Source: Cyanidioschyzon merolae
Taxonomy: Eukaryota
DNA length: 64,000 nt
Direction: 5' to 3' (one strand)
Assembly: GCA_000091205.1 (NCBI GenBank)
Contig: AP006490.2
The notes beneath the pieces were generated by a model. That model had not been told where the DNA came from. It worked only from the letters and a program-made list of their open reading frames with translations, and ran no database searches. Below, one piece after another: positions 1-64,000 of the stretch. Within the stretch, counting starts at the first letter, position 1; the number at the start of each line of letters is the position of its first letter. The translations under genes were made by a program, and so were the position numbers.

Positions 1-1699
1 AGGATGAGACACTGCTTCTCCGTCATAAAAGCTCCAAAGGAATGATCCGTTTTCCCGTTAGTGCGGGCGACTTGCTAACCAACGGCTGTGACCGCAGCGC
101 CAATCTGCATTGCGCTCGGCATTACTGGATCTCATGCGCAGCCCAGGATTCCGCATCTCGACGAGATGGATTTTTCCATCAACGCAGAGTTTTTGATGTA
201 TTTTTTTCAGTACATGGTCTCCCGAACGCAACAATGGTGCGTGACGGACTATGGTGTCGTACCCAAACTTCTGCACTCGCATCCAACAAAGGAAAATGTA
301 TTGCTGCAGTTATTGCGTTTCCGAACGGTGCGGGTGGCAGAAGATCGACGCGTGTTTGCTGTACAATTGAGTCGCTGAAAGGCTGAGTGCTCATTTGATC
401 AACAGTATTATCGATTATCCCGGAGAAATTGCGTGAAAATTCTGGAAATGTGTGAGTTCAGGGGCCTTAACGGAACCCTAACGAGAAAAATGCATCAAGG
501 TTACGTTCCAATTAGCGCTGCTTGGTGCAAGAGCGCTCTAGCCCGAAAATGTCAATGAGCCAACTAGATGTCTCGCAGTCTGGTGTCTAATACCGGCTCA
601 ATTCTCTGTCCAGTTTTCGCACGTCGGGCGCAGAAGCCGGTGCAGCAAAAGCTGCCCCATTCTACGCCATGGGAATATATTACTTTTGCAGTTACTATGA
701 ACACACTGGCTCGAGACGCATGAGCATTCGTGGAAACTGCTCAGAACCCCCGAATGAGACAAATTTTTCTAGTTCTGCAGATGCTCCGAACGACTCGTAA
801 AATGCCCTCGCTTGCGGTGCTCAAATCGAGTGGAGACATGCTGCCGACGGATAAAAAAATGGTCAAGGCCATTGATCCAATGTACCCCTAGTGGACCTGC
901 ATGCTTGTTTCGTACGAATCCATACAATAAACTAATAACGTGATTGTGCCCCGATCGAGAGCCATAATCAGAGGGAATGGCGATATTCCCCCAGATAGTA
1001 CCAACTTCCATGTAGAAGCAAAAGCAATGCCCACATACGAGTATGGTTTTGCGATTCGCAAGATTTCGAACCTAGCAGTGAGCGACCTATGCATGTAATT
1101 TCGAGTCAGCCGAATCTGTATCATTGCCATGAACTAGTTATGATGTGTTTACATAGGTAGCTTATTCGTGTAGATCGGGAATCGCGAAGCGTTCTAGACG
1201 ACAAATAGTTTGTATAGGCTCGTGCTCTACAGAGCTGAACAGGTCTATGAAGTCTATTATGGGTCATCTGAGCAGGTTATGAAAAGGCGTATGAAAGGTG
1301 CCTTGCGAAAAGGGTCCGGTGGTGCGGAGATGGTTAAGGACTTTGCTGCTGGAACGTTTAGGGCCACTACACGAAAGCTTCGTGGATTGTACCTACTGGT
1401 ATTCTTCGCCTGGTTTCGCATCATGCCTATACGACAAGCAATACGTAATTTATAACAGAAAAGTAAATTGAATTGAGCTCATTTGCTGAAAACCTTTCTA
1501 TGAAGAATACTATGTGGTTTCAGATGACAACGTTGAAGCGGTCGCTGTAAACAAAATAAGGCCTTTGTTAGAACGACGACTCTTGGTATCTGTTAATGAG
1601 GTACCACCTTTCAAACTCTGAGCGGTTTCGCTTATCATGCTCTCAAAAGCATTTAAGGTGGGTGCCGGCATTGACATCGTCTGTGTGAATATTTGCATT

Positions 1700-2225
1700 T
1701 TTCGTTGGACATAAAGGCGGCGGTCAATGATACAGACTGCTTCACAACTGTGGAGGGCAAATATGTCTCCCTACCCGCAGACCCGTCTCGCTCTTTTTCA
1801 ACCGGCGTCTTGCTATTGTTTTCAGCTTCTCCTTTTAACCTTCGAGTCTGGGAGACTGTCCGACAAAGTTGTCTCGCGTCAGCTCCTCGGGGCCCGACTT
1901 CAGCAGTATACATCGTCGGCTATTGATGGAGGCTTGAAGACTTAGTCCACGAATTCTATGCGTTCACTGCCTCAGGTGGAACTCATCTATGCAAGGATTG
2001 CTCGAACTCGAGCTCACTTTGCCGCCGCGGCCTCGTTATTGTCCAGTCGGGCAAGCCCTCTTTCACGACTTTCTCTCCCGTACTACTTCGTCGTCGTCAC
2101 TCATTCGTCTTCGCTCGATGGTTGGCAAGAAGAGGATTTTCGTCTTTTTCCTAGTCGCACGCGATGACGGCACTCCAGGATCTCAGACTTCCATTCCGAG
2201 AACATTCCCTTGGGTTTTTTGTTTT
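1700..2225 (-). mobile_element. short (~0.5 kb) 3'-terminal derivative of the Fanzor/TnpB-like element family (sense on minus strand)
   Basis: Translations 1958..2167(+) and 1989..2228(+) parallel antisense frames of the 13.9-14.4 kb copy (LPQVELIYARIARTR / LPLVELINARIARTR). Minus-strand frames resemble the element 3' region (…TPVEKERDGSAGRETYL ~ …RPVKKDREVSACGY). Ends are approximate. Confidence 0.4.
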
Positions 2226-4430
2226 TGAAAATGAAATCACTTCGAACAAGTATGCTATAAACCTCGAGAAAGCATTTGATTATGCTCACCAGGGGGTGGG
2301 ACACAATTGAGGTGGAGGAATAAAATCCCTTCGTGGACGAATATCCGCTAACGGTTAGAGCTAGAATAAGAAAACCAATACGGAATTGAAGCCGTAAATG
2401 CCAGTGCATACTCTCCGATTCTCCACGCTTGATCCGCTTTTTCGCCATATGGAAACGCTCCGAGCATATGAGAAAAAATTGCTTTGCGAATGGCCATATC
2501 GAAAACGTTCCGAGAAAGCGTATCTCCTCAGGCGCTTAAACAGTTGTCTGAGAGCGTAAGACTACCACATCATCCCATTTATGCAAGTACACTACAATGG
2601 GAAGCTTTTTACAGCATTCCGGTAGCTGTCTCGCCTTGGATGGTATAAAAATGAGCAGTCGAATGTACGTGCTTCATCAACGGCAAGTACGCTTTGGAAT
2701 CGATAAAATATATAGCAAGTAAATTCTGAGACTTCTTTATCGAAAAGTCGACAACCCGTTTTTCATTCTCGAATATACGATTCATTGGGTGTTTGCTTCT
2801 GCGAAGATATGAGCCGATTAAAATGCACTCTTCCAGGGAACTAAGGAAGATGGAGAAACCCAATCAGCGGGCGACAGCTCGCGTTGGAGAATTCAAGACC
2901 AACTCAGAGGTTTTTCGCAGATCCACGTCACGACCAAGGCGCACTAAAAACAATTCTGAGAGCGGATTAAGAAATAAATGTTTCTCTTTGATGGAGTTTT
3001 TCTTGATCACTGAAATGCCGACCAGTGCCAAATAAAACATACTCCCGAAGGTGAATTCGTCAAAATTCGAATTCTAGCGGCAGGTACCGAAATATGAATC
3101 AGCGTTTTGGTGTGGTGCAAAACATATTTGTCTTTGGCTTCAAAGAAGAATTACCATGCCATGAAAGTGACCGTATTCAATACATCGGCCGCAGGCTCTC
3201 TTATTGGGCAGTCACCCGAGATAAGCGGAAGCGACGCGAGGTCGGCCGCACTGTAAGAGGTCCTGCGGATAAGCTCCGCCAGTTGCAATTAAATTTACCA
3301 GTAACTGGCTCGGCAACTTGAACGATCGATTTTTTCAACGAATAAAATGCTCGATTAAGCGATATATGCTGGTATCGAGTACTAATCGTTTATGGAGCGC
3401 ATCACAAAAAAGGATGCGAAACCGGTTACTATAGCAAAGAGATTACAGTCCGAAATATGCTTGAATACGCGCATGCTATTTGTATCAAAAATGAAAAATA
3501 GCTCTAGGATCTAGAGCGACACGGGACAGAATTCAGGAAAAAAGTAAAGCATTCCAGAGAGTTTCCCATTTTCAACTGAGAACCACCACCCAGAAAATCA
3601 TTCGCGTCAAGTCGATCTTAGGCTCTCGGAGGATCTCCTGTACCAATACTTACATAAATTTTGAAAAGCATTCTTCACGATCATTTCTTTCCATTAAATT
3701 TCAGGCTGTGAAGTAAATCCATACCCAGCTTTCTCTTGCCTCGACTTTTTCTGCGATACTACTCATCCACAGCCAAGAGATTAGTGAATACAGGACAGCA
3801 TTTCATCGAGTGGGGACGGAATGCATTCCAGCCAATGCAGAACAAGTTACTTCACGAGGATGCTTGAATTGTTACTCGCCGCTTGGCGGCAAAGTCCCTG
3901 GTAGGGTGTGTCTGCGCGTCCGAAGGCATCGGGTTTAAGAAATCGGGATCGGCCGCTACAAAACATCGCGCGTGCTCATCGAAATTCTATGTAAAAATTT
4001 GATTTAAAAATTCCCGGTGCCATAGCTTCGAGCAAACCCATACGATTTATTACCGCTAAACTGGTTCGATACAATGCCTTTGATTTAGAAATCATTTTAC
4101 GAAAAGGACGGCTTGTTCCCTGGGCTGCGGGCTTTGAATATTTCGCTGTTTTTTGGCAGAGTCGATTATCACATGCTGCCTGGATCACTGCATTTCGTAG
4201 GGGTGCTGGCTGGATGGCATCGTACTTTCTGTATTTAACCTGGATTGGAATAGCAGCGTGTTATTCACTTCGAAATGCTCGGGACGCTGACTTTTTTATG
4301 CACTCGTTAGCTGAACCACACGAGTTTTTAATCTTCCTCTTGCGCATATACTGGGAGTGCTGCATAAATTGGGGGACGTTCCGATCGCCCGCAAAGCGAC
4401 CAATTAATCAAATCCGTCTTGTGATTATTT

Positions 4431-5909
4431 ATGGCGCCGCTGCAAGAACTTTTGAAGTCGAGCGGCGAGTCCGCTAAGCGAATATCTGCTCACAGTCACG
4501 TGAAAGGTCTTGGGGTTGATTGTGAGACAGGAGTTGTGAGAGATGTCGAACAAGGCTCGGAGCAGTTTTGCGGACTTGTTGGACAGACTCCAGCGCGCGA
4601 GGCAGCCGCTTTGGTCGTGGACTTGATCAAACTCAAGAAGATGGCTGGACGTGCCGTGCTGCTCGCAGGGCCGCCTTGTACGGGGAAAACGGCTATCGCC
4701 CTTGCCATTTCACGGGAGCTTGGGAGAAGGGTTCCCTTCTGTGTTCTGAACGGCGCGGAAGTGTATTCCTCCGAGGTGAAAAAAACGGAAATTTTGACGA
4801 GCCACTTTCGAAGAGCGATTGGCGTGAGGGTCAAAGAAATAAAAGAAGTCTACGAGGGCGAAGTGACGGAGCTGGCGGCAGAGGAGTCTCCAGTTCCTGA
4901 CCCAGCGAGTGGTTATTCACGCTCAATATCGCGGGTCGTAATTGGCTTGAAGACCACGAAGGGCACGAAAACGCTGCGGCTTGATCCGAGTGTACACGAA
5001 GCCATTTTACGTGAGCGTGTTGAGGTTGGTGATGTTATCTATATAGAGGCATCGTCGGGTACTGTGAAGAGGGTCGGTCGCTGCGAGGCCTATGCCTCTG
5101 AGTTCGACATAGAGGCTGATGAGTACGTGCCGCTTCCGAAAGGAGACGTACACAGACGCCGTGAGGTCGTGCAGGACCTCACGCTGCATGACTTTGACGT
5201 CGCGAACTCCAGACCAACTCAAACTTTTTCAGAAGATAACGACGTTATCGCTGTGCTCAATAATCTAAGTCGGCCGAAGAAGACCGAGATAACCGACAAA
5301 CTTCGGAACGAAATTAACCAGTTGGTGAGCCAGCTCGTTGATCAGGGAAAAGCGGAAGTCATACCTGGTGTCCTGTTCATCGACGAGGTGCACATGCTGG
5401 ACATTGAGTGCTTCACGTTTCTGAATCGCGCTCTAGAGAGCAATTTAGCACCCATTGTGATTTTTAGCACGAATCGTGGAATATGCACTGTCCGTGGCAC
5501 AGACATGCAAAGCCCGCATGGGATTCCCTACGACCTATTGGACAGATGCATGATTATTCGAACTGAGCCATATTCGAAGAACCAAATTCAGCGCATTCTT
5601 TCTATTCGTGCCAAAATAGAGTCCATTTCCGTCCGCACTCTTGAGCCATTAGCATGCGAGAATGAGAACGGTGAAGAAGGGGAAAGTTCCGCTATTCCTG
5701 ATGATGCTCTACACATTCTAGCAACTGTTGCTGAAAGGACATCGCTGCGATACGCATGTAATATCCTTACACCCTCTTACATACTAGCGAAGGTTGCGGG
5801 TAGAGACCAAGTAACTGCTCAGGATATTCACGAGGCGAATGCATTGTTCTTAGATGCGAAATCATCAGCAAAGTTTGTAATGGATAGATCGGAGAATTAC
5901 TTGTCATAA
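4431..5909 (+). CDS. RUVBL1: RuvB-like 1 AAA+ ATPase (Pontin/TIP49a/Rvb1 orthologue), 492 aa, uninterrupted
   Basis: ATG at 4431; similarity to RuvBL1 along the whole length (…[12 protein letters not shown]…, Walker A GPPCTGKT, Walker [11 protein letters not shown]-terminal …LRYxxQLLTP…); TAA stop at 5907-5909. Confidence 0.9.
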
Positions 5910-7837
5910 AATGAATCTTCGATCCCCCGATCTTTGATTGTTACCAATAGTTCTCGTTTGCCTCTTGCGGTAGACAAGGACCATATTCCAAGATCCCTCA
6001 GTCGACGTATTGCCCTTTGGACCCGAGATTCTAAATTGTACAGAATCCTGTCCATGCACAGAAGAAATTTTTGGAGAAGCGTCTGTTCAGGTGGCAGGTT
6101 CCTACTGATAGTATCAATAACTGTCGGGTTCGATCTGGGAACGCCCACATCTAGATGATTCAAGCTAAGGCGGTGCGCCGATTCAACCTTGCCGCCGGAG
6201 GCATAGGCATAGATCTCGTACTTTCCATCAGAATACATATGCCCAGTTGGTTTCATCGCGCGCCCGGACGGAAATGCAACAGAATGCCGCCAAAGGCGAA
6301 CATGGTTTCGAACGTGGTTTTTCAAATACCCAAAGCGTCGTATCCTGTATACGTGAGGAGTACTCGTCCGAGCGGAAGAGGCAGGAATATTCACAACAGA
6401 ATCCATTTGGCGGCTGTCATCTGCTGCATCGAGCTGGAAACCCCCGTCTGTGTCCCTTGCAATCGAGGATGCTCTCTGGTTCGCCTGTAGAGGTTGATTG
6501 ATCAGCTCTCGCCTTATTCTGGTTCTCGACAATGCCCACGTGGGATCGAGAGGAAGCCTCCGACGGTGAAACCAGTCCATAATATGCGAGTGATAGCGAA
6601 GAAGTACCCGAGTATCGTTGCTCTTTGTCACCAAGTGTGAGTTTCGCGTTTCCCGTGTACGTCGTCCAGATGGAAGCAAGAACTTTGTAGTATCAGTGTT
6701 CTTGCTAATCGTAATAGAAAGCGCGGCAGTACTGAGCCCAACAACGCCGGCGTTGACTGCGTCCATTCCGAGAAAAAGAAAAAACAGGGTGCTTAGAGCG
6801 ATAGCAACTGGTACAGCTGTAATCTGGCCTCGAGTCGTTGACGGTAAAACGCGATACGTATTAAACAGCCGCGCATCTGCGTAAGTCTTTCGCCCCGATG
6901 AGTGTACGTGCAGTGATAATCGCTTACGAGACAAACCCGTAAATGCTCCAGTTGTAGACTGTAATTGTCGAAACCACATTGAGAAGCGGCTAGCAGCAGA
7001 GATGAGCCCCGAAGCTGGCTCCAGAGCCTCATCGTGCACAATCAGGTTACTGTTTTCCGATGGAAGGTGGCCCCGAATCGACCCTAGAAGTTCGCGATGA
7101 CCTGCTACATGAACGAGATGTTTCCAGGATATTTTGATATTCAAATTCGATGGATCGAGTCGCTTGAAAAAGAATCTGGAAGCCCACGCAGCGTAGCGCA
7201 CTAGTCCATTCATTTGCGATAAACGAGGAGAGTCGAGGTTCTCTCCGGAGACTTCGACTGCACTTTGTGCTCCATAGGTAGTTCCGGACTTTCTCCATGA
7301 AAGCAAATGATAAAAGTGACGTAGACTGGGCCCTAGTCGCTTCGAGTCACTTCTTGCAAGCTTAAACGAGAAAGTTAAAGATCGAGCGACGAGCGTCGCA
7401 CTACTGAGCGCAACTCGCAGCCATCTAGCCACACAAGCACTGTCGTTCACTGCACGCTCTTTTGTATGATTGTATATTGCCGACAACGCTCGGAAAGAAG
7501 CGCTTTGGCCAAAGCTTTTCTCTCGAGCGGAGCCTATCTGCTTCGAATCGTTTGCCCTTGTTGGACGAAAAGGTTCGCCCTGCTTTTTCCAGCTGTGCCC
7601 GTCATCTCTCTCAAGTGCGCACCAACTCTTCCATGCGGGTTGTTTTCGATTGCTTAGCCCTGTAGTCCCAAGTTTTCTGGCATGCCTCCGTGAAAGATCA
7701 GGTCCACCGGACGTTCCGACAAAGAGCACGGCTGCCGGTGTAGTTTTTGTCCGAACTGTCTCTCGTCGTAAGTTGGTGCGTTCAACTGGAGGAACTTTGT
7801 TCCTTCGGAACTCACCCTGGACTCCGTTGCCAGTCAT
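5897..7837 (-). CDS. hypothetical protein, 646 aa from first ATG (track ORF opens with TTG at 7855); Arg/Ser-rich, one hydrophobic segment (…[28 protein letters not shown]…)
   Basis: A 1.9-kb stop-free frame is very unlikely by chance at about 50% GC. I recognise no domain. Its 3' end overlaps the RUVBL1 stop region by 13 nt. Confidence 0.35.
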
Positions 7838-8831
7838 ATGCTCCCGAACTGCCAAAACACAACAGTATTCATTTCAACGTTGCCCTGAGAACACAACCTT
7901 TATGAATGAACTTTCGCTGTCGCGCTACGATCATGTTGCCGCGCACACACCTCGCGACGAGTCGATCGCGGTCGAGACGAACCGGAAAAAGTTCCTGCAG
8001 ACGTCAGTGCGGATGTTCTGTGATGGAACGCTGTCTCTGGTCGGCGACCATAGAGATGCATCCGGTATCACCACAGGCTGGTCCCCGGCATTGTATTGTT
8101 TGCATCTTGGCGAAAACTGGATATATTCATTGCCCTTATACCATGAAAAAAATCATCATTAGCGCTCGCGCTAGTCTCGATTCCCAGAAGCCAGCTGGAT
8201 CGGCCCGAGAGACTTCATCGCTTTAACAACATGGAATAATCATCGCAGGCCCGCGCCGTGGATCTCGCACCTAGGATACCTTTGGACGAGTCATCCGTCT
8301 CTTATAGACTGGATGAGGGCTCTGGATGCAGGGAAGGGCGATCTCTATCGTAATTGCTAGCTGTACAAGCGCAGCTACAGGATGATGGTTAGGCTCATCG
8401 ATCTTCCACTATGCGAAAGCGCTATTTGGTGGCACAAGAGACTGCAAATTTATATTTTACGTTCATAGCGTGGCATCAATGCATCTAATCTGCATTTTCT
8501 CTGGCAAGGACAAGGGAGAAAAATTTCGGTTGTACGAGTCACTCAAATAGAACGCAGGCCCGAGCTTGTATGTACGTCGCTGGACCTAGATAAGTGGCAG
8601 CCCATCCAGTGCCATCCTGCCTGAACTTTGCTTCAAATGCCCGCACTTCGAGTGCTGCCCAGTAACCGATATTGCCCCAGGGCAGCAATCCTGATGGATT
8701 AGATCTAATTCAGAGACAGCGCCGAGCGCATCGCAACGCACATCTTGTGGAGGCAGGACGGCCCCAGCATTTGGAGGTGTCCGATCGTATACGACGTGTA
8801 AAATTTTGTCGCTGCGAACGAGCGTAGCAGC

Positions 8832-10112
8832 ATGAAGCGTCCGGTGTCTCGAAGTTGTGCGTTCGCGACGCCATTGCGAGTAGTTTGTGTGAGACACGGT
8901 TTGAGTTTGACTCACAGAGAAGGGTCGTATGGCTGCAGAGGACCCGCTCGGTTCTCAGTGCGCGTGGCGACGAGTATGTCGCTGGACCCTGGCATCGTTC
9001 ACAAGCTACAGTCGACACAGGCGGCCTACGATGATTTGACGAAAAGTCTCTCCGATACTGCCGTTTGCGCTGATGCGGGGGAGCTTGCCCGGTTAATGAA
9101 GGCACGTGCGAAACTGGAGCCTATCTGTGAAGCGTACGGTGAGTGGAAAAGGCTGCAGGAAACTATCGCTTCGCTCTCGGAACTTTTAGAGGACGAGGAG
9201 CTTCGGGAGCTCGCGCGTTCCGAAATGCAGGAGGCAACGTCAAAGCTGGAGGAGACTGAAGAACGGATACGATTTTTGCTCTTACCCCAGGATCCGAATG
9301 ATGAGAAAAATATCATGTTAGAAATACGAGCGGGCACTGGCGGTGATGAGGCGTCCCTCTGGTGCGGTGACCTTGTGAACCTCTACACGCGTTATGCACA
9401 GTCGAAAAAGTGGTCGGTAAAGCTAGTTTCGGCAAGCGCTGCAGACGTAGGAGGTTACAAGGAGTGCATTTTGGAGATTTCTGGAGACAATGTGTACTCT
9501 CGTCTCAAGTTTGAGGCTGGCGTCCATCGAGTCCAACGTGTACCGGCCACAGAAACAATGGGTCGCGTTCACACGTCGACTGCCACAGTCGCTGTTATGC
9601 CTCAAGTGGATGAGATCGAGGTCAAAATAGACCCGAAAGATTTGGAGATTCAAACAGCGCGTTCCGGTGGTGCTGGTGGCCAGAACGTGAATAAGGTCGA
9701 GACTGCTGTTGATTTGTATCACAAACCTAGCGGAATTCGCGTTTTCTGTACCGAGGAAAGAAGTCAGCAGAAAAACCGAGAACGTGCGCTGCAGATTTTA
9801 CGAGCAAAACTTTATGAAATTCAGCTCAACGAACAGCGGGAAAAGATTGAGGGCTTGCGAAGATCCCAGGTGGGCACTGGTTCCCGCAGCGAGAAGATTC
9901 GTACCTACAATTACAAGGACGCTCGAGTAACAGATCATCGCCTTTCGCAGAATTTTTCGCTCGAGAATTTTCTGCAGGGTAAGCTCGATGAAATCATTGA
10001 TGCCCTCATTTTCGAAGACCAGCAGAGACGCATCGAGAGCATGATGATTGATCCGGGCCCTGCAGCAGCAGATACAGACATGATGCGGAGCTCGAATGCC
10101 GTGCGTCGCTAA
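8832..10112 (+). CDS. peptide chain release factor 1, mitochondrial type (PCRF + RF-1 domains), 426 aa with N-terminal extension
   Basis: ATG at 8832; GGQ motif in …[17 protein letters not shown]…, conserved …[10 protein letters not shown]…GRVHTS… block; TAA stop. Confidence 0.85.
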
Positions 10113-11547
10113 AACCTAATCGTAAAAGAGATGCACGAAACGATTGCAAAGCCACCCAACGGTGCTATGGCACAGCAGCCTCTCCGTGGCACGACCTTCG
10201 GAGCCGGATCACTGAAAGTGACGAGGAACGATCACAAGTGTTACCGTTTGAAACTAAATACGAGCCTCTTGGCTTTCCGGGACCGACCAGAGAAGATGAA
10301 TTCTGACGAAAACCCAGTATTGGAGGAGCGGCGCACTCAGAACAAGACTTTGCAGTGGCATCTGCGATTCGGAGTGCGTATCCATGTGCCCTACATATGA
10401 ACACGAGTGACGCGAGCCATATCTTTTCATAGTTTTGACCAAGGGCGCCGACAAGAGGTTGTAGAGAGAGAAAGAGAACGAGCGCATGGCAGAGCTTTGC
10501 ATAGAAACAGCGGCGGCAAAGGCCAGTCCTCGAACTGGTGGGCCCTGCAGTTGTGCCCGCCCGTGAGCAGCGAGCATTCTAATAGGGGAAGAACGAGGAG
10601 AAACTAACCGCTAACTAGCAACTCGATAACAGTGCTGTTTGACATTGATAGTAAGCGTTGAAAAGGGGAAAGTTTCCGTATCTTCGAAAGCTTACCCTAT
10701 AGGCGGAAGGTCCCGCTAGCCGGACGAGTCTCCAAGGATCGTGCTTTATGCTCCTCCAAGTGGAAGGTGCTGTATTGAAATCTGAGCGGATCGTCCGCAA
10801 CGCAATTCATTCTGGGACTAGGAGCGCGTATGCTGCGTCTGGGCGTCGCCTTGGTCGCAGTGGGCTCTTTGTAGATCGGTTCGCGCTATCGCAGGCTCCC
10901 AGAATAATTATGTACTCCGACGTCGTGTCGGATGAATTACGCCTCGAGCCGACGCCCTCAGTGGAATGGCAATGCCGTCCTGTATCCGTGCAGCATCTGC
11001 TTCAGCGGGATAAGCGCAACGGCGGGTGCTCACGGCAGGCAGTCGTCGCAGGACAGAACGTGCGAGACGACCAGTATATCCGAGAGGAAATATCGGTAAT
11101 GGAACTTGAATGTAAGTGCTTCATGATGCACGCCTTCCCGGAAGCCAGTCTCCGTTCCGAATTCTGGGATCCATCGTAAATGTAAACTTTTTGTCATCTG
11201 CAAAAATCTGCGATTCGGAAGCATCGTCAATAATGGACGCTTCTTTTGCTAGTGTCCTGGGTAGATAGCATCGTCGCTCTCTGAGCATGGCGGTTTTGAT
11301 GTGGTACAGACTGTCGCTATGGCGCTGTGTGCCTGCCTGGATCGCCTCTGTTTCATTCAGCGACAGTACGTCTTTGAGTCCTTGTTCGCGTGCCACTGCG
11401 GGCTTGCGTGAAAGACTGAATATGCGTTTTCCTTATGTTTTCATAGGAACGCGCCCACTGTCTTTTTCTTGAGCGCTTGGAAGACTTGCTACACTTGTTG
11501 CAAAAGAGGGAACACTGTTTCGGCAAACCGGGGAAAACTTGCTGGTT

Positions 11548-12471
11548 ATGCCCACACAGCGCAGGGACCTCGAAGTGCAGCGATCCTATGTTTTTTTCAC
11601 AGAGCTTATTTCGCATGCAGAACTATATTCACCACCTCTGGAGGTTACCAAAGCGCAAACTTTGATTTCTGCCGTTCAAGATATCCTGCACAACGTTCGC
11701 GCTGGTGATTCAACGCTCGCCGCAATACTTTGGAAAACAATACCGGTCCACAGTCGCTTGTCGGGAGCGGCGCACTTGAACGCTTTATCAGGTCTGGCTG
11801 CGATCCTTTCAACGATACACTTATCTTCGATAGCTCACAGCTCGCACTTGGTTCGCTCCTGTTTTAGGCGAACTATTCGAGAGCTCGAATCATTTGGGCC
11901 GAAGAGCCTAAACCGTGGAAGTAAGCTCTACTCAGCAATAATTCTTTTCGGCATGCTTATTCACGAGCGAGTGATCAGCGCTGAGGCGCTGCTGGTTTTG
12001 TGGCAACATCTACGGGAATGCTTTGTTCGGATACTGGGTGCGGGACTGAGTTCCCCGCAGGAAGCGATGGACTTGGACGCCGCTGACTGGACGCTACATG
12101 CTGCCCTGGATATTGCATATATAACTGGCGATATTCTTGCAAAAGAGGAACCTGGGTCCAAAATTTACACTGGCCTATGTCTATTCAAGGAGCGCCTTCG
12201 GCGCGCAATATGGGAGGGCGTTCTAGAGCATCACGCACAACCGTGCCGTATGTGCCACATATCCTCCGAGCGCAGCCTTGCGGAACGAGCGGTAATCTTT
12301 GTCGAGGCTTTGGATCGAAACGGTGCTGGAGTTCTCCAACGGAATGCGCATCGGGCATCCACGGATCTGCTTAAAGAGATATGTATGCCCCCTGAGCTCA
12401 AACAAGGTGTCCACCGTTATCCATGCATCTCATTACCCGCATTTCAGAATAGAAGGGAACGGGTCTTGTAA
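11548..12471 (+). CDS. hypothetical protein (307 aa from first ATG; the track ORF starts with TTG at 11539)
   Basis: long ORF, no recognisable domain. Confidence 0.3.
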   Translation: MPTQRRDLEVQRSYVFFTELISHAELYSPPLEVTKAQTLISAVQDILHNVRAGDSTLAAILWKTIPVHSRLSGAAHLNALSGLAAILSTIHLSSIAHSSHLVRSCFRRTIRELESFGPKSLNRGSKLYSAIILFGMLIHERVISAEALLVLWQHLRECFVRILGAGLSSPQEAMDLDAADWTLHAALDIAYITGDILAKEEPGSKIYTGLCLFKERLRRAIWEGVLEHHAQPCRMCHISSERSLAERAVIFVEALDRNGAGVLQRNAHRASTDLLKEICMPPELKQGVHRYPCISLPAFQNRRERVL

Positions 12472-13859
12472 ATCGGGCTTACATGCTAAAATTTGGGCCT
12501 CTTCCGACTATCGTCGACTCTAGCGGTTGCGGGCTCTTCTTCCAACTGCGTCTTTCTCTTCTCTCATATCGCCCGCCATAAATGCGTCGATTTTTACTGT
12601 AACTCCAGCGCTGTTTTTGGCAGTCGAATGATCTTCACTTCAGGCTGAAGTTTCGATTTCACCGCTTGCGGTTGTCGTTTACCCATGGCGCGTACAGGCG
12701 ATAGTTGAGATCTGCGCTACGCTTGCGAATTTCATCTTATTCATATAAACCCTGTGTGTGGCCTTCACAGCTTTGACACTTGAATGCAATCAATAGTTTT
12801 CATGTATACACCACACTCCCCGTACCGCGGGCTGCCTTCTAGCAGAAGAACGCTCGCTTTATCGCCGGGTGCATGCCCGCGATGGCAAGAGAAGGTTCGC
12901 ATCGATGCTCTATTTCGTTTACGCTCCTGGTTCCGTACTCTAAGATCACAGCTTCGTCTAAACAATCCTGTTTGCAACTAATTTAACCGCTGCTCGTGCA
13001 AACGCATACTAATTCATTCGATAGGTCACTCCCTGCTTCCCATCACGTCCTTGATTGAGTTCTAGATTGGTTTGAACCATAGTCAAAAAGTTGGAGAGTA
13101 TGTTATCACCAATCCTCTGCTCATTGTTGTTTCCCGTGCAGTTGAGTACTTTTAAAATGCAACGTTACCAATTATGGAACAAGCATCGGAAGGAAGATCC
13201 AGGCTGGACATCAAGTCATGAAAAATTCCGTCCGTCTTAGCTATTCTCTTGCAAATCCGTAAGGCATGCTCCATTGGAAGCGCTTGCTGCGATGTTTGGA
13301 GTCCGGGCCCAATACCACTTTCCATGCAAGTAGAAGCGACGGAAGCTTCTGGGAACATGTACCCTAAGACGTACTGCGCTGCAGCGGAATATCGTTCTGT
13401 TACTAGCCGGAAAGGGAGAAGGAGCTGGCATTCGAAACGAGTCTCGTACATTACCAGAGGAGGTCTGGGAACTTTCTGAGTAAGATTTTGAAGATTTTAT
13501 CAAGGTCGATATCGACTGTTTTCCTCATCAATATTGCGGAGCGAATCGCTTTGCCTACGAGTCCCCTGAGGCCGAAAGATCGAAATTTTGAAGAATGCGT
13601 GATTTGTAATTGCTGAACATGAGCAATATAGAAGAGTGAGGCTTGTTGAGAGAGTTGGATAATGTTTTCGGTAATTTTGGGATCCCTTGTTCGTGGTCGT
13701 CGCGAAACATCTGGAGTCCGATGACTTGACAAATTCTGTCGGCAAAGTGTTGAAGGAGCCAACCTCAAAAGACAGCCGAGATTCTATAACGACGTATGAA
13801 TGCCAGAATCCTTCAAGTCTTTCACCTGAATTGCGTTCCAGCCTCAGGAGACTACAATC

Positions 13860-14440
13860 AAATGCTTTTTCATGGTTTATGGAAGATGAGTGCGAAGTGC
13901 GCTCATTTGAAGAAATAAAAATCCAAGGCAAAGGTATAGAAGTTGAAGCCCACGATCTTGGGGGCCCGCTGGCACCGGATTTGGAGAAACTACGAAAAAA
14001 AATCCTCATCTCGCCGACAATCTTGCGAAGAATAGCGAACGACGAAGAAGAAGAGAGGAGGTAGACGAGAAAAGGTGTTTGCCCTACTGGACAATGACGA
14101 GACTGTAGTGGCATATAGGTCACGAGTTCTAGCAATCCTTGCATTGATGAGTTCAACCAGAGGCAATAAACGTATGGAGTTCGTGAACCGAGACTTCAGC
14201 GTCGCGATCAATATCAGAACATGTGCGTTGCTTTACACGAGTCCCGAGAAGCTGGCCCAATTCCTTCTTCGTGGGACAACTTCTCAGGCTCGAAGTGTAC
14301 AAGGAGAAACTGAGACCGATAGCACTCGACCGGTCAAAAAGGACCGGGAGGTGTCTGCGTGTGGATATTAGTTACCCTACACGGTCGAGACACATTTTTT
14401 GTTTCGTTGGCAGTGAACTGCAGGAATCGAGCGAGTGGTT
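13860..14440 (+). mobile_element. short (~0.58 kb) 3'-terminal derivative of the Fanzor/TnpB-like element family (sense on plus strand), ending about 165 nt upstream of the MT-A70 ATG
   Basis: ORF 14075..14371 encodes …GNKRMEFVNRDFSVAINIRTCA…, a RuvC-III-like motif. This aligns with 33829..34134 (…GKKRMQFVNRNFNAAINIRKCA…) and 47663..47896 (MEFVNRDFNAATNI…). The upstream frame 13687..14064 parallels the zinc-ribbon region. Homology to the 1.7-2.2 kb copy starts at the same internal point. Confidence 0.5.
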
Positions 14441-14606
14441 CCGCGCTCCACTCTTATTCAAGACAACGTTCCTCGCGGATTCCCAATCACAGAGAACGAG
14501 AGGTTGACAAGATTCAAGTATTGAAAACTGTCGCTCCTTACTTAAGCACACACTTAAAGCTCGAAGCCTTTGAGTGAACGAAGTGCAGAAGAGTCTGTTT
14601 GCCTCT

Positions 14607-16487
14607 ATGAAAGGAGAACGGAAACGCCCTCAGAGGCACGACAGGGACGCAGATAGAGAGCTGGCGTTGCGCCTCCACAACGAAGAAAAACAGGAGCTTC
14701 GAGGTTTGCGTCGCCAGACCCGAACTTCTGCGGATAAAGCTGTTGTGGAAGACGCAACAGTGATGGGTAGACCATGTGAGACAGTCACTGGATTGGATTC
14801 TTTTCTGAGCTCCTGTCTAAACGAAACAGGCCGACATTCACGCCCCCGAGCGAGCAGGAAAAGAACAGTTGAGAACGCTTTTGAGCATTTTTCTGTCGCA
14901 AAATATACAGAAAAGCATGCAAAACTCGAACCTCGCAAGCAAGGTACCAGCGCCCTACCCATAGACGAGATTCAGACTGTGCCAATCAAGGACCTCGATC
15001 AGTTTCCGAGCTGTGTTGGAGTTGCAGAGAACCAGAAAACCTCAAGCAGTCTTCGTAGGCAGATACGGGAGCAAATTAGGCGCTTGAATGATGGATACTA
15101 CATCAACTGTGATCTTCGTTACTTCAACCTTGCGTACTTGCGTGAATGTGTGGGGAATTTCGACGTGGTGCTCATTGATCCCCCGTGGCGCATCGCGGGC
15201 GGCCAGCGAGCGAGCACGCCGAATGGACCCATGTTCACCAATAATCACTGGGCAGTCAACTATAATACGTTGTCCAATGAAGAGATTCTGGATTTGGACA
15301 TTGGATGCCTCTCGAATAGTGGTCTCTGTTTCCTCTGGGTCGTCTCATCCCAGCTGCCAACAGGTATGGCCTGCCTCTCGCGCTGGGGCTACGAATACAT
15401 TGACAAAATCACGTGGATCAAGAAGCGCCAGGGGAAGCTCCACGTGAGCCACGGGTATCATTTCATGCATTCATCTGAATTGTGTCTCATTGGGGTCAAG
15501 CGGCCCTGCGAATTCATTGGAAAAGTTTCAAACGATCTCATTTTCGCAGAGGTGCGTGAAAAAAGTCGCAAACCAGATGAATTGTACCATGTTGTTGAGA
15601 CAATGCTTCCAGGTACTGCCAAGATAGAGCTTTTCGCTCGGAACCACAATATTCGCAGAGGCTGGCTGAGTTTGGGTAACGAGCTCGGTGAGCAGTTCTG
15701 CGACTGGTTCAATGACTTCGAATGTGACATGTGCGGAGCACGCATTCATTTCGGTGAGAGGCGGTACAAAGCGAAAAATCGACCCAATTCGGACTTTTGT
15801 CGGGACTGCTATCTGGAAGCAATTTCCGCAGGAGTGACAACGGAAACAGAGTGGTTCGAGCTGGCTAATGATGCCGCAGATCCTGTCTATCATGAGTACT
15901 ACGAGTGCAATCATTGCAACATCTATCCCCTTTGGGGAGTCCGCTTTCATAGAGACCCAGACATGGATCTTTGTGAGCAGTGCTATGATGAGCTGGTAGC
16001 CAATGACGCGGAAACAGAGGATGCGTCCAATAATGCACGCACCAGCAGCCCTGACGACTGGACTGCGATCGAGTCTCCTATTTGCGGCGGCTCGTTACCT
16101 GTCCACCGCAATATTCGCTGTTCATCCTGCCTCCAGTGTCCGATCATTGGATACCGCTTCTCATGCACCTGCTGCGAGAATTTAAGCTTGTGTCAAAAAT
16201 GCTTCTTTCAACAAAAATGCCCCAAAGGGCACAATGCAGATCATGACATAGTGATCATTGTCGATTCTGAGGCCGCACTGAACGCGCTTGTTCGGTGCGA
16301 TGGATGTGGAATTCGCCCCATCCTTGGTACGCGATACAGATGCAATACCTGTTACGCCTTTGACCTGTGTGAGACGTGTTACAAGAAAGTTGAGCAAGGA
16401 GAATACGATTTGCAACAGGTTTCTCAAAAGAAGTTAGCGGAACACAATCGATCTCACGCGTTTTCAGCGATTCCCGTCTCAGCCTGA
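14607..16487 (+). CDS. MT-A70 family N6-adenosine methyltransferase (METTL3/IME4-like catalytic domain) with four C-terminal ZZ-type zinc fingers
   Basis: Track ORF begins with GTG at 14574; first ATG is 14607. Catalytic motif VLIDPPW; …FAEVREKSRKPDELYHVVETMLPGTAKIELFARNHNIRRGWLSLGNEL… closely parallels the METTL3 C-terminus. Four CxxC…CxxC…H…H modules follow; one (CSSCLQCPIIGYRFSCTCCENLSLCQKCFF…GHNADHDIV) matches the dystrophin/p300 ZZ pattern. TGA stop. Confidence 0.85.
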   Translation: MKGERKRPQRHDRDADRELALRLHNEEKQELRGLRRQTRTSADKAVVEDATVMGRPCETVTGLDSFLSSCLNETGRHSRPRASRKRTVENAFEHFSVAKYTEKHAKLEPRKQGTSALPIDEIQTVPIKDLDQFPSCVGVAENQKTSSSLRRQIREQIRRLNDGYYINCDLRYFNLAYLRECVGNFDVVLIDPPWRIAGGQRASTPNGPMFTNNHWAVNYNTLSNEEILDLDIGCLSNSGLCFLWVVSSQLPTGMACLSRWGYEYIDKITWIKKRQGKLHVSHGYHFMHSSELCLIGVKRPCEFIGKVSNDLIFAEVREKSRKPDELYHVVETMLPGTAKIELFARNHNIRRGWLSLGNELGEQFCDWFNDFECDMCGARIHFGERRYKAKNRPNSDFCRDCYLEAISAGVTTETEWFELANDAADPVYHEYYECNHCNIYPLWGVRFHRDPDMDLCEQCYDELVANDAETEDASNNARTSSPDDWTAIESPICGGSLPVHRNIRCSSCLQCPIIGYRFSCTCCENLSLCQKCFFQQKCPKGHNADHDIVIIVDSEAALNALVRCDGCGIRPILGTRYRCNTCYAFDLCETCYKKVEQGEYDLQQVSQKKLAEHNRSHAFSAIPVSA

Positions 16488-17192
16488 GGAAGGCAACTGA
16501 CTTTCTCGATTTCTGAGTTATCTCTTTTCGGCATGATGCAACCCGGAGAAAATCTTGGAATCCCTCTGGTATGCTGATGAATCCTGTCGAGGGAGCTCCA
16601 CGCAAGTTTTCGAACCTTCAATTCGCCTCCGGATCTATACGATAGATCTGGATCCATCCGGACGTTGCCTACCTGGAAGCACGCACGTGTGAAGCGAGCG
16701 GGTAGTCGTTTCCCACACCTGCTGAAAGGCCCTCCACGTAAACGTACCATGAATGATGCACTGCTCGCGACGAGATCCTTCGCTCGTTTCTCAGGAATCC
16801 TTAGTTCAGTCGCTCGAATTTGCGTTGCCGGCGATCTCATGATCCTGATCTGTACGTTACAAGCCGATGAATTCGCTGCGATAGGTAAATTTCCGTTTTT
16901 TACTAAATACCGAGGAAGCGCTCTCAAATATATTTCAGGACTGTGACGTGAAACAAACCTCACAGGTCCCCATTGCGACCCTCTTTGCACAACGCCTCGT
17001 GATCCACCGAGCACATGGTGCTGAGTGTGCGTGCTGGCGGCGTTGCGAATCACCGAGCAACAGACATTGACGCCCGCAATGTGTCGCGGTGTCTAGAGTG
17101 AGGCGCTCTACGCGCGAGGACGTGCGCCAAAGATGCTAGCAGCACGACTTCAATCAGAGCGCATATATTCATTGATTTCGTCCCCAGATCAT

Positions 17193-18011
17193 TCAGGAAA
17201 CAGCTGACTTCACAGCAGTTTCATTTTTCTGAGAACTTTCAACCTTTTCATCCTTTTCTAGAGACCCCGGATTCCGTTTGTGAAGGAATCGCGAAAGATG
17301 CTGCGGCTTGAGAGTCCAGACCGCCTGATTGCCTACCACGACCGTTTCGAAATAGTCATTGAGCGCAAGTGTATGCCGGATCGCGCTTTTAATCCACATG
17401 TGGTCGTGGACATTTGGATGCAGCTCGAACACGCGGTCGACTATGTCGTCATAGAGCATTCTATGCCCCTCCGCAGAAGCGATGAGTTCACCGAGGTATT
17501 GTGGCAAGTCGTTGATGAGGCGCTGAGAAATCTTGCTCTCCGTAAGCGGTGCTCGATGCCCTCCTTGCTCACTCTGAGCCATAGTAAGAGGCGTCTTGTA
17601 CCGCAAGTCTGCACCGCCTAGTTTCTTCCTTTTCCGAGGTCCAAGTCCTTTCGCGCAAGGCAGGAGAAACCAAAGCGTACAAGAGCCGGCCTGCAGAACG
17701 TCCTGGCTTCGAAGCTGAACAGGTGCGCTATTCGGGCAAACGAACGATCCGTTCACTTCCATCCCGTTTTTCCCCTGAACAAATAGTTCGAAACTCTGCA
17801 TATCTACGTTCAACGCGATTGTTGCGTGGATTCGGGACACTGCACGGTCCCGAGAGGGCAACCATAAGGTATACTCCGAAGCCAACCCAGCAGTTTTGTT
17901 GCTGCTTCGACCTATGGTCAAAGTAGGCTTGGTCATATAGTGACTTTGTGACTCGGTTATGATTTTCGCATAGAGTATAGCTGGAACTTTCGTCTCTGCT
18001 AAGTACGGCAT
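17193..18011 (-). CDS. FHA domain + forkhead (winged-helix) DNA-binding protein, compact (272 aa from first ATG)
   Basis: FHA: …TLTIGRSSNKTAGLASEYTLWLPSRDRAVSRIHATIALN…FELFVQGKNGMEVNG…; forkhead: …YDDIVDRVFELHP…WIKSAIRHTLALNDYFETV…NQAVWTLKP matches the W-x-NSIRHNLSLN…YWTL signature. Track ORF starts with TTG at 18032. Confidence 0.75.
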   Translation of the reverse strand: MPYLAETKVPAILYAKIITESQSHYMTKPTLTIGRSSNKTAGLASEYTLWLPSRDRAVSRIHATIALNVDMQSFELFVQGKNGMEVNGSFVCPNSAPVQLRSQDVLQAGSCTLWFLLPCAKGLGPRKRKKLGGADLRYKTPLTMAQSEQGGHRAPLTESKISQRLINDLPQYLGELIASAEGHRMLYDDIVDRVFELHPNVHDHMWIKSAIRHTLALNDYFETVVVGNQAVWTLKPQHLSRFLHKRNPGSLEKDEKVESSQKNETAVKSAVS

Positions 18012-18031
18012 TAGTGCCCTCGCGAACGCCA

Positions 18032-19501
18032 ATGACTAAACGACAATTGGCACTGTATATCGCGGTTTCCATGAAAGTGCTCCAAAGCTGTCGCTTCGGC
18101 CAGTTGCGAAAACTTTTGTTGATTATCGTGCTCGCTATTTACATAAGAGCGTCCATAGGCCTCTTCCCTTACTCTGGAGAGCACAGACCTCCAAGATTCG
18201 GAGACTATGAAGCGCACCGTTACTGGAGCGCAGTGACGCTGCACATGCGGCCAGTTGCGAACTGGTATACGCATCCCGGTGACTACTGGGTTATAGACTA
18301 CCCGCCCCTATCCGCTTATTTGGCTTTCGCTATTGGCATTTGCGCAAGACTTTTAGATTTTGAGGGCGCGGTGCAAGCCGACGCCTACGGTTACGAGAGC
18401 GAGTCGAGTCGTGCTTTCTTCCGGGGGACTGTGCTGCTTGTAGACTTGCTGTTCTTTTTCCCAGCAGCATATTTCGCGTCTGGTGGCGATCTCAACCGCT
18501 TTGCGTCCCTTACCCTGTTTCAGCCCTGCTGGATTTTGATCGATCATGCCCACTTTCACTACACATGTATCCAGCTAGGTTTCATCCTATGGATGATCGC
18601 GCGATATCGCACAATCAAGCTCACTATGATAGCGACAGCGGTGCTCTTCAAGCAGACATCCATCTACTTCCTGCCCGTCCCTGCAATGGACGCGCTGCGA
18701 CAGGCATGGAGGCGAGCGTTCCCAGACAACGATGTCCTTTTTTCCGTTCTTGTTGCTCTTTTCATCCTGTACCCGTTCAAGTTGGACGCTTTGTTAAGGA
18801 GGGTGTTCCCATTTCATCGAGGCGTTTTCGAGGACAAGGTAGCAACGTTTTGGTGTACAATATCGCCGCTGCTGCGTCGAACTGGGCTCCTACGGAGCAG
18901 GTTTCTGCCCCCAGCCTGCGGGCTCATGACCCTAGTGGCAGTTATCCCGTTTCTTATGGGCTCACCGGGTCGTTGTATTACGGAAAGCGATCGTCTTCGG
19001 CTATGTATTCGACTCACAGGGTGCTCGCTTGCGTTCTATCTTTTCTCGTACCATGTTCATGAGAAGCATATTCTCCTACCACTTTTGCCGCTATCGTTAT
19101 GTGCCCATGAGTATCCTGATATCATCATTTGGGCCACTTCCACGGCAGTATTCTCTCTCCTGCCTCTGTTTTTGCATGAAGGCTCAGCGATGGCGCTAGT
19201 AGCGCTGATAATTTGGACGTGTTTAGGAAGAGGTCGCCGTCCTTCTGTAGCCTGGATGCTTCTCGCCCTTCCTCTTGGAATACTTCTCGCTGTTGACGGG
19301 AATCCTTTTCGGGAACGTTATCCGTACTTGCTTCCTTACTTCGTTGCAATCTTCTGCTTCCTGAACTTTCTTATGCTCCTGCTTTGGTGTTACAAAGAGC
19401 ACGCAAAGTTGTCGGGTTGCTCTTTCACTGTCGAGGGCGCTCGGAACTTGTTGTTTCGCTCCTTGAATTTTTCGAGGGCTCCGCCACAAAAACTCTCATA
19501 A
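18032..19501 (+). CDS. ALG6: dolichyl-P-Glc:Man9GlcNAc2-PP-dolichol alpha-1,3-glucosyltransferase (ALG6/ALG8 family, ALG6-like), multi-pass membrane protein
   Basis: …PPRFGDYEAHRYW…WYTHPGDYWVIDYPPLSAY…, …FHRGVFEDKVATFWC…, …FYLFSYHVHEKHILLPLLPLSL… match conserved ALG6 blocks. Track ORF starts with GTG at 18014; first ATG is 18032. Confidence 0.85.
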   Translation: MTKRQLALYIAVSMKVLQSCRFGQLRKLLLIIVLAIYIRASIGLFPYSGEHRPPRFGDYEAHRYWSAVTLHMRPVANWYTHPGDYWVIDYPPLSAYLAFAIGICARLLDFEGAVQADAYGYESESSRAFFRGTVLLVDLLFFFPAAYFASGGDLNRFASLTLFQPCWILIDHAHFHYTCIQLGFILWMIARYRTIKLTMIATAVLFKQTSIYFLPVPAMDALRQAWRRAFPDNDVLFSVLVALFILYPFKLDALLRRVFPFHRGVFEDKVATFWCTISPLLRRTGLLRSRFLPPACGLMTLVAVIPFLMGSPGRCITESDRLRLCIRLTGCSLAFYLFSYHVHEKHILLPLLPLSLCAHEYPDIIIWATSTAVFSLLPLFLHEGSAMALVALIIWTCLGRGRRPSVAWMLLALPLGILLAVDGNPFRERYPYLLPYFVAIFCFLNFLMLLLWCYKEHAKLSGCSFTVEGARNLLFRSLNFSRAPPQKLS

Positions 19502-22500
19502 CGCTATGAGCCGGCACTACAGTGAGCGAGAAGCGTCGTTCCTGCCAAGTTTGGGGCGTAGGACACCATACCTCTTCCACCGCATCGTACAAGACGAGAT
19601 TCTTGAGACCGTCGACGCAGTAAAGCCTTCCTCTCACGCGCTGGCGCTCGTCCTGGAGCAGCACTAGAAGTTCACGGTGAAGCAGTGACTCAAGGAACGC
19701 CCTTCCTTCGTTCGCATTGTGGACGCCCATGAGTTTGTAGACGTCTCACCTGTAAAGCGAGATGCAAGAGCCTACGCAGCTACCGCTCTCAAAGTGAAGC
19801 ACATAGCTTGACGGCTAGCGCATTAAGATAACATTAATAGTTTGGATCTCTATTGTATGGGAACTCCGACCAGACGGAAGCTGCACACAAGCAGCAGCAC
19901 ACAGCCTGCCGTTCCTTGCACTCGAAAAAAACCTCATTTGTCTGCAGTGTTCCACGGGGGCGCCAGCCTCCCTCGTGGAGTGCGCACCATGGTGGCGTTC
20001 GCGAAAAACTTAATGTCCTCTTGTCTGAAGCCTGAAATCCCGTGTATTTATGGTGTATCAGTGCAAGTCTGAAAGGACATGCCCGTATACGCAAGCTCTG
20101 CCCGTGGTTAACGAGTGAAACTATGTTGTTTGACGCTTGCGATGGCATTGTTTAGCCTCCCTTTCACGGCCCGATCTAAGCGACTGTATCCCAAGCGCTC
20201 CAGCGAATGCCTCTGCTACGCCTGACAAACCGGGAAACCATGTCGTTAGATTGATCGAGCCTCCACATTCTCGGGTTTCATCATAAACTGGAACCGGTGG
20301 CTCGTAGGGACTCGTGTCAAGGTATTCATCCAGCCTTCACGCCGGGTGTTCATCTCCAAATGGAATTGGTTGAACGGAGGAGCGTCCGTGCTAAAGTCGG
20401 GATCTCCCAGTCGCTTTTATGTAGAGGAGTGAAATGCAGAACACGTATACAAGCACATTCCTCTCGGTCTTATTTATTTTTCCCATTGGTAGTCAACAAA
20501 ATCACTGTTGCGTTTGTACTAGAGAAAGACTGCAGAAAGACCTGATGCCCTCATTGCTGGACATCGAACAAACCGGCTTTACCTCTACAAGCCAGTTATT
20601 TGATGCTAAGCATGTGGACCTACCGCCCTTCTCGTAGTCCTCATTCTGAGCACCGAGCACCAAAAGCAGTACTCATCAGTCGCTATCTACACGACTGTCT
20701 CCTCCTCAATCATTTCCACTCGATTCTTTTTCGAAGAAAGACTACTGAGGAACCCACAAAACGGTGATCACCCTTTTCGTCCATACGAAGGAGACAAAGA
20801 AACACGGACTGATAGCAATAAAATCGCGCTTCTAGAGGAGACCGTCGAGGTTTTTTGCAGTATGCTGTCGCTTTGCGAATGAAATGAGAACGTTCGTTAC
20901 GGTACGGACGGTTGTTCGTCTCATTTGATGCGGCTTCATTCAGGAGAAATGCTAGACCTATTAATAGGTAATCAGAAGAGTGCAAGCGAATGCTATTAAA
21001 GCCGAGAGGAGCGAGAAGGACGATAACAGCTCTAATCGCGATTCAAACATATGGTTGCGTCCAAATTGTCCAATGGACATTATTGTGCAGCACCGTATCC
21101 TTCACTGAAGCACTCATCCAGTCTTTCTTCATACATTCTTGTGTCCTGCTATCAGACAGCATCGATTCCCTTGTCTTAAAAGAGGGCAATTGTACGCAGG
21201 CAGGATTCGCACTCAGCTGCTCTTCGTCCCAGCATATTATCCCTGGTTGTGTCATGTCGTCAGCATTAACCACCTTGTCAAACGACACTTCTACCCTACA
21301 GCTGCAGTAGACGAGTCAATCGCAACTGTTGCACCATTCTTCGAAGAGTCTTTGAAGGAGAATTTGTGTCCAGTGTTCATTTGTCCTGAACTGATTTGTG
21401 GCTCCTCTGCTTGTCGCCGGGAAAGAGCCGAAAGGCTCGCAAAGTTTCGATATCTTTCTCGCGATGTGGTAAGTGACGAAGATATTCCTGAAGATTGATA
21501 AGCTACAGCGTTGGACATGATGGAGTGCGCAATGCCCGTGCTCATACTCCTTCCAAAAGAGCATAGAACGTGTGAAGAAAATCTATTCTCTACGATTTTC
21601 ATCGATGAGTTCAGGTTGACACACGCATTACGAGCGCGGATGCACGCTGAAACTGATACGGAAGTCGACAGTGCAACAGGAGCCGATACACGAGCTGTTG
21701 TATGGTAAACTGACCAACAGCGAGATTACGAAGCCATCAAAGGCAAGAGACTTGATATTACGTGATTTCAGTAGTAATTATGCGCACGAGCACCTTCTGC
21801 ACAGAGACTTGAAAGCTCTGATCAAAATCCGGAAATGGTCCCGGCCTCCAGAGCGCCCAGTTCCTTTATGCCAAGCGAAATTTCGAGCAATTGTTTTTTG
21901 CACAGTGTGGTCACGAAGTTGAAACGAGAATGATTTGCCATTATAAGAGTCAATTGCAAAGAGAGAGGACGGTGGATTCTCGCACGGAGTGAGGTACTAG
22001 AATGGTACGGTCCACATTTCAAGGCTGGAGCGCTATTTATCCAACGCAAATGGCGTCGCTGGGCACTTAGCAGACGATAATGGTGTTCATTTGTTCGATA
22101 TTACTGAGCATGCATATAGCTATCCCTGATTTGGCAAATTTTAATTACACTCATCGATTCTGCAGCCGAAACTCTACGACATCTGGCCTTCCCAAAGCGC
22201 GCGCGTCAGTCATATTATCGAAAAGACGCTGGTCTGCTACAATTTGGCTTGCTTGTTCTGCTCCCCGATCGAGACTCTTCGTAAGAGTTTGCTCGCAAAT
22301 ATCAACCGCTCTGGCTGTATCGAACGTCGCTTTGGTACAGGCGTCTATGATGTTGATGTCCGCAAGGCCCTGCTAAGCTAAAACCAAACGTTTCACGACG
22401 ATCGAGGAAAGCTTTTCAAACGAAACGCTGCATATTCGTGGGAGAGTTTGTATCGAGATTAGGCGTATTGCACCGATCGAGCATCGAGAAATAGACGACG

Positions 22501-23572
22501 CCCTTTCAGAAAGACATCTGCTCTATATACCCCATCCAGATGGCCCGTATACTTCACACCTTGCTCTTGCATCTGTCGGCACTCGATTACAGTTTGCTAT
22601 ATTTTTCAGACCTGCAGCGTTCCCCAGTATGGATTTGGGATTCTAAACCAGGACCCGCACTTGAATTTGTTCATTTAGGCCAAGAATGAAGCATGCTATT
22701 TCGATATCTTCTGGTTACCAGCCGACAATGAGCTCGCAAGAGGACGACGGCCGCAACCAATGATCACATCAAGCAATACACTTATAGGCAATGATCCCCG
22801 TAAAGGCATCCCGTCGAGGTGTTCGATCGCCTCTCGTGCGAAACATATGCAGTTTATGAATGGCATAGTCGAATGTAGAATTTCAGTACAATGGGAATTG
22901 GTCGACATTGTCGGTAAACGCCGTGCCCGCAAGTCCGCCAAGTATCCGGAACGTGATCGAGAGAAAGCTTTTCCACGCGTTCGCTACTGTATCATTAAGC
23001 TCGATGGCAACACGTGATCCGAAACACTTTTCTTGTGCTTCCGGATGGTCCGGTCGGCTTCATGAATCCTGCATCCCTTAACCCAGCACGAGTGCATTGC
23101 GCACAGCAGACGCAGCATACGAAATTAGGCGCAATGCATTCATGATATCTGCGAAGGTCTTTCTGATCCTACTGGCAACTTACTCGCGCAGGCGAAGCCA
23201 TGAGATCGCCAATAGGCCCAGATTGCGCTTGAAACCGACAAGAACAAAATTGAGAGGACGTCAAACACAAATGAAACGTTTGGGGACCGACTGTGCACAG
23301 GATGAACACACTGATCAAGGAGGCGTCCAGTGATGGAGTCAATCAGTCGTCGTGTTCTGATTCATGCGTTGCATTCGCCTCCTCTGGTCGATTTTCATAC
23401 GTATGCGAGCCCAAATTCCTTTTTGTCATTTCCGAAACCTTCGGGCTGCGTTCTGGTGGGCTGGTGGATGAGGTTTGCAAGGGGCCCAGCGTTCTCAGGT
23501 GTGGAGACCTTGCTGAAATCCGGTACAGTAGCGTAGGATCCCTAGTCGGTATGAGTATGATCAAAATCACGC

Positions 23573-24337
23573 TTATAGCGCACATCTAGACATGCTTGCT
23601 TTGATCGCGCGCTCGAGAAGAACCAAGTGCGACTCTAGTACCCACCGTCTGTGCCCCCACAGCGCCGACAATGGCTCGGATGATTGACTGCGTTCGCCTA
23701 TGATGATGCAGTAATCTGAGGTTTCCCTCAGGTGATAAACCGATAGTTGGAAGCCGCGTGAACCAGTGATGCTCCACATCCTATGTCCGAAATGATTCAA
23801 ATTCATGCAATCATCATCTCGTGACGTGTATCGTGCGAAACGGTGCCGGGGAGCGCTCAGAACATCGAAAATTGTATCCGCAGCATACGCTGCAGATGCG
23901 AGAAAGAGGGGCCCTATCATATCACTTACGTTATTTTCACCGCTGTCCGTTGCAGCGCAATAGCTAGCCAATACTTTGGAATCGCTCTTTCGCAGGAGGA
24001 GCGCCCGTCTAACGTTTCGGTTACGAAACGTCTCGTCTATCCAGCTCGCGAAAATTGAGCTAATATCGTGCTTCCCCTCCGATGAGGCCTCTGACGAAGT
24101 TTTCGGCGCGTCTGCGATCGCGTCCCTACTTTCAGCGGAGACTTGCGAAACTGACAGACCGGTGCAGTGCGCTTTCGTTTCGCCCGGCAGCTCGTTCGCC
24201 GGCTCCTGCTGCGGTGCCTGAGGTGTGTCGTTACTTAGTGCTTCGAGATTTGCTGGTAGTCCACCACGGTTCTCAGTCCCAAAGTCCCTTTCAACGGCCA
24301 AGCAGGGAAAACAGGTCCTGAGTAACCGCGAAGTCAT
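23573..24337 (-). CDS. hypothetical protein (254 aa from first ATG). The track ORF starts with TTG at 24430, and its first 26 codons lie inside the inverted-repeat terminus.
   Basis: long ORF without recognisable domain; its first ATG (24337) lies 18 nt outside the inverted-repeat arm. Confidence 0.3.
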   Translation of the reverse strand: MTSRLLRTCFPCLAVERDFGTENRGGLPANLEALSNDTPQAPQQEPANELPGETKAHCTGLSVSQVSAESRDAIADAPKTSSEASSEGKHDISSIFASWIDETFRNRNVRRALLLRKSDSKVLASYCAATDSGENNVSDMIGPLFLASAAYAADTIFDVLSAPRHRFARYTSRDDDCMNLNHFGHRMWSITGSRGFQLSVYHLRETSDYCIIIGERSQSSEPLSALWGHRRWVLESHLVLLERAIKASMSRCAL

Positions 24338-24422
24338 GCTGAGAACCCGCTGCCGACAGCGAACGCCTTTCAAAAGAAAAACGTTGCTGCCGGCGGTGGA
24401 CAGGAGCAGCGAGGAAGCCGCC

Positions 24423-25527
24423 CTAGACAAGACGTCTCCAACTTACGTACAGACGCCTCCCAGTCTCTTTCGACCGGCCACCCACTACTGGTTCCAACTT
24501 TTTCTCATATAATCCTACCTTAAGCGGTTGTCCAACAAAATATTCTCTTGTCAACTCCGGAGGTCTTCTTTCCATCACCGCACATTTCCTTATATTGATA
24601 GCGGCGTTAAAGTTTCGATTCACAAACTGCATGCGTTTCTTGCCATTGGTAGTTGGACTCACTAGTGCAAGTAGTCCACGAACTTTCGTCCTCCTTTCCA
24701 CTTGCTCTTTCGTCAGCGCTCCGAACATTTTTATATCCTCAGGGGTCTGCTGGCACTTTTCATCTCCAATCTCTGACGTTTACACCCCAATTGGTGGTGT
24801 GTATTGGTCGTTCGGAACTCATCTATCGGTATCGTGACGAAACGGTATGCGCACTCCTTGTACGCTCGTGTCGTTGGAGATGGCGCACACCTTTTTTTCG
24901 ACGCCCAGCGCCTTGCTCCGTATGCCACTACGAGCCTCTGACTCTTGTGCTCCTTCAGGGCGCTCAACTGATTGAAAAAGTTCGCGAGCGCGCGCCGCTT
25001 CCCACAATACAGGTTCACACGCAGAGGAGCCCACCGGCGATTTGTATACTCTTTCCACAGCGCCTCCCAATGAGCAGCGCGAACTTCCATGAATTTCAGA
25101 AAAGTCTGAAAGTCCGCTCCGCGGCTCGTCACCTCGCTCATAGCTTCCAGGTGGTCCTTCATTCCTTCGTTCCACATCTCGATTTTCTTCCTCGCATTCA
25201 TCATACCGGATTCTCGATAGTATCTCGCTCTCGAGAGCTTTAAAAGACGCATGTCTTTCTGACTTAAGTTGCCTTCAATGCCTCTTCCGCGCGCTTGGGT
25301 GCTGCGATGGCTATAATATTCGTGTTTCTGGGGTCCGCGCCAACGACAACGTCGTTCTCATGTACTTCTCGCGTCGCATGACCCGCCTCCTTCTCATCTT
25401 CATGCTTCGCCGCATCAACGACAAAGTCGGTCTCCTGCACCTCCTGCGTCGCAGGTTCCGCATCCTTCTTTTCTTCATGCTTCGCCGAGTGCGAAGCCGA
25501 AGACGGAACTGGACGATCCGCCTTCAA
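24423..25527 (-). pseudogene. C-terminal catalytic half of TnpB/Fanzor-like protein in copy A (RuvC-I, RuvC-II region, degenerate zinc ribbon, RuvC-III), split across three frames
   Basis: frames change at 25264/25252 and 24731/24728; RuvC-III Asp position is Asn (NRNF) in this copy. Confidence 0.6.
25369..25520. repeat. ~75-nt imperfect tandem duplication inside copy A (mirror in copy B at about 33037-33188)
   Basis: duplicated peptide AKHEEKKDAEPATQEVQETDFVVDA / AKHEDEKEAGHATREVHENDVVVGA immediately N-terminal to the RuvC-I motif; copy C has a single unit. Confidence 0.5.
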
Positions 25528-27996
25528 GAGCCGATAGTGTGCACATACGGGTACTCCATCGCTTTCGGTTATCCCCGTGAATATCTTTTTCTTGCCCTTA
25601 TTGAGACGTTTGAAGTCGGATATAGTTTTCCAAGAAGTCTAGAGGTTTCCACCAATAGATGCCTCCCCGCTTACATCTAACTCCGAACTGATCTCCAGCA
25701 TTACGTTGTGAATGTCGCTGGCGTCGATTGTCACAAAATGTGACTTGACGCCGCCGAGAGCAACGACGCTGAAGCGCCTCTCCGGAAACACAGCCATCCG
25801 TTTCGCCGACTCTCTATTTTCCCCCTACTCATCTGCAGTTCGGCCTTGCGTTCGAATTCTCGGTTCAGGAACACGAAATAGCGCAGGATGAGGGGATAAT
25901 ATCTTTTTCCATATCTGATACCTATTCTGCTGGGCTGACCAGCCCCAGGACCGCACGGTGCTCTTGAGCAGCCGCAGGGATCACAGAAGCTGCATTCGTG
26001 CTCTTGGTTGATGTCTTCTTGTCGACAAATTCGATCTCCTGTCCATTCTTACTATCGTTCGTGATGCTGGCAATGATGGTCCATCTCGCCCAGTGTGAGA
26101 CGCCCAAGTAGAGAGCAAAATTGGAGCGTTTCATGAAGCGTTCCAGGTTCATGGCCATATGGGTCTTTAGGTTCGTGAGGGACTTGATCGCCCCGTATTC
26201 GTAAATACGCGAGTCACCCCTCTATCGAGTACCGTTGAAGCGGTAGTTGGAGTGATGTTCGTGGAGGGCATGTAATCGCTCATTTCTCATCGACATTTAC
26301 CCTGTGCCAAATATTAGGTCACCAATAAAGGTCTTGTTGAAAAACTCTTCCGGAATCTCGAATATTTTGATGTGCGTGACGTCGCGATACATCTCCCTCG
26401 CCATATACATCAGTCCCAAAGAGGCGTAATTAACACTCCTGGAGTACGACTCCACACGGTTTCTGACGGCCTTTTGCGTCTCTTGCTCGTAGGGGTCCTT
26501 GATATGTCCAAGAAGACAGGCGTTCACTACCATCTCGTCGTACTCTCATCTTTCATGCAGCATGTGACATCGGACCTCCTGCATCTGCTTCTTCGTTTTC
26601 TCGTGTTCCTCTTTGCTCGGCGCGGTTTTTCTTTTTTTCCCGGCGGCCGGCAACATCGGCCCTTCAGGATCCCGACTTGCATGTGCGCTGCTTTCCTTTG
26701 GCGTTTTTATTTCGTCAAGATGATCGCACGTCTTCTTGCTCTTAGATGGGGCCTTCTCGGAGGGAGGGGGACTTTCGCAAGAAAAGCGACATGTGCCCCC
26801 ATGTTTTAGCGTGTGCAGAACGCTCAGCGATTTACCCAGCGCAGTGTTCATCAAAATTCTCGATAGAAAACGCTCCTTAGATGCGGCCGAACCACGGCGT
26901 GTACGAAGTAATGAGAAGCAACCCTATCCCTACAGATTCGGCAAAGACTCGAACGCAAGGGGAACGGTAAAACATCACGTTGCCCGACAGAGGGATGTTT
27001 CCAGACGTCAGGGGAAGAGTCTGCAATGATTCGACGCAGTGGTCGGTACCGTTGTATGACCGCTATCTACGAGCGAAGCTGAGGCCACCAGATGAATCCA
27101 CTCCACCCGTACCAGATGATATTCTCGTTCTCTTTGAGTTCGATCATACACACTATGGGCGCCCTGCTCCGCGAATACCCATGTACGCTCCGACAGTATC
27201 GTCCGAAGCAAGTCTCATTGACTAGAAAAACAAATCGATGCCCCTGCGCTTCAAACCGATCGCGACGATCCGAAGACGCTGTTGTTGCGATGTCGTTGGA
27301 CGATGGCCGAGCGTGAAATTGGTATTCGTTTTTCCGACTGTATCGCAGTGATTTCAGGACCACACGAACAAGCTGGTGAGTAAGAGAGACACCCGTTGTG
27401 GCTTCTATCATCGCTTTTGCCTTCCACGCGGTGATGAATCGGTTGTTTTTTACCACGGACCCCAAGCACGCTTTGTGAATATCGGTTTTTTGATACGGAG
27501 CGGGTGTAGTGGTTTCTTTCGGTGTTCCTCAACCAGCTGAGTACTCTCGAAAGACTGACCTGAAGGAGGAATACATTACTTGCACGCTTCAGTCAAGGAT
27601 ATATATCCTACATGCAAATCGCCTATGTTCTATACGGTACATTGCAGAGTGATATCGATCTCCTCCTATACACTGCAGCAGGGGTGAAACGTAATTGAGT
27701 TGAAAGAGCGCAGCTGGGAACATCGACTGTGTCGCAGTTCGCGCGCCCTGTACCGCCATTGAAATCATCGCGATCGCCGCGCTAGCGCGGGACACCATCG
27801 ATCCGATCCGCATGGCAGCTCGCGGGACGTCATCGATCCAACGGAAAACTATTTTTCGACGGACTGCTCGCATCATGAGGGTCTTTGAGAGCCTCAAATA
27901 TTAGGCTGAAGTGAAGTTTCGCTAACAATTTGGGTCCTTGCTGCTTTAAGTTGAGGTGTTTTGGTTTAGTGAGCACCTCATCTTGGGACGAATTGG

Positions 27997-30300
27997 ATGA
28001 TCCCCCGAAAACTTCCAACCAGCGAAACTCGATCGAAGCCTCCGAGCTTCGGCCATAGAGCTGGACAACGTCACCGCACGCAGCTTGTGGAACGTCAGGG
28101 AGGTCAGGAGTGGAAACACGATCATTTGGGAGAGTCCACAGAAGGCCGGTCGGTTTGTTCCTGTGAAGCTTGCCGGACACTGAGCCTAGCCGGTTTCCCG
28201 AACAGCAGCAACAGCAGCAACAGCAGCAACAGCAGCAGCAGCAGCCTCTCTGAGCTCGAGGACCGTCCACAGTGTATTGGTGGCTACTCTAGTTCTAGTG
28301 GTGGGGCCGCAGAAGGAGTCGATCAATACGTATGGGAACTGCATGAGGGTTTCAATATGGGGACACCAACCCAAACAATACAGCGTCCTGCTGAGTGTCC
28401 TAGCTTCGGTTACGGTGCTTTTCGTTCCAGACGAGCAGACTCTGGAAGCGAGCCCCTTGCTAATGAACCACTCGAAACCATGCGGGACCTCTCCATTCAT
28501 GATGCCGCGTCTCATGATACGCAAAAGCTGCCATCGATGAAGCACCGCGCTGGAGACGTGAGCTCAGTTACTGTTCCGTCAACGAATGCTAAATTTGCGG
28601 TAGCAGGGCATTCGGATGCACCGAAAATTTTCAGTTCTCCTGAGGCGGAAGCACGCCTACTGCCCTGTAGCTCATACGCAGACTCGGCTACAACGGGCTC
28701 TTCTTCATTGCATGAAGGCTTGGTTCAGCTTGATGTTGTCGATTATCGAATGCGCATAGTCTCGAAACAAATTTCGAGCAGCATGCCTGTCTACGAAACT
28801 AGGCAACTCTCAACGTCCCGCGCGAGTTCTCGGAACACGGCGGTGCTTGGACGTCTCTGGTCAGTCGCGTCACTTGGAGTCAACAGACCTAATGAGGACC
28901 GTTGGCACGTAGAACGCCAGCGTCTGATATGCGATTTCCAGTCATACGCGCCTTTCAAGCTTTCGCAAGCCAGTCTAAGATCTGAGGCGGGCACAAGCTC
29001 GGTCGCCGCTCTCAAAAGCGTGAAATGCAGCGGATCGGCTGTGGGTTTCACACGACCAGCAACTCCGCCTGGGAGTCACGATGTGGCAGAGTGTGAAGTC
29101 GCTGACTGCGACAGCGGTTTCGAATCTGATGACTCGTTTACGGTGGGCTTGTTTGATGGACACGAAGGAGCCACGTGCTGCGAGCTAGTTGGCGAACTGC
29201 TTCTAGAAACGATTCGAGACCGATGCACTAAGAATGGAAAATATACGACTATGCTCCAGGAGCTTGGAATTGAAGGCTTTGCAAGATGTCTGATAGAGAC
29301 GTTTGAATTTGTCGACAAGAAGATCCTGGAGCTCCTCTGGGAACATCTAGAGCGAAGTGGCGACGGACATTTTGCAATAACAGGAGCCTGTTGCATAACA
29401 GCAACGCTGATGAATGGTGGAAGGGATCTCTTCGTTGCCTCGCTAGGAGACTGTGAGGCCTATTTGGGCCGTCGATGTTGCGCGGCTGCGGAGCTCCCGC
29501 ATCCTCAAGAAGGAGCGAATAAGCGTATGGCTCGAAAAAATTTCGAAGCGATTCGGCTGTGTCGCTCACATAATCTTCGAATCAGCGAGAATTCGAAAGC
29601 TCTCATGGAGCGGTTTCCCAACGATCCCTCCGTAGTGCAGAAAATAGGCAATAATTTTTTCGTCAAAGGCAAGCTGCAGGTATCGCACGCCTTTGGAAAT
29701 GGATACCTGAAAGAGCAAAGATTCAACGAGCGACTCTACCCTATTTTTAGGGCGAAGTCACCTTACTGTGGAGGATACGTGTCCGCAACTCCGCATGTTG
29801 AGCATGTGTCCTTGATGGATCGGGACGAATTTCTGATTTTAGGAACGGATGGATTCTGGGAGAACGCTGAACCAGAGGTAGTCGTCGAGCTTTTGGGTCA
29901 CTTTTTTCACGATCGGGAGATTCTGGAGGGGAATCTAGACCAGATCTCAATAGATCCAAGAAGGGCAAGCGAGCTCTTGATGCAGTACGTGTGGCTTCGC
30001 CTCCACGACAGTATAGAACCCGCGAGCTTGCGTACAGCGGGCCAGACTGGTGGCAAAAGCAGTGGAAGCTGTGCTGCTGAGCCGCGCCCTCAGCTTCGTG
30101 ACGACTGCTCAGTTCTGGTTTTATTCCTCCGTCCAACGGAGATCGGGGATGCAGAAGAAGCCATATCATACACAGGCAATATGGATTGTACAGATTTTTG
30201 TGAGCAACTAGATGGTGATACCAAGGAGCGCATTCAACGTCTGCGAGCATCGATTTCCGAATGGATGCGCACATATGGCGAGCATTCCGATGAAATATGA
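27997..30300 (+). CDS. protein phosphatase 2C (PPM family), 767 aa; catalytic domain in C-terminal half, long low-complexity N-terminal region
   Basis: ATG at 27997; PP2C motifs …GLFDGHEGATCCE… and …LGTDGFWEN…; (SNS)n tract encoded by an (AACAGCAGC)n repeat. Confidence 0.85.
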   Translation: MIPRKLPTSETRSKPPSFGHRAGQRHRTQLVERQGGQEWKHDHLGESTEGRSVCSCEACRTLSLAGFPNSSNSSNSSNSSSSSLSELEDRPQCIGGYSSSSGGAAEGVDQYVWELHEGFNMGTPTQTIQRPAECPSFGYGAFRSRRADSGSEPLANEPLETMRDLSIHDAASHDTQKLPSMKHRAGDVSSVTVPSTNAKFAVAGHSDAPKIFSSPEAEARLLPCSSYADSATTGSSSLHEGLVQLDVVDYRMRIVSKQISSSMPVYETRQLSTSRASSRNTAVLGRLWSVASLGVNRPNEDRWHVERQRLICDFQSYAPFKLSQASLRSEAGTSSVAALKSVKCSGSAVGFTRPATPPGSHDVAECEVADCDSGFESDDSFTVGLFDGHEGATCCELVGELLLETIRDRCTKNGKYTTMLQELGIEGFARCLIETFEFVDKKILELLWEHLERSGDGHFAITGACCITATLMNGGRDLFVASLGDCEAYLGRRCCAAAELPHPQEGANKRMARKNFEAIRLCRSHNLRISENSKALMERFPNDPSVVQKIGNNFFVKGKLQVSHAFGNGYLKEQRFNERLYPIFRAKSPYCGGYVSATPHVEHVSLMDRDEFLILGTDGFWENAEPEVVVELLGHFFHDREILEGNLDQISIDPRRASELLMQYVWLRLHDSIEPASLRTAGQTGGKSSGSCAAEPRPQLRDDCSVLVLFLRPTEIGDAEEAISYTGNMDCTDFCEQLDGDTKERIQRLRASISEWMRTYGEHSDEI
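28201..28246 (+). repeat. trinucleotide-type microsatellite (AACAGCAGC)n/(AGC)n inside PP2C coding sequence
   Basis: aacagcagcaacagcagcaacagcagcaacagcagcagcagcagc; produces poly-Cys/poly-Leu shadow ORFs on the opposite strand. Confidence 0.8.
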
Positions 30301-30856
30301 ACATCAGCACAAACCTGAAGATGCAGCCAGTCGTGCATATTGTGAAGCGGTCTTCTCGTTCCTAGTTGTTACTGCAGGAGATTGCTTGTCCGGCTGATGC
30401 TGGGTCTCACGTATGTTAAGGGCGAGAGCAATCAAAGTGTAACCTCCGTCGAATGACAAAGGGAGCGCAACGATTGCACCTCTGTGGAACGCGGAACTCA
30501 CTGCTCTCAACGCTTCGCAGAACGACGTGGGCCATCAGCTCGGTGCGCATGTTTGCTTTGCAGCTCTCGAGAATCAAATGAACTGCTGGCGTAGCGCAAA
30601 ATAGTGCCCAATTCGCGCGCTAGTGCTTGCGTAAATTTACAAATCGTCGGGATAGAGAATTTCTCAAGTCGGCGTCAGAACAGCCCGTTCTGCCACAATC
30701 CTACACGGTGCAGCTCCACATAAAACCCTTTTCCCAACCGATCCACGAATCCGACAAGACTTTTGCTCACTTGTGGCGCAATTCTGCGAAACATGGACTG
30801 AGCAAAGGAGAAGAAGGAGCCTGTCGCTTATTCTCGTGTACAACTAACGTCTTTCG

Positions 30857-33800
30857 AATCAATTACGTTTCACCCCTGCTGCAGTGTATAGGAGGAGATC
30901 GATATCACTCTGCAATGTACCGTATAGAACATAGGCGATTTGCATGTAGGATATATATCCTTGACTGAAGCGTGCAAGTAATGTATTCCTCCTTCAGGTC
31001 AGTCTTTCGAGAGTACTCAGCTGGTTGAGGAACACCGAAAGAAACCACTACACCCGCTCCGTATCAAAAAACCGATATTCACAAAGCGTGCTTGGGGTCC
31101 GTGGTAAAAAACAACCGATTCATCACCGCGTGGAAGGCAAAAGCGATGATAGAAGCCACAACGGGTGTCTCTCTTACTCACCAGCTTGTTCGTGTGGTCC
31201 TGAAATCACTGCGATACAGTCGGAAAAACGAATACCAATTTCACGCTCGGCCATCGTCCAACGACATCGCAACAACAGCGTCTTCGGATCGTCGCGATCG
31301 GTTTGAAGCGCAGGGGCATCGATTTGTTTTTCTAGTCAATGAGACTTGCTTCGGACGATACTGTCGGAGCGTACATGGGTATTCGCGGAGCAGGGCGCCC
31401 ATAGTGTGTATGATCGAACTCAAAGAGAACGAGAATATCATCTGGTACGGGTGGAGTGGATTCATCTGGTGGCCTCAGCTTCGCTCGTAGATAGCGGTCA
31501 TACAACGGTACCGACCACTGCGTCGAATCATTGCAGACTCTTCCCCTGACGTCTGGAAACATCCCTCTGTCGGGCAACGTGATGTTTTACCGTTCCCCTT
31601 GCGTTCGAGTCTTTGCCGAATCTGTAGGGATAGGGTTGCTTCTCATTACTTCGTACACGCCGTGGTTCGGCCGCATCTAAGGAGCGTTTTCTATCGAGAA
31701 TTTTGATGAACACTGCGCTGGGTAAATCGCTGAGCGTTCTGCACACGCTAAAACATGGGGGCACATGTCGCTTTTCTTGCGAAAGTCCCCCTCCCTCCGA
31801 GAAGGCCCCATCTAAGAGCAAGAAGACGTGCGATCATCTTGACGAAATAAAAACGCCAAAGGAAAGCAGCGCACATGCAAGTCGGGATCCTGAAGGGCCG
31901 ATGTTGCCGGCCGCCGGGAAAAAAAGAAAAACCGCGCCGAGCAAAGAGGAACACGAGAAAACGAAGAAGCAGATGCAGGAGGTCCGATGTCACATGCTGC
32001 ATGAAAGATGAGAGTACGACGAGATGGTAGTGAACGCCTGTCTTCTTGGACATATCAAGGACCCCTACGAGCAAGAGACGCAAAAGGCCGTCAGAAACCG
32101 TGTGGAGTCGTACTCCAGGAGTGTTAATTACGCCTCTTTGGGACTGATGTATATGGCGAGGGAGATGTATCGCGACGTCACGCACATCAAAATATTCGAG
32201 ATTCCGGAAGAGTTTTTCAACAAGACCTTTATTGGTGACCTAATATTTGGCACAGGGTAAATGTCGATGAGAAATGAGCGATTACATGCCCTCCACGAAC
32301 ATCACTCCAACTACCGCTTCAACGGTACTCGATAGAGGGGTGACTCGCGTATTTGCGAATACGGGGCGATCAAGTCCCTCACGAACCTAAAGACCCATAT
32401 GGCCATGAACCTGGAACGCTTCATGAAACGCTCCAATTTTGCTCTCTACTTGGGCGTCTCACACTGGGCGAGATGGACCATCATTGCCAGCATCACGAAC
32501 GATAGTAAGAATGGACAGGAGATCGAATTTGTCGACAAGAAGACATCAACCAAGAGCACGAATGCAGCTTCTGTGATCCCTGCGGCTGCTCAAGAGCACC
32601 GTGCGGTCCTGGGGCTGGTCAGCCCAGCAGAATAGGTATCAGATATGGAAAAAGATATTATCCCCTCATCCTGCGCTATTTCGTGTTCCTGAACCGAGAA
32701 TTCGAACGCAAGGCCGAACTGCAGATGAGTAGGGGGAAAATAGAGAGTCGGCGAAACGGATGGCTGTGTTTCCGGAGAGGCGCTTCAGCGTCGTTGCTCT
32801 CGGCGGCGTCAAGTCACATTTTGTGACAATCGACGCCAGCGACATTCACAACGTAATGCTGGAGATCAGTTCGGAGTTAGATGTAAGCGGGGAGGCATCT
32901 ATTGGTGGAAACCTCTAGACTTCTTGGAAAACTATATCCGACTTCAAACGTCTCAATAAGGGCAAGAAAAAGATATTCACGGGGATAACCGAAAGCGATG
33001 GAGTACCCGTATGTGCACACTATCGGCTCTTGAAGGCGGATCGTCCAGTTCCGTCTTCGGCTTCGCACTCGGCGAAGCATGAAGAAAAGAAGGATGCGGA
33101 ACCTGCGACGCAGGAGGTGCAGGAGACCGACTTTGTCGTTGATGCGGCGAAGCATGAAGATGAGAAGGAGGCGGGTCATGCGACGCGAGAAGTACATGAG
33201 AACGACGTTGTCGTTGGCGCGGACCCCAGAAACACGAATATTATAGCCATCGCAGCACCCAAGCGCGCGGAAGAGGCATTGAAGGCAACTTAAGTCAGAA
33301 AGACATGCGTCTTTTAAAGCTCTCGAGAGCGAGATACTATCGAGAATCCGGTATGATGAATGCGAGGAAGAAAATCGAGATGTGGAACGAAGGAATGAAG
33401 GACCACCTGGAAGCTATGAGCGAGGTGACGAGCCGCGGAGCGGACTTTCAGACTTTTCTGAAATTCATGGAAGTTCGCGCTGCTCATTGGGAGGCGCTGT
33501 GGAAAGAGTATACAAATCGCCGGTGGGCTCCTCTGCGTGTGAACCTGTATTGTGGGAAGCGGCGCGCGCTCGCGAACTTTTTCAATCAGTTGAGCGCCCT
33601 GAAGGAGCACAAGAGTCAGAGGCTCGTAGTGGCATACGGAGCAAGGCGCTGGGCGTCGAAAAAAAGGTGTGCGCCATCTCCAACGACACGAGCGTACAAG
33701 GAGTGCGCATACCGTTTCGTCACGATACCGATAGATGAGTTCCGAACGACCAATACACACCACCAATTGGGGTGTAAACGTCAGAGATTGGAGATGAAAA

Positions 33801-34202
33801 GTGCCAGCAGACCCCTGAGGATATAAAAATGTTCGGAGCGCTGACGAAAGAGCAAGTGGAAAGGAGGACGAAAGTTCGTGGACTACTTGCACTAGTGAGT
33901 CCAACTACCAATGGCAAGAAACGCATGCAGTTTGTGAATCGAAACTTTAACGCCGCTATCAATATAAGGAAATGTGCGGTGATGGAAAGAAGACCTCCGG
34001 AGTTGACAAGAGAATATTTTGTTGGACAACCGCTTAAGGTAGGATTATATGAGAAAAAGTTGGAACCAGTAGTGGGTGGCCGGTCGAAAGAGACTGGGAG
34101 GCGTCTGCACGTTAGTTGGAGACGTCTTGTCTAGGGCGGCTTCCTCGCTACTACTGTCCACCGCCGGCAGCAACGTTTTTCTTTTGAAAGGCGTTCGCTG
34201 TC
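30857..34202 (+). mobile_element. Fanzor/TnpB-like element, full-length copy B (mirror of copy A), sense on plus strand
   Basis: exact reverse-complement of copy A apart from about 4 substitutions and a 6-nt gacagc duplication near 34196-34207; ORF pieces 31092..31490, 31703..32011, 32024..32260, 32399..32635, 33030..33293, 33305..33826, 33829..34134. Confidence 0.65.
33030..34134 (+). pseudogene. C-terminal catalytic half of TnpB/Fanzor-like protein in copy B (mirror of 24423..25527)
   Basis: identical translation to copy A except one residue (…RRLHVSW… vs …RRLYVSW…). Confidence 0.6.
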
Positions 34203-34386
34203 GCTGTCGTGGCCTGCACAGAGCGAGCGCTCAGGATATTCTTCTAGCAACTAAGGTGTCCTGGGTTGAAAGCCTGGTATCCTGCGCAGTCAGAAGTACT
34301 TTTACTGGCACGTGATGATTGGAAGCAGTGGAGCTGTGCTCCGGGGCTTCCAGGTTTCGACTTCGTGATTCAGAGCCAGCTTCAAA

Positions 34387-37300
34387 ATGCTTCACTATGA
34401 AAAGACTGCAGCGGCGGAGATTCTGAGAGGCGGTAACAGCCTGGCAGTGTTCAGTCGCGGCCTAGACTTAGGTTCTCTCGTTGCCATCGTTGCAGCGGAA
34501 AAGCTTCTGCTAAGCGAAGGGAGACCTATTTTGGCACTCAACTTCCCGAAAACTGTTTTTCAGCGACTTGGCCGTCTGCTAGCGACGCACCCTGCAAAAT
34601 TCCCGATCCACCTGCTCCCAAGACATGTGAGTTCCAGCGTTTCAGCGGTTGAACGCTTCGAAGTCTACGGATGTGGAGGAATCATCGCTGCCACACCGCG
34701 AACTTTGGCTGTGGACCTTCTTACAGCAGTATCTCAGCTGGGTGATCACGGGGCAAAAAAAGTCCCCACGCTGAGTTTTCTGGGTATTCTGATTTATAAC
34801 GCACATGAAATCTCAGAACATCGAAGCGAAACTTTTGTAACGCGTCTTTTTAGAGAATACGTAGGAAGATGTGAACTGGAGGATACCTTCATACACGCCT
34901 TTAGTGACGCGGCACCAGCATTGTGCCGCGGATTTCACTCAGCAGAAAAACTGATGCGCCTTCTCGGACTCGAAAGGTTACTGCTTTATCCTCGTTTTCA
35001 CGTTGATGTCGTTACCTCCCTTGAGCACAAGACAGAAAATCCACAGAGCTACGTAGATGGAGGTTATGGGACTCATTCCTCATCGAGCGCGGGAATAGAG
35101 TTGCTGGAATTGCATCAGCCTATGACTGCACTGATGAAAGCCATTCAGGACGAGATCCTTGTGCTCATGCGATCCTGCTTTTTCGAATTAAGACGCAGTT
35201 CGCCGGCCGCGGAACTAGATGAGAGTGATTTGAGGGTAGCGGCTACCAGTAGGAGCATCTTACAAGCCGCCCAGCGCATCGGGCAAGAATGGCGGCGATT
35301 GAATTCTCGTAGCAGGCAGCTGTTGCAGGATATCCAGAACCTGAATAGCATTCTTTCGAGTCTGCTGGACGATGACTGTGTCACATTTTTGGCATATTTA
35401 GAGTCATTGAGGGATACACAAGGAGCGACCAGTTTGTGGATGGCGATGGAATCGGCGCAAAATCTGTATAGACTGGCCAGGGAGAGAGTCTTCCGAGGCA
35501 CCGACACTGGGGGAGACTCCAAACTAATGGGAATGCAGGATGCAGCGCTTGACCTACGAGCCAGCGAGACTGGTGAGTTACCGTTCGAATTCAGCCAGAA
35601 GCTTGTCTGTCCGGAACCGAACAGCAAATGGGAACTTTTGAAAGAGTTACTTGATGAAGTTGTAAGTATGCTCATGGGTCATCAGAGGCATGGAAACGTA
35701 TCGGACGCATCGACTCGTCGAGTTCTTGTTCTGGGGAGAGAGCCCTGCACTATTCAGTTTCTCGCCGAGTATCTCCACTATCGTGAAGGCGCTTTCGACG
35801 CATTGCATCGACGACTGCTTTTGTATCTTGGGACGAAATCCGGTGGAAAAGCCCGTGAGTCTGTCAGACCGACGACGGCAACAATGTCGAAAGCGGTGCC
35901 GTCACTTAGGGTCAAGTCAGATGCCATAGATGCCTCGCAATCCTCGTCGAACGCGGAAAGTGAGCACTCGAGCGCTTGTACTGATATGCGACAACACGCA
36001 CCAAATCAGAGGATCACAGCAGAACACGATTCCCCTGGGCAGAAATTCGGTCACCTACAGGGCGATGCCGCAGGGCATGCATCCCCCCGCGAATCAGCGT
36101 CGGATAACTACAATTCAGCTCCCGCGCATGCCAGTAGTGCCGTGTCGCAGTGTGCAGATGCAGCGCGTGTAGAGATTTTGCTCAAATCCTATGGCAGGAG
36201 ACAGAGCAGCACGGGCGTTGAAAACCTCATCGGACCCTCCACCATACTGCCTTTCTTGCTGGATTCGCAACCGTGTTCAATTATTATGTTGGATCCTACC
36301 CTGCAACACGTCCGAGAAATCGAAGTATACCAAGCCGCTTACTCGAGATTTGCAAAGATCCGGGTCTATGCAGTATTTTACGAAGAATCCCCCGAATATG
36401 AGCTATATTGTAATGCAATAGCAGATGAGAAGCACGCATTTCAAACCTTGATCCGCCATAAGGCGTCGATGGCCGTTCGACTCGATCAGAGCTCTGCCGT
36501 GGCTGTACCGGATACTGGGCCCGAACGCATTTATTGGCCACTTTGGGCGGGATCCCTTGCGAAGGCGGATAGACCTTCGCCCTCGTCTGGACGTCCCCAG
36601 ATTCTTGTGGATGTACGAGAATTTCGCTCGACGCTTCCTGGTTGTCTGTATCAAGCGGGATTCGAGCTGCTTCCTCGGACCCTGAAAGTAGGGGATTATG
36701 TACTCACACCGGATATTTGTGTCGAGCGCAAAAGTATCCCGGATCTGACGAGTTCTTTGGCGTCTGGGAGACTTTATACGCAATGCCAAGCAATGTGTCG
36801 ACTATATAGATACCCGTTGCTGATGATCGAGCTCCAGGAAGATGACATCGGGAGCACGGGAGCGAAAGCACATGTGACAAATCTGTTCGCGCCTAGTCTC
36901 TCCTTTCAGGAGAATTCCTCGCATGGTCCTGCCACGGGAATCGGGAAACTGTGCCTACTGACAATTCATTTTCCTCGTCTACGCCTACTGTGGTGTCGAG
37001 GTCCCCAAGCAGGTGCCGAAGTGTTTGGCACATTAAAAATTGGGGAAGCGGAACCGTCGGGTGAACCGACGGGCCAGATTTCAGGCGAATCCGAAGCGAC
37101 CGAGGACTCATCCGCAGAAGCTTCACTTTATTCGGTGATGAATGCACGAGACGCTTTCGCTATGCGTCCTTTTGACATGCTTCGTTGTCTGCCTGGCGTC
37201 GAGAATGCAACTGTGTTTGCGCTCATGCGCCAGTTTCGAACGCTGACGGATCTGGCGAACGCTGAAGCTGATAATATGGCGAAGCATTTCGGGCCGACTC

Positions 37301-37425
37301 TTGCAAAGCAGCTCATCTCCTTCATCAACACGGAGTTTCGTGATCCGAATGAGGTTTCTGCATCGGCTGCCGGAGCTGAACCAGTTAGCAAAAAAATTCG
37401 GTCTACGTCACCGGCCGACTTGTAG
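34387..37425 (+). CDS. ERCC4: DNA repair endonuclease XPF/ERCC4 (Rad1 orthologue), 1012 aa, single exon
   Basis: degenerate helicase-like N-terminal domain (…GGIIAATPRTLAVDLLT…LLYPRFHVDV…), ERCC4 nuclease motif …ILVDVREFRSTLP…VGDYVLTPDICVERKSIPDL…GRLYTQC…, C-terminal HhH2; TAG stop. Confidence 0.9.
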   Translation: MLHYEKTAAAEILRGGNSLAVFSRGLDLGSLVAIVAAEKLLLSEGRPILALNFPKTVFQRLGRLLATHPAKFPIHLLPRHVSSSVSAVERFEVYGCGGIIAATPRTLAVDLLTAVSQLGDHGAKKVPTLSFLGILIYNAHEISEHRSETFVTRLFREYVGRCELEDTFIHAFSDAAPALCRGFHSAEKLMRLLGLERLLLYPRFHVDVVTSLEHKTENPQSYVDGGYGTHSSSSAGIELLELHQPMTALMKAIQDEILVLMRSCFFELRRSSPAAELDESDLRVAATSRSILQAAQRIGQEWRRLNSRSRQLLQDIQNLNSILSSLLDDDCVTFLAYLESLRDTQGATSLWMAMESAQNLYRLARERVFRGTDTGGDSKLMGMQDAALDLRASETGELPFEFSQKLVCPEPNSKWELLKELLDEVVSMLMGHQRHGNVSDASTRRVLVLGREPCTIQFLAEYLHYREGAFDALHRRLLLYLGTKSGGKARESVRPTTATMSKAVPSLRVKSDAIDASQSSSNAESEHSSACTDMRQHAPNQRITAEHDSPGQKFGHLQGDAAGHASPRESASDNYNSAPAHASSAVSQCADAARVEILLKSYGRRQSSTGVENLIGPSTILPFLLDSQPCSIIMLDPTLQHVREIEVYQAAYSRFAKIRVYAVFYEESPEYELYCNAIADEKHAFQTLIRHKASMAVRLDQSSAVAVPDTGPERIYWPLWAGSLAKADRPSPSSGRPQILVDVREFRSTLPGCLYQAGFELLPRTLKVGDYVLTPDICVERKSIPDLTSSLASGRLYTQCQAMCRLYRYPLLMIELQEDDIGSTGAKAHVTNLFAPSLSFQENSSHGPATGIGKLCLLTIHFPRLRLLWCRGPQAGAEVFGTLKIGEAEPSGEPTGQISGESEATEDSSAEASLYSVMNARDAFAMRPFDMLRCLPGVENATVFALMRQFRTLTDLANAEADNMAKHFGPTLAKQLISFINTEFRDPNEVSASAAGAEPVSKKIRSTSPADL

Positions 37426-37426
37426 G

Positions 37427-37867
37427 CTAACGAAGCGATTCATGGTCTCTGAAAGCAGTGGCGTCCCTAAATACCTTCTGTAGCTTTTCCTCAAGCTGGA
37501 AGATTAGCTGAACAGCTTGAGTAAAAGAATCCCTTGCACACTCGAGGTGAAGTCCGCGACTGTGCAGGCGCTCTATTGCGTTCGGTTCGTACTCGCTTTC
37601 CACGCTGTCTGGCAGCGCTCCGGTTCGCGCAGGCTGTACGTCTCGATCGTTCGGTTTCGTAGCGGACGATATAGATCTCGAAGCGTCGAGCTGGTGTAAT
37701 TCCACGTGTTGCGAGCGACTGCGTCGACGCTCGAGTGCGAGCTCAAAGTACCCTCTTTTCAAACAGGTCTCCAGATTGGCACGTAAAATAAACACCTCGT
37801 CCAAGAGGTCCAGACACGAAAAGAAAAGCGTATCGTTTGAACCCTCTGGTTTAGGGTTCGACGACAT
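37427..37867 (-). CDS. hypothetical protein (146 aa)
   Basis: ATG-initiated ORF immediately convergent with XPF 3' end; no recognisable domain. Confidence 0.25.
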   Translation of the reverse strand: MSSNPKPEGSNDTLFFSCLDLLDEVFILRANLETCLKRGYFELALERRRSRSQHVELHQLDASRSISSATKPNDRDVQPARTGALPDSVESEYEPNAIERLHSRGLHLECARDSFTQAVQLIFQLEEKLQKVFRDATAFRDHESLR

Positions 37868-38026
37868 ATATGAGACTTGTCATAAGGAATATAAGTTTGA
37901 GCGTCTGTACCAGGCGATCATCCTTGACACATTACACGCATGTAAGTATCAAATATGACAGATTCTGTAACACCGGCGCATACTCTAAAGCTTGGATCCC
38001 TTTTCACACATCCTCAATAGCGGACT

Positions 38027-38395
38027 CTACGGGCTTTTTCTGCGACTGCTTGTTCTCCCCTCTCTTATCTCCTGCATTAAATACGCCGGTCTATCCCGTA
38101 CCTCCAGCTCCGTTGACTGCAGACGAAGGGTGTTGATAGCAGCAACAAAGTCTTCATTTAACCGTTGCTGAATGTCGTCGATGCATTTCATACAGAGGCG
38201 GTAGTTGCGATCTACGTATCGCTTTCCATTTTCAATTTCTTTTATACAGCCCAAGTGCGCCCTTCTCGGCGAAAACAGTCGACTGTGGTTAGCTGATCCC
38301 AGAAGTCCGCGACATGTCTGCGCGACACCCTGTAGCGCGTGGACGCTCGCACCATCGCTCGGATTGCACCCTAGACGAGTCCATGAGGCGCTCAT
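38027..38395 (-). CDS. hypothetical protein (122 aa); same frame as 37427..37867, separated by a stop, so it may be one interrupted or intron-containing gene
   Basis: ATG-initiated ORF; no recognisable domain. Confidence 0.25.
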   Translation of the reverse strand: MSASWTRLGCNPSDGASVHALQGVAQTCRGLLGSANHSRLFSPRRAHLGCIKEIENGKRYVDRNYRLCMKCIDDIQQRLNEDFVAAINTLRLQSTELEVRDRPAYLMQEIREGRTSSRRKSP

Positions 38396-39560
38396 CGATG
38401 CCCTCCTCGGTTTCCGTACCTAGTATCGTACCCTACGATCGCATGCTACTTCTTGCCGATTTACTTGGCGAGAACTCTGTCCGCTACAGGCGCAAACGCC
38501 TCCTGTCTTATTCGGTAAGGGATTTGCAGCGCGCGGTCTTGTAAATAATGAAACGAGTTCCGGACGAAAATTTCGGGCTGAATTACAAGTCAGGCATACT
38601 CGATCCCTCTACGCTTCCTTCCCGCAAAGCGGTAATGCAAGCTCTACTGGAAGCGATCGCTTCAGTGACTCAGTTCCGAGGTCAACACATTTTTCCATGC
38701 AAATAGCAGAGATAGACCTCTTTGGTACCGTGTCCCGTTATAGGCGCCTTGCCGGTGCCGGATTCCGTCTCGTCGCTGGCCAATAACCGCGATGGATTCG
38801 TATTCCGAACGTAATCGATAATTCGATGCGACAAGGTCACTAGTATTTCCGCATAAACGTGTAAAGTTGGCGTCAACGGGTCACGTCGAGTTCTCTCCTC
38901 GTCAGTCGAGCGGCCGAATCGCTGCGGCGACGAGTTGCCCCGAAACTGAAAGATCGAAACCGTAACCACTTCGTGATTTGAGCCTGGTAAATGTAAGGAA
39001 CGAGATCAAATCGAGGTTTACACCCACGAATTTGTCGATCATAGTGGTCATCTTCAGAAACCGAAGTCGAGTGCATCGAGAATCATCTTCATGCCGGTTA
39101 CGCGGAGAATTACTCCCGCAAAAGATTTGAAGGAGCCACGCTGACCAGGCAACCAAATATCCGAAATCCTAGTAGGAATCGATAGGCCCTTGTTATTGGG
39201 CTTTGAATGTCGAGGCTGTATATTCCAGAATAGTTCGGAAACAAATTGAAAGGCGGGAACTGATCGAGGAATTCGGTTTTCCATTTTTTATGACAATTGT
39301 TTAGAGCTCATGTTTATCATATTCAGTAATGTGGCACAGCGTAAGCAAATGGGCATTCCATCTAGTCAAGGGCATTTGCGAGCGATCTATTTGCCGTGTC
39401 TTGAACAACGAATTCCGCAGATTGTAGAAACGGCGAAAGTTTTTTCAGATACCGACAAGAACGTCATCCAAAGGCAGCGGCCCTGTGCTAGTTGGCCTCG
39501 CTCCTCCAGAATACTACGCATGTATCGTCGATTTCGCATTAAAGCCGTGTCTGTGCGAGC

Positions 39561-39590
39561 GTATGTATGCATGTATGCATGCAGGGAGCC
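39561..39590. repeat. short (GTATGCAT)-type microsatellite
   Basis: gtatgtatgcatgtatgcatgca. Confidence 0.6.
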
Positions 39591-40010
39591 AGTGAAGTTA
39601 CGCGTGCCTATGCCCGAGGCGCAAATGGTGGCGAAAACCGACGCTACGCCTCCGGGCACGTAGGCGACTAAACCGAGAATCGCAGCGCACGCGTGACTCG
39701 CTCCCCGTTGGTGCGCTGTTTCTTCCGGACTTCCTATGGACGAGTGTCCGAATCGAAGGTTTTATTTTGGCCCTGAACCATCCGAGGAAACGAGAGCTCC
39801 ATTTTTTATTGGGCTAGCATTCGAACTCAATGCTTTTTATTCGAAGAGCAGCTGCAGGCTGTGAGTCGGTGACGAAAAAATTTTCTTGTTTTCAACGAGC
39901 ATCTCGACAAAGAGAAAGTCTCCAGTCATAAGTTTGTTGCAGTCTGCGGCCTGGCACGAAGCACATACTCATGCCAACTTTCTGCCCAGAGAACCAGACC
40001 TACTCGCGGA

Positions 40011-41183
40011 ATGGTCCAACATGCTGCGAACGGACATGCTCAATGCTCTTTTCGCCCCCTGCGATACAAAGCAGAAACTCGAGGCCGGGTTGCGCGCTCA
40101 ACGCGCGAGCGGGTTTTGCTTCGTTGCCTTTTTGATATGAGACTCGTACATAACGTTTATGACTCTTTCGAGGATGCTATAGGAAACACGCCGCTGATCA
40201 AGCTAAGGCGTGCCTCCGAGCGGACTGGCTGCAACATCTATGGTAAAGCCGAATTTATGGAACCCGGCGGATCTGTGAAAGACCGCGCTGCTCTCTACCT
40301 TCTCACCGACGCTGAAAAGCGAGGGACGCTCAAGCTCGGCTCAATTGTGGTAGAAGGCACAGCAGGGAACACTGGTATCGGTTTAACGCTATTGGGAAAC
40401 TCCCGCGGGTATAGAACGGTGATAGTTATTCCAGAAACACAGTCTGAGGAAAAGAAAGAGTTTCTCCGATCCTGTGGTGCCGAGCTCGTGCAAGTTCCAG
40501 CTGCGCCATACAGAAACCCGAACAACTACGTACGCCTGAGCGAGAGGCTAGCCAAGGAACTTGGTGCATTCTGGGCAAACCAGTTCGATAACCCTGCAAA
40601 CCGCAGAGCTCATGAGGAAACTACCGGTCCAGAAATTTGGGATCAACTCGATGGTCATATTGACGCGTTCAACTGTGCTGTCGGCACTGGCGGCACGCTG
40701 GCGGGGGTCAGTGCATTTTTGCGCGCAAAGAATCCTGGCATTAAAATTGCACTAACGGATCCGCAAGGGGCCGCTCTCGTGCGATACTATCAATGCGGAG
40801 AGCTCGTCTCCGTCGGCGATTCTATTACCGAGGGCATTGGTCAAAGTCGAATTACTGGGAACCTTGAAGGATTCGTACCAGATATGAGCTTCGAGATCAG
40901 TGATGCAGAGGCACTGCAAGCAGCTTATGATGTCGTGCGGCACGAAGGGTTGCACATTGGCCTCTCAAGTGGTATCAATATTGCCGGCGCGATCAGGGTT
41001 GCAGAGAGTCTCGGCCCTGGGCATACCATCGTGACGATCCTTTGTGATGGCGGTTCTCGCTATCAAAAGAAAATGTTTCAGCCGAGTTTTCTCGAGCAAA
41101 AGAAATTGCCGATCCCTACCTGGTTGTCGGATTCCATGAAACCAGATTTGGCTGCTGCGCTGTCTAAAGTGTATGTCCCCTGA
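40011..41183 (+). CDS. cysteine synthase / O-acetylserine sulfhydrylase family (PLP-dependent, CysK/CBS fold) with ~40-aa Arg-rich N-terminal extension
   Basis: …GNTPLIKL…GSVKDRAALYLL… (PLP-lysine motif), …GTAGNTGIGL… glycine loop; ATG at 40011; conserved core starts near the second Met (40137). Confidence 0.85.
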   Translation: MVQHAANGHAQCSFRPLRYKAETRGRVARSTRERVLLRCLFDMRLVHNVYDSFEDAIGNTPLIKLRRASERTGCNIYGKAEFMEPGGSVKDRAALYLLTDAEKRGTLKLGSIVVEGTAGNTGIGLTLLGNSRGYRTVIVIPETQSEEKKEFLRSCGAELVQVPAAPYRNPNNYVRLSERLAKELGAFWANQFDNPANRRAHEETTGPEIWDQLDGHIDAFNCAVGTGGTLAGVSAFLRAKNPGIKIALTDPQGAALVRYYQCGELVSVGDSITEGIGQSRITGNLEGFVPDMSFEISDAEALQAAYDVVRHEGLHIGLSSGINIAGAIRVAESLGPGHTIVTILCDGGSRYQKKMFQPSFLEQKKLPIPTWLSDSMKPDLAAALSKVYVP

Positions 41184-42089
41184 GTGGGAACACTGGGAAT
41201 TTCTACTCTATCGTCATCAGTGCTTTTTGAAGCGTTTTGCCAGAAAGCACTGAGATTTCCGAAACGCTAGCCTCTTGATACCCAGACCGGCCGCCTACGA
41301 TGCAGTGCGCAGGATGCTCTCTGCTCGGCGCAAGAGTGCGTTTTCAATACTGTGCACCCGTTCTACATTGAGAGCGCAAGCGTTCCCGGTTAGTAAGCAA
41401 CTTGCGCTTCGGGCAACGCGCATCCGACTATCATGGGCAAGGGGCCGAACTCGACGCGCTGTCGCTCTGATAGACGGCCAACGGCTTCAGACCGCGTCCC
41501 TGTGGAGTGCCTCGCCTGGAATAGGAACATAGGTCAAACACCACAGCAGAGTATGGCACCGGGCACCAGTTGCCGGTGCTTCTATGCCACCACAGGCGCA
41601 GAATTTTCCACCGTTCAAGGACGGCACTCGTTGGACTAGACTGTTTTCGCAGCGTAAAGCAGACAACGCAGCTCTCTCTTGAAGCGTCCTGTCGGGAACA
41701 CCGGCAGTTTCTCGCCGAATCCAGACCTTAAGGCAGATACTTTGTATGTGCTCATGGGTAAACACGGCCTTAGTCCAGCAGCCGCTCCAAGAGCCTTATC
41801 TGGTGTTGAGCATTAGAGCGCAAGCGCTGCTCCAGCTGTGCTCCTCGTCTCCGGAGCTGGCTGACCAAGCGCTCACACTCTCGATGGAGCAAGTCCTCTA
41901 CCGTTGCAGAATCACCAATAGGTTGAGGAGTTGCGTGTTGGTCCGAGCTTTCCAGCGACTGTTTCTGCGACTGCATACGACCTGGAGTGCGCAGGGAACC
42001 ACAGGCGCCACCTAGTCGGCCTGGCAGCGCTGACGCCCTGCGGGATAGCGATTTGAACGGCGGCGCAGCGAACACGCGTCTCCGATGAT

Positions 42090-42425
42090 ACCGCATCTTC
42101 AAGAGTTTGCGGTCGAGCATCGAACCGGAATCCGCCGCTACACGATACCTTCTATGTCAGAATAGAATGGAGCGGATCCTCTTCGCTAACTCTGGAGTAC
42201 GCACTAAAATTTTGCTCTCATGTCACCGTCATCAGAGGAAGCCTGTGTGGCCCTTATCTGCAACTGCTTCCTTTTCGTCTCTCGGATCTCCGGCTTTCAC
42301 CAGGCTGGTCTTTTATTTTCCTCTATATCTATTGCCAGCAACAGAAGCATACTCATGACTGCTTTAGAGTCCAGATTTCACTACTTCCGGCCGGCGTTCA
42401 TGCATTCCATGCACAGTAAAGCGGT
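42090..42425 (+). repeat. copy 1 of a ~330-nt non-coding repeat (about 75% identical to 55270-55625, same orientation)
   Basis: nucleotide-level similarity extends beyond the small ORFs 42220..42429 / 55399..55638 on both sides; the shared translations are only about 40% identical, so conservation is not protein-level. Confidence 0.45.
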
Positions 42426-44200
42426 TTGATTAAAGCTTCGTTTGCAACTTTCATGTGCTCTGAATATACCCTGGGTGTGCCGTTCGCAGCGGATGCGCTT
42501 GGCTGTATTCAGTTGTTCCCATACGCCCGCGGTATTTTGTCTTCCGAGGGCTACCAACTGGCGCGAGCGTACTCGCTTCATTGCTAGGTACGTCCACTTG
42601 TCGTGTGCAGAAACCGCTCTCGAAGGAGTGCTCGGTTTCCGAGCCCGGTGCCGTAAGATGCGATCGCCAGCTTTGTGTATATGAAATCCTCCACGAATTC
42701 TCTGCCCGCTGTGCACGAAAGATCATGCTATGCAATTCGTTATCTCAACGTTCGCTTCCGTGCATGCTTTTCATTTTCTGTATGTTGTGCCCATAAATTT
42801 TTCGGAGTCGTATGAAGGGCGCCAAGGCAGGTCATATACTCGTGAGCATCGAGTCCACACGGTCTACCCGCTTGCGAGAATGGATCCAAGGGTTCTTAGA
42901 CTCTACTCTGTTCCATAAGGTATTCAGTCCATTCTATCATTCGCTCCCTTATACTTAAGCCAAGATGACAGACGCGCAGGAAGAACTTCCGGCAGTTGCT
43001 GGAAGTCGGAGAAGCTCAATTTCGTGGTCCCCGAGCATCGTCGATTACCAAACAGTAGCGTGGAACTCGTCCGCGGGTCTCTCGGAAGCGCAGCTCTAGA
43101 GGTTCGCTCTACACTTACCCTGGCCGATGTAGATCGCATTGCGCAGCAAGTCCGCCGGGCCATGCATTTACCTTGCTCGTTGCTTACGAGCGTATCTGCT
43201 CGCCTGAACCGGGGTACGTTTCGGCAGTGGACGGGTTGTACAGCTTGAAAGACGTTCGCGTTCGCTGGCAATGGATAGTGTCTCGCTATCGATCTCGGTC
43301 AAGAATGTGACTGATCCTCGCGGAAGCACGAAACTCCCGTCTCTCTCCCCTCGATTCCACTATTTTCGCATCTTTCTTCGCTTTTCGCCACTGCCCCTTC
43401 CTACAGTGGATCGTAAGCCCTTCAATAGCACCAGATAAGACGCGCATCGCTCGCCGCACGAACTGCATGTCGTCGATCAACTGCTATTCTCCTTTGGTAC
43501 ACTCATTATTCAAGCAATGCATTGGCCAAGCATTTGCGCGGCAGCGCCCCTCCACAACAAAGCTGAAAAACACAGGTTCGATTCTGGAAGGATGCGCGAT
43601 TTCAGCATGCTCTGGGCAGGGACAAAAGAAGAGTGTGAATTTGAACGCGTGCATTGAATAATGATGGCGTTTACTCTATGAACACTCGTTCGAGGGCAGC
43701 GTGAATCATCTTGATCTCGGTGACATTGCGAATTCCAACGGGAAAGCGTCGAAAGCGCTACTCCGCAATGACAATCGAGAATCCTGAAACTGCACATGAA
43801 TCCGTAAGCCCCTCTAACTGTACTTTGAACGTAGGGGATGCACGTCTAAAAACGTTGGGTGATGTAATCGAAACGCAGAAAGCTAGCGAGCATTTGAATG
43901 TTCTATTTCAATCAGAGACGGCTGTTGGATGCAAAAGTTGCGGCTCGAGGTACCGTTTATCCGGCAGGCGATCCGAACGGGTGCGCATCCGCTCCGGCGG
44001 CGGCGCTTGCGATGTGTGCTAGAGACGGGACCCGCGCCGTGCGGCGCGTTCTCCGCCACGGAGCCCGTGGTCTCTGAGAGAGCGTAACGCTAACGGCTGC
44101 CAGCGGCTGAACGAGGAATTGCAGTCGTGCGTTTCGGGTGACAGTGTGTGCGTGTGTCGGGAGATTTCGTGCTAATCCAAAAGTGAAACGATCGAGCTCT

Positions 44201-44608
44201 ATGGCTTCGACTGGCTGGAGTAACTTTCGTCGGACGTGGTTGAAGACGGAGGTGTTGCCCGTGCTGAGTGCTGTCGGCCTGGGTGTGGTGGTGGCATTCT
44301 ACCACTTTTCCCACAAGGTGCTGAACTCTTCTAGCATCACATTCAATCGGCGAGACCGCAGCGTGGGCGGCATCGAGAGGTATAACCGCCTAGACGAAGA
44401 GCAGGTTTGGCGGGACCAACACGGTTTAATGTCTTTCGCTATAGATAAGTCGGAGAGTATCTTTCACAATGACAGAAGAATATATGAGGCAAAACGCTTA
44501 CCGAATCCTGAGTACGTGCCTCCGCAGTCAGCTGAACTGACACAAAGTGCTGGCACAGGCGAGGTTCTCGCAGACGATCTGGCCGCTAACGCTCAAGCGT
44601 CTCCATGA
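44201..44608 (+). CDS. small single-pass membrane protein (135 aa), tentatively NDUFA4/MLRQ-like
   Basis: first ATG at 44201 (track ORF opens with GTG at 44138); …LPVLSAVGLGVVVAFYHFSHKVLN…RRDRS… resembles the TM plus downstream motif of MLRQ-type subunits; weak. Confidence 0.3.
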   Translation: MASTGWSNFRRTWLKTEVLPVLSAVGLGVVVAFYHFSHKVLNSSSITFNRRDRSVGGIERYNRLDEEQVWRDQHGLMSFAIDKSESIFHNDRRIYEAKRLPNPEYVPPQSAELTQSAGTGEVLADDLAANAQASP

Positions 44609-45514
44609 AGTGCTGCGGACTAATTGCATGGCGCAGAGGTGGTCTCACTTGCGAGCAGTACGTAAGACCTTGTCGCCAGTACTCGCTCGCCATCGGCAAC
44701 GATGGCTTCGCTGAAGAAAGAGCTTGCATTGCACGATCCGATGGACACGTCGGCACGAAAACCCACCACATGCGTTTCTAAATACGGTTACAGCGTTTTC
44801 CAATTCATTTTGTCATCACTCGCTTTGATTTAATCTGCCTTGACGGTATGTTCGCTCCACAAGGTCCCGGATGGCTTCCAGAGGCGCCTGGCTGGGCGCA
44901 GCAGTCATCATGCACCGGCCGCTCCATACATCCAGCTCCCAGGGTGGCCAGTGTGTAAACCCAAGACTGCAAAGGTTCGTACCATGCCTGTCCAAAATTG
45001 GAAGAAAAGAATCATTTCGCATTCGTGCGCTCGCCTCGAGGCGGCGGGCGCCGGCTGCGGCACCTCGAGCGTCGGCGGAGCGCACACACAATTCGCGGGT
45101 ATTGGGCTGTGTCGCGAATCGCCGCGCGCCGCACGGTCGCGTCGCCGTCGAGGAAGCGCACGCATGTTCCGAGGGTGCTGTGCGTGCGTTGCAACTGTGA
45201 AAAGTTGTTGGTGTGCGAACAGGTGACCAGGCCGGGGACGTGCCATCGAATAGGTCAGCAGGTACCATAGATCCTGAGGAAAACACAAGAATTTGCTATG
45301 AGCCAGATACCAATATAGGATTTAAGTGTCCATAACGAGTACACGCTGTGTCGGCGCCTTCAGTTTCGCTAGAGCTTGCACCGTCTTGGTCAGTGACCGG
45401 GCACAACTTTGCGAGCAAGGCAGAGAGGTGCACAACAGCGTTGGGTTGTGTCCAACGGCGCCTTGGGGCAACAGGCGGTTCTTTCGCGTTGACCTGAGTG
45501 GTGGCATTGTAGAA

Positions 45515-46717
45515 ATGGGAAGAAACGAGAGCGCCGGCATGAACTGGTCGGCCTACGCGGGAATCACGCTTAGACTTCCGTGGACAGAGAGCGGGGTCGT
45601 AGAGGCAGCGCATACGCCAACCGATGCCCGTGTGTGCGACCGGAGCACGCCGGTCGGACTCACGGAAGTACCTGTCTTGCGTCACTCAGACCAAAGCAGC
45701 GTGTTTGTGAACCGTAGTGGGGCCTCTTCGGGAGACGATTGCAGCCCTGCGTCGGTGCATCTTGAAACCGGGCAGGATGCAGTGTTTCTACGCCATTTTC
45801 CGGAATGGGCACGGGATGGAAGACACGAACGGCATACTTTGGATTCCGCATCGACAATGCGCTTGTACTTTTCAAAGTCAGCCGATATTTTTGAGGACTT
45901 TTCGAATCAACGCAAGCTCTGCCCGTCGCCATCCGCTTCCCTAATCTCCTGGAGTGCCGAAATTAACAATGATCGCGAAAAGGGCGATCTAGTCGGGCGC
46001 ATACTCAGTGCCGCTTTGTTGAGCTGGGTCGCGGACAACGAACAGACGAGAGCGAGAGGAATGCAAATGCAGGAAGCATCACCTTTCCATGCCAGTCGAA
46101 TACCATCTATCTCCGTGGAGGCGTATTTCGAGAGGATCTACACGTTTGCTTTCTGTAGCAAAGCATGTTACGTGATTGCGCTTCTGTACCTGGATCGTCT
46201 GAGCGCTCGCAATGCGAACCTCGCGCTGACAAGCTTTACCGCGCACCGCCTGCTCATCACAGCTGTTATGCTCGCCGCCAAATTCTTCGACGATATTTTT
46301 TACAATAATGCGTACTATGCCAAGGTTGGCGGTCTGCCCCTGTCTGAAATGAATGCTCTTGAAGTTCGAATGCTGCGAGAGCTATCATACCAACTGAATG
46401 TATCAGTGGAAGAATTTTACAATTTCGAGAGCATGCTCATCAATAGAGCCGTCAGATCTGCCCCGGAACTTGGTCGACAACTGTCCGAGTCAGGGTTTCC
46501 GCTCCACCATACTCTTTGGCATCCACTCAGCCCTAGTTTGCCCATACCGCCGGCATGGGGCAACTTATGCCAGAATGCTCCTGGAAATGATCCGCAGACT
46601 CCGAAAGTTGTCGCCGGGTGGCCATGTGTATGGATCAAACAGCCGCTGCAGATAGACTGCCCCAAAATAGAGGGTGCAATGCATGCGGAGAGCAGGCGTG
46701 TCTCATATTGGCACTGA
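45515..46717 (+). CDS. PHO80-like (P/U-type) cyclin, about 400 aa from first ATG
   Basis: cyclin box …YFERIYTFAFCSKACYVIALLYLDRL…FTAHRLLITAVMLAAKFFDDIFYNNAYYAKVGGLPLSEMNALEVRMLRELSYQL…; track ORF starts with GTG at 45326. Confidence 0.75.
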   Translation: MGRNESAGMNWSAYAGITLRLPWTESGVVEAAHTPTDARVCDRSTPVGLTEVPVLRHSDQSSVFVNRSGASSGDDCSPASVHLETGQDAVFLRHFPEWARDGRHERHTLDSASTMRLYFSKSADIFEDFSNQRKLCPSPSASLISWSAEINNDREKGDLVGRILSAALLSWVADNEQTRARGMQMQEASPFHASRIPSISVEAYFERIYTFAFCSKACYVIALLYLDRLSARNANLALTSFTAHRLLITAVMLAAKFFDDIFYNNAYYAKVGGLPLSEMNALEVRMLRELSYQLNVSVEEFYNFESMLINRAVRSAPELGRQLSESGFPLHHTLWHPLSPSLPIPPAWGNLCQNAPGNDPQTPKVVAGWPCVWIKQPLQIDCPKIEGAMHAESRRVSYWH

Positions 46718-46726
46718 CAGCGCAAG

Positions 46727-47521
46727 CTACTTTGGAGACCAGGGGCGCAGAGCGCTCCAAGACTTTGGATCGGAAACAGCAAACTCTAAAAGACAAGCTC
46801 CAATCGCATGGCCATCCTGTGGAACCTTAAGGCTAGCCGCTGCACTCCAATACGCGTCAAGTTTGAGTCTGCCCCTTTCAAGACTTGAAGAAAGCAGCGC
46901 GGGCATGAGTTCGGTCGTTGCGCCAAACTCAGGATGCCCCTGCAGGCACAGAATACGATCTTCGGGAAGCAAGTATCCTTCCACAGGACAAGATGGACTC
47001 GACGCCAATAATACAGCACCTGGCGGAAGTACCTGCACTTCGTCAAAGTGGAAGTATATCAGACAAACCGTGTCCGCGTCCAGGGTGCCCCCCGAGAGCC
47101 GTCGGAACAGCTCGCGTCCACGAGCAGTCAGCTGCGTCGAGACGCAACCAACCTCCGGGCCGGCGGCTACGGACCCGCACTTTCCACCCAGTGCCTCCGC
47201 TATGACCTGGTGGCCAAAACAGATCCCCACAAGGGGAATTCGACCACGTGCTCTTTGGATATTGTGTTTGAGCGTTTGAATCCACAGGTCTTCATCGTAC
47301 GCTGAGGAAAAAGAACCGCTTATGAACACGGCCCTCAGAGAGGAATCATCGAGATCAGGGAACTCACCCCGTGCTGCCTCATACCGTGTGTAGACCAAGT
47401 TCTTCTGTCCTGTTTGTTCAAAAAGTTGGACAAAGGCATCGAAAAACCCGCTGCAGCCTGTTCGTTGTTTCACAGCTTCCGGCAGCGTTTGGCAGTCAAC
47501 AACAGCTATTTGATCTATCAT
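46727..47521 (-). CDS. class I glutamine amidotransferase-like protein (GATase1 domain), 264 aa
   Basis: ATG at 47521; nucleophile elbow …LVGICFGHQVIAEALGG… and downstream His/Glu region; stop 9 nt from the convergent cyclin stop. Confidence 0.75.
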   Translation of the reverse strand: MIDQIAVVDCQTLPEAVKQRTGCSGFFDAFVQLFEQTGQKNLVYTRYEAARGEFPDLDDSSLRAVFISGSFSSAYDEDLWIQTLKHNIQRARGRIPLVGICFGHQVIAEALGGKCGSVAAGPEVGCVSTQLTARGRELFRRLSGGTLDADTVCLIYFHFDEVQVLPPGAVLLASSPSCPVEGYLLPEDRILCLQGHPEFGATTELMPALLSSSLERGRLKLDAYWSAAASLKVPQDGHAIGACLLEFAVSDPKSWSALRPWSPK

Positions 47522-47594
47522 ACATAAACGAAAAGATGCGGAGAATGCCTTGCACTGTACTGTTCTCTAGACACTTCAGGACGCCCTTTGCGCG

Positions 47595-50510
47595 TCGACA
47601 CAAGCGGTCGTGCCCGCGAGCAGCAGCGTACCCCAGTGTGTGAGGGCGAGGCAACGAAGGTTTCAACGGAGCGAAAACGTTTCGCGACTGCAGAGTACAC
47701 CAATACCGACGTACAGACGCCTCCCCGTCTTTTTCGACCGGCTGGCTGCCATCGGCTTCAGCTTTTCCTTGTACATTTCGACCCGGAGAGGTTCCCCCAC
47801 AAAATTGGCTCTTGTAAACTCCAGAGGTCTCCTCTCCGGCACCGCACATCTCCATATATTTGTAGCGGCGTTAAAGTCTCGATTCACGAACTCCATGCGT
47901 TTCTCTCCGTTGTGGCTGTACTCAATAATGTGAGTAGTCCTCGAACTTGAGCCCTCCGCTCCATTTCCTGTTCTGTCAGCTCTCCGTGCTTTTCTATATC
48001 CTCAGCGCTCCGCCGGCACTTTTCCATCTCGACCTGCTGAAATTTACACCCCAGCTCGTGGTGTATACATGACGTTCGAAACTCATCTACCAGTATTGTG
48101 ACAAAACTGTGTGCGCACTCCTTGTACGCTCGTGTCGATGAAGCTGGTATACTCCTTTTTTGGGAACCGAGCGCCCTGAACCGTATGCTATGATGAGCCT
48201 TGGACTCTTGGTCTCTTTGAGAGCGCTCAACTGATTGAAGAGATTGGAGAATGCATGTCGCTTCCCACGGTACAATTTCATACGCTGACGAGCTCAGCGG
48301 GGCTTTGTGTACTCTTTCCCCAGCTCCTCGTGATGAGCAGCTCGTGTTTCCATGAACTCTAGAAAAGCTTGAAAGTTCGCTCCGCGGCTCTTCACATTAC
48401 TGATCACTTCCAGGTGCTCCATCGCTCCTGCGTTCCGTTTCTCACTTTTTTCCTTGCATTCATTATTCCCCATTCTCGGTAGTATCTCGCTCTCGAGAAC
48501 ATTAAAAGACGCGTATCGTTTCAGCATAAGTTGCCTTTGGTACCATTTTTGCTACATTTGGGAGCAGGGATGGTCATGATGTTCGTGTTCCCAGGGTAAA
48601 GGACTACGACAACGTCGTTCCCCTGCAGCTCCTGCGTCGCAAGATGCGCCTCCTTTTCTTGATGCCTCGCCGAGGACGAAGCTGTAGACACAATAGGACG
48701 ATCTGCCTTCAAGCGCCGATAGTGTCCATACATGTATACTCCATCGCTTCCGATCATCCACGTGAACACCTTTTTCTTGCTCATTTTGCGACGTTTGAAA
48801 TCGAAGATATATCTACAAAATGACTCACGGTTTTCGCCAGTGAACTCCTCCCTGCTTACATTGAACTCCGAGCTGATCTCCCTCATGATACCGTCATGGG
48901 CTGCGAAGTCGATTGTCACAAAGTGCTACGTGATCTCGCATATCGGAACGACATGGGAGCGCTTCCCCAGAAGCGCAGCCTTCCGTTTCTCCGACTTTTT
49001 TCCCACAACCGGCTCCATTTCGGCCTTGCGTTCGAGTTCTCGGTTCACGAACGCGATGCAGCCCAGGATGAGAGGATAAAATCTATTTTCATCTTTGTTT
49101 CATATCTGATACCTATTCTACTGGGTTGACCAGCCCCAAAACTGCACGTTGCTCTTGAATAGTCGCACGGATCACAGAGGCGTCATTCTTTCCTATGTGT
49201 GATGTGTTCTCGTCGATGAATTCGATCTTCTTTTCATTCTTACTATCGTTAGCGATGCCATCGACGAGGGTCCATCTTGCCCTGCGAGATACGCCCGGGT
49301 AGAGTGCAAGTGTGAAGCGTACCATGAAGCGTTTGAGGTTCACGATCATGTAGTTCCTCAGGTCCGTGAGGTACTTGATCTCCCCGTAGGAGAAAATATC
49401 CGCGTCACCCCTGTGTCTAGTACCGTCGAAGCGGAATACGGGGTGAATTTCGTGGAGTGCACGTTCTTGCTCATTTCTCCTGGAGGTTTCCCCAATGCCA
49501 AATATCAGTTGACCAATAAAGGTTTTGCTGAGAAACCCTTCCGGGACATCGACTGTTTTGATGTGCGGCACGTAGCGATACATCTCCCTCGCCATATGCA
49601 TCAGTCCCAAAGAAGTGTTACGAACACTGTTCGCGAAGGAAGCGACACGGTTTCTGATGGCCCTTGCATCTCTTTTCTTGTACAGATCCTTTATACGGCG
49701 TTGAAGACAGGCTTTCACCAGCATCTCGTCGCACAGTTCTCTTTCGTGTAGCGTTTGACGTTGGGCCTCCTGCTTCTGCTTCTTTGTGTTCTCGTGTTCC
49801 GCTTTGCTCGGCACAGTTTTTCGTTTTTTTTCCGGCGGCCAACGACACCGTCCCTTTAGGATATTCTACTTCCATGTCTATATCCATGAGCGAAAGTGAG
49901 GCCGCCGAATAAATCCTCTGCAGATAGAACGGATGATGTCCTCTTTCTCATCGAGCTCGATCATACGCACAACGGACTCCCTCTCCGCAAATAATCACAC
50001 ACGCTCCGACCGGTTCGCCCGAAGCAAGTCTCACTGACAGAAAGGAATCGACTTCCCTGTGCTTCAGACCGATCGCAACGTTCCAGGAAAGCTGTTATTG
50101 CGAATTCGATGGAAGACAGCCGTGGGTGAACTAGGGCTCTGTTTTTGTGACAGTATTCGATTGTTTTCAGGACCACACGAACAAACTGGTGAGAAATGAA
50201 GGCGCCCGTTATGGCTTCTATCGTCGCTTTTGCCTTTCATACGATGAAAAATCGGTGGTTTCCTACCACGGACCGAAAGCACGCTTTGAGAAAGCCGGCT
50301 CTATGGCGCAAAGCGAATACATTTGTTTCTTTCAGTGCTCCCCACCCAAATGAGTACTGTGGTACGACTGGCCAGAAGGGGAAAGGCAATCTTTCTGGCA
50401 CTGTCCAGTGAGGAGTACATGCTACAGGCAATTCGTCTACGATCTATAAGGTACGTTGCATCGTGATTTCGACTACATAACATACACCGCAGCGAGGATG
50501 AAATAATATT
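47595..50510 (-). mobile_element. Fanzor/TnpB-like element, full-length diverged copy C (about 70% nt identity to copies A/B), sense on minus strand, interrupted
   Basis: Collinear ORF pieces 50301..50525, 50064..50282, 49113..49814 (233 aa, spanning three pieces of copy A), 48521..48919 (RuvC-I region, VVVVLYPGNTNIMTIPAP), 48294..48527, 48087..48281, 47663..47896 (MEFVNRDFNAATNI). Terminal nucleotide homology to copy A at both ends was aligned by hand. Confidence 0.6.
47663..48919 (-). pseudogene. C-terminal catalytic half of TnpB/Fanzor-like protein in copy C; RuvC-I Asp replaced (GADP to VLYP), private nonsense codon after …KEYTKPR
   Basis: same frame-shift position between RuvC-I piece and next piece as in copies A/B; stop where copies A/B encode Trp. 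Confidence 0.55.
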
Positions 50511-52964
50511 CTGTTGAAAGAACATAATCGAAGTCTCTGACTGCAGAGGTCTTGATTTGGTTTGAGATACAGGTAGCAGCCCCTATTCCAGATAAGCAGT
50601 GTACTGCGTGATGCCGTTCTCCTTGCACCTTTGAACGGGATGTTTTCGTCTTGATGTTCTTCGAAACATGTGCAGCAGCCAGCCCCGTGTCAGATCAAAA
50701 AGAGAGCACTTCACTTCTCTCTCTATTCCAGCTTTCCGATATTACCTAACTGCTTTACATGAACACTCTTGACATCCAAAGTGCAGCAACGCGCTGTTAT
50801 GGGTTCATACGTAGTTCTAGGCATCCAGGCCGTCTCCTGGACTATCTGCCTTAGGGCTTTGCTCCTGGAAATCTTCGCGTCACTGAAATTATGATAAATC
50901 CGCAACGCTTTCGAATAAGCGTTTGTAAAAGAATCGATTTCATTATCCAATTCATACGTTCTAGTCTCCAAGCTTCTCCTTTCCTTCCATGCAGCATGCT
51001 CGAATTTCAGAGTTTCCAAGCTTCGATCTCTCCCTTTCAGGGCGACTCGTGAGCGCGGCAATTGTCGCTGCTGGGTTGACAACGGAAAATCAGCCGACGA
51101 CTTTCCTTGAAAAATTCATTCCAAGCTCATGCCGAATGTTGACGTCGCTTCTTACGCCTAATTATTGGTACCATAATTTAGATAAATTGTCGTCTGTTTG
51201 TAGCTATCGAAGAAAGGGGCTTCCACAATAGCATGCTACCTGTTATGCGTTATGCTCCAAGTTGATTCCATGTCTTCTTCTTAGCTGGAAAGCGTCTTAG
51301 AATCGGAATGAACGCTTCCCAGTTATCCCTTCTGGTAGAGCGGGCGCCAATGATTTCAACGAAGGTAGCATAGACGAATCGAAATTCTTCGACTTGTCGC
51401 CCAAACTGGATATTCCTTGCCATAGGTATTCGATCATGGACACCATCGCACTCCACAAATAATCTGTCGAATGAGAGAGCATGCGCTTGCATGTGCAGCA
51501 CACAAAGTGCTCGCCGTTTGGATTGCCTAGAACAAGTCCACGATCGTACGGGTAAGGCACCGGGAGCGGAAGCAGTAATGGGCAACAAGGGTGAGCCTTC
51601 TGTACCCCTCAAGGACATCCAACGAGAAAGAGTGCAAGCGATCACGCGACGCTTTACTGCGCTCCGAGGAGTAGGTGTGGTGCGCATATAGGAGCACCTG
51701 ACAACAATGAAGTGGCACCGCTTCGAAGCGCTCACCAAGGCTCTATACTGGAAACATGGACATGTTTAGCGAAGCGTAGATCGCGTTTTTGGCTGGTGCA
51801 TCAAATGCATAGAGAACAGCCGGCAACTGCGAAAATGGGATTTTGATGCTTTTATCAATATCAGTTGATTGCTGGCAACGGAACCGGAGGGAATAGAGAG
51901 ACCGGCGTGTGTAGAGTTGGAAATAAGAGAGAGAAAAAGGAAGCAGTCGTGGGAAACCCCGCAAACGGTGGTGTTGATGAAGACCGAAGAGACTCAAATG
52001 CTAGTGTGTACACCAGAGTCCGATTCGTGGACTTGTTTCTTTCATTTTGACATGGGTGTAGGACTCTCCTGCCGAATACCGCACCCGTCGCAAACAAAAT
52101 ACGAGAGTCGGTACGCGCATTCAAAGTGCACGTGGTGCTGCGAATCTCCGATGCTCCCCTGTTCTGGAAACTCTATGCCCTGAAGCCTGGACGGCAACCT
52201 GGTTGGAAACCTATCTGTCACGAACAACCTTGCGAACTACGTTTAAGCCCTGCAGCATCACAGAAAAGCTGACTCAAATCCGAGCTGGAAACGTTGCACT
52301 CGGTGCAGTGTTGCTTTTTCAGGGTAAAGCGCGAAACAAGGTCGCGTGTGGGAGTTCACCAAAACGAACAGTATTCCATTCGAAAAACGTGCAAGTCGTT
52401 GCCATGTTGCTTGCAACAACACGTTGTGGCGTCTTTTCGGTTCGTTGCGCATAATCGCCGGTGTTAAGCGAGTTGCCTGGGTGAAGAGCGGAAATGTAAC
52501 GCGATACTAGCAACGATGCGTATCCCGTGAACGAGAGGCAGGTAGGAGCCCGCGGTCTCAAAGAGCAAGGCGATTTCCAAAATCAGGCCAGAACGATTTC
52601 TTCCAGCCAAATCTATCAACAGGCGAGAGCTTCATTGGCCGGGTGGGTATTAAACTCAACACACAACGGCCTCCGTGATCCACGACTCCCGTTCTGCATT
52701 CCTCGGAGGAACACTGGCTCGATCGATCTCGTGAGCCGCAGTGTGCTGTGCGCGAACGCACGCCGCTTCCGGTAACGCTGCCGGTAGGCCGATTTCGGGC
52801 GATGAAGCGGGCGCTGCGAACGCTTGCAACTGCGCCCACTTCTGACAGCTCTCTCGGCGCGTGAAAACTCGGGGCGACTTCCGGTCGCGATCGTACGCTT
52901 CAAGAGAGCCTGGGGCTAGAGGAGAAGCTGTAGACACTTGCGCGACGTTTTTCGGTTTTGCGTA

Positions 52965-54071
52965 ATGTCGCAAAAGTTGGAAGAAACGGCGCGAAGCACC
53001 GGCAAGGTGCTGTGTGCGTTCACAGTGTTGCTGTCTATGAAACAGAGCCACAGGGCGCCTCTTCGTGCTTGGAGTCGAATTCAACCATGCTTTGGAAGCA
53101 GTTGCCATCCCCTTTACAAAAAAGGTACCGGTGCGACTCGCCTGAGCCGGAATAACCGTACAGGGCGAGCAGCTTTGTGGCCGCAGTTGAACGTTGAACA
53201 CCGCAAACCTCGTGTCCAGCGGGAACGAAACGCGCTGAAGGTACGGGCAGACGTGACTGCTGAGCGGGACACCTCAGAAACCTCGAAACTCAGGCAGTTT
53301 GTTCCGAAAGCTATTATATTCGACTGCGACGGCGTGCTGGTGGAGTCCGAGGAACTGCATCGGGTTACGTACAACGAAACATTTGACGCAGAGGGCCTCT
53401 CGCATATTCAATGGTCCCAGGACTATTACGAAATATTGCAGAACAAGATCGGTGGTGGCAAAGAAAAGTACTTGTATCACTTTCAAAATGAGGGATGGCC
53501 CACACCCGAGCAGTGCGGATTCGACACCACGACGCCCAGCGGGCGTGAGGCGCTGATTCAACATCTTCACCAAAGCAAATCAGCGCGTTACGCGGAAAGA
53601 ATACGGAACGATGACTCCATCAGACTGCGACCCGGAGTAGGTGAGATTATCGATACAGCACATAAGCGGGGCATCCGGCTGGCGATCTGCTCTGCCTCGA
53701 ATCGAGAATCCGTGGAGGCTGTTCTGAAACGAATTCTTAGCGAGCGCCCGCCAGGCGCATCGCGATCCAAATCACGTTTTGAAATGTTTGAATTCATAAT
53801 TGCGGGCGATTCTGTGCCAAAGAAAAAACCGGACCCATTGATATACGAGGTTGCTCTGGAGCGTCTAGGTGTTGCTCCGAGCGATTGTCTGGTAATAGAA
53901 GACAGCGCCATTGGCCTCGCAGCCGCTCGCGGGGCTGGCATCCGCTGCGTGATCACGTACACTTGGTACACGAAATCACAGTCTTTTGACGGTGCCACTG
54001 CGATATTCGGGGAACTAGATGGGGTCTCACTGGACGACATCCTTGATGCGGTTACCGTATCGTCGAACTGA
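52965..54071 (+). CDS. HAD-superfamily hydrolase, subfamily IA (CbbY/beta-phosphoglucomutase-like) with ~120-aa N-terminal extension
   Basis: motif I …AIIFDCDGVLVESE…, motif III/IV …KKKPDPLIY…, …LVIEDSAIGLAAARGAGIRCV…; track ORF begins with TTG at 52938, first ATG is 52965. Confidence 0.8.
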   Translation: MSQKLEETARSTGKVLCAFTVLLSMKQSHRAPLRAWSRIQPCFGSSCHPLYKKGTGATRLSRNNRTGRAALWPQLNVEHRKPRVQRERNALKVRADVTAERDTSETSKLRQFVPKAIIFDCDGVLVESEELHRVTYNETFDAEGLSHIQWSQDYYEILQNKIGGGKEKYLYHFQNEGWPTPEQCGFDTTTPSGREALIQHLHQSKSARYAERIRNDDSIRLRPGVGEIIDTAHKRGIRLAICSASNRESVEAVLKRILSERPPGASRSKSRFEMFEFIIAGDSVPKKKPDPLIYEVALERLGVAPSDCLVIEDSAIGLAAARGAGIRCVITYTWYTKSQSFDGATAIFGELDGVSLDDILDAVTVSSN

Positions 54072-55269
54072 AGTCGAACTTGATACGTGGAATCACAGTC
54101 ATTTCAATGCGTGAAGGCGATATTTTTGGGTACTGGGCGAGGTCTCCATTGGCGACATCCTCGAAACCGTTACCACATCATGGAAATAAGATTCAGTCGG
54201 GCGGATATATCGGGGATCTGGTAGAGCATATGCGCGCTGCACGCGAAAGCAGCGCTTTTGCGTCGTATCCATCGTGCACTGCTGGGGCAAAGCATCAAGT
54301 TCCCGTAGAGTGTTTTCCAGATTCCATCGGATGCCGCGGCGTGTGCAGCGATGAGCGACAGTCTGTGTACGGGGTGTTCAGTTGCAGGCTGAAGATTGAA
54401 GCCGTTTACGCGTCCGTTAGCGTGTAAGGCACGCTCACGGAACGGCAGAGCAGCTCGGACCTCTGCGGTTGCTTTGCCTTGTGCAGCAGGAGTCTGGAGG
54501 ACCCCGACACATACGTTCCGACGTTTAGAGTAAAGACCAACCAGCCTCGCTAGCAAAACCGAGTACGGCAACGAAATCAACTTCGTGTCTGAATGAAATT
54601 TTTCAATGCTGCCGATTACGTAATATCCGATAACCTGTTACGTCGAACTGTACGAGATTCCCCGCATGTATCCTCGTCGCATAGCGCGTCTCGCGATAAC
54701 TGTTATGCCAGCGCTCTGCACGTGTGTACGTGCAATGGCTCGAATTTCCTTCGAAACCAGTCTGAAAGGCTGCATGATGCTGAACTTTTCACACCATCAC
54801 TTTTTGAGTTTCTCACAGTTCAGTATTTGGTGCGAGAGCAACGACCAGCCAGATGGCTCGCGAAACTCAGGACGGCACCGGTGAGGTCATCTGGCCAGCC
54901 TCGGACGCCGAATTCGGCATGCGGCTTTTACAATGATCCGGAGACTTCTCCAACGTGAGATTTTGCTGGTAACGCCATCAAGCTACGCAATCGCTTGTCC
55001 ACTGTCATGTGCCCCGAAATGAGCAGCTTCTCGACAGCCGCAGAGGCTGGCTTCGTACGCGAAGACTGTGTTCAGTATGTTGACAAATCAGTTGCGGAAA
55101 TTTTCATGTCACGTTGCCTGGCTCCACTCAGTTCACGGGAGAAGAAGATGATAGTTATTGCCGGAGGTTGCCAAGAGCCCGGTCTCACGGCGATTTCGTA
55201 CGGGACGGTGCTGGACGCAAACCCATTCAGTGAGTTTATCTGGCGAGGTATCTGTGCAAGCCCTCCGAA

Positions 55270-55625
55270 GTTAAAAAAATGACGTTTGCTAAACCCGCAT
55301 CGTTGCGCGCTCGAAAGTGCGGCTTTGCGATCATGAAATCTTCGGCAGAATGAAATGGAACTGATTCAGTTCGTAAACTCGGGAGTACACACCAAAACTT
55401 GATTTTCTTGTCACCATCATCGAGGTCAGTCTGTAGGGGCATTGTCTGGAACTGCTTCCTTTTCCTGTCTCTTATCTCCGGTTTTCAATACACCTGCCTT
55501 TTATTTTCATCCAACTCTATTGGCATCTGCAGAACGATATTCGTAACAGATTTAGTGACCAGATTTTGCTGCTTGCGGCTATGCGTCGAGCGATTTTTGG
55601 TGGTCTCCATTCAGTACGCAGCGTG
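55270..55625 (+). repeat. copy 2 of the ~330-nt non-coding repeat (see 42090-42425)
   Basis: hand alignment, e.g. aactcgggagtacacaccaaaacttgattttcttgtcaccatcatcgagg vs aactctggagtacgcactaaaattttgctctcatgtcaccgtcatcagagg, and ctgcttccttttc…tctccggytttca…cttttattttc core. Confidence 0.45.
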
Positions 55626-56221
55626 GGCATGTTGCTGAAAGGCGGAAGAGTTTCGATAAGAGGAAATCTTTGACCAGGAGAGATAGGACTTCGTTCTCGC
55701 CTACAACTAGACACTGCTGTGGTATGGTCAGCAATGCCGCAACGCTGGAATATCGAGTATATTCACTGTGAGCGATATTCTTTGGCAAGCACTGAACGGT
55801 AGAGGTGCTCCATGATGCGATCTCGCTGCGCATATTTGCCGAGGGAGGCATAGGCGCGAGCGCACAAACACGCCGCTCCCTACGTTTACTCGACTTTTTT
55901 GACCAAGAACGCACCCATCGACAGAACGATCGGAGCAGCGCTTCGGCGATACTAAATGGTAGTGGAGCCTTGAAGACCACGTTCTGGCAGACACTAACCT
56001 GGCGTGCGCTGCGCTGCCCGACCAACTGCCCTCGAGCACCATGCAGCGGAGACGAGAGCTGCGCAACGTCTTCGCGGCACCAGCAGCATACGCAGTTTCG
56101 AATGATACGTTGAATAGCAATAGCCACGGAACCCCTTCATCCTGTTGATGGCTATCTCCAGGATGCTCTAGAGTAACGCATGGCTAGCTTCGACTTAACA
56201 ACGGCGCTAAGTGTGCGTTCT

Positions 56222-57811
56222 CTATCGGGAAGGTAGAGTTGGTGCACGCACAGGGCTCTCGCCCGGCGCAGGGTAAATTTCTTGCGAGGTTTCTACTGAG
56301 GCTACCTGCTGAGGCGCTGGATAGTCCCCACGAGCGACAACCTCAAACTGATGGGCTACACCAGGCTGAGGAATTCGTGGCTGCATGCGGTACGGCACGC
56401 GGTAGATCGGGTGCATGCTACGATTCCCGAACTCGCGTTTGTAATCAATTTTCAGATGCGCATTTTCGAAATGTCGTGTGGTTGGAACAAAGTTACCGCT
56501 TCGGTACTGTTCGATTGCTCGATCGCGAGCCTTCTCCGAAACAAAGACAATAAATGCGAAACCACGCATCGGACGATAATCCACCTTGTGGATTGGACCA
56601 AATCGAGAAAATTCAGCGCGGATCAGATCTTCAGTACTCCCCGGAGGAACGCCGCCAACCCAAATCGTACAAGCAAATGGGAGGTCATCTGCTGCTTTCA
56701 CACCGGAAGACATGGGTATATTCGCTGGTACTGCACCGGGATTCATCCCATAGACAGGCTGTGGTGGTATGAAACCCGGCATCTGGTAGCGCCCCTGCAT
56801 CATTCGGGTCACGTCCGCTGAAGCCAGCACATGCGCATTCGGCAGAGTGCCGAAAGGGTACGGGAAAAAAGGCATCATGCCTGTGCGCTGGAAGTTGCCC
56901 GCGTACGAAAGCGGTTGCGGTGATGGTGCAAACGGGTACATCGGCCCCTGGTGCGCTGCAGGCATTATCACTCTCTCCTGCTCGGCGTCGAGGCCAGCGC
57001 GCGAGAATTGTGGAACGGAATCACTTTGACCATCGCTCGTGTGGGTTGCGGGCGGCAACCAATTCAGAATGTTGCCGTCTAAATAACGCAACACATCGTG
57101 ACATATCCAGACATGGATCGCATCCTGATTGTTATTGAAGAACGCAGCATTTTTTTCGTCGCTTTCCGCCTTCACTTGCTTAAGCCTGAGCCTAAACGTC
57201 TGGATGAATGGGAATAGCGCCACGTATTTCAGCAGCGACACTGGCACAGGCTCCGCATTCCATGCGGGACGAGGCACTTCCGACACATGGATGGAACCGA
57301 CTGCTACTACGTACACGTCGCTTGTCACCGAACCTGGGTGACCTGGGCTCGTGATTTCATCCACATCGTACGAGCTGATTCGAATATCGTAGTAAACCGC
57401 TGGAAGCGCGCTCTGGATCGCTGCTTGCAACAGTCCGACCGCAGTTTCAAGCGGCATCTGCTTTGGATCAAAACTAAACTCCGAGATACGAAACTCAGCG
57501 GGCGACCCAGAGCCACCGTCAACAGAAGCGTGAGGTACATCAGCCCTGCTCCAGCCCGCTGGGGCAGCGTCGCCAGGGCTCTCGGCTGCCGGGGTACGTG
57601 TCCCCGGCAGTGCCTCCTCAGGCAGAGACCCACTGCGCAGTGGGATCCACGGCAAGGTCACTCCACGCAAAACGTAATCACATGTAAGCTGACCTTCCTT
57701 GTCTACATAGAAGCGATGAAAACCTTCCAATTGTCTGCTTAGGGCGCTGTAGTAGGTTTGCAGGAAAGTCTCAATCAGCTGTTTGTGACTGTTGCTCGCT
57801 CCTTTTCCCAT
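56222..57811 (-). CDS. NTF2-like domain + RRM RNA-binding protein (G3BP/Bre5-like), 529 aa
   Basis: N-terminal …IETFLQTYYSALSRQLEGFHRFYVDKEGQL… (NTF2 fold); RRM …CTIWVGGVPPGSTEDLIRAEFSRFGPIHKVDYRPMRGFAFIVFVSEKARDRAIEQ… (RNP2/RNP1); ATG at 57811. Confidence 0.8.
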   Translation of the reverse strand: MGKGASNSHKQLIETFLQTYYSALSRQLEGFHRFYVDKEGQLTCDYVLRGVTLPWIPLRSGSLPEEALPGTRTPAAESPGDAAPAGWSRADVPHASVDGGSGSPAEFRISEFSFDPKQMPLETAVGLLQAAIQSALPAVYYDIRISSYDVDEITSPGHPGSVTSDVYVVAVGSIHVSEVPRPAWNAEPVPVSLLKYVALFPFIQTFRLRLKQVKAESDEKNAAFFNNNQDAIHVWICHDVLRYLDGNILNWLPPATHTSDGQSDSVPQFSRAGLDAEQERVIMPAAHQGPMYPFAPSPQPLSYAGNFQRTGMMPFFPYPFGTLPNAHVLASADVTRMMQGRYQMPGFIPPQPVYGMNPGAVPANIPMSSGVKAADDLPFACTIWVGGVPPGSTEDLIRAEFSRFGPIHKVDYRPMRGFAFIVFVSEKARDRAIEQYRSGNFVPTTRHFENAHLKIDYKREFGNRSMHPIYRVPYRMQPRIPQPGVAHQFEVVARGDYPAPQQVASVETSQEIYPAPGESPVRAPTLPSR

Positions 57812-59055
57812 GTGTGATCAACAAGCCAGAATTGGCTCAGTCCCGTCACGGCAATACTGTTCTGCGCAGTACTTGGCCCTCAGGTTCCCCGTGAAGAGTC
57901 TCTCTCTCCACGGTCACGCGTCCACCGTGAAGGCTGCCGCACAACTCGCACCAACGATAACGCTCTGTCTACGCGTATCGTAGTCGGCTGCGCGCGAGCG
58001 ATGTGACCGAAGCGCATGGAACAGCATCACGTGACATTTCACGGCGAGCCAGGCAGGGCCTGCGGATCATGCGATGCTCGCATTCCGCACGCGCACGCAC
58101 CTGGCACCATCGTCTCGAACCCGTCAGCGCAAAATGGTAGAATCGCGCTTTCCCGTAGCCTGAGACATGCCCTGAGGAACAGAGCGGCATCATCGATGGG
58201 TCCGGAAGAGACGGCCATTACAGTCGAACTTTCTAGAAGATAGCCGTCGACAAACATTGGGGACTGGCTTTTATGAGGAACGGTGCCGCTTGCACTAACT
58301 GGTATCTGGGCAGTCTGCATGTGCGCAGCGCGCTTGAGGCGCTTTCATGCGTGCTGCAGAATGGGGCATAATGCCTGCTGTGAGGGGCGAATGCACGGAA
58401 TGGGATCAATGAGGCTGGCAGCGTTTGGAACGTTTCGGGTCAACGTTGCGGTGGGAAAGTCGAACGAAGCGAGCATGGCAGGTATGCAAGCGATTCCGAA
58501 AACCCAATCATGAAACGGTTCCGAAACCGCGGCAGTCGATTCAGTGGGTACTCGATGCCTGTGGGATCGCGGCGTTCAGAAGCATCGACGGACAGCATCT
58601 GATATGAACGCGCATCCTGACGCTGTTTCGTCAACGTATTAGAGGATTGATATAGGGCCAACACATCAAGGACCGGCCTCATGCGATCAAATGAGGCTGC
58701 ATTGCGGAACCGATCCCTGTCGCGAACGGGATGGCTTTCGGATGAACGAACAGAGGTAGCGCACCCCCTGCGCATTCTATCAAGCTGCAAAGTGAGACAC
58801 GACAAGCAAAGGCACGCAAACAATCAACCTTGATGTAGGCGTCGTCCGCAAACGCCCGCTACAACACTTCTACGGATCACGTGCTTTTGAGAATCAAGGC
58901 ACGGTAGAAAAGCGAAAGCTTTCGTTACCGTCTTTGCACAGGGTCGCTGCAGCGCGCCGCCTGTTATGCTGTGTGGACGATGGCCCCGGGGGCTGGCGAT
59001 CGATCCAATTTTTCTTCATTGACAAAACGTTTACCTAGACCAGCGATCTCCGTTT

Positions 59056-60408
59056 ATGCGCTTTTTCCTTTCTTTTTGTGTTTTTTCTCAGCGCACGGTG
59101 AAGTATCCATCAAACCCCTACCTCCAATTTACATTACCTATACTTCTTCTCGGATATACTGGTCGTTTCGTACGTCCAATCGTGTGCCTAGTGCCTGCCG
59201 AAAGCGACAGCAATAGCGCCTACAGCGCCGGTGCGGTCGCTGCACGGAGACAGAACGGCGTTGCTGTACCACAGAGCGCGTCGGCTCGAGGATTGATCCG
59301 TGGGGCGCGCGGGAGCGCGTCTTCCGTTGACGCCACTCTACTTGGGAGCCGCGCTCGGCAGGTGCACCCCTGGAGAGCGAGCTCAGCCATGGGTAGCGAA
59401 CTTGAGACTGGACACGCGGACCGGAGCACAAGTCGCTCTGATGATGGGCCAACGCCGACCCAAGGTTCTTTTGAACCTGGGGAAGAACCTTCGGAGCTAC
59501 ACCGTTCGCGCACGGAGGCCACGACGCCTCCGAATCGCTCGCGCCTCCGCCAGATTCTCTGCGAAGAGCCTTCCACCGAACTGGTTCACTCGTGGATTGG
59601 TCCATCTGATGAAGTGGAACAGAAAGGAACGCCGCGGAGCGTCCCAAAAACTGAAACGAAGCTTTTGACACGAACAGCTTACTCGGAACTGCGGAGAAAC
59701 CTAAAATCGGAACGGCTCAATCGTAGGCTTTTCATGAAAGAACTTGACGAGGCCGTTACTGATTTTGAGCGGACCGAAATTATTCTGCGTTCACAAGAGC
59801 GCGAGCTTCACCAGGGTCTAGCTCTCCTGAACCATCAGGCAAGTGGGTCAGCCGAGGCGAGTGCCGCCCCGAGTCCGAACAGACCGAGCCCTGAAATTGT
59901 ACAGGGCAGTTCGGTACTTCGGCGACGGAGACTGACGCCTGCGCGGGAACGCAGTTCAGGTTTAGACCCTGGCCTGGCAGCTCTGAGGCTCGATGCCGCT
60001 GATGTTGAAATTGAAAAGCTCGGGGCCGAAACGAAAGCAATTTTCCTACAAACGCAGCAGGTCTCGGCGTCACTTGCACAGATGGCCCAAGTGTTGGGGA
60101 CGCTGCTCAATTCAATGAACGATTTGAATCGAAGAGAACCGCTCGACGAAACTCGTTCTAGTCAGGGACACGCTCCGGCTGACGTGCACGAAACCAGCAC
60201 GGAGCGTCGCACGGAATCGGGTGCGCAGACCTATCCGGCTTCGTTCTGGAAGGAACCAGCATGCAGTCAGCAGCACGTTTGCCAATCGAAGAGAACGAGC
60301 ATGAGCGCGCTGCTTAAGGTCGGTGGTGCTCTCACTGTGCTATCTGTTCCTGTCTATCTGTTGGTGCTCTGGTTGCTCTTTGAAGAAATGACGTACTGGC
60401 TCGTGTAG
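59056..60408 (+). CDS. hypothetical coiled-coil protein with C-terminal tail anchor (450 aa)
   Basis: ATG at 59056; long polar/coiled-coil region, single C-terminal hydrophobic helix …LLKVGGALTVLSVPVYLLVLWLLF…; no assignable family. Confidence 0.4.
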   Translation: MRFFLSFCVFSQRTVKYPSNPYLQFTLPILLLGYTGRFVRPIVCLVPAESDSNSAYSAGAVAARRQNGVAVPQSASARGLIRGARGSASSVDATLLGSRARQVHPWRASSAMGSELETGHADRSTSRSDDGPTPTQGSFEPGEEPSELHRSRTEATTPPNRSRLRQILCEEPSTELVHSWIGPSDEVEQKGTPRSVPKTETKLLTRTAYSELRRNLKSERLNRRLFMKELDEAVTDFERTEIILRSQERELHQGLALLNHQASGSAEASAAPSPNRPSPEIVQGSSVLRRRRLTPARERSSGLDPGLAALRLDAADVEIEKLGAETKAIFLQTQQVSASLAQMAQVLGTLLNSMNDLNRREPLDETRSSQGHAPADVHETSTERRTESGAQTYPASFWKEPACSQQHVCQSKRTSMSALLKVGGALTVLSVPVYLLVLWLLFEEMTYWLV

Positions 60409-61131
60409 GAGTGAAGCGCGGGTAATCTCGCAAGAAGAATACTGATCTTTAGTGGATAGCATAGATCGCCACAGGAGACCTTGGCAGGGCCGCGAAGATC
60501 CTCACATACCCTCTGGTGCGAGACAGAAAGCGTCACGGGTAGTGGATCGCAGTCGAAGAGCGTCGGCGATGAACTGCTCCAGGGACCTGCTGTCCCTGTT
60601 CAAACGATCTCTCGAGCGCAGATGCAACAATTCACGGAAAAGATTGGATCCGAACCCTTCAACTGTACATTGCTTACAAGGGAGAAAGAGCGATGCCGGT
60701 ACATTTTCCCTTTCATACGATGGTGCAGCCTTGTGTCGCTAGGGCATTGTCGCCTGTTCCAATGATCGTTTTCTAAAAAAGCTTGCTCCAGTCTCTGTGC
60801 ACCGAGGCAACAATTGCAGCGCTGCGAAGAACGCCATAGAAGATTGCATCGACGGGGAGCTTAGCTGAACGCCTGCCGCGGCGAGCTGTCCAGAGCATCC
60901 GGTCGTATTCCGGACACAGTCCATGAGCATCGTTTCCCGCTGCGGACGCTCGCATCGAACACTTTGATATGGTTGCAGATTTGCAGCAAAATGAACCGCT
61001 TTACTTGATATTTGGAGGCGTCTGTCCGTTCTCCATGTCACAAAACGTCTCAAAACTTTACAGGTGAGAAAATTGGTAAGCGTATGGCTTCAGGCTGCGC
61101 ACCGAGCGCGCCGCGCCCTCTATAAACGCAG

Positions 61132-61839
61132 CTAGAGCTCTTCGCCGTCCGGGCACTCTTCTATACGAGGTCCTTGGCCTGTCTTGCTTTCAAGCGCTCT
61201 TGCTTCAAATCCTCGATTTGCGATTGTTCGGTTCTCCCCAGTGCTGGAGTCACGCACGGTGCGAGTTTCCTCCACGGTGCCGTCGGGGGCGCGTCTCGTG
61301 GTTACGGTTTCCTCGTAGACGCTCCCGTCCGGCCTTGTGCGTCGAATGGTTCGGGTCGACTGCGCGAAACTATGCTCAGACGTGTCTGCAAGAACGCTAT
61401 CGAACGTACTGAATGCCCCAAAATGGCTATCAAGGTTGCGGAAAACAGAGTCCATCTCCGTCATCATGCTGCGCATCATAGAGAATGGATCACTAAAGCT
61501 ATCGCCGCCCCAGATACTCAACGCGTCCCGGTTCAGTAAGTCGCGATGGTGGTGTCCCGGGTAGTCCCACGCGTCCACGCCCGCCGAGCTTTGCGCTTCG
61601 TTCTCGTCGGGAGGCTCTTCGATTATGGGTCTCGCACGACTTTCAACCCCATAGCCCAGGTGCGTGTCGTCGTAAAAGTCGTTAGACGAACTAACGTTCT
61701 CTGTGCGCGAATTCGTGGACCGATCCTTTGATGAGTTTCGGGAGCTGAAAAGTCTTCCGAACCCTGGCATTTTCCGCAGAGCGACACCTACAAAACGAAG
61801 GCTCGCGATCAACTGGTACAGTTTGCACGCGTCAATCAT
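61132..61839 (-). CDS. myeloid-leukemia-factor (MLF)-like protein, 235 aa
   Basis: …TRRAPDGTVEETRTVRDSSTGENRTIANRGF… parallels the MLF1 core …[31 protein letters not shown]…; N-terminal …FGRLFSS… region; ATG at 61839. Confidence 0.55.
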   Translation of the reverse strand: MIDACKLYQLIASLRFVGVALRKMPGFGRLFSSRNSSKDRSTNSRTENVSSSNDFYDDTHLGYGVESRARPIIEEPPDENEAQSSAGVDAWDYPGHHHRDLLNRDALSIWGGDSFSDPFSMMRSMMTEMDSVFRNLDSHFGAFSTFDSVLADTSEHSFAQSTRTIRRTRPDGSVYEETVTTRRAPDGTVEETRTVRDSSTGENRTIANRGFEARALESKTGQGPRIEECPDGEEL

Positions 61840-62974
61840 AGATCGGCTCGGGGCGTCACGGCGCGGCAGAGGATCGCGGATGCGTTTCTGATTGTCCGCG
61901 GTCTCGCGCTGCCCAGCGGTGCATCTGCTGGTGCTCGGGGATCTCTGGTTGGACCCACCGAACTTACACCGAACAGATTGCTATGTCTCAGCTATAGCGC
62001 GGGCGATCTGTCACCCGACGTCCTTGCCTAACGGTCTCTATGCGAGGCATATCTGGTTCGATTCATCGACCGCATTCCGTAAGAAACAGGTTACGTTTCT
62101 GGATTGGGAAGCGCTGGGTAGCTCGCGAATCTGCCGAAAGCACGCCTTCTGCACTTTCCGCGATCAAGGCTGTGTCATCCGGAACATGGCAGGGTATGGT
62201 ACTGCATGCCTGGCGTGCCTATACAAACTGCGGACGGGATCGGGTCGATGCGATTCCACTACTGGAGAGTGCGCGCGCCGTTGCAGGGCAACTGTTTTCC
62301 GTCGCCATGCGAATGCAATCGGTCGTGTTGCCGGACCCAGGTGCAAGGCGCAGAAGTCCAGTGTACCTACGACGATTGCGATGCAGAACGTGCGATGACG
62401 CGCAACGTGCCTGCGACGGGCATGGCACCTGTAACGCCGCTGGATCCCCCGAGTCCCTCCTCTATAAAGGGGTTCGATCTGGAGCATGTGATGCATAGAC
62501 GCGCCTTTAGACGATTTCAGAAATTATTATAGATTCGAGCCAGTTTCATCGCTACCTCGGCAACTAGTTGAGGTCATCGATCTGACACCGCACGAATACA
62601 GACACGCAGCCAAGGCGGGCATCATCGACGATTTTTCTGGTGCAGGATCGATGCATCCAGTCCCCGATTTTGGTGTTCAGGCTATCGGCGTCCATTTGCG
62701 ATATCGAAGACGCTCTCCCGGGCGCGGCTGGCAGTCGTGAAATCGGGCATTCCGTGTTTCTGTCAACGCTCTGTCGACCAAGAGAGCATATGCGCTCCTG
62801 CTGCCGCCGCAGCAGCTGCCTGGCGCAGGTGCGACGTCCAAGCCGCAATCGCCGCCCGCATCCGTGCCCGGCTGCCGTCACGTGACATGGCGTGCGCGGC
62901 GTCCACGCCGACGCGCGGGTTGGCCATAAGAATGGCATTGACGGGTATTGAGTATATCCTGCGCTCGGTCGAGA
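61840..62974. promoter_or_regulatory. GC-rich divergent intergenic region between MLF-like gene (minus) and RPS14 (plus); presumed bidirectional promoter
   Basis: 1.1-kb GC-rich segment with overlapping spurious ORFs in all frames, flanked by divergently oriented start codons; inferred from arrangement only. Confidence 0.3.
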
Positions 62975-63427
62975 ATGGCATCGAAAAAGCGTCAGGCAGT
63001 TGTTTCCGAAGAGGTTTCTCAAGGGCCGCAACTCCGTGAAGGTGAAGAGTGCTTTGCGGTTTGCCACATTTACGCATCTTTCAATGACACCTTCATCCAT
63101 GTCACGGATCTGTCGGGTCGAGAGACCTTTGTCCGGCGGTCTGGCGGCATGGAAGTGAAGGCCGATCGGGATGAGTCCTCGCCGTACGCAGCCATGATTG
63201 CCACACAGAAAGTTGCTGAGCGTTGTAAGGAGCTAGGCATTACTGCGTTGCATATCAAAGTGCGTGGCACTGGCGGATCCAAGGCTAAAACCTTTGGGCC
63301 GGGAGCTCAGGCCGCTATCCGGGCGTTAGCTCGCAGCGGGATGAAGATTGGACGCCTCGAGGACGTGACGCCCATACCACATGACGGTACCAGGCGAAAA
63401 GGAGGTCGCCGTGGTCGAAGACTCTAG
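62975..63427 (+). CDS. RPS14: 40S ribosomal protein S14 (uS11), 150 aa, single exon
   Basis: near-identity to eukaryotic RPS14 over the whole protein (…[72 protein letters not shown]…[35 protein letters not shown]); track ORF starts with TTG at 62948, first ATG is 62975 (MASKK…). Confidence 0.9.
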
Positions 63428-64000
63428 GCTGTACTGTCCGCTGGGGGCACACTGCGGCGCTTCTCTGTTACTGGCGTCGCTTAGAGTATGACATCGAGGG
63501 TAGCTGTTGGCGTCTCCGAGCGTTTTCCGCTTTATCCAGCGTTCACGATCTATCTACAGTGTAGCGCCCCAAATTCTGAGAACTGGAAAGAAGCGAGCGC
63601 AAATGCGTTCCCTTTCTGTGAGCCCTCTTGGCTGCTGCGAGACAACAGCAAAGCCACACTGAAAAGGCAGAGCTCCGACAACATTTTGGGGTCTTCCAAA
63701 ACTTGATAGGATCCGTGCGCGCCCCAGATAAACGATTTTACCACGTATTTCACTTGTGACAGTGGACGTTTTCACGGGAATCTCCTCGAAGCACTGGGCA
63801 GCCGCGTCGGGGTACGCACTTGCATGTTTTGGCGATGCCCGATCTACACAGGGCTCGTTGCATCGAGTCGCATGGCGTCGGTCCTCGCAGATAGCATCGT
63901 AAGATGAGGCATCTTGAGGCAGCTTCAGTCTTGACTGGCCTCCGTGGAGTGGTTGGCATTTGCCGGTGTCACGATCGAATGTACATGCCAAGGTTCAGCG

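Follow-up and report, generated by a model that had tools for sequence, protein, structure and literature searches.

We compared two short segments, A and B, on opposite strands of the window, the 64,000-nt stretch of Cyanidioschyzon merolae DNA analyzed here, and found that they are very probably two old insertions of one ~0.6-kb non-autonomous element, derived by internal deletion from a Fanzor1-encoding parent. The original prediction had described both as 3′-terminal derivatives cut at the same internal point. This description does not hold, as the segments combine ~290 nt from the 5′ end of the parent element with ~300 nt from its 3′ end, and the annotation is corrected from a 3′-end-only unit to an internal-deletion element with exact boundaries and a mapped junction. 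The short family belongs to an ordinary type of non-autonomous transposon and is not a new sort of 3′-end unit.

Table 1 Short and full-length element copies in the window and complete short copies at related loci. Loci outside the window are labelled L, with positions as in the respective locus.
Feature	Position	Strand	Description and basis
Short copy A	13818..14409	+	~592 nt, complete (5′ part, junction, 3′ part); local alignment with B
5′ terminal motif of A	13818..13845	+	TCTTTCACCTGAATTGCGTTCCAGCCTC; alignment with copies 1, 3 and L040
Leader and N-terminal remnant of A	13846..14100	+	~118-nt leader and remnant of the first ~57 Fanzor1 codons; colinear with full-length relatives
Deletion junction of A	14090..14112	+	parental regions of L040 beside seven short copies
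3′ part of A	14112..14409	+	remnant of the last ~85 Fanzor1 codons and ~55-nt tail; hmmsearch, nhmmer
Short copy B	1725..2319	-	same structure as A; local alignment, protein and DNA profiles
5′ terminus of B	2319-2292	-	
Deletion junction of B	about 2045-2022	-	
3′ part of B	2022-1725	-	
Full-length copy 1	24354..27707	-	3354 nt; Fanzor1 pseudogene at 25821-24444
Full-length copy 2	30850..34203	+	inverted twin of copy 1, 7 mismatches
Full-length copy 3	about 47647..50521	-	~76% identical to copy 1
Sixth, older Fanzor1 ORF relic	21502..21900	+	hmmsearch E=9.7e-8, profile positions 324-412
Further complete short copy, L045	8268-8851		same start, junction and end as A and B
Further complete short copy, L016	13097-12514		same start, junction and end as A and B
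Further complete short copy, L053	10824-11422		same start, junction and end as A and B

A comparison of the window with itself by blastn pairs A 13823-14362 with B 2314-1773 at 69% identity (E=3e-52). Local alignment extends the match to both complete copies, which are 68% identical over ~590 nt, with 64-75% identity in every 100-nt block. The predicted pair of short homologous segments on opposite strands is therefore real, but its coordinates were off: the true homology begins 42 nt (A) and 94 nt (B) further upstream than had been proposed and stops about 30 nt earlier. The two peptides that had been set against each other as the common start, FSWFMEDECEV and MFSEWKSEILEC, are out of register with the DNA alignment, in which A 13866 pairs with B ~2271 and not with 2205. 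Past either end of the copies, nothing could be aligned between the flanks of A and B by blastn or by local alignment. The claim that the upstream sequences are unrelated is thus correct for the flanks outside 13818 and 2319 and incorrect for the first ~290 nt inside them, which are the 5′ end of the element. Different 5′ breakpoints or a larger duplicated host block, either of which would have told against a common unit, were looked for, and neither was found: the two copies have the same ends and unrelated flanks.

B is present at the same place in 8 of 8 near-identical contigs from other samples that carry the neighboring RuvBL1 gene. No empty site for B was found among these eight contigs, which represent near-identical strains, and as B is present in all of them, no TSD or target can be read there. 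A look-up of the PP2C ORF between copies 1 and 2 for empty sites found it not on record. The host is a cyanidialean red alga: its RuvBL1 in the window shares 81% identity with the Cyanidiococcus yangmingshanensis protein and 65% with the one from Cyanidium caldarium.

The breakpoint that A and B had been said to share is the 5′ terminus of the element, because their first ~290 nt correspond to the element's own 5′ end, composed of a 28-nt terminus, a leader, and ~57 N-terminal codons. The terminus of the element begins TCTTTCACC…; A begins TCTTTCACCTGAATTG… and B begins TCCTCCACCTCAATTG…. In A, this terminus matches that of copy 1 at 21 of 28 positions, that of copy 3 at 20, and that of the full-length copy at L040 at 22. 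The 28-nt terminus at the start of A and B also opens window copies 1-3 (20-21/28 matches), and at least 20 matches were reached by random 28-mer pairs from the window in only 2 of 200,000 trials, about 1e-5 per pair. The full-length element at L040/L038 starts TCTATCACCTCAATT… straight after an unrelated flank, with no upstream arm. A and B are colinear with L040 from nucleotide 1, at 71% and 69% identity, respectively (E about 1e-11). A low-complexity artefact is unlikely, because the first 124-144 nt of this alignment, which are not low-complexity, align at 69-71%.

The same region was recognized in many relatives. An nhmmer profile made of A and B finds more than 50 full-length relatives with its first ~180-300 positions (E 1e-6 to 1e-21). 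The matched region, which in these relatives comprises the leader and the first ~57 codons (MKKQVHDPGGP…KK…RRLYDEKVV), precedes the ORF segment detected by the protein profile by about 1.03 kb. The start ATG of the family reads ATA in A (13936-13938), and the N-terminal remnant of A contains DPGGP and a K/R/E-rich stretch; the consensus translation of this remnant is MDMEVEDPGGPSLPAAGKKKK…, compared with MKKQVHDPGGPWSPAARKKQK… in L007. Inside the window, the 5′ half has a weak nhmmer match to copy 1 at 26732-26591, which looked compositional at first (bias 19.9) but proved to be genuine homology of the leader and N-terminal region, set apart by a ~950-nt module. A reading of the 5′ half of A and B as a decayed colinear continuation of the ORF, based on a four-way MAFFT alignment (NQMLFHGLW / SQRLVVAYG), was rejected: the region has no protein-profile match in any frame and aligns significantly with the 5′ end of the element.

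The match to the 3′ end of the element had been claimed to span ~550 nt and is limited to ~300 nt by both protein and DNA profiles. The protein profile detects A at 14099-14275 and 14235-14363 (hmmsearch, E=1.4e-12 and 1.9e-5, positions 355-443/444) and B at 1939-1841 (positions 388-420), and positions 816-1054 of the DNA profile of full-length 3′ ends are matched by A with E=9e-36 and by B with E=9e-25 (nhmmer). Upstream of these protein matches, no Fanzor homology was found in any of the six frames of A or B with the protein profile; since the protein homology in A runs only from 14099 onward, only ~300 nt represent the 3′ end of the element. As a Fanzor1 gene, the short copies cover profile positions ~355-443/444 only and are devoid of RuvC-I/II, WED, and REC. 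The retained coding remnant begins past the RuvC-II/DEFRT motif, at …ERRAKVRGLL…. In A, it contains …VLAILALMSSTRGNKRMEFVNRDFSVAINIR…, carries the RuvC-III motif and a frameshift, and is followed by a tail that ends …GTTTCGTTG; the same tail is found in copy 3 and in other short copies. The two retained parts meet in a patch where the 5′ parental sequence (…GACGATACGGTGGTG) resembles the 3′ parental sequence (…GACGGAAGAGCAAATGG). This similarity, …GACGA.AC.GTGGTG vs …GACGGAAGAGCAAATGG, is short and imperfect.

The ORF of the parent occupies the 3′ two-thirds of the long element. The encoded protein has hundreds of homologues in hot-spring metagenomes, with 1,570 relatives at E<=1e-3 in a representative library. 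A profile of 48 diverse relatives (A4), two of which, P0015 and P0012, share 68-71% identity with the window ORF, matches the Fanzor1 structures from Parasitella (PDB 9cf0, E=1.1e-18), Spizellomyces (PDB 8gkh, 2.2e-12), and Guillardia (PDB 9cer, 4.2e-5). The split RuvC motifs are D (GxDPG), E (DEFRT), and D (NRDxNAAxNI); in A4, D176 and E348 are invariant and D417 is nearly so. The parent is accordingly a Fanzor1 element, because its profile matches solved Fanzor1 structures and the RuvC D/E/D columns are conserved. Searches of the PDB with single sequences (phmmer) or with a shallow profile gave no match, and neither Pfam nor NCBIfam contains a family for the window ORF fragments or their close homologues; a sub-threshold Cas12f1-like_TNB match was obtained with Pfam for 2 of 10 relatives. 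An AlphaFold2 model built on a shallow alignment was unusable (pLDDT 33).

Three full-length copies are present in the window. Copy 1 carries an additional 5′ module of ~950 nt (27680-26740), and its F-type tail closes with a strong hairpin; its gene contains several frameshifts, and the Asp residue of RuvC-III is changed to Asn. Copies 1 and 2 flank the PP2C ORF and read NRNFNAA, and copy 3 keeps NRDFNAA. Copy 3 has the same 5′ terminus, is devoid of ~378 nt of the 5′ module, and carries the 3′ tail of the short-copy type; it matches the short-copy profile at positions 306-601 (nhmmer). With frameshifts in every one of them, all Fanzor1 copies of the window are pseudogenes.

In order to place A and B among their relatives, 80 related loci, about 1 Mb in total, were fetched and searched with the nhmmer profile of A and B. 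The contigs outside the window are metagenomic, and some of the copies may stem from related species rather than from the genome that the window represents. The search for more short copies, which the original prediction had proposed, yielded three further complete ones with the same start, junction, and end (L045, L016, and L053), whose flanks differ on both sides and which thus lie at unrelated loci. At least six more copies (L017 twice, L068, L029, L052/L046, and L085) have the same junction and 3′ end, with the ~950-nt module of window copies 1-3 in place of the first ~77 nt. Taken together, 12 copies of the A/B lineage have a common junction sequence and 3′ homology from profile position 800-816, and 5 of the 12 (A, B, L045, L016, and L053) also have the same 5′ terminus and unrelated flanks. 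Copies with the same ends and junction at unrelated places mark the lineage as an amplified family of internal-deletion non-autonomous elements, with both termini in common with a full-length partner and one junction at unrelated loci. The proposal that A and B represent a discrete, separately propagated non-autonomous unit is borne out by the same-junction copies at unrelated loci, and so is the argument that they are not two random truncations, their junction being common to further copies. Over the 150 nt common to all classes, short copies are only slightly more similar to one another (0.66) than to full-length copies (0.63), and common descent is for this reason argued from the junction, the 5′ end, and the tail type, and not from a tree.

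Mapping of the derivatives onto the DNA profile of full-length 3′ ends revealed three deletion lineages, with 3′ breakpoints at profile positions ~800-816 (A, B, and 10 others), at exactly 704 (L041, L019, L085a, and L056), and at ~898 (L054/L059 and L016 8140). None of the three has lost any of the final ~240 nt of the element. Since the 3′ breakpoints differ among the three lineages, a breakpoint common to several copies is a sign of shared ancestry within one lineage and does not mark a functional boundary.

The short copies are old. A and B are 78.5% and 71% identical, respectively, to the consensus of the other short copies (21-29% diverged), and pairwise diversity is ~0.34 among short copies vs ~0.18 among full-length ones. 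By codon position, the diversity of the short copies is 0.31/0.33/0.39, a weak signal, whereas that of the full-length copies, 0.17/0.13/0.25, shows a clear one. Across the entire 3′ part of the short copies, pairwise diversity stays at ~0.3-0.4 and no conserved block stands out. Decay has gone further in B, whose RuvC-III remnant contains stops, than in A. The mini element has lost the coding capacity for a nuclease or a transposase, and the window copies A and B are probably inert relics.

No TIR, TSD, or constant flanking base was found in A, B, copies 1-3, or more than 40 copies at other loci; inspection of the ends and flanks of the short copies thus revealed neither the TIR nor the TSD of a strict MITE. 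In most full-length relatives, the tail closes with a strong hairpin at its very end, the stem sequence of which differs among subfamilies (copy 1, -16 kcal/mol, z=-6.0; L038, -25 kcal/mol, z=-6.8; L062, -11.3 kcal/mol, z=-3.2). The tail type of the short copies and copy 3 forms no significant hairpin (z -0.2, +0.7, -1.2, and +1.0), and a terminal hairpin of the short copies that was plausible by eye was discarded, as a z of about 0 rules against it. At the other end, most full-length relatives have a conserved arm of ~165 nt, which contains the palindrome GCGCTCAGTGAGCGC and lies upstream of an internal TCTTTCA motif, and subfamily-specific sequence beyond this arm. The 5′ ends therefore vary on a constant 3′ end, as was reported for MCi-2 and for CRe-1/2/3 copies (Bao & Jurka, PMC3627910). 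TCTTTCA is the end of the element in the short copies, L040, and window copies 1-3, and is internal in most full-length relatives. Some traits of these ends are Helitron-like: the TC start, the F-type tail hairpins with three unrelated stems (z -3.2 to -6.8), and a palindrome near the 5′ end of the arm-bearing relatives (z -2.4). The CTRR end and the A/T flanks of Helitrons are absent from the ends inspected. The 3′-retaining truncated or internally deleted copies of CRe-1/2/3 have been attributed to one-ended, rolling-circle-like copying (PMC3627910).

In the scenario that we favor, the progenitor would have been a ~2.4-kb Fanzor1-encoding element of the CMe-1A kind in a cyanidialean red alga of hot springs. 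One internal deletion at the short similarity patch would have removed about 1.8 kb, nearly the whole nuclease gene, leaving a mini element of two pieces: ~290 nt from the 5′ end (terminus, ~118-nt leader, and about 57 codons) and ~300 nt from the 3′ end (the final ~85 codons, which include the RuvC-III motif, and a ~55-nt tail). Its presence at many unrelated sites shows that the mini element was copied as a unit. It would have been moved in trans by the putative machinery of the full-length elements and, by analogy with the studied Fanzors and with PATEs, a mini copy, once transcribed, could have relied on Fanzor1 protein from another source.

Other origins of A and B were weighed against this scenario. 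That both are 5′-truncated fragments of the 3′ terminus with the same internal truncation point, by chance or through selection, hence a 3′-end-only unit, is extremely doubtful: it is true that their last ~300 nt agree with the element's 3′ end, and Chlamydomonas Fanzor1 families are often 5′-truncated with intact 3′ ends (PMC3627910), but the ~290 nt that precede the 3′ homology are the element's 5′ end, colinear from the first nucleotide, the common start is where window copies 1-3 and L040 have their 5′ terminus, and the other deletion lineages have different 3′ breakpoints. A very unlikely alternative is that separate full-length insertions each suffered the same microhomology deletion in situ and that no mini element ever transposed. 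The likeness of the 5′ and 3′ parental sequences around the junction could favor repeated deletions, and over the common 150 nt the short copies resemble one another barely more than they resemble the full-length copies. However, all copies of the lineage share a start devoid of the ~165-nt arm that is usual in full-length relatives, as well as a tail type and end point (…CACTGA) that are absent from most of them; moreover, the similarity patch is short and imperfect, and the other derivatives used other junctions. A segmental duplication of the host, or retro-copies of a spliced element transcript, is barely credible, having nothing in its favor beyond the existence of two similar segments; both flanks are unrelated and the same ends recur at further unrelated loci, and a spliced-transcript origin was rejected, as the junction sequences reveal no GT…AG boundaries of the deleted segment and the copies have no poly(A) tail.

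The retention of the 3′ end raises the question of a guide RNA. In Chlamydomonas reinhardtii, extra copies of the 3′ guide-RNA region are dispersed in the genome (PMC3627910; PMC10530073), 20 extra fRNA copies having been noted (PMC10530073), and bacterial PATEs often keep ωRNAs that would need to act in trans (PMC10055086). By analogy with these two cases, the retained 3′ module may once have specified such an RNA, and the retained 3′ part would carry the cis-acting 3′ end and probably the scaffold of a Fanzor guide RNA (ωRNA/fRNA). The cis requirements of transposition explain the retention of the 3′ end equally well. Rfam and tRNA scans of the window were empty. RNAalifold found essentially no structure or covariation on 16 short or short-tail copies, and local hairpins on 21 full-length copies, with any double change in 5 of 43 pairs. 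That the mini elements are maintained today as stand-alone genes for ωRNA/fRNA-like guides acting in trans, or have been domesticated, would agree with the ωRNAs of PATEs, with the at least ~240 nt kept at the 3′ end in all three deletion lineages, and with the persistence of B in the eight contigs, near-identical strains though these are. It is nevertheless highly improbable, given copies 21-29% off their consensus, a 3′ part with no conserved block, consensus structure, covariation, or Rfam match, and Fanzor1 copies that all read as pseudogenes in the window. A related reading, rather doubtful but less so, would make the mini elements and the two other lineages protein-less guide-RNA carriers, in which the 3′ module was transcribed from the 5′ leader and Fanzor1 acting in trans aided retention or copying. 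If true, they would be a eukaryotic counterpart of the ωRNA-bearing PATEs, and the minimal cis module of a Fanzor1 element would be defined.

Fanzor1 elements, their short companions, and defective copies that retain the 3′ end were already known, and the family has been described in this algal clade (PMC3627910). CMe-1A of C. merolae is a ~3-kb Fanzor1 family with about 150 copies that are ~80% identical to their consensus (PMC3627910); it has no TIRs, and its TSDs were left undetermined (Bao & Jurka 2013, PMC3627910). The element studied here resembles CMe-1A in its host clade, in coding for Fanzor1 only, in its old copies devoid of TIRs, and in having a short non-coding companion. The companion of CMe-1A, TE-N2_CMe, is 635 bp long and corresponds to the 5′ 635 bp of CMe-1A (PMC3627910), whereas here, in a comparison made with the published description only, 5′ ~290 nt are joined to 3′ ~300 nt. 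The Helitron2-type Fanzor1 families CRe-1/2/3 of C. reinhardtii are alike in their truncated or deleted copies with an almost always intact 3′ end; they differ by their Helitron2-like ends, variable TSDs, and Helitron partners, while no TSD or ATIR was found here and the short copies have no significant 3′ hairpin. PATEs of the IS200/IS605 group (PMC10055086) are likewise minimal TnpB-type derivatives that keep both ends, and often the ωRNA, and need proteins in trans; unlike the present elements, they are prokaryotic, far shorter, and mobilized by the TnpA Y1 transposase via hairpin ends. The likeness to Ds elements derived from Ac, or to MITE-like elements, lies in one microhomology deletion, the retention of both termini, the loss of coding, and amplification in trans; the difference lies in the absence of recognizable TIRs or TSDs. 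The three independent lineages that lost almost the whole nuclease gene form a natural deletion series, which keeps the 28-nt 5′ terminus and the last ~240-300 nt. This series narrows down the location of the cis-acting ends of a red-algal Fanzor1 element, and perhaps of its guide-RNA scaffold, and could guide experiments in the tractable C. merolae.

Finally, the window holds six copies of the element and not five, as had been claimed. The sixth is a decayed relic of the ORF that has no match at the DNA level and was detected by the protein profile. It spans the RuvC-II DEFR… motif through RuvC-III, with a weak extra match at profile positions 309-323, and its extent differs from those of A and B.

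The two long Fanzor1 elements named copies 1 and 2 are arranged as an inverted pair and are separated by a segment of 3142 nt, which contains a PP2C ORF (27997–30300). They carry identical frameshifts, and six of their seven mismatches fall at most 100 nt from the arm ends. Judged from sequence, the similarity of these copies looks like the result of homogenisation by gene conversion rather than of very recent insertion. In both, RuvC-III reads NRNFNAAINI (24590–24625 in copy 1), with the catalytic Asp replaced by Asn; the corresponding segment of copy 3, the third long element, reads NRDFNAATNI (47800–47835). The 75-nt repeats found within the ORF code for acidic units of the type KHEDEKEA.PATQEV.DNDFVV, whose number varies from 2 to at least 6 in the homologues. 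The sixth Fanzor1 ORF relic is visible at the protein level only and differs in extent from the short copies A and B.

Features of the Fanzor1 elements and their positions in the window, or in the named metagenome loci
Feature	Position	Strand	Remarks
3'-terminal hairpins	24354–24394; L038 2403–2436; L062 2623–2647		
Direct end likeness	13818–13829 vs 14398–14409		Same ends in other short copies
Inverted pair, copy 1 + copy 2	24354–34203		5' ends point inward
Sixth, older Fanzor1 ORF relic	21502–21900	+	…FIDEFRLTH / THYERGCTLK…HRDLKALIKIRK…
Two tandem 75-nt repeats within Fanzor1 ORF	25335–25484 and 33070–33219		
Extra ~950-nt 5' module	26740–27680, 30877–31817; partial 49881–50494		In the window's long copies

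Most full-length relatives carry a conserved arm of ~165 nt on the 5' side of the TCTTTCA motif (8806–8971 in the metagenome locus L007, and more than 30 other loci). This arm begins close to the perfect palindrome GCGCTCAGTGAGCGC, and past it the sequence is specific to each subfamily. The short copies, the metagenome locus L040 and copies 1–3 are all devoid of the arm. The extra 5' module of the long copies is also present at the head of deletion derivatives of ~1.3–1.5 kb (L017, L019, L029, L041, L056, L068, and L085). It contains an ORF remnant (27465–27067) with weak HTH_33-like or DDE-like resemblance, at a Pfam E value of only 0.04, and may be the counterpart of the TE-N2_CMe-type companion element described for C. 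merolae.

At the opposite end, the full-length copies terminate in a 3' hairpin for which three unrelated stem sequences were found, with z values of −3.2 to −6.8; tails of the type found in the short copies and in copy 3 show no significant 3'-terminal hairpin. The 5' terminus TCTTTCACCTGA is similar to the 3' end of the short-copy consensus, …GTTTCACTGA(C), and the likeness is direct rather than inverted. It could be the signature of a Crypton-like recombination site, or could have arisen by chance.

The metagenome locus L048 (4995–5699) contains two incomplete copies of the short type in head-to-head arrangement, with an overlap at ~5358–5370. The window also holds two diverged repeat pairs with no relation to the Fanzor element, one direct (42151–42391 and 55339–55579, 72%) and one inverted (10942–11125 and 59108–59291, 74%).

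What the first reader, a model, noticed from the sequence alone, without database searches (positions are those of the whole stretch)
14607..16487. m6A-writer-type MT-A70 catalytic domain fused to four tandem C-terminal ZZ-type zinc fingers
The catalytic domain is METTL3/IME4-like (VLIDPPW, and a C-terminal block collinear with the METTL3 …[35 protein letters not shown]… region). The N-terminus lacks the CCCH fingers METTL3 uses for RNA binding. The C-terminus instead carries four CxxC…CxxC…H/C modules of ZZ type; the third matches the dystrophin ZZ almost residue for residue. ZZ domains usually read histone H3 tails or N-degrons. This architecture could couple methylation to chromatin or protein-protein recognition differently from the canonical METTL3-METTL14 complex. 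I do not recall this fusion being described.
Basis: partly seen in the sequence, partly recalled or inferred. Interest (0 to 1): 0.55.

Follow-up and report, generated by a model that had tools for sequence, protein, structure and literature searches.

The report
Red-algal AMT2/5 adenine methyltransferase with ZZ fingers
The gene is real and has the described architecture, but it is the already annotated Cyanidioschyzon merolae member of the known AMT2/5 family, whose ciliate members establish N6-methyladenine on DNA, so it is not a new kind of mRNA m6A writer.

Summary
Window 14607-16487 (+) is one uninterrupted 626-codon gene. It encodes a disordered N-terminus, an MT-A70 methyltransferase domain with an intact DPPW motif, and four C-terminal ZZ-type modules.

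The protein is 100% identical to Cyanidioschyzon merolae 10D XP_005536017.1. MT-A70 with several C-terminal ZZ fingers is the published hallmark of the AMT2/5 subclade (Iyer 2016; Wang 2019; Romero Charria 2025). The 2025 survey already counts one AMT2/5 gene in C. merolae.

In my tree of the catalytic domain alone, the protein sits in a 99.5%-supported clade of ZZ-bearing proteins. That clade includes ciliates, Acanthamoeba, Naegleria and other cyanidiophytes, and is separate from METTL3 (96.5%) and AMT1 (94%).

Tetrahymena AMT2/AMT5 are the de novo DNA 6mA methyltransferases. The likeliest role here is therefore DNA adenine methylation alongside the AMT1 homologue, not METTL3-like mRNA methylation.

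Small additions from this work:
- ZZ1 is a four-Cys half-finger in all 16 named family members aligned.
- ZZ2 lost its second zinc site only in the Cyanidioschyzon/Cyanidiococcus/Cyanidium lineage.
- ZZ2 and ZZ4 most resemble ZZ domains solved with bound protein N-termini (ZZZ3, HERC2).

Novelty: already known. Interest: low.

The parts
14607..16487 (+). Complete intron-less CDS (626 codons plus stop) of the C. merolae AMT2/5-family MT-A70-ZZ protein.
   Evidence: ORF listing. 100% identity to XP_005536017.1/BAM79731.1. Coordinates checked by translation.
14607..15071 (+). N-terminal region, aa 1-155. It is basic, mostly disordered, has one predicted long helix (aa 15-42) and no CCCH fingers.
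   Evidence: No Pfam match at E<0.1. AlphaFold2 pLDDT is mostly below 50 for aa 41-144. Only 3 Cys and 5 His in the first 160 aa.
15072..15701 (+). MT-A70 methyltransferase domain, aa 156-365 (Pfam core aa 185-359 = nt 15159-15683).
   Evidence: Pfam PF05063 E 1e-35. PDB METTL3 133 bits and MTA1 128 bits. pLDDT is mostly 80-96, apart from the gate loop aa 197-219 and the block aa 281-290. Foldseek matches to METTL3 and MTA1.
15177..15188 (+). Catalytic DPPW motif, aa 191-194. It is followed by a 24-residue loop (aa 195-218) that is longer than the equivalent loop in METTL3 or MTA1.
   Evidence: Translation. D191, P192, P193 and W194 are invariant in 55 family members. The 17-residue gap relative to METTL3 is seen in the alignment. 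Loop pLDDT is below 50.
15633..15641 (+). F-A-R, aa 343-345. This is the 'FxR' SAM-binding signature that is kept in Tetrahymena AMT2 and lost in AMT5.
   Evidence: Translation. F343 is invariant and R345 is at least 90% conserved. The signature is described in PMC12077518.
15714..15818 (+). ZZ1, aa 370-404. A half ZZ: only CxxC...CxxC, so one predicted zinc site. The second CxxC is replaced by 'YKAK/YKSK' in all 16 aligned family members.
   Evidence: Pfam ZZ 22.3 bits alone, cut-off 21.4. C373, C376 and C401 are invariant and C398 is at least 90% conserved. C-terminal alignment.
15891..15992 (+). ZZ2, aa 429-462. It keeps the first zinc site and the acidic D-x-D-L-C motif. It has lost the second CxxC and both terminal His in the Cyanidioschyzon/Cyanidiococcus/Cyanidium lineage.
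   Evidence: Pfam ZZ 25.9 bits. Alignment with Galdieria, ciliates, Amoebozoa and Heterolobosea, which keep CxxC and H..H. D454, E457 and D461 are at least 90% conserved. The best solved relative is the ZZZ3 ZZ domain, E 8e-5.
16104..16244 (+). ZZ3, aa 500-546. A complete two-zinc ZZ (CxxC, CxxC, CxxC, HxxxH) of dystrophin/dystrobrevin type.
   Evidence: Pfam ZZ 33.8 bits. Best PDB match is dystrophin, E 1.4e-7, 17/47 identical and ungapped. C505, C508, C520, C523, C529, C532 and H546 are invariant.
16290..16457 (+). ZZ4, aa 562-617. A complete two-zinc ZZ with a long insert before the HxxxH pair. It is of the HERC2/BIG/PRT1/p62 type.
   Evidence: Pfam ZZ 40.4 bits. PDB HERC2 ZZ E 1.6e-9, followed by BIG, PRT1 and p62. 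C564, C567, C579, C582, C588, C591, H613 and H617 are at least 90% conserved.

Best explanation
This is the Cyanidioschyzon merolae orthologue of the AMT2/5 subfamily of eukaryotic MT-A70 methyltransferases, and it is of the catalytically competent AMT2 type.

Shown here:
- It is an intact, conserved, single-exon nuclear gene.
- Its catalytic domain keeps the DPPW and FxR signatures.
- That domain clusters with the ZZ-bearing MT-A70 proteins of ciliates, Acanthamoeba, Naegleria and other cyanidiophytes. It does not cluster with METTL3 or AMT1.
- The four-module ZZ array is positionally conserved across the family.

Inferred from the characterised Tetrahymena members and from phyletic co-occurrence with AMT1:
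- It uses S-adenosyl-methionine to methylate N6 of adenine in nuclear double-stranded DNA, probably at ApT sites. That would lay down unmethylated-to-hemimethylated marks, which the AMT1 homologue would then complete and maintain.
- Like other MT-A70 enzymes, it probably needs one or more partners to be active.

More speculative:
- The ZZ array is the targeting module. It may dock on a free protein N-terminus such as the histone H3 tail, because ZZ2 and ZZ4 resemble the ZZZ3 and HERC2/p62 ZZ domains that were solved with such ligands.

My confidence is about 0.93 for family membership and about 0.6 for DNA 6mA as the substrate in this alga.
For: Identity:
- 100% match to the annotated C. merolae protein.

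Architecture:
- MT-A70 plus four ZZ modules. This is the published diagnostic of AMT2/5.
- Published survey for C. merolae: AMT1 = 1, AMT2/5 = 1, AMT6/7 = METTL3 = METTL14 = METTL4 = 0. Only two MT-A70 genes (CME116C, CMH026C) were used in their tree.

My neighbour-joining tree (catalytic domain only, 63 sequences, 200 bootstraps):
- ZZ-bearing clade 99.5%, METTL3 96.5%, AMT1 94%.
- Mean identity of the window domain is 53% to non-red-algal ZZ-clade members, 41% to METTL3 and 36% to AMT1.

Catalytic-domain-only phmmer scores:
- Clade members score at least 166 bits. METTL3-type proteins score at most 148 bits.

PDB calibration:
- Window protein: 133 bits to METTL3, 128 to MTA1.
- True METTL3 orthologue: 320 to METTL3, 128 to MTA1.
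- AMT1-like protein: 99 to METTL3, 160 to MTA1.

Catalytic residues:
- D191, P192, P193, W194 and F343 are invariant. R345 is at least 90% conserved.

Phyletic pattern:
- All 10 species with AMT2/5 in the 231-species table also have AMT1. Only 2 of them have METTL3/14.

ZZ resemblance:
- ZZ2 best matches the ZZZ3 ZZ domain.
- ZZ4 best matches the HERC2 ZZ. The top two HERC2 entries are SUMO1- and histone H3.1-linked constructs. BIG, PRT1 and p62 follow.
Against: - No direct evidence that C. merolae DNA carries 6mA was found. The literature search returned no C. merolae 6mA study, and C. merolae was not among the Nanopore-profiled species.
- Tetrahymena AMT2 with AMT5 showed no activity in vitro, so the biochemistry of the family is unproven and unknown cofactors are needed.
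- C. merolae has no AMT5-like inactive paralogue and no AMT6/7, so the dimer partners used in ciliates are missing.
- I could not retrieve the Tetrahymena AMT2 sequence. The link to the characterised enzyme runs through Ichthyophthirius, Paramecium, Oxytricha and Acanthamoeba homologues and the published classification.
- The published subset tree puts AMT2/5 weakly sister to METTL3+METTL14 (54/78 support). My tree leaves this unresolved. An RNA substrate therefore cannot be excluded from sequence.
- Two of the four ZZ modules are degenerate in this species.
Confidence: 0.72

Rival explanations
1. It is the functional substitute for METTL3. On this view it is an mRNA or nuclear-RNA m6A writer in which the ZZ array replaces the CCCH fingers. 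This is essentially the first reader's reading.
For: - The catalytic domain is slightly closer to METTL3 than to MTA1 by score (133 vs 128 bits) and by identity (41% vs 36%).
- Foldseek's top hits are METTL3.
- The published subset tree places AMT2/5 nearest to METTL3+METTL14, although weakly.
- C. merolae lacks METTL3 and METTL14, so if the alga has mRNA m6A some other enzyme must make it.
Against: - It is not a METTL3 orthologue.
- It has no RNA-binding CCCH or other RNA-binding domain.
- The characterised family members act on DNA 6mA in vivo.
- AMT2/5 always co-occurs with the DNA enzyme AMT1, and mostly without METTL3/14.
- The ZZ domains solved with ligands among the matches bind protein N-termini. 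ZZ domains are not known as RNA binders; that point is from my own knowledge.
Confidence: 0.12
2. It methylates another nucleic-acid substrate, such as a small nuclear or ribosomal RNA or organellar DNA. The precedent is METTL4, which was first proposed to be a DNA enzyme.
For: - The substrate assignment of MT-A70 clades has been revised before. METTL4 moved from DNA to U2 snRNA m6Am (PMC9512776, listed).
- No in vitro activity has yet been shown for AMT2/5.
Against: - Loss of AMT2/AMT5 abolishes nuclear de novo 6mA at ApT sites in Tetrahymena, and the AMT2 catalytic motif is required.
- I saw no obvious organellar targeting peptide. The N-terminus is basic and disordered with Lys/Arg clusters, which looks more like a nuclear protein. 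This is from inspecting the sequence only and is weak evidence.
Confidence: 0.08
3. It is a non-catalytic scaffold or reader subunit, like METTL14, AMT5 or AMT7, and it presents substrate to the AMT1 homologue.
For: - MT-A70 enzymes work as dimers of an active and an inactive subunit.
- C. merolae has only two MT-A70 proteins and lacks AMT6/7. This protein could therefore be AMT1's only available MT-A70 partner.
Against: - DPPW and FxR are intact here and are invariant or nearly so across the family. Known inactive partners have eroded motifs: AMT5 has APPF/FTK and METTL14 has EPPL.
- No AMT1-AMT2/5 interaction was detected in Tetrahymena.
Confidence: 0.06

Closest known systems
Tetrahymena thermophila AMT2 (also called TAMT-1) and AMT5, the AMT2/5 subclade of MT-A70 and the de novo DNA 6mA methyltransferases
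   Same: - MT-A70 catalytic domain followed by several C-terminal ZZ fingers.
- DPPW and FxR signatures, as in AMT2.
- No CCCH fingers.
- Co-occurs with AMT1 in the genome.
- Clusters with the ciliate homologues (Ichthyophthirius, Paramecium, Oxytricha, Stentor) in the catalytic-domain tree.
   Different: - C. merolae has a single copy and no AMT5-like degenerate paralogue.
- The organism has no nuclear dimorphism or programmed genome-wide re-methylation, and no AMT6/7.
- ZZ2 has lost its second zinc site.
- DNA 6mA has not been shown in this alga.
- I did not compare the sequence directly with Tetrahymena AMT2.
METTL3 / IME4 / plant MTA, the catalytic subunit of the mRNA m6A writer
   Same: - MT-A70 fold and DPPW motif.
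- 39-41% identity in the catalytic domain, collinear C-terminal block, target TM-score about 0.8.
   Different: - No CCCH fingers, and no METTL14 partner in the genome.
- 17 extra residues in the loop after DPPW.
- Separate clade with 99.5% and 96.5% bootstrap support.
- Scores 133 bits, where a true orthologue scores 320.
- C-terminal ZZ array.
MTA1/AMT1, the maintenance ApT DNA 6mA methyltransferase of the MTA1c complex (MTA1-MTA9-p1-p2)
   Same: - MT-A70 domain with DPPW, at a distance similar to that of METTL3 (128 bits).
- A longer loop after DPPW than in METTL3.
- Present in the same genomes.
   Different: - Separate clade (94% bootstrap) and 36% identity.
- AMT1's catalytic domain ends at the protein's C-terminus and carries no ZZ array.
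- AMT1 works with AMT6/7 and the p1/p2 DNA-binding subunits, which are not part of this protein.
Solved ZZ domains, several with bound N-termini (ZZZ3, HERC2, p62/SQSTM1, PRT1, BIG), and the dystrophin/dystrobrevin ZZ
   Same: - ZZ2 best matches ZZZ3 (E 8e-5).
- ZZ4 best matches HERC2, BIG, PRT1 and p62.
- ZZ3 best matches dystrophin and dystrobrevin.
- ZZ2 keeps the C-[ND]-x-C ... D-x-D-L-C acidic pattern. In p62 and p300 the equivalent residues hold the ligand's free amino terminus; that point is from my own knowledge.
   Different: - Four modules in tandem, attached to a methyltransferase.
- ZZ1 (whole family) and ZZ2 (this lineage) lack the second zinc site.
- The acidic pocket residues are not conserved in ZZ4 across the family.
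- No ligand is known. The 2025 survey states that the function of these ZZ domains is unknown.

Membership tests
AMT2/5 subclade of eukaryotic MT-A70 methyltransferases | MT-A70 catalytic domain. | tested here: met
   Pfam PF05063 E 1e-35, 123.7 bits against a cut-off of 23.9.
AMT2/5 subclade of eukaryotic MT-A70 methyltransferases | Several ZZ-type zinc fingers C-terminal to the methyltransferase domain. This is the published hallmark. | tested here: met
   Four ZZ modules, each above the Pfam cut-off on its own. The array aligns position for position with the ciliate, Acanthamoeba and Naegleria proteins. The hallmark is stated in the papers read.
AMT2/5 subclade of eukaryotic MT-A70 methyltransferases | The catalytic domain groups phylogenetically with AMT2/5 members and apart from METTL3 and AMT1. 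| tested here: met
   Neighbour-joining tree on the catalytic domain only: ZZ-bearing clade 99.5% bootstrap, METTL3 96.5%, AMT1 94%. Caveats: the Tetrahymena AMT2/AMT5 sequences could not be retrieved, so Ichthyophthirius, Paramecium, Oxytricha and Acanthamoeba homologues stand in for them. METTL14, METTL4 and AMT6/7 were not in the tree.
AMT2/5 subclade of eukaryotic MT-A70 methyltransferases | AMT2-type catalytic signatures: [DNSH]PP[YFW] and the FxR SAM-binding residues. | tested here: met
   DPPW at aa 191-194 and FAR at aa 343-345. D191, P192, P193, W194 and F343 are invariant in 55 homologues and R345 is at least 90% conserved. The criteria come from PMC12077518.
AMT2/5 subclade of eukaryotic MT-A70 methyltransferases | Published assignment of the C. 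merolae gene to AMT2/5. | tested here: inconclusive
   The supplementary table gives C. merolae AMT1 = 1 and AMT2/5 = 1, with the two tree taxa CME116C and CMH026C. The full tree text was not held, so which locus tag is which was not read directly. This protein is assigned to AMT2/5 because it carries the ZZ hallmark. It is probably CMH026C, because its longest contig is 739,753 bp, which I recall as the length of chromosome 8. That recollection is unverified.
AMT2/5 subclade of eukaryotic MT-A70 methyltransferases | De novo N6-adenine methylation of nuclear DNA in vivo. | not testable with these tools
   This needs 6mA profiling of wild type and knockout. It has been shown only for Tetrahymena AMT2/AMT5.
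METTL3 / IME4 (mRNA m6A writer catalytic subunit) | N-terminal tandem CCCH zinc fingers next to the methyltransferase domain. | tested here: not met
   No Pfam hit in aa 1-163. Only 3 Cys and 5 His in the first 160 aa. The region is predicted mostly disordered.
METTL3 / IME4 (mRNA m6A writer catalytic subunit) | Orthologue-level similarity of the catalytic domain to METTL3. | tested here: not met
   133 bits to the human METTL3 catalytic domain, against 320 bits for a chytrid METTL3 orthologue. The protein lies outside the METTL3 clade.
METTL3 / IME4 (mRNA m6A writer catalytic subunit) | An obligate METTL14 partner encoded in the genome. | tested here: inconclusive
   There is no second MT-A70 gene in the 64-kb window (tblastn). 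The rest of the genome was not available to me. The published survey scores C. merolae METTL14 = 0 and METTL3 = 0.
AMT1 / MTA1 (maintenance DNA 6mA methyltransferase) | The catalytic domain groups with Tetrahymena MTA1. | tested here: not met
   128 bits to MTA1, against 160 bits for an AMT1-like protein. The AMT1 clade is separate at 94% bootstrap and identity is 36%.
ZZ-type zinc finger (PF00569) | Profile match above the curated threshold. | tested here: met
   Whole protein 79.9 bits. Single modules 22.3, 25.9, 33.8 and 40.4 bits against a cut-off of 21.4.
ZZ-type zinc finger (PF00569) | Full eight-ligand, two-zinc cross-brace (CxxC, CxxC, CxxC, H/C-x-H/C). | tested here: inconclusive
   By sequence, ZZ3 and ZZ4 are complete. 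ZZ1 and ZZ2 keep only the four Cys of the first site. Metal content and geometry cannot be measured here. The AlphaFold2 run returns no coordinates or metals.

The most novel reading that the evidence does not exclude
C. merolae has only two MT-A70 genes (AMT1 and this one) and lacks AMT5, AMT6/7, METTL3 and METTL14. In this setting the protein could be a minimal de novo DNA 6mA methyltransferase that targets itself. Its ZZ2 (ZZZ3-like) and ZZ4 (HERC2/p62-like) modules would read the free N-terminus of histone H3, or of another chromatin protein. That would couple adenine methylation directly to nucleosomes, and would give the first function to the ZZ array that the 2025 survey calls 'of unknown function'. 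A less likely variant is that the protein pairs with AMT1 as its only MT-A70 partner.
Probability: 0.2. Interest if true: 0.45.

Novelty: already known. Interest (0 to 1): 0.15.

Why it matters
As a discovery it matters little. The gene is annotated. The MT-A70-plus-ZZ architecture has been in the literature since at least 2016. The family has a genetically demonstrated role in Tetrahymena. The C. merolae copy is already counted in a 2025 survey.

Its residual value is practical. C. merolae has a 16.5-Mb, nearly intron-free genome, and homologous-recombination knockouts are routine there (both points from my own knowledge). According to the published table it has only AMT1 and this AMT2-type gene. 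That makes it a very simple background for asking three open questions:
- Do red algae have DNA 6mA at all?
- Can an AMT2-type enzyme work without AMT5 or AMT6/7?
- What do the ZZ fingers bind?

Tried and rejected
1. Retrieving Tetrahymena AMT2/AMT5 for a direct comparison. Homologue searches seeded with the Oxytricha and Ichthyophthirius proteins, plus two cluster look-ups, returned Paramecium, Ichthyophthirius, Stentor and Acanthamoeba names but no Tetrahymena entry.
2. Reading the published full MT-A70 tree to see which of CME116C and CMH026C is AMT2/5. Judging by its size (17 kb) and by each C. merolae label occurring only once, the stored file seems to hold only the taxon list. I did not open its end to check. 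The supplements of Wang 2019, Iyer 2016 and the Science Advances paper are not held.
3. Surfacing the MTA1 sequence from the PDB by querying with only the N-terminal half of the catalytic domain. METTL3 entries still filled the top five. The sequence was obtained later through an AMT1-like hit.
4. Locating the chromosomal record with the look-up of encoding contigs. Only short metagenome and Logan contigs were returned.
5. Literature searches for 'MT-A70' with 'ZZ domain' and for 'CMH026C' returned nothing. The architecture was found under the wording 'ZZ-type zinc fingers', 'ZZ-domains' and 'ZZ zinc finger domains'.
6. A METTL3-orthologue reading was rejected on score calibration and on the tree.
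7. No METTL4 chain appeared among the 60 listed PDB matches of the window protein, and the architecture already pointed to AMT2/5.
8. Operon-style or neighbourhood logic was rejected. The window is eukaryotic nuclear DNA with unrelated housekeeping neighbours, no second MT-A70 gene, no tRNA genes and no Rfam hits.
9. The AlphaFold2 model and Foldseek search added nothing beyond the sequence result.
Full report
**What is at the coordinates**

A single open reading frame runs from 14574 to 16487 on the + strand. The first ATG is at 14607 and an in-frame stop lies just upstream at 14571. The 626-residue product from that ATG is 100% identical, end to end, to Cyanidioschyzon merolae strain 10D XP_005536017.1 / BAM79731.1. 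That entry is annotated 'similar to (N6-adenosine)-methyltransferase'. The window is therefore nuclear DNA of this nearly intron-free red alga.

The neighbouring genes are unrelated housekeeping genes. They include a TIP49/RuvB-like ATPase, a peptide-chain release factor, an FHA/forkhead-like protein, an ALG6/ALG8 glycosyltransferase, PP2C, XPF/ERCC4, a PLP-dependent enzyme, a cyclin and others. The window holds no second MT-A70 gene, no tRNA genes and no Rfam hits.

**Checking the observation**

- Pfam finds MT-A70 at aa 185-359 (E 1e-35) and ZZ in four stretches (E 1e-22).
- Scanned separately, each of the four modules passes the ZZ gathering score of 21.4 bits: 22.3, 25.9, 33.8 and 40.4 bits.
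- DPPW lies at aa 191-194, and the SAM-binding 'FxR' is present as FAR at aa 343-345.
- The first 160 residues have no domain match, only three Cys and five His, and are mostly predicted disordered. The METTL3 CCCH fingers are absent.

The one overstatement concerns ZZ3. Dystrophin is its best solved match (E 1.4e-7, ungapped), but identity is 17/47, or 36%, which is not 'almost residue for residue'.

**What family it is**

The first homologue search returned about 65 proteins with the same MT-A70 plus ZZ architecture. They come from:
- other cyanidiophytes: Cyanidiococcus 66% identical, Cyanidium 53%, Galdieria 47-48%;
- Naegleria and Willaertia;
- Oxytricha;
- many environmental protists.

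Further searches and cluster look-ups added Paramecium, Ichthyophthirius, Stentor and Acanthamoeba. One Paramecium entry is already named 'Putative N6-adenosine-methyltransferase with ZZ-type zinc-binding domains'.

The literature describes this architecture explicitly:
- Iyer et al. [quoted passage not shown]
- Wang et al. [quoted passage not shown]
- Romero Charria et al. [quoted passage not shown]

The distribution table in the 2025 paper scores C. merolae as AMT1 = 1, AMT6/7 = 0, AMT2/5 = 1 and METTL4 = METTL3 = METTL14 = 0. The two genes used in their tree are CME116C and CMH026C. The claim that the fusion is undescribed is therefore wrong, and this very gene has already been counted.

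**Independent tests of membership**

1. Score calibration against solved structures.
   - The window protein scores 133 bits to the human METTL3 catalytic domain and 128 bits to Tetrahymena MTA1.
   - A genuine chytrid METTL3 orthologue scores 320 and 128.
   - An AMT1-like protein scores 99 and 160.
   - The window protein is thus equidistant from both and an orthologue of neither.
2. Catalytic domain alone. Family members score at least 166 bits against the window domain. METTL3-type proteins score at most 148 bits.
3. Tree. I built a neighbour-joining tree of 63 catalytic domains with the ZZ regions removed and ran 200 bootstraps.
   - The ZZ-bearing proteins form a clade with 99.5% support. 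METTL3 has 96.5% and AMT1 (including Tetrahymena MTA1) has 94%.
   - The window protein sits in a red-algal subgroup (81%) inside the ZZ clade.
   - Which of METTL3 or AMT1 is closer to the clade is unresolved (48.5% vs 37.5%).
- This agrees with the published subset tree, where AMT2/5 (99.8/100) joins METTL3+METTL14 only weakly (54/78).

Caveat: I could not retrieve the Tetrahymena AMT2 sequence itself. The link to the characterised enzyme rests on ciliate and Acanthamoeba homologues and on the published classification.

**How it most likely works**

In Tetrahymena, AMT2 (DPPW) and AMT5 (eroded APPF) are required for de novo establishment of 6mA at ApT sites in the developing macronucleus. 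The AMT2 catalytic motif is needed. AMT1 then maintains the mark. The pair shows no activity in vitro, so further cofactors are implied. No AMT1-AMT2/5 interaction was detected (PMC12077518).

The window protein is of the AMT2 type. D191, P192, P193, W194 and F343 are invariant across 55 homologues, and R345 is at least 90% conserved. In the 231-species table, all ten species with AMT2/5 also have AMT1. Only two of them have METTL3/14.

I therefore infer a SAM-dependent DNA N6-adenine methyltransferase that works upstream of the C. merolae AMT1 homologue. This step is inference. I found no report of 6mA in C. merolae, and the alga was not among the Nanopore-profiled species. It also lacks the AMT5 and AMT6/7 partners used in ciliates.

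**The ZZ array**

I aligned the C-terminal regions of 16 named family members. The four modules are conserved position for position from red algae to ciliates, Amoebozoa and Heterolobosea.

- ZZ1 is a four-Cys half-finger in every aligned member. The second CxxC is replaced by a conserved R-[YF]-K-[SAY]-[KRQ] stretch (YKAK here).
- ZZ2 has the full ligand set in Galdieria and in most non-red-algal members. In Cyanidioschyzon, Cyanidiococcus and Cyanidium it has lost the second CxxC and both His together. That pattern indicates a real lineage-specific loss of one zinc site.
- ZZ3 and ZZ4 are complete.
- ZZ2 keeps a well conserved C-[ND]-x-C ... D-x-D-L-C pattern. D454, E457 and D461 are at least 90% conserved.
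- ZZ2's best solved relative is the ZZZ3 ZZ domain (E 8e-5).
- ZZ4 best matches the HERC2 ZZ. The top two HERC2 entries are SUMO1- and histone H3.1-linked constructs. BIG, PRT1 and p62 follow.

From my own knowledge, ZZZ3, p300 and HERC2 ZZ domains bind the histone H3 N-terminus, and p62 and PRT1 bind N-degrons, through such acidic residues. The array is therefore a plausible chromatin or protein-N-terminus docking module. This is a hypothesis. The acidic residues are not conserved in ZZ4 across the family, and no ligand is known.

**Structure prediction**

An AlphaFold2 model built with the 55-sequence family alignment has mean pLDDT 73 and pTM 0.63. The catalytic domain and the ZZ modules are mostly confident. 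The N-terminus (aa 41-144) and the loop after DPPW (aa 197-219) have pLDDT below 50. Foldseek returns METTL3 catalytic domains (target TM-score about 0.8) and MTA1 (0.71-0.74). This adds nothing beyond the sequence result.

**Verdict**

The gene is an already annotated member of the already described AMT2/5 family. [quoted passage not shown] Interest is low. The residual value is that C. merolae is a very simple, tractable system for testing what AMT2-type enzymes and their ZZ fingers do.

Noticed in passing
window 15891-15992 (ZZ2, aa 429-462): ZZ2 has lost all four ligands of its second zinc site (the middle CxxC and the terminal H..H) in Cyanidioschyzon, Cyanidiococcus and Cyanidium. Galdieria and most non-red-algal family members keep them. 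The acidic D-x-D-L-C motif is retained.
   Followed up: partly
window 15714-15818 (ZZ1, aa 370-404): ZZ1 is a four-Cys 'half ZZ' in all 16 aligned family members. A conserved R-[YF]-K-[SAY]-[KRQ] stretch (YKAK here) stands where the second CxxC would be. On its own it only just passes the Pfam ZZ threshold, 22.3 bits against 21.4.
   Followed up: partly
window 15189-15260 (aa 195-218, loop after DPPW): The loop between DPPW and the conserved Y219 is 24 residues long, against 7 in human METTL3 and 18 in Tetrahymena MTA1 (alignments). It is predicted with pLDDT below 50. From my own knowledge it corresponds to the flexible substrate gate loop of METTL3. Its sequence is partly conserved in the family (F210 and N212 are at least 90% conserved).
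   Followed up: no
window 17193-18032 (-): The convergent downstream neighbour encodes an FHA domain (E 5e-8) followed by a weak forkhead-like match (E 2.6e-4, below the Pfam cut-off). The architecture resembles fungal Fkh/Fhl1-type factors. Its ORF start overlaps by 19 nt the GTG-started ORF of the divergent ALG6/ALG8 gene at 18014-19501, so the true ATG of one of the two is probably further in.
   Followed up: no
window 5897-7855 (-), 11539-12471 (+), 23573-24430 (-), 49113-49814 (-), 59056-60408 (+): Five long ORFs (233-652 aa) have no Pfam family at E<=0.001. They could be lineage-specific red-algal proteins. They were not examined further.
   Followed up: no
L001-L003 (metagenome and Logan contigs carrying the identical protein): Exactly the same 626-aa protein is encoded on at least 19 short contigs from JGI metagenomes (for example 3300009503 and 3300054705) and from a Logan run (SRR29605862). 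This implies that C. merolae-identical algae are present in those environmental samples.
   Followed up: no
P0297 (RZK17851.1), a member of the cluster of P0269: A partial MT-A70-ZZ protein is deposited as 'MAG: hypothetical protein [Flavobacterium sp.]'. It sits in a cluster whose representative is 55% identical to the Ichthyophthirius protein. It is probably a eukaryotic (ciliate-like) contig mis-binned into a bacterial MAG.
   Followed up: no
window 49685-49768: tblastn with the human METTL3 catalytic domain gives a weak 28-residue match here (43% identity, E 0.007), inside the ORF at 49113-49814 (-) that has no Pfam hit. It is most likely chance.
   Followed up: no

Follow-up and report, generated by a model that had tools for sequence, protein, structure and literature searches.

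An inverted pair of elements around a host gene

The window, by which we mean the whole 64,000-nt stretch of DNA that was analyzed, comes from Cyanidioschyzon merolae, and six of its open reading frames (ORFs) coincided exactly with annotated proteins of C. merolae 10D (BAM79727, BAM79729, BAM79736, BAM79737, BAM79742, and BAM79743, the last of which is CYME_CMH044C). The right arm of an inverted repeat, at 30846 to 34203 on the plus strand, contained a complete but decayed composite element made of a Tc1/mariner transposase relic and a CMe-1 Fanzor1 pseudogene. The left arm, at 24354 to 27707 on the minus strand, carried the same element inverted, at 99.79% identity and with every lesion of the right arm. 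A third copy of the same subfamily lay on the minus strand at 47655 to 50503, 13.5 kb downstream of the arms, and consisted of a Fanzor1 pseudogene and a partial transposase relic. Between the arms was a 3.1-kb spacer with a host ORF, outside the element, at 27997 to 30300 on the plus strand, which encodes a putative PP2C-like protein of 767 amino acids; no exact sequence for this ORF was found on record, and its annotated start probably differs. We conclude with high confidence that the arms are two inverted, almost identical, dead copies of a CMe-1-family DNA transposon and that a third, older dead copy lies downstream.

Alignment of 24354 to 27707 with 30850 to 34203 indicated an inverted repeat of 3,354 nt with 7 mismatches. 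Identity that high could reflect an assembly artifact in which one real copy was placed twice, and metagenome assemblies of related strains did break at the arm, their contigs beginning at window position 34079. The arms differ at seven sites, however, six of which fall within their terminal 9 nt and 96 nt, each arm adjoins different unique flanks, and the window reproduces the six annotated proteins of the reference record exactly, such that a misplaced duplicate is very improbable. Another reading is that the arms have taken on a host role and serve, for instance, as an invertible switch or a regulatory structure flanking the putative PP2C-like gene, which the pair brackets precisely. A related strain carried the same dead copy at the orthologous site, and the arms differed from one another by 0.17 to 0.21%, less than the 0.56% by which the orthologous arm differed between strains. 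That between-strain value, however, is no different from the average for the surrounding genome (0.46% across 13.3 kb) and thus gives no sign of purifying selection; an apparent excess of conservation of the dead arm between strains was gone once the genome-wide strain divergence of 0.46% had been measured. No evidence of inversion polymorphism was obtained, and the similarity of the arms is accounted for by recent duplication or gene conversion, from which we infer that it arose. Co-option is accordingly given very little credence, and we conclude that the present role of the arms is merely that of a 3.35-kb inverted repeat flanking a host gene.

A decayed CMe-1 Fanzor1 gene

The Fanzor1 pseudogene of the right arm extended from 31870 to 34134 on the plus strand (left-arm mirror, 24423 to 26687) and was 84.4% identical in nucleotide sequence and, in the repaired frame, 70.5% identical in amino acid sequence to the published consensus ORF. 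An earlier note had placed a RuvC nuclease gene at 33030 to 34134, which is part of the gene but covers only its C-terminal half. CMe-1 is a Fanzor1 family of C. merolae whose roughly 150 copies each share about 80% identity with the consensus (Bao and Jurka 2013, Mob DNA 4:12, PMC3627910). Its Repbase-style consensus, CMe-1A, is 3,169 bp long, its protein has 734 amino acids, and the family was included in the published Fanzor1 alignment and falls inside Fanzor1 in the 2013 tree (PMC3627910). Analysis by blastn indicated 81 to 87% nucleotide identity between the arms and CMe-1A positions 871 to 3169, and copy 3 was 80.2% identical to the consensus in nucleotides and 63.8% in amino acids, values that fit the published description. 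Moreover, tblastn of the published CMe-1 protein against the arms returned five collinear HSPs (55 to 81% identity) in frames 2, 1, 3, 2, and 1, a pattern that is far beyond chance. We conclude from these alignments that the window copies belong to the CMe-1 Fanzor1 family of C. merolae. The earlier note had proposed a multicopy family worth recording: copies are indeed multiple, both in the window and in the published count, but the family was already on record in 2013, together with its consensus and the number of its copies, and is not new.

Every peptide quoted in the note was found in the sequence. The peptides VVVGADPRNTNIIAIAAP (33207 to 33260), VTIPIDEFRTTNTHHQLGC (33719 to 33775), and KRMQFVNRNFNAAINI (33919 to 33966) were located in the right arm, and the quoted peptides occupy three different forward frames and are all mirrored on the minus strand of the left arm. 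The lysine-rich stretch reported in the note, AAGKKRKTAPSKEEHEKTKK, is real but lies at 31910 to 31969 on the plus strand, outside the interval claimed; it corresponds to CMe-1 consensus residues 15 to 34, includes a putative nuclear localization signal (NLS; KKRK...KTKK), and was also found in the consensus and in relatives. The N terminus was disordered in the AF2 model of one intact relative, P0041. An N-terminal NLS has been reported for about 60% of Fanzors (PMC10530073), and the basic stretch of the arms fits such a signal, putatively. The linker immediately upstream of RuvC-I contained an in-frame tandem duplication of a 75-nt (25-amino-acid) unit at 33070 to 33219 on the plus strand; the unit is present once in the consensus and in copy 3 and four times in P0001.

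The catalytic motifs were located on the plus strand of the right arm. The RuvC-I motif GADPR (33216 to 33230) retained the catalytic Asp, with Arg in place of the consensus Gly. The canonical RuvC-II strand LVVAYGARRW (33623 to 33652) carried Gly at the position of the TnpB catalytic Glu, and IDEFR (33731 to 33745), followed by [TS][TS], kept the alternative RuvC-II Glu and aligned with DEFRTS/DEYKTS of PpFz and SpuFz. The canonical position (VVAYGA[GR]RW) is Gly, and the alternative Glu lies about 33 to 36 residues downstream in [VI]DEFRT[ST], consistent with the rearranged site of Fanzors, in which the canonical Glu is replaced by Gly or Pro and a conserved alternative Glu is found downstream (Jiang 2023, PMC10530073). 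In the CMe-1 consensus, D431 is separated from T606-S607 by 175 residues, inside the motif range of 125 to 275 given by Bao and Jurka. The arms retain GADPR ... IDEFRTT, and copy 3 has lost the RuvC-I Asp (VLYPG). The RuvC-III motif claimed in the note was present as NRNFNAA (33937 to 33957), but with Asn in place of the catalytic Asp of the consensus NRDFNAA; the longer arm motif, NRNFNAAINI, lacks the published "RD," which the family consensus and copy 3 (NRDFNAA) retain. In a 61-member alignment (A3), the RuvC-I Asp and the alternative Glu were invariant; D, E, R, and N were invariant, and the remaining positions of RDxNAAxNI were at least 90% conserved. We conclude that the RuvC-III Asp-to-Asn change of the arms is a decay lesion.

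The note had also read a C..C zinc-ribbon entry after the alternative Glu, which was mistaken because there is just one Cys in THHQLGC. The zinc-finger region keeps no more than one or two Cys residues (THHELGC...KC), and in the CMe-1 clade, which has at most two Cys there, the C4 zinc finger that is canonical for the Fanzor/TnpB motif is not conserved. The equivalent region was modeled with good confidence in P0041 by AF2. The zinc-ribbon domain looks homologous, with metal ligands that are unconserved in the CMe-1 clade.

Both arms have in common five frameshifts, five premature stops (codons 48, 131, 156, 256, and 354), a lost start codon, and the RuvC-III Asp-to-Asn change. Global alignment to the consensus ORF located the frameshifting deletions at 31885, 32658 (10 nt), 32731, 33275, and 33796. 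The Fanzor1 pseudogene of copy 3 (47655 to 49882, minus strand) had 12 frameshifts, three stops, and a RuvC-I Asp-to-Tyr change. Just 1 of 48 near-full-length distinct copies keeps a long ORF together with all three motifs. All three Fanzor1 copies in the window are pseudogenes, and since the copies are dead and the arms lack the RuvC-III Asp, no nuclease is encoded here.

Relationship to structurally solved Fanzor1 nucleases

Standard domain searches did not place the protein. Pfam searches of the repaired protein with OrfB_IS605 and OrfB_Zn_ribbon, proposed in the earlier note, were negative; neither the repaired arm protein nor the repaired copy-3 protein matched any TnpB or Fanzor family in Pfam, even at E values up to 10, and PF07282 was not reached by the window protein, P0001, or P0041 (best E, 0.17 to 0.23). 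Among the 61 members of the wider family, 19 matched PF07282 (best E, 2.1e-8). The only Pfam label for the CMe-1 clade is DUF8286, which is large, with 3,180 cluster representatives at E values up to 1e-3. PDB sequences likewise gave no relevant match, whether searched by phmmer with the repaired protein or by a profile of 11 sequences. The 61-member family profile, however, matched only PpFz1 (7.3e-24), SpuFz1 (4.3e-17), and GtFz1 (2.5e-14) in the PDB.

Structure prediction and comparison with SpuFz1, also proposed in the note, gave a positive answer for the intact relative P0041, which is 35% identical to the window protein and is not the window protein itself. The AF2 model was confident (pLDDT, 87.6; pTM, 0.85) when built from the diverse 61-sequence alignment; a shallow 42-sequence alignment gave an unusable pLDDT of 54. 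The best seven Foldseek matches of the model in the PDB were Fanzor1 structures (E, 1.8e-17 to 3.4e-15; TM up to 0.72), at least 12 orders of magnitude better than Cas12o, Cas12f, and Fanzor2. The model superposes on SpuFz, PpFz, and GtFz and has the Fanzor1 fold (WED, REC, split RuvC, and NUC). The relationship is visible only through the published consensus, a predicted structure, or a profile built from many family members, and as the standard Pfam TnpB models wholly miss the clade, motif reading was here more sensitive than routine domain annotation. The central claim of the note, which assigned to the arms a multicopy Fanzor-type RuvC nuclease related to TnpB, is upheld by the CMe-1 match, by a profile that matched solved Fanzor1 proteins only, and by the structure of the relative. 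No report of nuclease activity, an omega-RNA, or a TAM for CMe-1 proteins was found in the literature searched.

Two further readings bear on what the gene is and whether it works. The RuvC-like motifs could stem from a TnpB of prokaryotic type, from a Fanzor2, or from an unrelated protein of RuvC/RNase H fold, as might be suspected from the filing of the clade only as DUF8286 and from the failure of the TnpB Pfam models on the window protein. Such an assignment is extremely improbable given the exclusive profile matches to Fanzor1 chains, the Foldseek ranking, and the place of CMe-1 in the Bao and Jurka alignment; moreover, no TnpA or serine recombinase gene is nearby, and the neighbor is a DDE_3 transposase. 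The frame breaks, in turn, could be introns or programmed recoding in arms that still encode a functional nuclease. Many Fanzor genes of other eukaryotes carry introns (PMC10530073), and one stop (K256 to TAG) is common to the arms and copy 3. Measured against a consensus ORF that runs without interruption, however, the breaks are deletions of 1 nt and 10 nt rather than GT..AG insertions, and introns were accordingly rejected as their cause. Genes of C. merolae are almost all without introns, in line with the exact ORF matches, and the CMe-1 gene as published has just one exon. Five in-frame stops, a missing start codon, and replacement of a catalytic Asp in the arms (RuvC-III, Asn) and in copy 3 (RuvC-I, Tyr) also stand against an active gene, which we consider extremely unlikely. 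We conclude that the arms carry Fanzor1 pseudogenes.

Element ends, proposed function, and comparison with known systems

Upstream of the Fanzor1 pseudogene, the right arm contained a Tc1/mariner (DDE_3) transposase gene at 30915 to 31809 on the plus strand, decayed and interrupted by stops and a frameshift. By tblastn, the relic corresponded to residues 102 to 396 of the intact transposase of L003 (E, 1.9e-23), which itself matched PF13358 (E, 1.3e-25). Copy 3 retained a partial relic at 49919 to 50477 on the minus strand, with a deletion of roughly 380 nt. A left terminal inverted repeat (TIR), AACGTCTTTCGAATCAATTACGTT, at 30846 to 30869 (plus strand) was identical at 18 of 24 positions to the reverse complement of 34172 to 34195. 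This 24-bp imperfect TIR is anchored at both termini but weak, with an equal or better score in 0.2% of shuffles; the distant relatives L002 to L005 have intact transposase and Fanzor units with clean 30-bp TIRs. A separate resemblance of the left terminus of the arm to internal CMe-1A positions 800 to 818 was marginal (score, 23 versus 17 ± 2.3 for shuffled sequences) and was not used. Insertion of Tc1/mariner elements normally leaves a TA target-site duplication, and no matching TA was found in the flanks of either arm at 30846/34195 or 30850/34203; target-site duplications of the CMe-1 family were likewise undeterminable for Bao and Jurka (PMC3627910). We conclude that each arm is a whole element, composed of a decayed DDE_3 transposase gene and Fanzor1 and bounded by a weak 24-bp TIR.

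The right terminal repeat, at 34172 to 34195 on the plus strand, forms a 10-bp sense-strand hairpin, AACGTTTTTC-TTTT-GAAAGGCGTT, at the sharp right end of the element, where family homology stops. The hairpin had a z score of about −3 in the window copy (median, −2.0 across 48 copies) and was found in about 40 of 48 copies, and the right end folded more stably in the sense than in the antisense direction (−10.0 versus −5.3 kcal/mol; p = 4e-9). An unpaired block in the 3′ tail, CGCTACTACTGTCCAC (family consensus, CGCCACTACTGTACAC), at 34146 to 34161 on the plus strand was conserved at 90% or more in most columns across the 48 copies. The test of 3′-end covariation suggested in the earlier note gave a divided answer: covariation of the hairpin was modest in subfamily B and absent in subfamily A, which includes the window copies. 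RNAalifold over the 48 right ends returned no pairs and no family-wide consensus fold because the register of folding in one subfamily differs from that in the other. At the 3′ end of the ORF, a codon-position test detected no excess conservation of third positions and gave no support to an omega-RNA scaffold overlapping it, and Rfam at gathering thresholds had no match in the window. Support for the omega-RNA predicted at the 3′ end is weak: the terminal sense-strand hairpin is conserved, but no nucleotide-level constraint was seen over the end of the ORF. The right-end hairpin is a candidate omega-RNA 3′ stem or, alternatively, a transposon-end or terminator structure.

An intact element would comprise two genes, the first for a DDE transposase of Tc1/mariner type and the second for a Fanzor1 protein of about 734 amino acids. 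By extension from characterized Fanzor1 and TnpB proteins, Fanzor1 would enter the nucleus via its basic N terminus and associate with an omega-RNA that arises by transcription of the right end of the element and takes its guide from the DNA immediately flanking that end. Matching DNA beside a TAM would be cut by the rearranged RuvC site (Asp, alternative Glu, and Asp), and such cutting would probably aid persistence or spread of the transposon after excision. In the window, the proposed mechanism is inoperable, as both genes are full of frameshifts and stops and each Fanzor copy lacks one catalytic Asp. A bolder and rather doubtful proposal is that the CMe-1 clade (DUF8286) is a Tc1/mariner-borne Fanzor1 lineage that lacks the canonical zinc finger and uses an unusually short right-end omega-RNA (about 60 to 85 nt after the stop, comprising the conserved unpaired block and the terminal sense-strand hairpin beside the guide), and that the transposase-bearing window copies are relics of the autonomous ancestor of the "unclassified" CMe-1A. 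Given the survival of an intact copy (L001), the proposal also allows that the lineage may still be active among Cyanidioschyzon in the wild.

The locus has little importance as a discovery, since CMe-1 had been published in 2013 with both a consensus and a copy number, and the copies here are dead. Nonetheless, Pfam DUF8286 can be annotated as a Fanzor1 clade, and the transposase-bearing window copies tie the "unclassified" CMe-1 to a Tc1/mariner transposase and a weak TIR, which suggests the origin of the family. The right-end hairpin and the single intact relative are a starting point for testing a zinc-finger-less Fanzor1 and its guide RNA.

Prokaryotic TnpB (e.g., that of ISDra2, IS200/IS605) resembles the CMe-1 protein in its RuvC fold, its RDxNAAxNI-type RuvC-III, the TNB homology seen in the wider family (PF07282, 19/61), and an omega-RNA expected at the right end. 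It differs in that the CMe-1 clade has Gly for the canonical RuvC-II Glu and an alternative Glu downstream, a large N-terminal extension that includes a basic stretch resembling an NLS, and a DDE transposase rather than Y1 TnpA as its partner. Together with the missing PF01385 and PF07282 matches and the eukaryotic host, the transposase relic sets the element apart from IS200/IS605. With SpuFz1 (8GKH), PpFz1 (9CF0), and GtFz1 (9CER), the clade shares homologous WED/REC, RuvC, and NUC domains (profile E, 7e-24 to 2.5e-14; fold E, about 1e-17; TM up to 0.72), a DPG-type RuvC-I, the alternative Glu in D-E-[FY]-x-T-[ST], and an NRD-type RuvC-III, but sequence identity is only 12 to 15%. SpuFz1 has a NUC zinc finger (CxxC...CxxxxC), unlike the CMe-1 clade, and its loci carry inverted repeats of 30 nt and lack a transposase gene (PMC10432273).

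A similar arrangement is that of mariner-borne Fanzor1 elements such as PUl-1 of Pythium ultimum (Bao and Jurka 2013) and those of clade Fanzor1c (Jiang et al. 2023), in which a Tc1/mariner transposase lies upstream of Fanzor1 on the same strand and the unit is bounded by TIRs, an order that is decayed in the window arms and intact in L002 to L005. PUl-1, however, has 24-bp TIRs, TA target-site duplications, and a Fanzor with a canonical zinc finger (seen in its consensus), whereas the window element has a degenerate TIR, no TA duplication, and two dead genes. Relative to CMe-1A, the window copies lack the 5′ module (positions 1 to 870, including a 635-bp TE-N2_CMe part) and have the transposase relic and weak TIR instead; the arms also carry the extra 75-nt tandem unit, and no TIRs were reported for CMe-1, its transposable-element class being given as unknown (PMC3627910). 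The arms and CMe-1 nonetheless have in common the genome, the N-terminal basic stretch, the RuvC motifs, the C terminus ...GRRLHVSWRR[FL]V, a right end that agrees to within 2 to 10 nt, and, as published, the decay of most copies.

Fanzor1 identity of the decayed gene

An earlier note, made from the sequence alone, had assigned 33030-34134 to a TnpB/Fanzor-like RuvC nuclease. All of the peptide strings that it quoted were found at or near the positions it gave, VVVGADPRNTNIIAIAAP at 33207-33260 (+), LVVAYGARRW at 33623-33652 (+), VTIPIDEFRTTNTHHQLGC at 33719-33775 (+) and KRMQFVNRNFNAAINI at 33919-33966 (+), with the four spread over three different forward frames. The lysine-rich stretch that it reported is real and belongs to the same decayed gene but lies at 31910-31969, upstream of that interval. 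The gene sits in a 3,354-nt inverted repeat with arms at 24354-27707 (-) and 30850-34203 (+), which by exact comparison differ at 7 positions (99.79% identity), six of them confined to terminal stretches of 9 nt and 96 nt. A third copy of the same subfamily, here called copy 3, occupies ~47655-50503 (-) and shares 80% identity with the published consensus. In addition, tblastn detected small relics of the Fanzor C-terminus or the element 3′ end at 1772-1942 (-), 14099-14363 (+) and 21620-21883 (+), and a further short relic, at 2137-2310 (-), corresponds to consensus 800-968 in the 5′ region. The 3′-end bias of such short relics could be a detection effect or could reflect the mode of copy truncation.

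Routine searches were conducted with frame-repaired proteins of 740 amino acids (arm) and 718 amino acids (copy 3). Neither protein matched a TnpB or Fanzor family in Pfam, even at E values up to 10, which at that stage was literally the outcome that the earlier note had named as counting against its reading. Likewise, no match among all PDB sequences was obtained by phmmer with the repaired protein or with an 11-sequence family profile. Searching 5.8 billion proteins yielded 42 relatives, of which almost all occur only in JGI metagenome data. The best, P0001, is 752 amino acids long and aligns to 90% of the query at 56% identity, and more distant full-length relatives are ~700 amino acids long and 32-36% identical. 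Many relatives carry PF26935 ("DUF8286"), and intact ones contain the motifs G[AN]DPG, VVAYGAGR, VDEFRT[ST] and NRDFNAAINIR.

Exhaustive HMM searching expanded the family to 3,180 cluster representatives at E values up to 1e-3, 418 of them at up to 1e-30. In an alignment of 61 diverse full-length members, an Asp (that of RuvC-I), a Glu, an Arg and an Asn are invariant, and the RuvC-III Asp and the rest of RDxNAAxNI are present in at least 90%. The Cas12f1-like TNB domain (PF07282, formerly OrfB_Zn_ribbon) was matched individually by 19 of the 61 (best E, 2.1e-8). When compared with PDB sequences, the profile of this alignment gave exactly three matches, all Fanzor1: those of Parasitella parasitica (7.3e-24), Spizellomyces punctatus (4.3e-17) and Guillardia theta (2.5e-14). 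The alignments span the WED/REC region and the DPG motif and reach DEFRTS and NRD in the Parasitella and Spizellomyces proteins. AlphaFold2 gave a poor model from a shallow alignment, and the 61-member alignment was used instead, yielding a high-confidence model of the relative P0041 (pLDDT, 87.6; pTM, 0.85). Consistent with the profile matches, the top seven Foldseek hits of that model in the PDB were SpuFz, PpFz and GtFz structures (E, 1.8e-17 to 3.4e-15; TM up to 0.72), with Cas12o, Cas12f and Fanzor2 ranking far below. We conclude that the Fanzor identification was correct, though out of reach of routine domain models. Together, the profile and structure evidence shows that Pfam DUF8286 (PF26935; proteins P0001-P0191) is a Fanzor1 clade of thousands of cluster representatives, many of whose members are without a recognisable zinc ribbon, an equation that is a minor addition to knowledge.

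Transposase relic and decay of the copies

The first ~980 nt of the arm (30850-31828) is absent from CMe-1A, the published DNA consensus. Within it, 30915-31809 (+) aligned by tblastn (E, 1.9e-23) to residues 102-396 of an intact DDE_3 transposase (PF13358; E, 1.3e-25) from the distant related locus L003. The relic contains stops and a frameshift, and the counterpart of the AYSPWFNPIE motif falls inside the match. DDE_3 (Tc1/mariner) relics were also found in the left arm at 26748-27642 (-), in copy 3 at 49919-50477 (-), where the N-terminal half of the transposase is represented, and, by tblastn, at 21214-21381 (+); the transposase relics immediately precede the CMe-1 Fanzor pseudogenes. In distant relatives (L002-L005), transposase and Fanzor genes, both intact and on the same strand, are enclosed by 30-bp terminal inverted repeats (TIRs) 3.6 kb apart. 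An imperfect TIR, anchored at each terminus, bounds the arm, 30846-30869 being identical at 18 of 24 positions to the reverse complement of 34172-34195, a score reached by 0.2% of shuffles, and no TA target-site duplication was visible at the arm flanks. Because the transposase module is rare among 71 related loci, occurring only in L014, in L060/L062 and in other arrangements, we conclude that the window copies are a minor transposase-bearing subfamily. The Tc1/mariner link and the weak TIR are a minor addition for a family listed as unclassified.

Relative to the consensus open reading frame (ORF), both arms carry identical lesions, which in the right arm (pseudogene ~31870-34134) are five frameshifting deletions (at 31885, 32658 [10 nt], 32731, 33275 and 33796), five premature stops (codons 48, 131, 156, 256 and 354), loss of the start codon, an in-frame 75-nt tandem duplication at 33070-33219 (25335-25484 in the left arm), replacement of Gly by Arg beside the RuvC-I Asp, and replacement of the RuvC-III Asp by Asn. 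In copy 3, the tally is 12 frameshifting indels and 3 stops, and the RuvC-I Asp has become Tyr. The number of 75-nt (25-amino-acid) units immediately before RuvC-I is two in the arms, one in the consensus and in copy 3, and four in the near-intact P0001, and this variable tandem repeat lies in a presumably disordered linker.

The Lys-to-TAG change at codon 256 is common to the arms (32635-32637) and the ~75%-identical copy 3 (49113-49115), which suggests that a master copy that was already disabled and was mobilised in trans seeded the spread of the subfamily. Among 48 distinct near-full-length copies (the window's three plus others drawn from L001 and 71 related metagenome loci), an ORF of 650 or more codons together with all three motifs survives in L001 alone (6001-8259 of contig Ga0504780_000149, JGI metagenome 3300050362). 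L001 is thus the natural candidate for asking whether any CMe-1 Fanzor is still active.

A related strain (L080), whose XPF gene is 99.37% identical, contains the same dead copy at the orthologous locus, upstream of XPF. Across the 3,030 nt in common, the right arm differs from the L080 copy at 17 positions and the left arm at 14, and the arms differ from each other at 5. Given that each arm resembles the other more than it does the L080 ortholog, we infer either that the duplication postdates the strain split or that gene conversion homogenises the arms. L080 has the left-arm allele at 34108, 34113, 34150 and 34153, and this four-change cluster at the outer end of the right arm looks like a short conversion patch. 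Divergence between the strains is 0.46% over 13.3 kb of flanking chromosome, and therefore the arm is not unusually conserved. The spacer between the arms (27708-30849) contains a single host ORF, putatively PP2C-like, at 27997-30300. Three contigs from related-strain metagenome assemblies (L077-L079) begin at window position 34079, ~125 nt inside the outer end of the right arm, which fits a repeat that those strains also carry and that collapses their assembly.

The right end of the element

Alignment of 62 right ends indicated that family homology stops just past ...TTCGAA(A/C)GGCGTT, at window positions 34195 and 24362, followed by ~10 weakly similar G/T-rich nucleotides; near-identity of the arms runs to 34203. 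Two features mark the post-stop tail of ~60-70 nt, a highly conserved unpaired block, CGCCACTACTGTACAC (34146-34161; conservation mostly 90% or more), and a hairpin at its end (34172-34195), both mirrored at 24362-24411. The last 30 nt fold into an 8- to 11-bp hairpin in ~40 of 48 distinct copies (median z, -2.0; about -3 for the window copies), G.U making up 20% of its pairs. The hairpin is much more stable in sense than in antisense (-10.0 versus -5.3 kcal/mol), with sense favoured in 46 of 48 copies (p = 4e-9).

RNAalifold found no common structure over the right ends because two subfamilies use different hairpin registers. In subfamily B (22 copies), 87.6% of cells are paired, versus 33-55% when the partner is slid, double-sided changes occur in four pairs, and the covariation score obtained was reached by only 2 of 500 shuffles. 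In subfamily A (12 copies, the window's included), 92.5% of cells are paired and no covariation was seen. Thus, the 3′-end covariance analysis suggested in the earlier note gave a modest signal in subfamily B but none in subfamily A and no family-wide fold. Conservation of the whole tail (0.83) is not above that of third-codon positions, which near the ORF 3′ end show no extra conservation (0.82-0.85), and Rfam gave no match. Fanzor and TnpB omega-RNAs derive from the right end (PMC10432273), and the earlier placement of an omega-RNA at the 3′ end fits that precedent. We conclude that the sequence supports a short structured right-end element, which may be the 3′ stem of an omega-RNA or else a transposon-end or terminator structure, but that an extended scaffold is unsupported. 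The conserved sense-strand hairpin is a minor addition to knowledge.

Separately, in the first ~300 nt of the Fanzor ORF (consensus 906-1205; window ~31870-32170), all codon positions are conserved at ~0.89 among 46 related copies, with third positions better conserved than in the rest of the gene (0.82-0.87). This could reflect nucleotide-level constraint or a subfamily-sampling effect.

Relation to the published family and to known Fanzor1 elements

CMe-1A has been described in Cyanidioschyzon merolae as ~150 copies, each ~80% identical to a ~3-kb consensus, with no TIRs, undetermined target-site duplications, unknown transposon class and some copies intact; supplementary files give a 3,169-bp consensus and the 734-amino-acid CMe-1 protein (Bao & Jurka 2013, PMC3627910). 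Identity to the consensus is 80.6-87.3% for the arms, over positions 871-3169, and 79.6% for copy 3, over positions 905-3092, and both termini of CMe-1 have counterparts in the window (PAAGKKRKT[VA]PS... and ...GRRLHVSWRR[FL]V). Six host ORFs are exact C. merolae 10D proteins (BAM79727, BAM79729, BAM79736, BAM79737, BAM79742 and BAM79743), so the window copies belong to an already catalogued family in an already analysed genome. In the searchable literature, no paper besides Bao & Jurka 2013 discusses the CMe-1 family. We conclude that the element is already known: its copies are decayed members of a family that was reported from this genome in 2013. TE-N2_CMe-like sequences, matching the 5′ 635 bp of the consensus, lie at 10588-11198 (-; 78%) and 59117-59295 (+; 83%). 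The latter is inside the 5′ part of the hypothetical-protein ORF CYME_CMH044C (59056-60408; BAM79743), which may therefore be partly transposon derived.

The analysis establishes to which family the copies belong, how their domains are arranged, the state of the catalytic motifs, the decay to pseudogenes, the transposase relic and the structures at the termini, and within the window no part of the transposase/Fanzor mechanism is functional. By analogy with Fanzor1 and TnpB systems that have been characterised, the transposase of an intact element would move the unit, and the Fanzor1 protein, imported into the nucleus via its basic N-terminus, would bind an RNA from the right end that extends at its 3′ side into the flank, this extension acting as guide. 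Matching DNA beside a TAM would then be cut by an Asp/alternative Glu/Asp RuvC site, and cleavage would probably aid retention or spread of the element.

Both the catalytic site and the composite architecture have precedents. In the CMe-1 family, the canonical RuvC-II position is Gly and a conserved Glu lies ~33-36 residues downstream, as in the rearranged RuvC-II site described for all Fanzors (PMC10530073). Mariner-borne Fanzor1 elements are already known, for example PUl-1 (Bao & Jurka 2013, PMC3627910) and clade Fanzor1c (PMC10530073), and the window arms likewise pair a Tc1/mariner relic with Fanzor1.

Follow-up and report, generated by a model that had tools for sequence, protein, structure and literature searches.

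The red alga Cyanidioschyzon merolae serves as a model of the minimal photosynthetic eukaryote, and its very small genome carries one abundant repeat. Nozaki et al. (2007, PMC1955436) described 253 transcribed copies of this WSV486-like interspersed repeat, which takes up about 5% of the genome. The C. merolae Fanzor1 family was named CMe-1A by Bao & Jurka (2013, PMC3627910). CMe-1A is about 3 kb long, is without terminal inverted repeats, has its 5' ~635 bp in common with TE-N2_CMe and occurs in many diverged copies, which were published as randomly distributed and of unknown function (PMC3627910, PMC1955436). In TnpB and Fanzor systems, the omega RNA (fRNA) module is a structured, non-coding stretch that runs from the end of the nuclease ORF to the right end of the element (Saito 2023, PMC10432273; Jiang 2023, PMC10530073). 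In Fanzor elements, the guide RNA reaches past the ORF and shares sequence with the right end (PMC10530073, PMC10432273).

We have found that the right ends of this element are placed upstream of C. merolae host genes in a non-random, strand-specific manner. Transposon-derived promoters are known from the outward and hybrid promoters of bacterial IS elements and from promoter donation by LTRs, MITEs and Helitrons in eukaryotes. In these systems the end of a mobile element, lying just upstream of a gene and co-directional with it, supplies initiation signals; the placement is the same here and the promoter role is putative, while the donor differs in being a Fanzor right end in a genome almost without other repeats. 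Expression of a neighboring host gene from a Fanzor right end is a role not reported for Fanzor. The retrotransposons Tf1 of S. pombe, Ty1/Ty3 of yeast and TRE of Dictyostelium are tethered to their targets via contacts between integrase and host factors. Both they and the C. merolae element are enriched near gene 5' ends, but they typically lie 100-400 nt or more upstream, whereas the C. merolae copies, always in one orientation, have spacers of 16-57 nt and are not known to possess an integrase or transposase. TnpB is carried in bacteria by IS200/IS605 elements, which insert into single-stranded DNA. The C. merolae element resembles these 'peel and paste' transposons in having no inverted repeats, no target duplication, a TnpB-type nuclease and apparent strand-specific insertion; it differs in that no Y1 transposase was found in its copies, no subterminal hairpins were validated and no conserved target tetranucleotide lies beside the left end.

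The stretch analyzed here (the window) comprises 64,000 nt of chromosome 8 of C. merolae 10D. Its repeats belong to the Fanzor1 family CMe-1A, also known as the 'WSV486-like repeat' or 'WSV repeat', a family already described. The published and the window element agree in length (both ~3.2-3.35 kb), in the lack of terminal inverted repeats, in the Fanzor1 protein and in the organism. Copies A and B are 3354 bp and copy C is 2926 bp. Also as published for the family, copies are diverged by ~20-35% and the 5' ~640 bp is found free-standing, being present separately at two other loci. The window holds six copies, A-F (Table 1), rather than the five of an earlier note on this DNA, which lacked copy F; the latter adjoins no gene start and faces the 3' end of CMH030C. 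Copies A and B are 99.79% identical (7 mismatches), and copy C is ~75% identical to them. The 5' terminus of copy B (TCTTTC...) is common to A, C and two copies at other loci. The 3' boundary of A and B is the family terminus of six other copies, ...GAAAGGCGTTSGYTGY, and the termini of C and D were set by homology to the GAAAGGCGTTSGYTGY motif, to within ~10 nt. Identity between copies over the last 350 nt is 52-86%, so that all copies differ by at least 14% there, A and B excepted.

Table 1. Element copies, right-end features and neighboring genes of the window, with positions counted from its first nucleotide
Feature	Coordinates	Strand	Remarks
Copy E	about 1665..2314	-	same deletion type as D
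Copy D	13823..14478	+	internally deleted; last ~280 nt of ORF and tail kept
MT-A70/ZZ methyltransferase (BAM79731)	14607..16487	+	ATG 14607, 128 nt past copy D terminus
Copy F	21620..21853	+	degenerate Fanzor C-terminal fragment, 33% amino-acid identity
CMH030C (BAM79734)	23573..24337	-	ATG 24337, 16 nt past copy A terminus
Copy A	24354..27707	-	from self-BLAST; inverted twin of B; tail 24354-24422
PP2C phosphatase gene	27997..30300	+	enclosed by 5' ends of A and B
Copy B	30850..34203	+	from self-BLAST; pseudogene with frameshifts; RuvC-III NRNFNAA instead of NRDFNAA
28-nt block CCGGTCGAAAGAGACTGGGAGGCGTCTG	34080..34107	+	end of Fanzor ORF, conserved in every copy
Non-coding right-end tail of copy B, 69 nt	34135..34203	+	from after the TAG stop to the terminus; putative omega-RNA region
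Unique spacer, copy B to XPF ATG, 183 nt	34204..34386	+	upstream ATG 34315 opens a 17-codon ORF
XPF/ERCC4 (BAM79736)	34387..37425	+	ATG 34387, 183 nt past copy B terminus
Class-I glutamine amidotransferase (BAM79740)	46727..47521	-	ATG 47521, 74 nt past copy C terminus
Copy C	47596..50521	-	older subfamily; NRDFNAA kept, ORF broken; 67-nt tail 47596-47662

Single-sequence and shallow-profile searches for a Fanzor relationship gave no match. A deeper sequence profile (A5), composed of the intact protein P0091 and 46 relatives, matched Parasitella Fanzor1 (9cf0, E=1.3e-21), Spizellomyces Fanzor (8gkh, 4e-12) and Guillardia Fanzor1 (9cer, 5.8e-8), and at the level of sequence this profile settles the Fanzor1 membership of the element. 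The catalytic triad is invariant in the family alignment, with D484 (GADPG), E656 (VDEFRTS) and D725 (NRDFNAA). An intact RuvC D...E...D triad within an intact ORF is found in none of window copies A, B and C. These copies are family pseudogenes, because A and B read NRNFNAA and carry frameshifts and the ORF of C is in five pieces. Searches of the element proteins against Pfam gave nothing above threshold, the sole sub-threshold matches being to Cas12f1-like TNB in two relatives, and the AlphaFold2 model of P0091 (21-sequence alignment) was unusable at pLDDT 36. The copies yielded no transposase of any kind, and the 5' ORF is without a Pfam match; a suspected remnant of a Tc1/IS630-like transposase within copy B's 5' part was dropped, as it had no Pfam match. 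Terminal inverted repeats were not found in the element, and no target-site duplication was recognizable at its ends.

The 28-nt block has five matches within the window, with none expected by chance. Beyond the ORF, the tail of 67-69 nt is conserved within a subfamily up to the terminus ...GGCGTTCGCTGT, and the 226-nt 3' region is predicted to fold with a minimum free energy of -88.7 kcal/mol (z=-3.56). A conserved, non-coding stretch with a stable predicted fold thus runs from the ORF end to the terminus, as in an omega-RNA-bearing right end. The likeness of this putative module to omega-RNA/fRNA systems lies in the 28-nt block, the 67-69-nt tail and the predicted 226-nt fold, and most window copies differ from omega-RNA/fRNA systems in encoding dead nucleases. 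RNAalifold analysis of six copies gave three pairs with double changes and an unfavorable covariation term (+3.94), and an Rfam search of 33600-34500 gave no match. A terminal hairpin in the tail was 67% paired, no better than shuffled sequences and without covariation support, and we make no structural claim for it. A 16-nt complementarity between the 5' flank and the tail of copy B (pair I3) was set aside, being missing in copy A and of chance quality. Tails free of ATG codons, considered as a sign of a 5' leader, were inconsistent between copies.

The interval upstream of XPF that the earlier note had singled out consists of the last codons of a dead Fanzor1, the 69-nt tail (to 34203) and the 183-nt spacer. 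That note had seen element 3' ends before host ATGs, which holds for copies A, B, C and D, although its range of 70-190 nt gives way to spacers of 16, 183, 74 and 128 nt, respectively. The placement of B (34202, 185 nt before XPF) and of A (24355, 18 nt upstream) stood with shifts to 34203 and 183 nt and to 24354 and 16 nt before CMH030C, and that of D before MT-A70 stood with its spacer corrected from ~165 to 128 nt; the end of C (~47595, ~75 nt before the amidotransferase) was borne out at 47596 and 74 nt. The orientations of elements and genes had been said to differ. All four copies are co-directional with the downstream gene, and the note's own text has B with XPF and C with the amidotransferase co-directional. 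At the 5' ends of the window copies, genes are much more distant (289-2443 nt) than at the 3' ends. Downstream of the 3' end of copy E, there is no gene within 4 kb.

The 28-nt block CCGGTCGAAAGAGACTGGGAGGCGTCTG was used as a probe for other loci, and 25 metagenome stretches were retrieved. An independent sample was made up of 11 well-preserved C. merolae copies at loci outside the window, bringing the total to 17 copies and two degenerate fragments of the ~253; these two further fragments lie in transposon-rich DNA. In five of the 11 independent copies, the 3' end lies 30-57 nt upstream of the ATG of a same-strand gene, namely an M13 peptidase (30 nt), eIF5B (42 nt), SMC1 (48 nt), a glyoxalase family member (49 nt) and Rpr2 of RNase P (57 nt). 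CMD088C, at another locus, has a spacer of ~249 nt. The ATG falls 16-57 nt past the terminus in six of the 17 copies, and in A, D, H, N, O, P and R no other ATG intervenes between the terminus and the gene's start codon. The SMC1 ATG is taken as genuine since the protein begins with MGRIQRLEVENFKSY, the canonical SMC N-terminus. Copy G adjoins a stop codon; M and I face gene 3' ends, 470 nt and ~1 kb away; and E, F, K, S and T are without an adjacent start. Copy J was left ambiguous and excluded from the count, since a 217-aa ORF, without annotation and without homologues outside the species, begins inside its tail. The strand-specific placement of right ends before host ATGs is not described in the published accounts of the family (PMC3627910, PMC1955436).

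The null expectation was random intergenic insertion in random orientation on the gene map of the window minus its six copies. The chance of a 3' end upstream of a same-strand ATG is then p=0.07 within 250 nt and p=0.017 within 60 nt. At the latter value, five of 11 independent copies within 60 nt has P=6.6e-7, and at a generous p=0.1 our own binomial estimate is P ~0.003. The window copies (4 of 6 within 250 nt) give P=3e-4, in a test that is post hoc. An excess of insertions at gene 5' ends, as promoter targeting predicts, was therefore found in the independent and the window copies. A gene boundary lies within 250 nt of the 3' end in 11 copies, and it is a same-strand start in 10 and a stop in one.

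It is conceivable that surviving intergenic insertions in a compact genome all lie near some gene end by chance, the window pattern having been noticed post hoc. Tight junctions do occur without any transposon: the FHA and ALG6 starts are 20-60 nt apart, there is a 13-nt overlap of TIP49 with CMH023C, and ~10 nt separate the stops of the cyclin and amidotransferase genes. The CMH030C-PP2C spacer is only ~305 nt once the element is subtracted, copy G sits at a stop codon, and over all distances the orientation count is only 10 starts versus 4 stops (P=0.09). We nevertheless consider chance with compaction highly improbable, as the independent sample repeats the pattern with the P values given above, upstream regions elsewhere in the window are typically 1-2.5 kb, and compaction predicts no difference between 3' and 5' ends.

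The earlier note had favored preferential insertion into open promoter chromatin because the orientations were thought to be mixed, an argument that rested on mis-stated orientation. Under this explanation, insertion into nucleosome-free DNA would be blind to orientation, and proximity to an ATG would be a by-product. Promoter targeting is frequent for transposons in compact genomes, with Tf1, Ty1/Ty3, P elements and mPing as examples, and 10 of the 17 copies are followed by a gene start. However, accessibility predicts both orientations, and the 5' end should meet gene starts as often as the 3' end does, against the 10 starts and one stop at 3' boundaries and the distant 5' ends in the window. 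Open chromatin is thus an unlikely explanation that leaves the asymmetry of strand and end unaccounted for, and the other option of the earlier note, promoter or 5'-UTR activity, fits better.

From this geometry, we judge the chances to be about even that the right-end tail contributes to the core promoter or 5' leader of the downstream genes. A gene's transcript must begin ahead of its ATG, and some tens of bases further upstream are needed for a core promoter. In the close cases, the right end would therefore account for some of the core promoter at the least, and perhaps for the start site and 5' leader as well; for the essential genes SMC1, eIF5B and Rpr2, the core promoter would have to overlap element DNA, because their ATGs are only 42-57 nt beyond it. 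A plausible reason is that Fanzor and TnpB guide RNAs are made by transcription through the right end into flanking DNA, which makes the right end by nature an outward-reading transcription unit. Sense copies landing just upstream of a gene could have been tolerated and later depended on, and insertions there that were antisense or destroyed a promoter may have been purged. Counted in favor of a tail role is that genes marked with H3K27me3 are reportedly not adjacent to repeats, and counted against it is that the repeats are reportedly poorly expressed overall (PMC5405695). FHA and ALG6 suggest that promoters may lie in whatever is upstream, since these genes start so close together without a transposon. 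At copy B, XPF could have a promoter of its own within the 183-nt spacer, which carries a 17-codon upstream ORF. A literature search for transcription start site or 5'-UTR data of C. merolae gave nothing usable.

Further observations bear on a role for the tail. On the favorable side, there is the overlap of the right end with the guide RNA in Fanzor elements, and D and E, the deletion derivatives, retain just the 3' ~300 nt. On the other side are the upstream ORF in the copy B spacer; copy G at its stop, M and I at gene 3' ends and E, F, K, S and T without an adjacent start; and spacers and tails that are more variable between strains than nearby DNA, unlike strong constraint.

If the tail does serve as promoter or leader for many host genes, a streamlined genome would have a reason for retaining ~250 dead copies, and C. 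merolae would offer a concrete case in which the guide-RNA end of an RNA-guided transposon is reused for host transcription. Some 'upstream region' promoter cassettes of C. merolae would then include transposon tails, which calls for caution from their users. The junctions listed here make the site and manner of omega RNA transcription in a eukaryote a testable question. A broader version, which we regard as a long shot, is that the Fanzor1 right end is a mobile promoter/leader cassette in or at which ~90 host genes, some of them essential, start (6 of 17 copies extrapolated to ~253). Guides would match the 5' leaders of these genes, because the guide RNA is read from DNA just past the right end, and an intact Fanzor acting in trans would thereby be able to act on them through RNA guidance, either to regulate them or to keep the element in place in an addiction-like way.

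The main rival explanation of this geometry, which we consider less likely, is strand-specific, targeted insertion, with the element entering DNA at transcription start sites or a short way before them, always in one orientation, and possibly by way of single-stranded DNA in a transcription bubble or R-loop. The tail would then need no function for the host gene beyond leaving it undamaged. Such insertion is suggested by the absence of terminal inverted repeats (see also PMC3627910) and of a recognizable target-site duplication, as in single-strand transposons. The spacers of the five independent copies are tightly clustered, as if a defined position had been struck, and the close cases are co-oriented at 10 starts versus one stop, as a strand-specific mechanism predicts. 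The lack of a transposase in the copies argues against it, as does that of a shared target motif, none having been found in the 3' flanks or in five left-end flanks. No recent insertion or empty site was found; the 24 strain contigs around the window (97-99.9% identical) all carry copies A-D. Insertion sites cannot be viewed before selection, because these contigs are all filled and copies other than A and B are at least 14% apart. Essential downstream genes would in any case still need a promoter, so that a role for the tail returns.

Comparison of strains gave no sign of purifying selection on the element end, as variation is higher in the spacers and the final 200 nt of the element than in neighboring DNA. 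Divergence is 3.8% in the copy B spacer, compared with 0.6% in the XPF coding sequence, and 2.7% and 2.3% in the spacers and tails of C and D, compared with 0.1-1.0% in nearby DNA. Exchange between copies A and B is in part the source of the raised variation. CMH030C, which starts closest to an element terminus, is a real gene, with a strain dN/dS of ~0.18 (7 synonymous versus 4 non-synonymous variable codons).

The right end of the Fanzor1 element CMe-1A, the non-coding tail that follows the Fanzor ORF, is placed strand-specifically just before host genes. In the window, the 3' ends of copies A, B, C and D lie 16, 183, 74 and 128 nt upstream of the start codons of CMH030C, XPF, the amidotransferase gene and the MT-A70 gene, respectively, and all four copies are co-directional with the gene that follows. 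The earlier note gave these spacers as 18, 185, ~75 and ~165 nt, which agrees as closely as the placement of the D terminus allows; its statement that element-gene orientations differ was mistaken and contradicted itself. No gene follows the 3' end of copy E for 4 kb, and copy F, which the note overlooked, faces the 3' end of CMH030C. In the window copies, the gene nearest to the 5' end is 289, 549, 1351, 2116 or 2443 nt away, so the effect is specific to the 3' end.

CMe-1A copies and features of the interval 34127-34390 (copies A-F in the window; G-R on other contigs of the species, with distances from the element terminus)
Feature	Location	Strand	Description
Copy A	24354-27707	-	3354-bp inverted repeat with B, 7 mismatches
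Copy B	30850-34203	+	5' ends of A and B point inward around PP2C gene
Copy C	47596-50521	-	~75% identical to A/B; lacks 380-bp insert present in A/B
Copy D	13823-14478	+	deletion derivative: short internal piece joined to last ~280 nt of ORF and tail
Copy E	~1665-2314	-	deletion type as in D
Copy F	21620-21853	+	degenerate sixth fragment
Last Fanzor codons and TAG stop	up to 34134	+	
Copy B tail	34135-34203	+	
Unique spacer	34204-34386	+	183 nt; 17-codon upstream ORF from 34315
XPF ATG	34387	+	last part of interval
Copy G	L029		convergent MYB gene; terminus touches stop codon
Copy H	L031	same as gene	M13 peptidase BAM81861; ATG at 30 nt
Copy I	L045		convergent gene; ~1 kb
Copy J	L033		unannotated 217-aa ORF, start 56 nt inside tail; spacer ambiguous
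Copy K	L044		retrotransposon debris; no spacer
Copy M	L050		convergent gene; stop codon at 470 nt
Copy N	L051	same as gene	SMC1 BAM80064; ATG at 48 nt
Copy O	L053	same as gene	glyoxalase-family gene BAM81814; ATG at 49 nt
Copy P	L055	same as gene	RNase P Rpr2 (Pfam E=3e-15); ATG at 57 nt
Copy Q	L056	same as gene	CMD088C; ATG at ~249 nt
Copy R	L058	same as gene	eIF5B; ATG at 42 nt

Independent copies were sought in public metagenome contigs by scanning for a 28-nt block at the ORF end, which is kept in all copies, and in contigs encoding Fanzor relatives. All sampled contigs belong to the same species, those overlapping the window being 97-99.9% identical to it, and removal of window loci and duplicates left 11 well-preserved new copies; two degenerate fragments, S and T, sit in transposon-rich DNA. 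For the null model, the six copies were cut from the window map of 18 genes and insertion was intergenic, at random and in random orientation. The null probability of a 3' end lying within 60 nt upstream of a same-strand ATG was 0.017, and within 250 nt 0.07; rough whole-genome figures gave the same values. Four of the six window copies lie within 250 nt (P=3e-4, a post hoc test), and five of the 11 independent copies within 60 nt (P=6.6e-7, or ~0.003 by our own binomial estimate with a generous p=0.1). Taking all 17 copies together, the 3' end lies no more than 250 nt from a real gene boundary in 11, and this boundary is a same-strand start in 10 and a stop in one (one-sided P ~0.006). The proximity of 3' ends to gene starts seen in the earlier note is thus confirmed by an independent sample, and is stronger than was thought. 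Pure chance or genome compaction is disfavored because the pattern was replicated in that sample, and the strand asymmetry and the 3'/5' end asymmetry likewise disfavor orientation-blind insertion into open chromatin, the explanation that the note had preferred. At this fine scale, the published description of the repeat as randomly distributed does not hold.

The foremost competing explanation is targeted, strand-specific insertion at start sites, which matches both the tight 30-57-nt spacer cluster and the absence of inverted repeats and target duplications. Against it, no transposase was found in the copies (5' ORF of the element, Pfam), no target motif was found in the 5' or 3' flanks compared, and there was neither a young copy nor an empty site among the strain contigs and copies compared. 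Copies A, B and C and two from other loci have a sharp 5' terminus (TCTTTC...), and our own check found no terminal inverted repeats in the element. CMe-1A has been described as a Fanzor1 family of ~3 kb that lacks terminal inverted repeats, a determined target duplication and an assigned class, and whose 5' 635 bp correspond to TE-N2_CMe (Bao & Jurka 2013, PMC3627910); it is the same element as a 3.2-kb repeat of 253 copies with a truncated WSV486-like ORF (Nozaki et al. 2007, PMC1955436). The repeated element is already known, and the placement bias is apparently absent from the literature consulted.

P0091, an intact relative of 752 aa from a metagenome of the same species, has GADPG, VDEFRTS and NRDFNAA, and a profile of 47 relatives, with the three catalytic columns invariant, matches the solved Fanzor1 structures 9cf0, 8gkh and 9cer (E=1e-21 to 6e-8). 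The Fanzor copies in the window are dead: A and B carry frameshifts and have NRNFNAA at the third motif, and the ORF of copy C is in five pieces. A 78-nt tandem unit inside the ORF (33070-33222 and 25335-25487) encodes a 26-aa acidic repeat (...HEEKKDAEPATQEVQ.ND.VVDAAK), with two units in A and B and about four in P0091.

The 28-nt block is followed by a 67-69-nt non-coding tail that is conserved within subfamilies and terminates in ...GAAAGGCGTTSGYTGY. Deletion derivatives D and E retain precisely this 3' end. The fold of the 226-nt 3' region beats 200 of 200 shuffles (z=-3.56); covariation, computed on six copies only, and a check of the named terminal hairpin gave a result neither way, and Rfam held no match for the region. 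The position of the tail would suit a putative guide-RNA (omega RNA) scaffold. Two sequence features are given as leads only: an E2F-like TTTSSCGC motif in five of 10 tails (G, H, K, N, P), in the loop of a GGCG...CGCC hairpin equivalent to ~34140-34155 in B, and a conserved CAATATAAGG, encoding NAAINIR, ~240 nt before the terminus.

Six genes (SMC1, eIF5B, Rpr2, M13 peptidase, the glyoxalase-family gene and CMH030C) have a genuine start codon only 16-57 nt beyond the element. At such spacings, and with essential genes among the six, the core promoters would have to overlap the tail, and transcription may start inside it; the SMC1 start codon is genuine, as its N-terminus, MGRIQRLEVENFKSY, is canonical. 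A guide-RNA end would be a ready reason for outward transcription from the right end, through which sense copies upstream of genes might be tolerated and later depended on. We put at about even the chance that the right end contributes a core promoter or 5' leader to downstream genes. A transposon end that sits at host promoters, probably contributing to them, would be a new example of a known phenomenon. Upstream sequence of any origin may act as a promoter here, since the divergent genes FHA and ALG6 have start codons separated by 20-60 nt and no transposon between them (18011-18071). The 183-nt spacer of copy B, which holds an upstream ORF, is long enough for XPF to have its own promoter there.

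Between strains, the spacers at 34204-34386, 47522-47595 and 14479-14606 diverge by 3.8%, 2.7% and 2.3%, above the 0.1-1.0% of neighboring coding and intergenic DNA, and tails too vary more than nearby DNA. Tails also differ more than bodies when copies are compared: N and P share 95.7% identity overall (3.7 kb) and 80% in the last 350 nt. Such variability is not what strong constraint would be expected to leave. Part of the tail variability is due to exchange between copies, since in other strains the CMH030C-side copy carries the variants of the XPF-side copy, and vice versa, at the four A/B tail differences (34108, 34113, 34150, 34153). The A/B inverted repeat encloses the PP2C gene (24354-34203), and in contig L026 the XPF-side copy is joined to the PP2C segment at its opposite side; the swap and this junction come either from an inversion of the ~9.8-kb unit that is polymorphic among strains or from ambiguous assembly across the repeat. 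Copy A is mosaic in one strain (L019:1-481, equivalent to 24835-24354), its inner ~230 nt being ~80% identical to 10D and its outer ~250 nt nearly identical. This pattern indicates gene conversion among copies, and the N/P tail contrast is similar.

At copy G, the terminus (L029 oriented 2749) touches the TGA of the convergent MYB-related BAM78953, so that the 3' UTR of this gene must extend into the element. The copy J ORF (L033 oriented 939-1592) encodes a coiled-coil protein, is called in 19 strain sequences and is unannotated in 10D; its first ATG may be a transposon-derived start codon.

Exact protein look-ups put the window on chromosome 8 (739,753 bp) of strain 10D, whose genome is nearly without introns, and identified TIP49 as BAM79727, XPF as BAM79736, the amidotransferase as BAM79740 and ORF 23573-24337 as CMH030C. 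The host-gene names in the earlier note were borne out by Pfam (ERCC4, MT-A70 with ZZ fingers, GATase, PP2C). CMH030C looks like a real gene, with seven synonymous-only and four amino-acid-changing variable codons across strains over 180 synonymous and 582 non-synonymous sites. The TIP49 gene shares 13 nt with CMH023C (5897-5909), and ~10 nt separate the cyclin and amidotransferase stops (46717-46727). An LSM-domain ORF of 101 aa (19425-19730, minus strand) is kept in many strain contigs, has no NCBI entry for 10D and is probably an unannotated gene. Two long metagenome contigs, L010 and L011, run along the window in descending order between 57521 and 38331; beyond contig position 19189 they carry a CPSF73-like gene and not XPF, which reflects a rearrangement in the strain or else a chimeric assembly. 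Two repeat pairs of 184-235 nt and ~74% identity (10942-11125 with 59108-59291, and 42158-42391 with 55346-55579) are unrelated to the Fanzor element.

Follow-up and report, generated by a model that had tools for sequence, protein, structure and literature searches.

Cyanidioschyzon merolae has very few transposons, and its main DNA element is the Fanzor1 family CMe-1. Fanzor1 is a eukaryotic TnpB-like RuvC nuclease and a relative of the CRISPR-type RNA-guided nucleases; its guide, an RNA derived from the 3' end of the element that carries it, directs DNA cutting. The ancestral form is bacterial TnpB (IS200/IS605 and IS607), likewise a RuvC nuclease, which is guided by an RNA (omega RNA or reRNA) that the 3' end of the element itself supplies. 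In Mariner-type Fanzor1 elements such as PUl-1 (Pythium ultimum) and PGv-1, the Fanzor1 gene is preceded by a DDE transposase gene, which occupies the 5' end. In C. merolae, CMe-1A has been described as ~150 copies, ~80% identical to a 3,169-bp consensus that encodes a 734-aa Fanzor1, with no terminal inverted repeats (TIRs) and an undetermined target-site duplication (Bao & Jurka 2013, Mobile DNA 4:12, PMC3627910; Repbase).

The window, which is the whole 64-kb stretch of C. merolae DNA that was analysed, holds two nearly identical copies (A and B) of one element and a third, diverged copy (C). We consider copy C, at a probability of about 0.92, to be an old, dead insertion of a Fanzor1 DNA transposon with a CMe-1/CMe-1A body and a 5' module derived from a DDE_3 gene. 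Its Fanzor1 body is the family already published for the C. merolae genome. What lies beyond the published consensus is that A, B and C carry this module, probably of DDE_3 origin, in place of the 5' end formed by TE-N2_CMe. A preliminary description made from the letters of the window had, without identifying the element, read copy C as a third full-length member of the A/B family, and that reading was supported overall, with the small corrections given below.

Extent and surroundings of copy C

The reverse complement of 47,001-51,200 was used as a BLASTN query against the 64-kb window. Three collinear HSPs to copy B were obtained, with matching HSPs to copy A in mirror image. The termini of copy C were placed by comparison of copies, and its 3' tail was delimited in a family alignment.

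47568..50521, minus strand: copy C, whole element (collinear BLAST and MAFFT alignment to A and B)
50,503/50,521-49,881, aligned with B 30,868/30,850-31,493: HSP 1, 73% identity, E = 1e-99
49,877-48,606, aligned with B 31,873-33,139: HSP 2, 76% identity, E = 0
48,672-47,709, aligned with B 33,145-34,112: HSP 3, 76% identity, E = 0
47568..47745, minus strand: decayed 3' tail of copy C

Nucleotide identity between copy C and copies A and B was 73-76% on the minus strand (E = 0), and the same end-to-end order was recovered in a repeat search and in a global MAFFT alignment. The end-to-end collinearity of C with B confirms the membership in the A/B family that had been proposed. Copies A and B differ at only 7 of 3,354 positions and C differs from both by ~24-27%, so that the family predates the A/B pair, as had also been argued.

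The 5' end of copy C, set by comparison with A, B and two further loci (L061 and L062), is 50,521; the element begins TCTTTCAAC, and its first bases are identical in A and B. The 5' homology aligned by hand in the preliminary description was genuine, with the true start lying ~10 nt further out. At the other end, pairwise homology between C and B stops at 47,709, and comparison with ~60 family copies placed the 3' end between 47,581, where a remnant of the terminal hairpin (...CAAAGGGCG) is found, and ~47,568. Because the decayed tail reaches ~47,581 and possibly 47,568, the earlier placement at 47,595 is about right. Relative to A and B, the term full-length does not quite hold for copy C, from which ~390 bp of 5' module and leader (B 31,494-31,885) is missing. 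Copy C also has one 75-bp tandem unit fewer than A and B, and together these absences explain its length of 2.94 kb against 3.35 kb.

The start codon of the glutamine amidotransferase (GATase) gene is at 47,521, in the same orientation and 46-59 bp from the 3' end of copy C, which agrees with the placement of the element immediately upstream of this gene. A search for an empty site that would show the target duplication found the locus occupied in every relative compared (99.7%, 99.3% and ~93% identical, the latter two environmental), which speaks for an old insertion.

The occurrence of all three copies within 26 kb of one chromosome, with C in the orientation of A, could suggest that copy C arose together with A and B by segmental, non-transpositional duplication. 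We judge this very improbable, since similarity is bounded by the element termini. The 30 nt flanking each copy at either end have nothing in common among A, B and C; the 5' junctions between flank and element read ...TAACG|TCTTTC in B, ...TGCGC|TCTTTC in A and ...TATGT|TCTTTC in C, with 3' flanks that are likewise unrelated. No homology beyond the element ends was found between the C locus and the A and B loci. Several hundred related copies with the same 3' terminus lie on other contigs of relatives, and the 10D genome holds ~150 copies (Bao & Jurka 2013, PMC3627910). Copy C is accordingly a separate copy, as the preliminary description had it, with its homology ending at the termini just as in A and B.

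The Fanzor1 body and its decay

47668..49887, minus strand: Fanzor1 pseudogene; its homologue in the CMe-1A consensus is the 734-codon ORF at nt 906-3110
49113..49814, minus strand: longest open piece (ORF list), 233 aa, from the N-terminal, non-RuvC part of Fanzor1
48598..48672, minus strand: single 75-bp repeat unit (25 aa, Lys/Glu-rich) just upstream of RuvC-I (repeat search)
48560..48610 (approximate), minus strand: RuvC-I motif region (in-register translation against CMe-1)
47890..48100 (approximate), minus strand: RuvC-II and RuvC-III motif regions (in-register translation)

Positions 905-3092 of the CMe-1A consensus matched C 49,882-47,705 in one HSP at 79.6% identity. Global alignment of C with CMe-1A gave 78.3% nucleotide identity over 2,271 nt (K2P 0.26) and, in register, 64% amino-acid identity; the divergence is typical of the copies reported. 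Copy B matched consensus positions 871-3169 at 81-87%. Positions 1-870, which include the 635-bp TE-N2_CMe, had no match in A, B or C, and copy C is therefore a 5'-variant, chimeric relative rather than a canonical CMe-1A copy. TE-N2_CMe itself occurs elsewhere in the window (10,588-11,198 and 59,117-59,295). CMe-1A and copy C thus share a genome, the 734-codon Fanzor1 ORF, the lack of TIRs and the same 3' terminus with a CGTTTTTC-TTTT-GAAAGGCG hairpin; they differ in that the 5' part of CMe-1A is TE-N2_CMe plus a leader (consensus positions 1-904), whereas A, B and C have another module there (a 640-bp piece of it in C), and in that copy C is non-coding. The sequence conserved in the family extends ~10-20 nt past the published 3' end of CMe-1A. 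A T-rich motif upstream of TE-N2_CMe copies was considered as a target motif and dropped, it being likelier that the published consensus is a few nt short.

Single-sequence searches linked copy C or its pieces to no Pfam family and no PDB chain. Pfam had no significant match for the ORF pieces, for a 367-aa conceptual protein of B or for seven long homologues, and neither phmmer of the conceptual protein nor a profile built within the family (A1) matched any PDB sequence. A broader profile (A2), made from three family members and 40 distant relatives (E < 1e-46), matched PpFz1 (9cf0, E = 2.1e-19), SpuFz1 (8gkh, E = 2.6e-13) and GtFz1 (9cer, E = 1.4e-4). The Asp-Glu-Asp residues D421, E592 and D658 are invariant columns of this alignment (GxDPG, VDEFRT and NRDxNAA), and the CMe-1 consensus keeps the triad (GADPG, VDEFRT and NRDFNAA).

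An AlphaFold model based on the shallow within-family alignment reached a pLDDT of only 37 and could not be used. For family member P0027, an AF2 model had a pLDDT of 83.3 and a pTM of 0.79, and in a Foldseek search of the PDB its ranks 1-7 were all Fanzor1 (E = 3e-13 to 2e-9, TM 0.46-0.61). Cas12 and TnpB structures ranked after these; TnpB 8H1J was among the weaker fold matches. The predicted fold of the CMe family resembles the solved structures of SpuFz1 (8GKH, 9CEU-9CEZ), PpFz1 (9CF0-9CF3) and GtFz1 (9CER-9CET) over ~600 columns, with the RuvC triad in common (GxDPG, DEFRTS, NRDxNAA) at only 13-16% identity. The assignment to Fanzor1 rests on the family profile, the predicted model of the family and the published consensus.

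Two features set the family apart from the solved proteins. One is the variable 25-aa Lys/Glu-rich tandem repeat before RuvC-I, present as one 75-bp unit in C, two in A and B (B carries a 75-nt insertion relative to CMe-1A) and 1 to at least 6 in other members. The other is the zinc ribbon, CPRC/CPKC and GCTNPNC/RCKNMSC in SpuFz1/PpFz1, of which the CMe family lacks both CxxC/CxxxxC pairs. Between RuvC-II and RuvC-III, the CMe-1 consensus has no canonical C4 zinc finger of the Fanzor/TnpB kind: TSYTHHELGC...EKC is followed by RGLLALVSTT at the place of the CxxxxC of relatives, so that at most H-H-C-C is left. CMe-1 was classed as Fanzor1 by its describers despite the zinc-finger motif in their scheme (Bao & Jurka 2013, PMC3627910). 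Intact members of the family may have RNA-guided activity. The 3' end of the CMe family, which overlaps the stop of the ORF, is conserved and putatively structured, and it is a candidate counterpart of the TnpB guide RNA. Unlike the TnpB elements, CMe resides in a eukaryotic nucleus, encodes a far larger protein and lacks TnpA.

Relative to CMe-1A, copy C has six frameshifts (~49,830, 49,096, 48,444, 48,165, 47,912 and 47,685) and four in-register stops (49,115, 48,928, 48,523 and 48,296). Its original start codon is now ATA. Where the family reads VVGADPGNTNI at RuvC-I, copy C reads VVVLYPGNTNI; with VLYPG in place of GADPG, the catalytic Asp, which is invariant in the alignment of distant relatives, has become Tyr. 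RuvC-II is still legible as VDEFRTS, with its Glu, and RuvC-III as FVNRDFNAATNI, with its Asp; the two stand in different reading frames, and the ORF at 47,663-47,896 encodes MEFVNRDFNAATNI. Differences between B and C are distributed nearly equally over the three codon positions (0.265, 0.216 and 0.256). The lost Asp, the frameshifts and the stops make copy C a Fanzor1 pseudogene and no Fanzor1 gene. Judged by its sequence, it cannot make either the nuclease or a guide RNA today.

The preliminary description had dwelt on the ORF pieces and on where they are broken. The pieces are indeed collinear with those of A and B, at 43-65% amino-acid identity, a little under the 60-70% claimed. The 233-aa piece (58% identity to A/B by tblastn) does span three same-frame pieces of B, where stops stand at 32,009, 32,258 and 32,333, and it ends at a TAG common to A and B. 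Of 40 copies compared, B and C alone have this change, K256->TAG (C 49,113-49,115; B 32,633-32,635); in each of the 38 others the codon is a sense codon, AAG in 33 cases. The idea that the copies are broken at different places is borne out by the tally of six frameshifts and four stops in C against five and five in B, except for this common stop.

That RuvC-II and RuvC-III remain recognisable and that a 233-aa ORF survives might suggest a gene that still works through splicing or programmed frameshifting. Such a gene is extremely improbable in view of six frameshifts and four in-register stops across the whole ORF, the Asp to Tyr change at RuvC-I, the ATA start codon, the near-even spread of substitutions over codon positions and the presence of a sense codon, in every one of the 38 other copies, where B and C have their common stop. 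An intron at 49,113, where the conserved TAG is followed by GTATCAG, was rejected, as other copies simply have AAG in an uninterrupted ORF.

The 5' module and the 3' tail

49881..50521, minus strand: 5' module X', equivalent to the initial 640 bp of the ~1-kb module of A and B (B 30,850-31,858), 72-73% identical to B 30,850-31,493

Module X' is broken by frameshifts. Besides A, B and C, the metagenome locus L061 has the module, joined there to a Fanzor core, and in L062 the module stands alone. In a protein search with a 132-aa module ORF, the only matches were two more decayed fragments; no intact transposase turned up, and Pfam gave no match for those two fragments. The consensus of the full module from four decayed copies matched Pfam DDE_3 (PF13358, E = 5.1e-8, 33.3 bits, cut-off 28.6). 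This match falls in the part that copy C has lost; the retained part gave only HTH_33 (E = 0.02-0.04), and residues 1-104 of the module consensus protein matched C 50,278-49,970 by tblastn at 65% identity (E = 1e-34). The DDE_3 motif is visible in L061 and B, and L061 reads GIELIYIRPYSPWLNRIEGAFSIV in one frame. Aligned with the PUl-1 Mariner transposase, the module consensus matched across its DN...H and PPYSPxLNPxE motifs, the second and third catalytic motifs (pairwise E = 7e-5). On these comparisons, module X' appears to descend from the N-terminal portion of a transposase gene of the DDE_3 (IS630/Tc1/mariner) type, of which the helix-turn-helix and first catalytic Asp regions would remain.

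TIRs and a TA target-site duplication are typical features of Tc1/mariner elements. No inverted repeat joined the ends of B, and with the ends of A, B and C inspected directly no TIRs were found; there was also no TA target duplication at the flanks of A, B or C. PUl-1, by contrast, has 24-bp TIRs and TA duplications (Bao & Jurka 2013, PMC3627910). A further difference from PUl-1 is that the transposase gene is decayed in all module copies here, and copy C is without its catalytic half. A DDE_3 transposase may have mobilised the A/B/C subfamily.

Copy C could also be two unrelated relics side by side, a DDE_3-type fragment at 49,881-50,521 and a CMe-1A truncated at its 5' end from the start codon on. 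In keeping with this, the 5' end of the CMe-1A consensus is different (its positions 1-870 are absent from B and C), the junction in C is unlike that in A and B owing to the missing counterpart of B 31,494-31,885, and L062 has the module without the Fanzor core. Nevertheless, in A, B and C the same module is placed immediately upstream of the same core and runs the same way, and L061, an unrelated metagenome locus, shows this arrangement too. Copies A and B are bounded exactly by the first base of the module and the last bases of the core, with unrelated flanks, which indicates that the unit moved or was copied whole. Furthermore, the cores of B and C share 185 derived substitutions and one nonsense codon and thus belong to one subfamily. 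We therefore regard the pairing of two unrelated relics as unlikely and retain the single, old Fanzor1 transposon insertion. As a more specific proposal, put forward tentatively and with the odds against it, A, B, C and L061 may represent a chimeric Fanzor1 element that the CMe-1A consensus did not capture, in which the DDE_3 gene replaced TE-N2_CMe.

In intact relatives, a conserved multi-hairpin region overlaps the end of the ORF and forms the terminus of the element. The tail of C carries 19-nt and ~15-25-nt insertions relative to the family. RNA fold z-scores were -4.1 for the tail of B, -1.6 for the family consensus and +1.0 for the tail of C. RNAalifold found almost no consensus structure in an alignment of 47 3' ends, and in 47,000-51,000 neither Rfam (E up to 1) nor a tRNA scan gave a match. 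With a 3' structure mapped by hand, 80.9% of cells were paired versus 79.8% after shuffling, and 19 of 500 shuffles attained the covariation score. The weak covariation is partly due to the two alternative, perfect variants of the family terminal hairpin, which lie in different registers, and to most copies being decaying pseudogenes. The 3' tail of the family is a candidate omega-RNA scaffold and may act as such in intact members.

Proposed history and significance

From the start codon to the 3' end, the body of the element is that of CMe-1/CMe-1A, whose intact members encode a Fanzor1 of ~734-780 aa. By analogy with TnpB, this nuclease and a guide RNA from its own element would probably help the element to persist. 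In the A/B/C subfamily, TE-N2_CMe and the leader would have been swapped for a module derived from a Tc1/mariner/IS630-type DDE_3 gene, giving a chimeric 'transposase + Fanzor1' layout as in other eukaryotes; of the module, copy C retains only the first 640 bp. Copy C would then have inserted 46-59 bp upstream of the GATase gene and decayed neutrally, and the frameshifts, the stops, the loss of the catalytic Asp and a 3' tail without excess RNA structure would be the outcome.

For annotation, the 2.9-kb stretch directly upstream of the GATase gene should be entered as the relic of a Fanzor1 transposon instead of as genes, and so should the broken ORFs that metagenome records list for it. The A/B/C subfamily would add to the examples in which a cut-and-paste transposon has captured a Fanzor1, and the DDE_3 remnant beside Fanzor1 hints at the former mobility route of the unclassified CMe family. 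If the chimeric element of A, B, C and L061 is real, it would provide the first link to a transposase superfamily for this 'unclassified' red-algal Fanzor1 family, and copies A and B, dead but almost identical, would have been copied recently in trans. The conserved 3' terminal hairpin with its two perfect variants would then mark the omega RNA, or a cis-acting end, of a Fanzor1 clade that functions with no canonical zinc ribbon. Together, the conserved 3' hairpins and the RuvC domain lacking a zinc ribbon may guide the rebuilding of an active Fanzor1 from a thermo-acidophile, for which the intact relatives, and not the dead copy C, would be the source.

Extent and collinearity of copy C

The window encodes the RuvB-like helicase BAM79727, the glutamine amidotransferase (GATase) BAM79740 and XPF BAM79736, each recognized by an exact match to the C. 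merolae 10D protein; hot-spring metagenome contigs also contain the locus of copy C, the minus-strand element upstream of the GATase gene. Two other whole elements of the same family form the arms of the 'palindrome'.

Whole elements compared with copy C
24354-27707, minus strand: copy A, from TCTTTC... to ...GCGTTCGCTGTCG
30850-34203, plus strand: copy B, from TCTTTC... to ...GCGTTCGCTGTCG

When the reverse complement of 47,001-51,200 was searched against the window with BLASTN, copy C gave three collinear HSPs to copy B (73-76% identity, E-values from 1e-99 to 0), and its HSPs to copy A mirrored these. Repeat search and global alignment returned the order of A and B from end to end, and not local similarity alone, which bears out the collinearity proposed in the preliminary description; the interpretation given there is supported overall, with minor corrections. 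One of these concerns the term 'full-length': copy C is collinear with A and B but lacks the counterpart of B 31,494-31,885 (~390 bp) and has one 75-bp tandem unit versus two in B.

The hand alignment of the 5' end had caught real homology, but a more sensitive search placed the true start at 50,521. The first bases common to A, B and C are TCTTTC(A/G)A, and the flanks upstream are unrelated. Pairwise similarity between C and B fades at 47,709; in an alignment with ~60 other family copies, the tail of copy C could be traced through two insertions to a terminal hairpin remnant (...GTCGACGCGCAAAGGGCG) ending at ~47,581, so that the 3' end first proposed, 47,595, is a near match. Between the element's 3' end and the start codon of the GATase gene (47,521), which has the same orientation, lie 46-59 bp. 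As described earlier, the 233-aa ORF at 49,113-49,814 spans three same-frame pieces of copy B, which stops at 32,009, 32,258 and 32,333 set apart.

The 'palindrome' arms are exactly the whole elements A and B, and their four flanking sequences are unrelated. Between the arms, 7 of 3,354 positions differ, and all but one of these fall either in the 3' tail or no more than 10 nt from the 5' end; this pattern suggests that an already dead element was copied, or underwent gene conversion, very recently.

Assignment to the Fanzor1 family CMe-1A

The C-terminal pieces of the element bear the motifs GADPGNTN, VDEFRTS and FVNRDFNAAINI, which are suggestive of a TnpB/Fanzor RuvC nuclease. Single-sequence searches of Pfam and PDB with the element proteins gave no match, and the conceptual B protein had more than 200 relatives (60-70% identity) among JGI and ENA metagenome proteins, all of them unnamed. 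An exhaustive profile search returned 1,378 relatives, many of 600-700 aa. In an alignment of 40 relatives with three family members, the Asp, Glu and Asp of GxDPG, VDEFRT and NRDxNAA were invariant, and the corresponding profile matched the Fanzor1 proteins of Parasitella parasitica (9cf0, E = 2.1e-19), Spizellomyces punctatus (8gkh, E = 2.6e-13) and Guillardia theta (9cer, E = 1.4e-4). AlphaFold reached a pLDDT of 37 with a shallow alignment and 83 (pTM 0.79) with a deeper one. Foldseek against the PDB ranked seven Fanzor1 structures first (E = 3e-13 to 2e-9, TM ~0.5-0.6), followed by Cas12 and TnpB. The zinc ribbon cysteine pairs between RuvC-II and RuvC-III, a defining Fanzor1 feature, are absent in the family, where the region reads THHELGC...EKC and RGLLALVSTT.

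Directly before RuvC-I lies a Lys/Glu-rich unit of 25 aa (75 bp) whose tandem copy number varies between family members, from one to six or more.

Sites of the 25-aa repeat
33070-33219 and 48598-48672, in the window
P0001, P0004 and P0005, family proteins

One Fanzor1 family has been described in C. merolae, CMe-1A (Bao & Jurka 2013, PMC3627910). It has ~150 copies, each ~80% identical to a consensus of ~3 kb, and no TIRs; a few intact copies remain, and its 5' 635 bp is a separate repeat, TE-N2_CMe. The consensus (3,169 bp) and protein (734 aa) are in the supplementary files (PMC3627910). Consensus 905-3092 aligned to C 49,882-47,705 as a single HSP with 79.6% identity, and consensus 871-3169 aligned to B with 81-87%. 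Judged by this direct match, the body of copy C is a typical, rather diverged CMe-1 copy.

Further family-related features of the window
1772-2310, minus strand: internally deleted CMe-1A derivative, ~0.6 kb
13818-14363, plus strand: internally deleted CMe-1A derivative, ~0.6 kb
21620-21853, plus strand: C-terminal fragment of a distant Fanzor, with 32% identity to the family consensus (E = 2e-7)

Both derivatives fuse consensus ~800-968 to ~2760-3090. The two share 70-75% identity and lie in inverted orientation on either side of ~11.5 kb of host genes, an echo of the A/B arrangement. The distant fragment sits in a stretch without long ORFs (20000-23500) and may be what remains of a second and older Fanzor family.

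The 5' module of copies A, B and C

No part of CMe-1A consensus 1-870 was found in A, B or C, which have a different 5' module.

5' module and TE-N2_CMe sequences
30,850-31,858, in copy B: 5' module of A/B, ~1 kb
50,521-49,881, minus strand, in copy C: remainder of the module, its first 640 bp, directly abutting the Fanzor start-codon region
10588-11198, minus strand: solo TE-N2_CMe copy, 78% identical to consensus
59117-59295, plus strand: TE-N2_CMe fragment, 83% identical to consensus

Among metagenome loci, the module is joined to the Fanzor core in L061 and occurs without it in L062. The translated four-copy module consensus has a helix-turn-helix region and, after it, a transposase-like region reading ...FVFSVNETCFG... 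and DVLLLDNVVFYHSPCVRVFADSVGIELLFIPSYTPWFDRIEGAFSIV, and matches Pfam DDE_3 (PF13358) at E = 5.1e-8, better than the curated cut-off. The L061 module alone reads GIELIYIRPYSPWLNRIEGAFSIV in a single frame, and the Mariner transposase of PUl-1, also a Fanzor1 element, can be aligned to the transposase region (pairwise E = 7e-5). The DDE_3 match, the L061 motif and the PUl-1 alignment point to a 'DDE transposase plus Fanzor1' layout of the A/B/C subfamily, like that already known from elements of other eukaryotes. The transposase gene of the subfamily is dead. The A/B/C copies showed neither TIRs nor TA duplications, a search for an intact relative of the module transposase found none, and the piece kept by C gave no significant domain match by itself.

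In most TE-N2_CMe/CMe-1A copies (loci L026-L082; window ~11199-11210), (C)TGATTTTTC lies directly 5' of the published consensus start CGATGACAAAACG; either the CMe-1A consensus is a few nt short or insertion sites are preferentially T-rich.

Decay of copy C and the conserved 3' end

Against the published ORF, copy C has 78.3% nucleotide identity (K2P 0.26) and 64% amino-acid identity.

Lesions of copy C relative to the published ORF
~49,830, ~49,096, ~48,444, ~48,165, ~47,912 and ~47,685: six frameshifting indels
49,115, 48,928, 48,523 and 48,296: four in-register stops

The original start codon of copy C is ATA and its RuvC-I Asp is Tyr; in copy B, Asn takes the place of the RuvC-III Asp. B and C differ to almost the same extent at the three codon positions (0.265, 0.216, 0.256), which indicates neutral decay since their separation. 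The 185 substitutions shared by B and C relative to a consensus of 38 other copies have a third-position bias (58/36/89), suggesting that the lineage of their common ancestor was under coding-gene evolution. The lesions had been described as differing between copies, and with a single exception they are private: B and C share a TAG at codon 256, which in the 38 other copies reads AAG 33 times and never TAG. B and C may thus descend from an already disabled source; parallel mutation to TAG is the alternative. An ORF of more than 700 codons was present in one of 41 distinct full-length copies sampled from relatives, in agreement with the published description of an old family in which few members are intact (PMC3627910).

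Relatives 99.3% and ~93% identical carry the insertion at the same site. In the latter (L089:1-2380), also upstream of the GATase gene, the upstream half is 71% identical to C, versus ~93% for the downstream half and flanking genes together; one lineage may have undergone conversion by a different copy, which would explain this contrast.

The last ~130 nt of the family, including the stop codon, are well conserved and end in CGTTTTTC-TTTT-GAAAGGCG followed by ~10-20 GT-rich bases; this conserved GT-rich stretch runs past the published consensus end. A second variant of the terminal hairpin, CGTTCGA-CTT-TCGAACG, also forms a perfect stem.

3' ends with versions of the terminal hairpin
Loci L007-L086, e.g. 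L028:4415-4545 and L055:3235-3365

The tails of the consensus (z = -1.6) and B (z = -4.1) fold into an outer stem around three hairpins, plus the terminal hairpin, a fold that the tail of copy C (z = +1.0) lacks. Formal covariation was weak and no Rfam match to the 3' end was obtained. In analogy to TnpB and to Fanzor1 complexes with solved structures, the conserved 3' end is likely an omega-RNA scaffold or a cis-acting end.

Other Fanzor1 proteins are RNA-guided RuvC endonucleases whose guide RNA comes from the 3' end of their own element. Intact CMe-1 members most likely act in the same way, with a guide RNA most likely supplied by their own 3' end, and the nuclease would probably aid retention of the element. 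Copy C can neither perform RNA-guided cleavage nor supply a guide RNA. It remains as a fixed relic in neutral decay, a pseudogenised copy from a family of transposons that the literature already records for the C. merolae genome. The sole, modest addition to that family is the chimeric 5' module, of probable DDE_3 origin, in the A/B/C subfamily.
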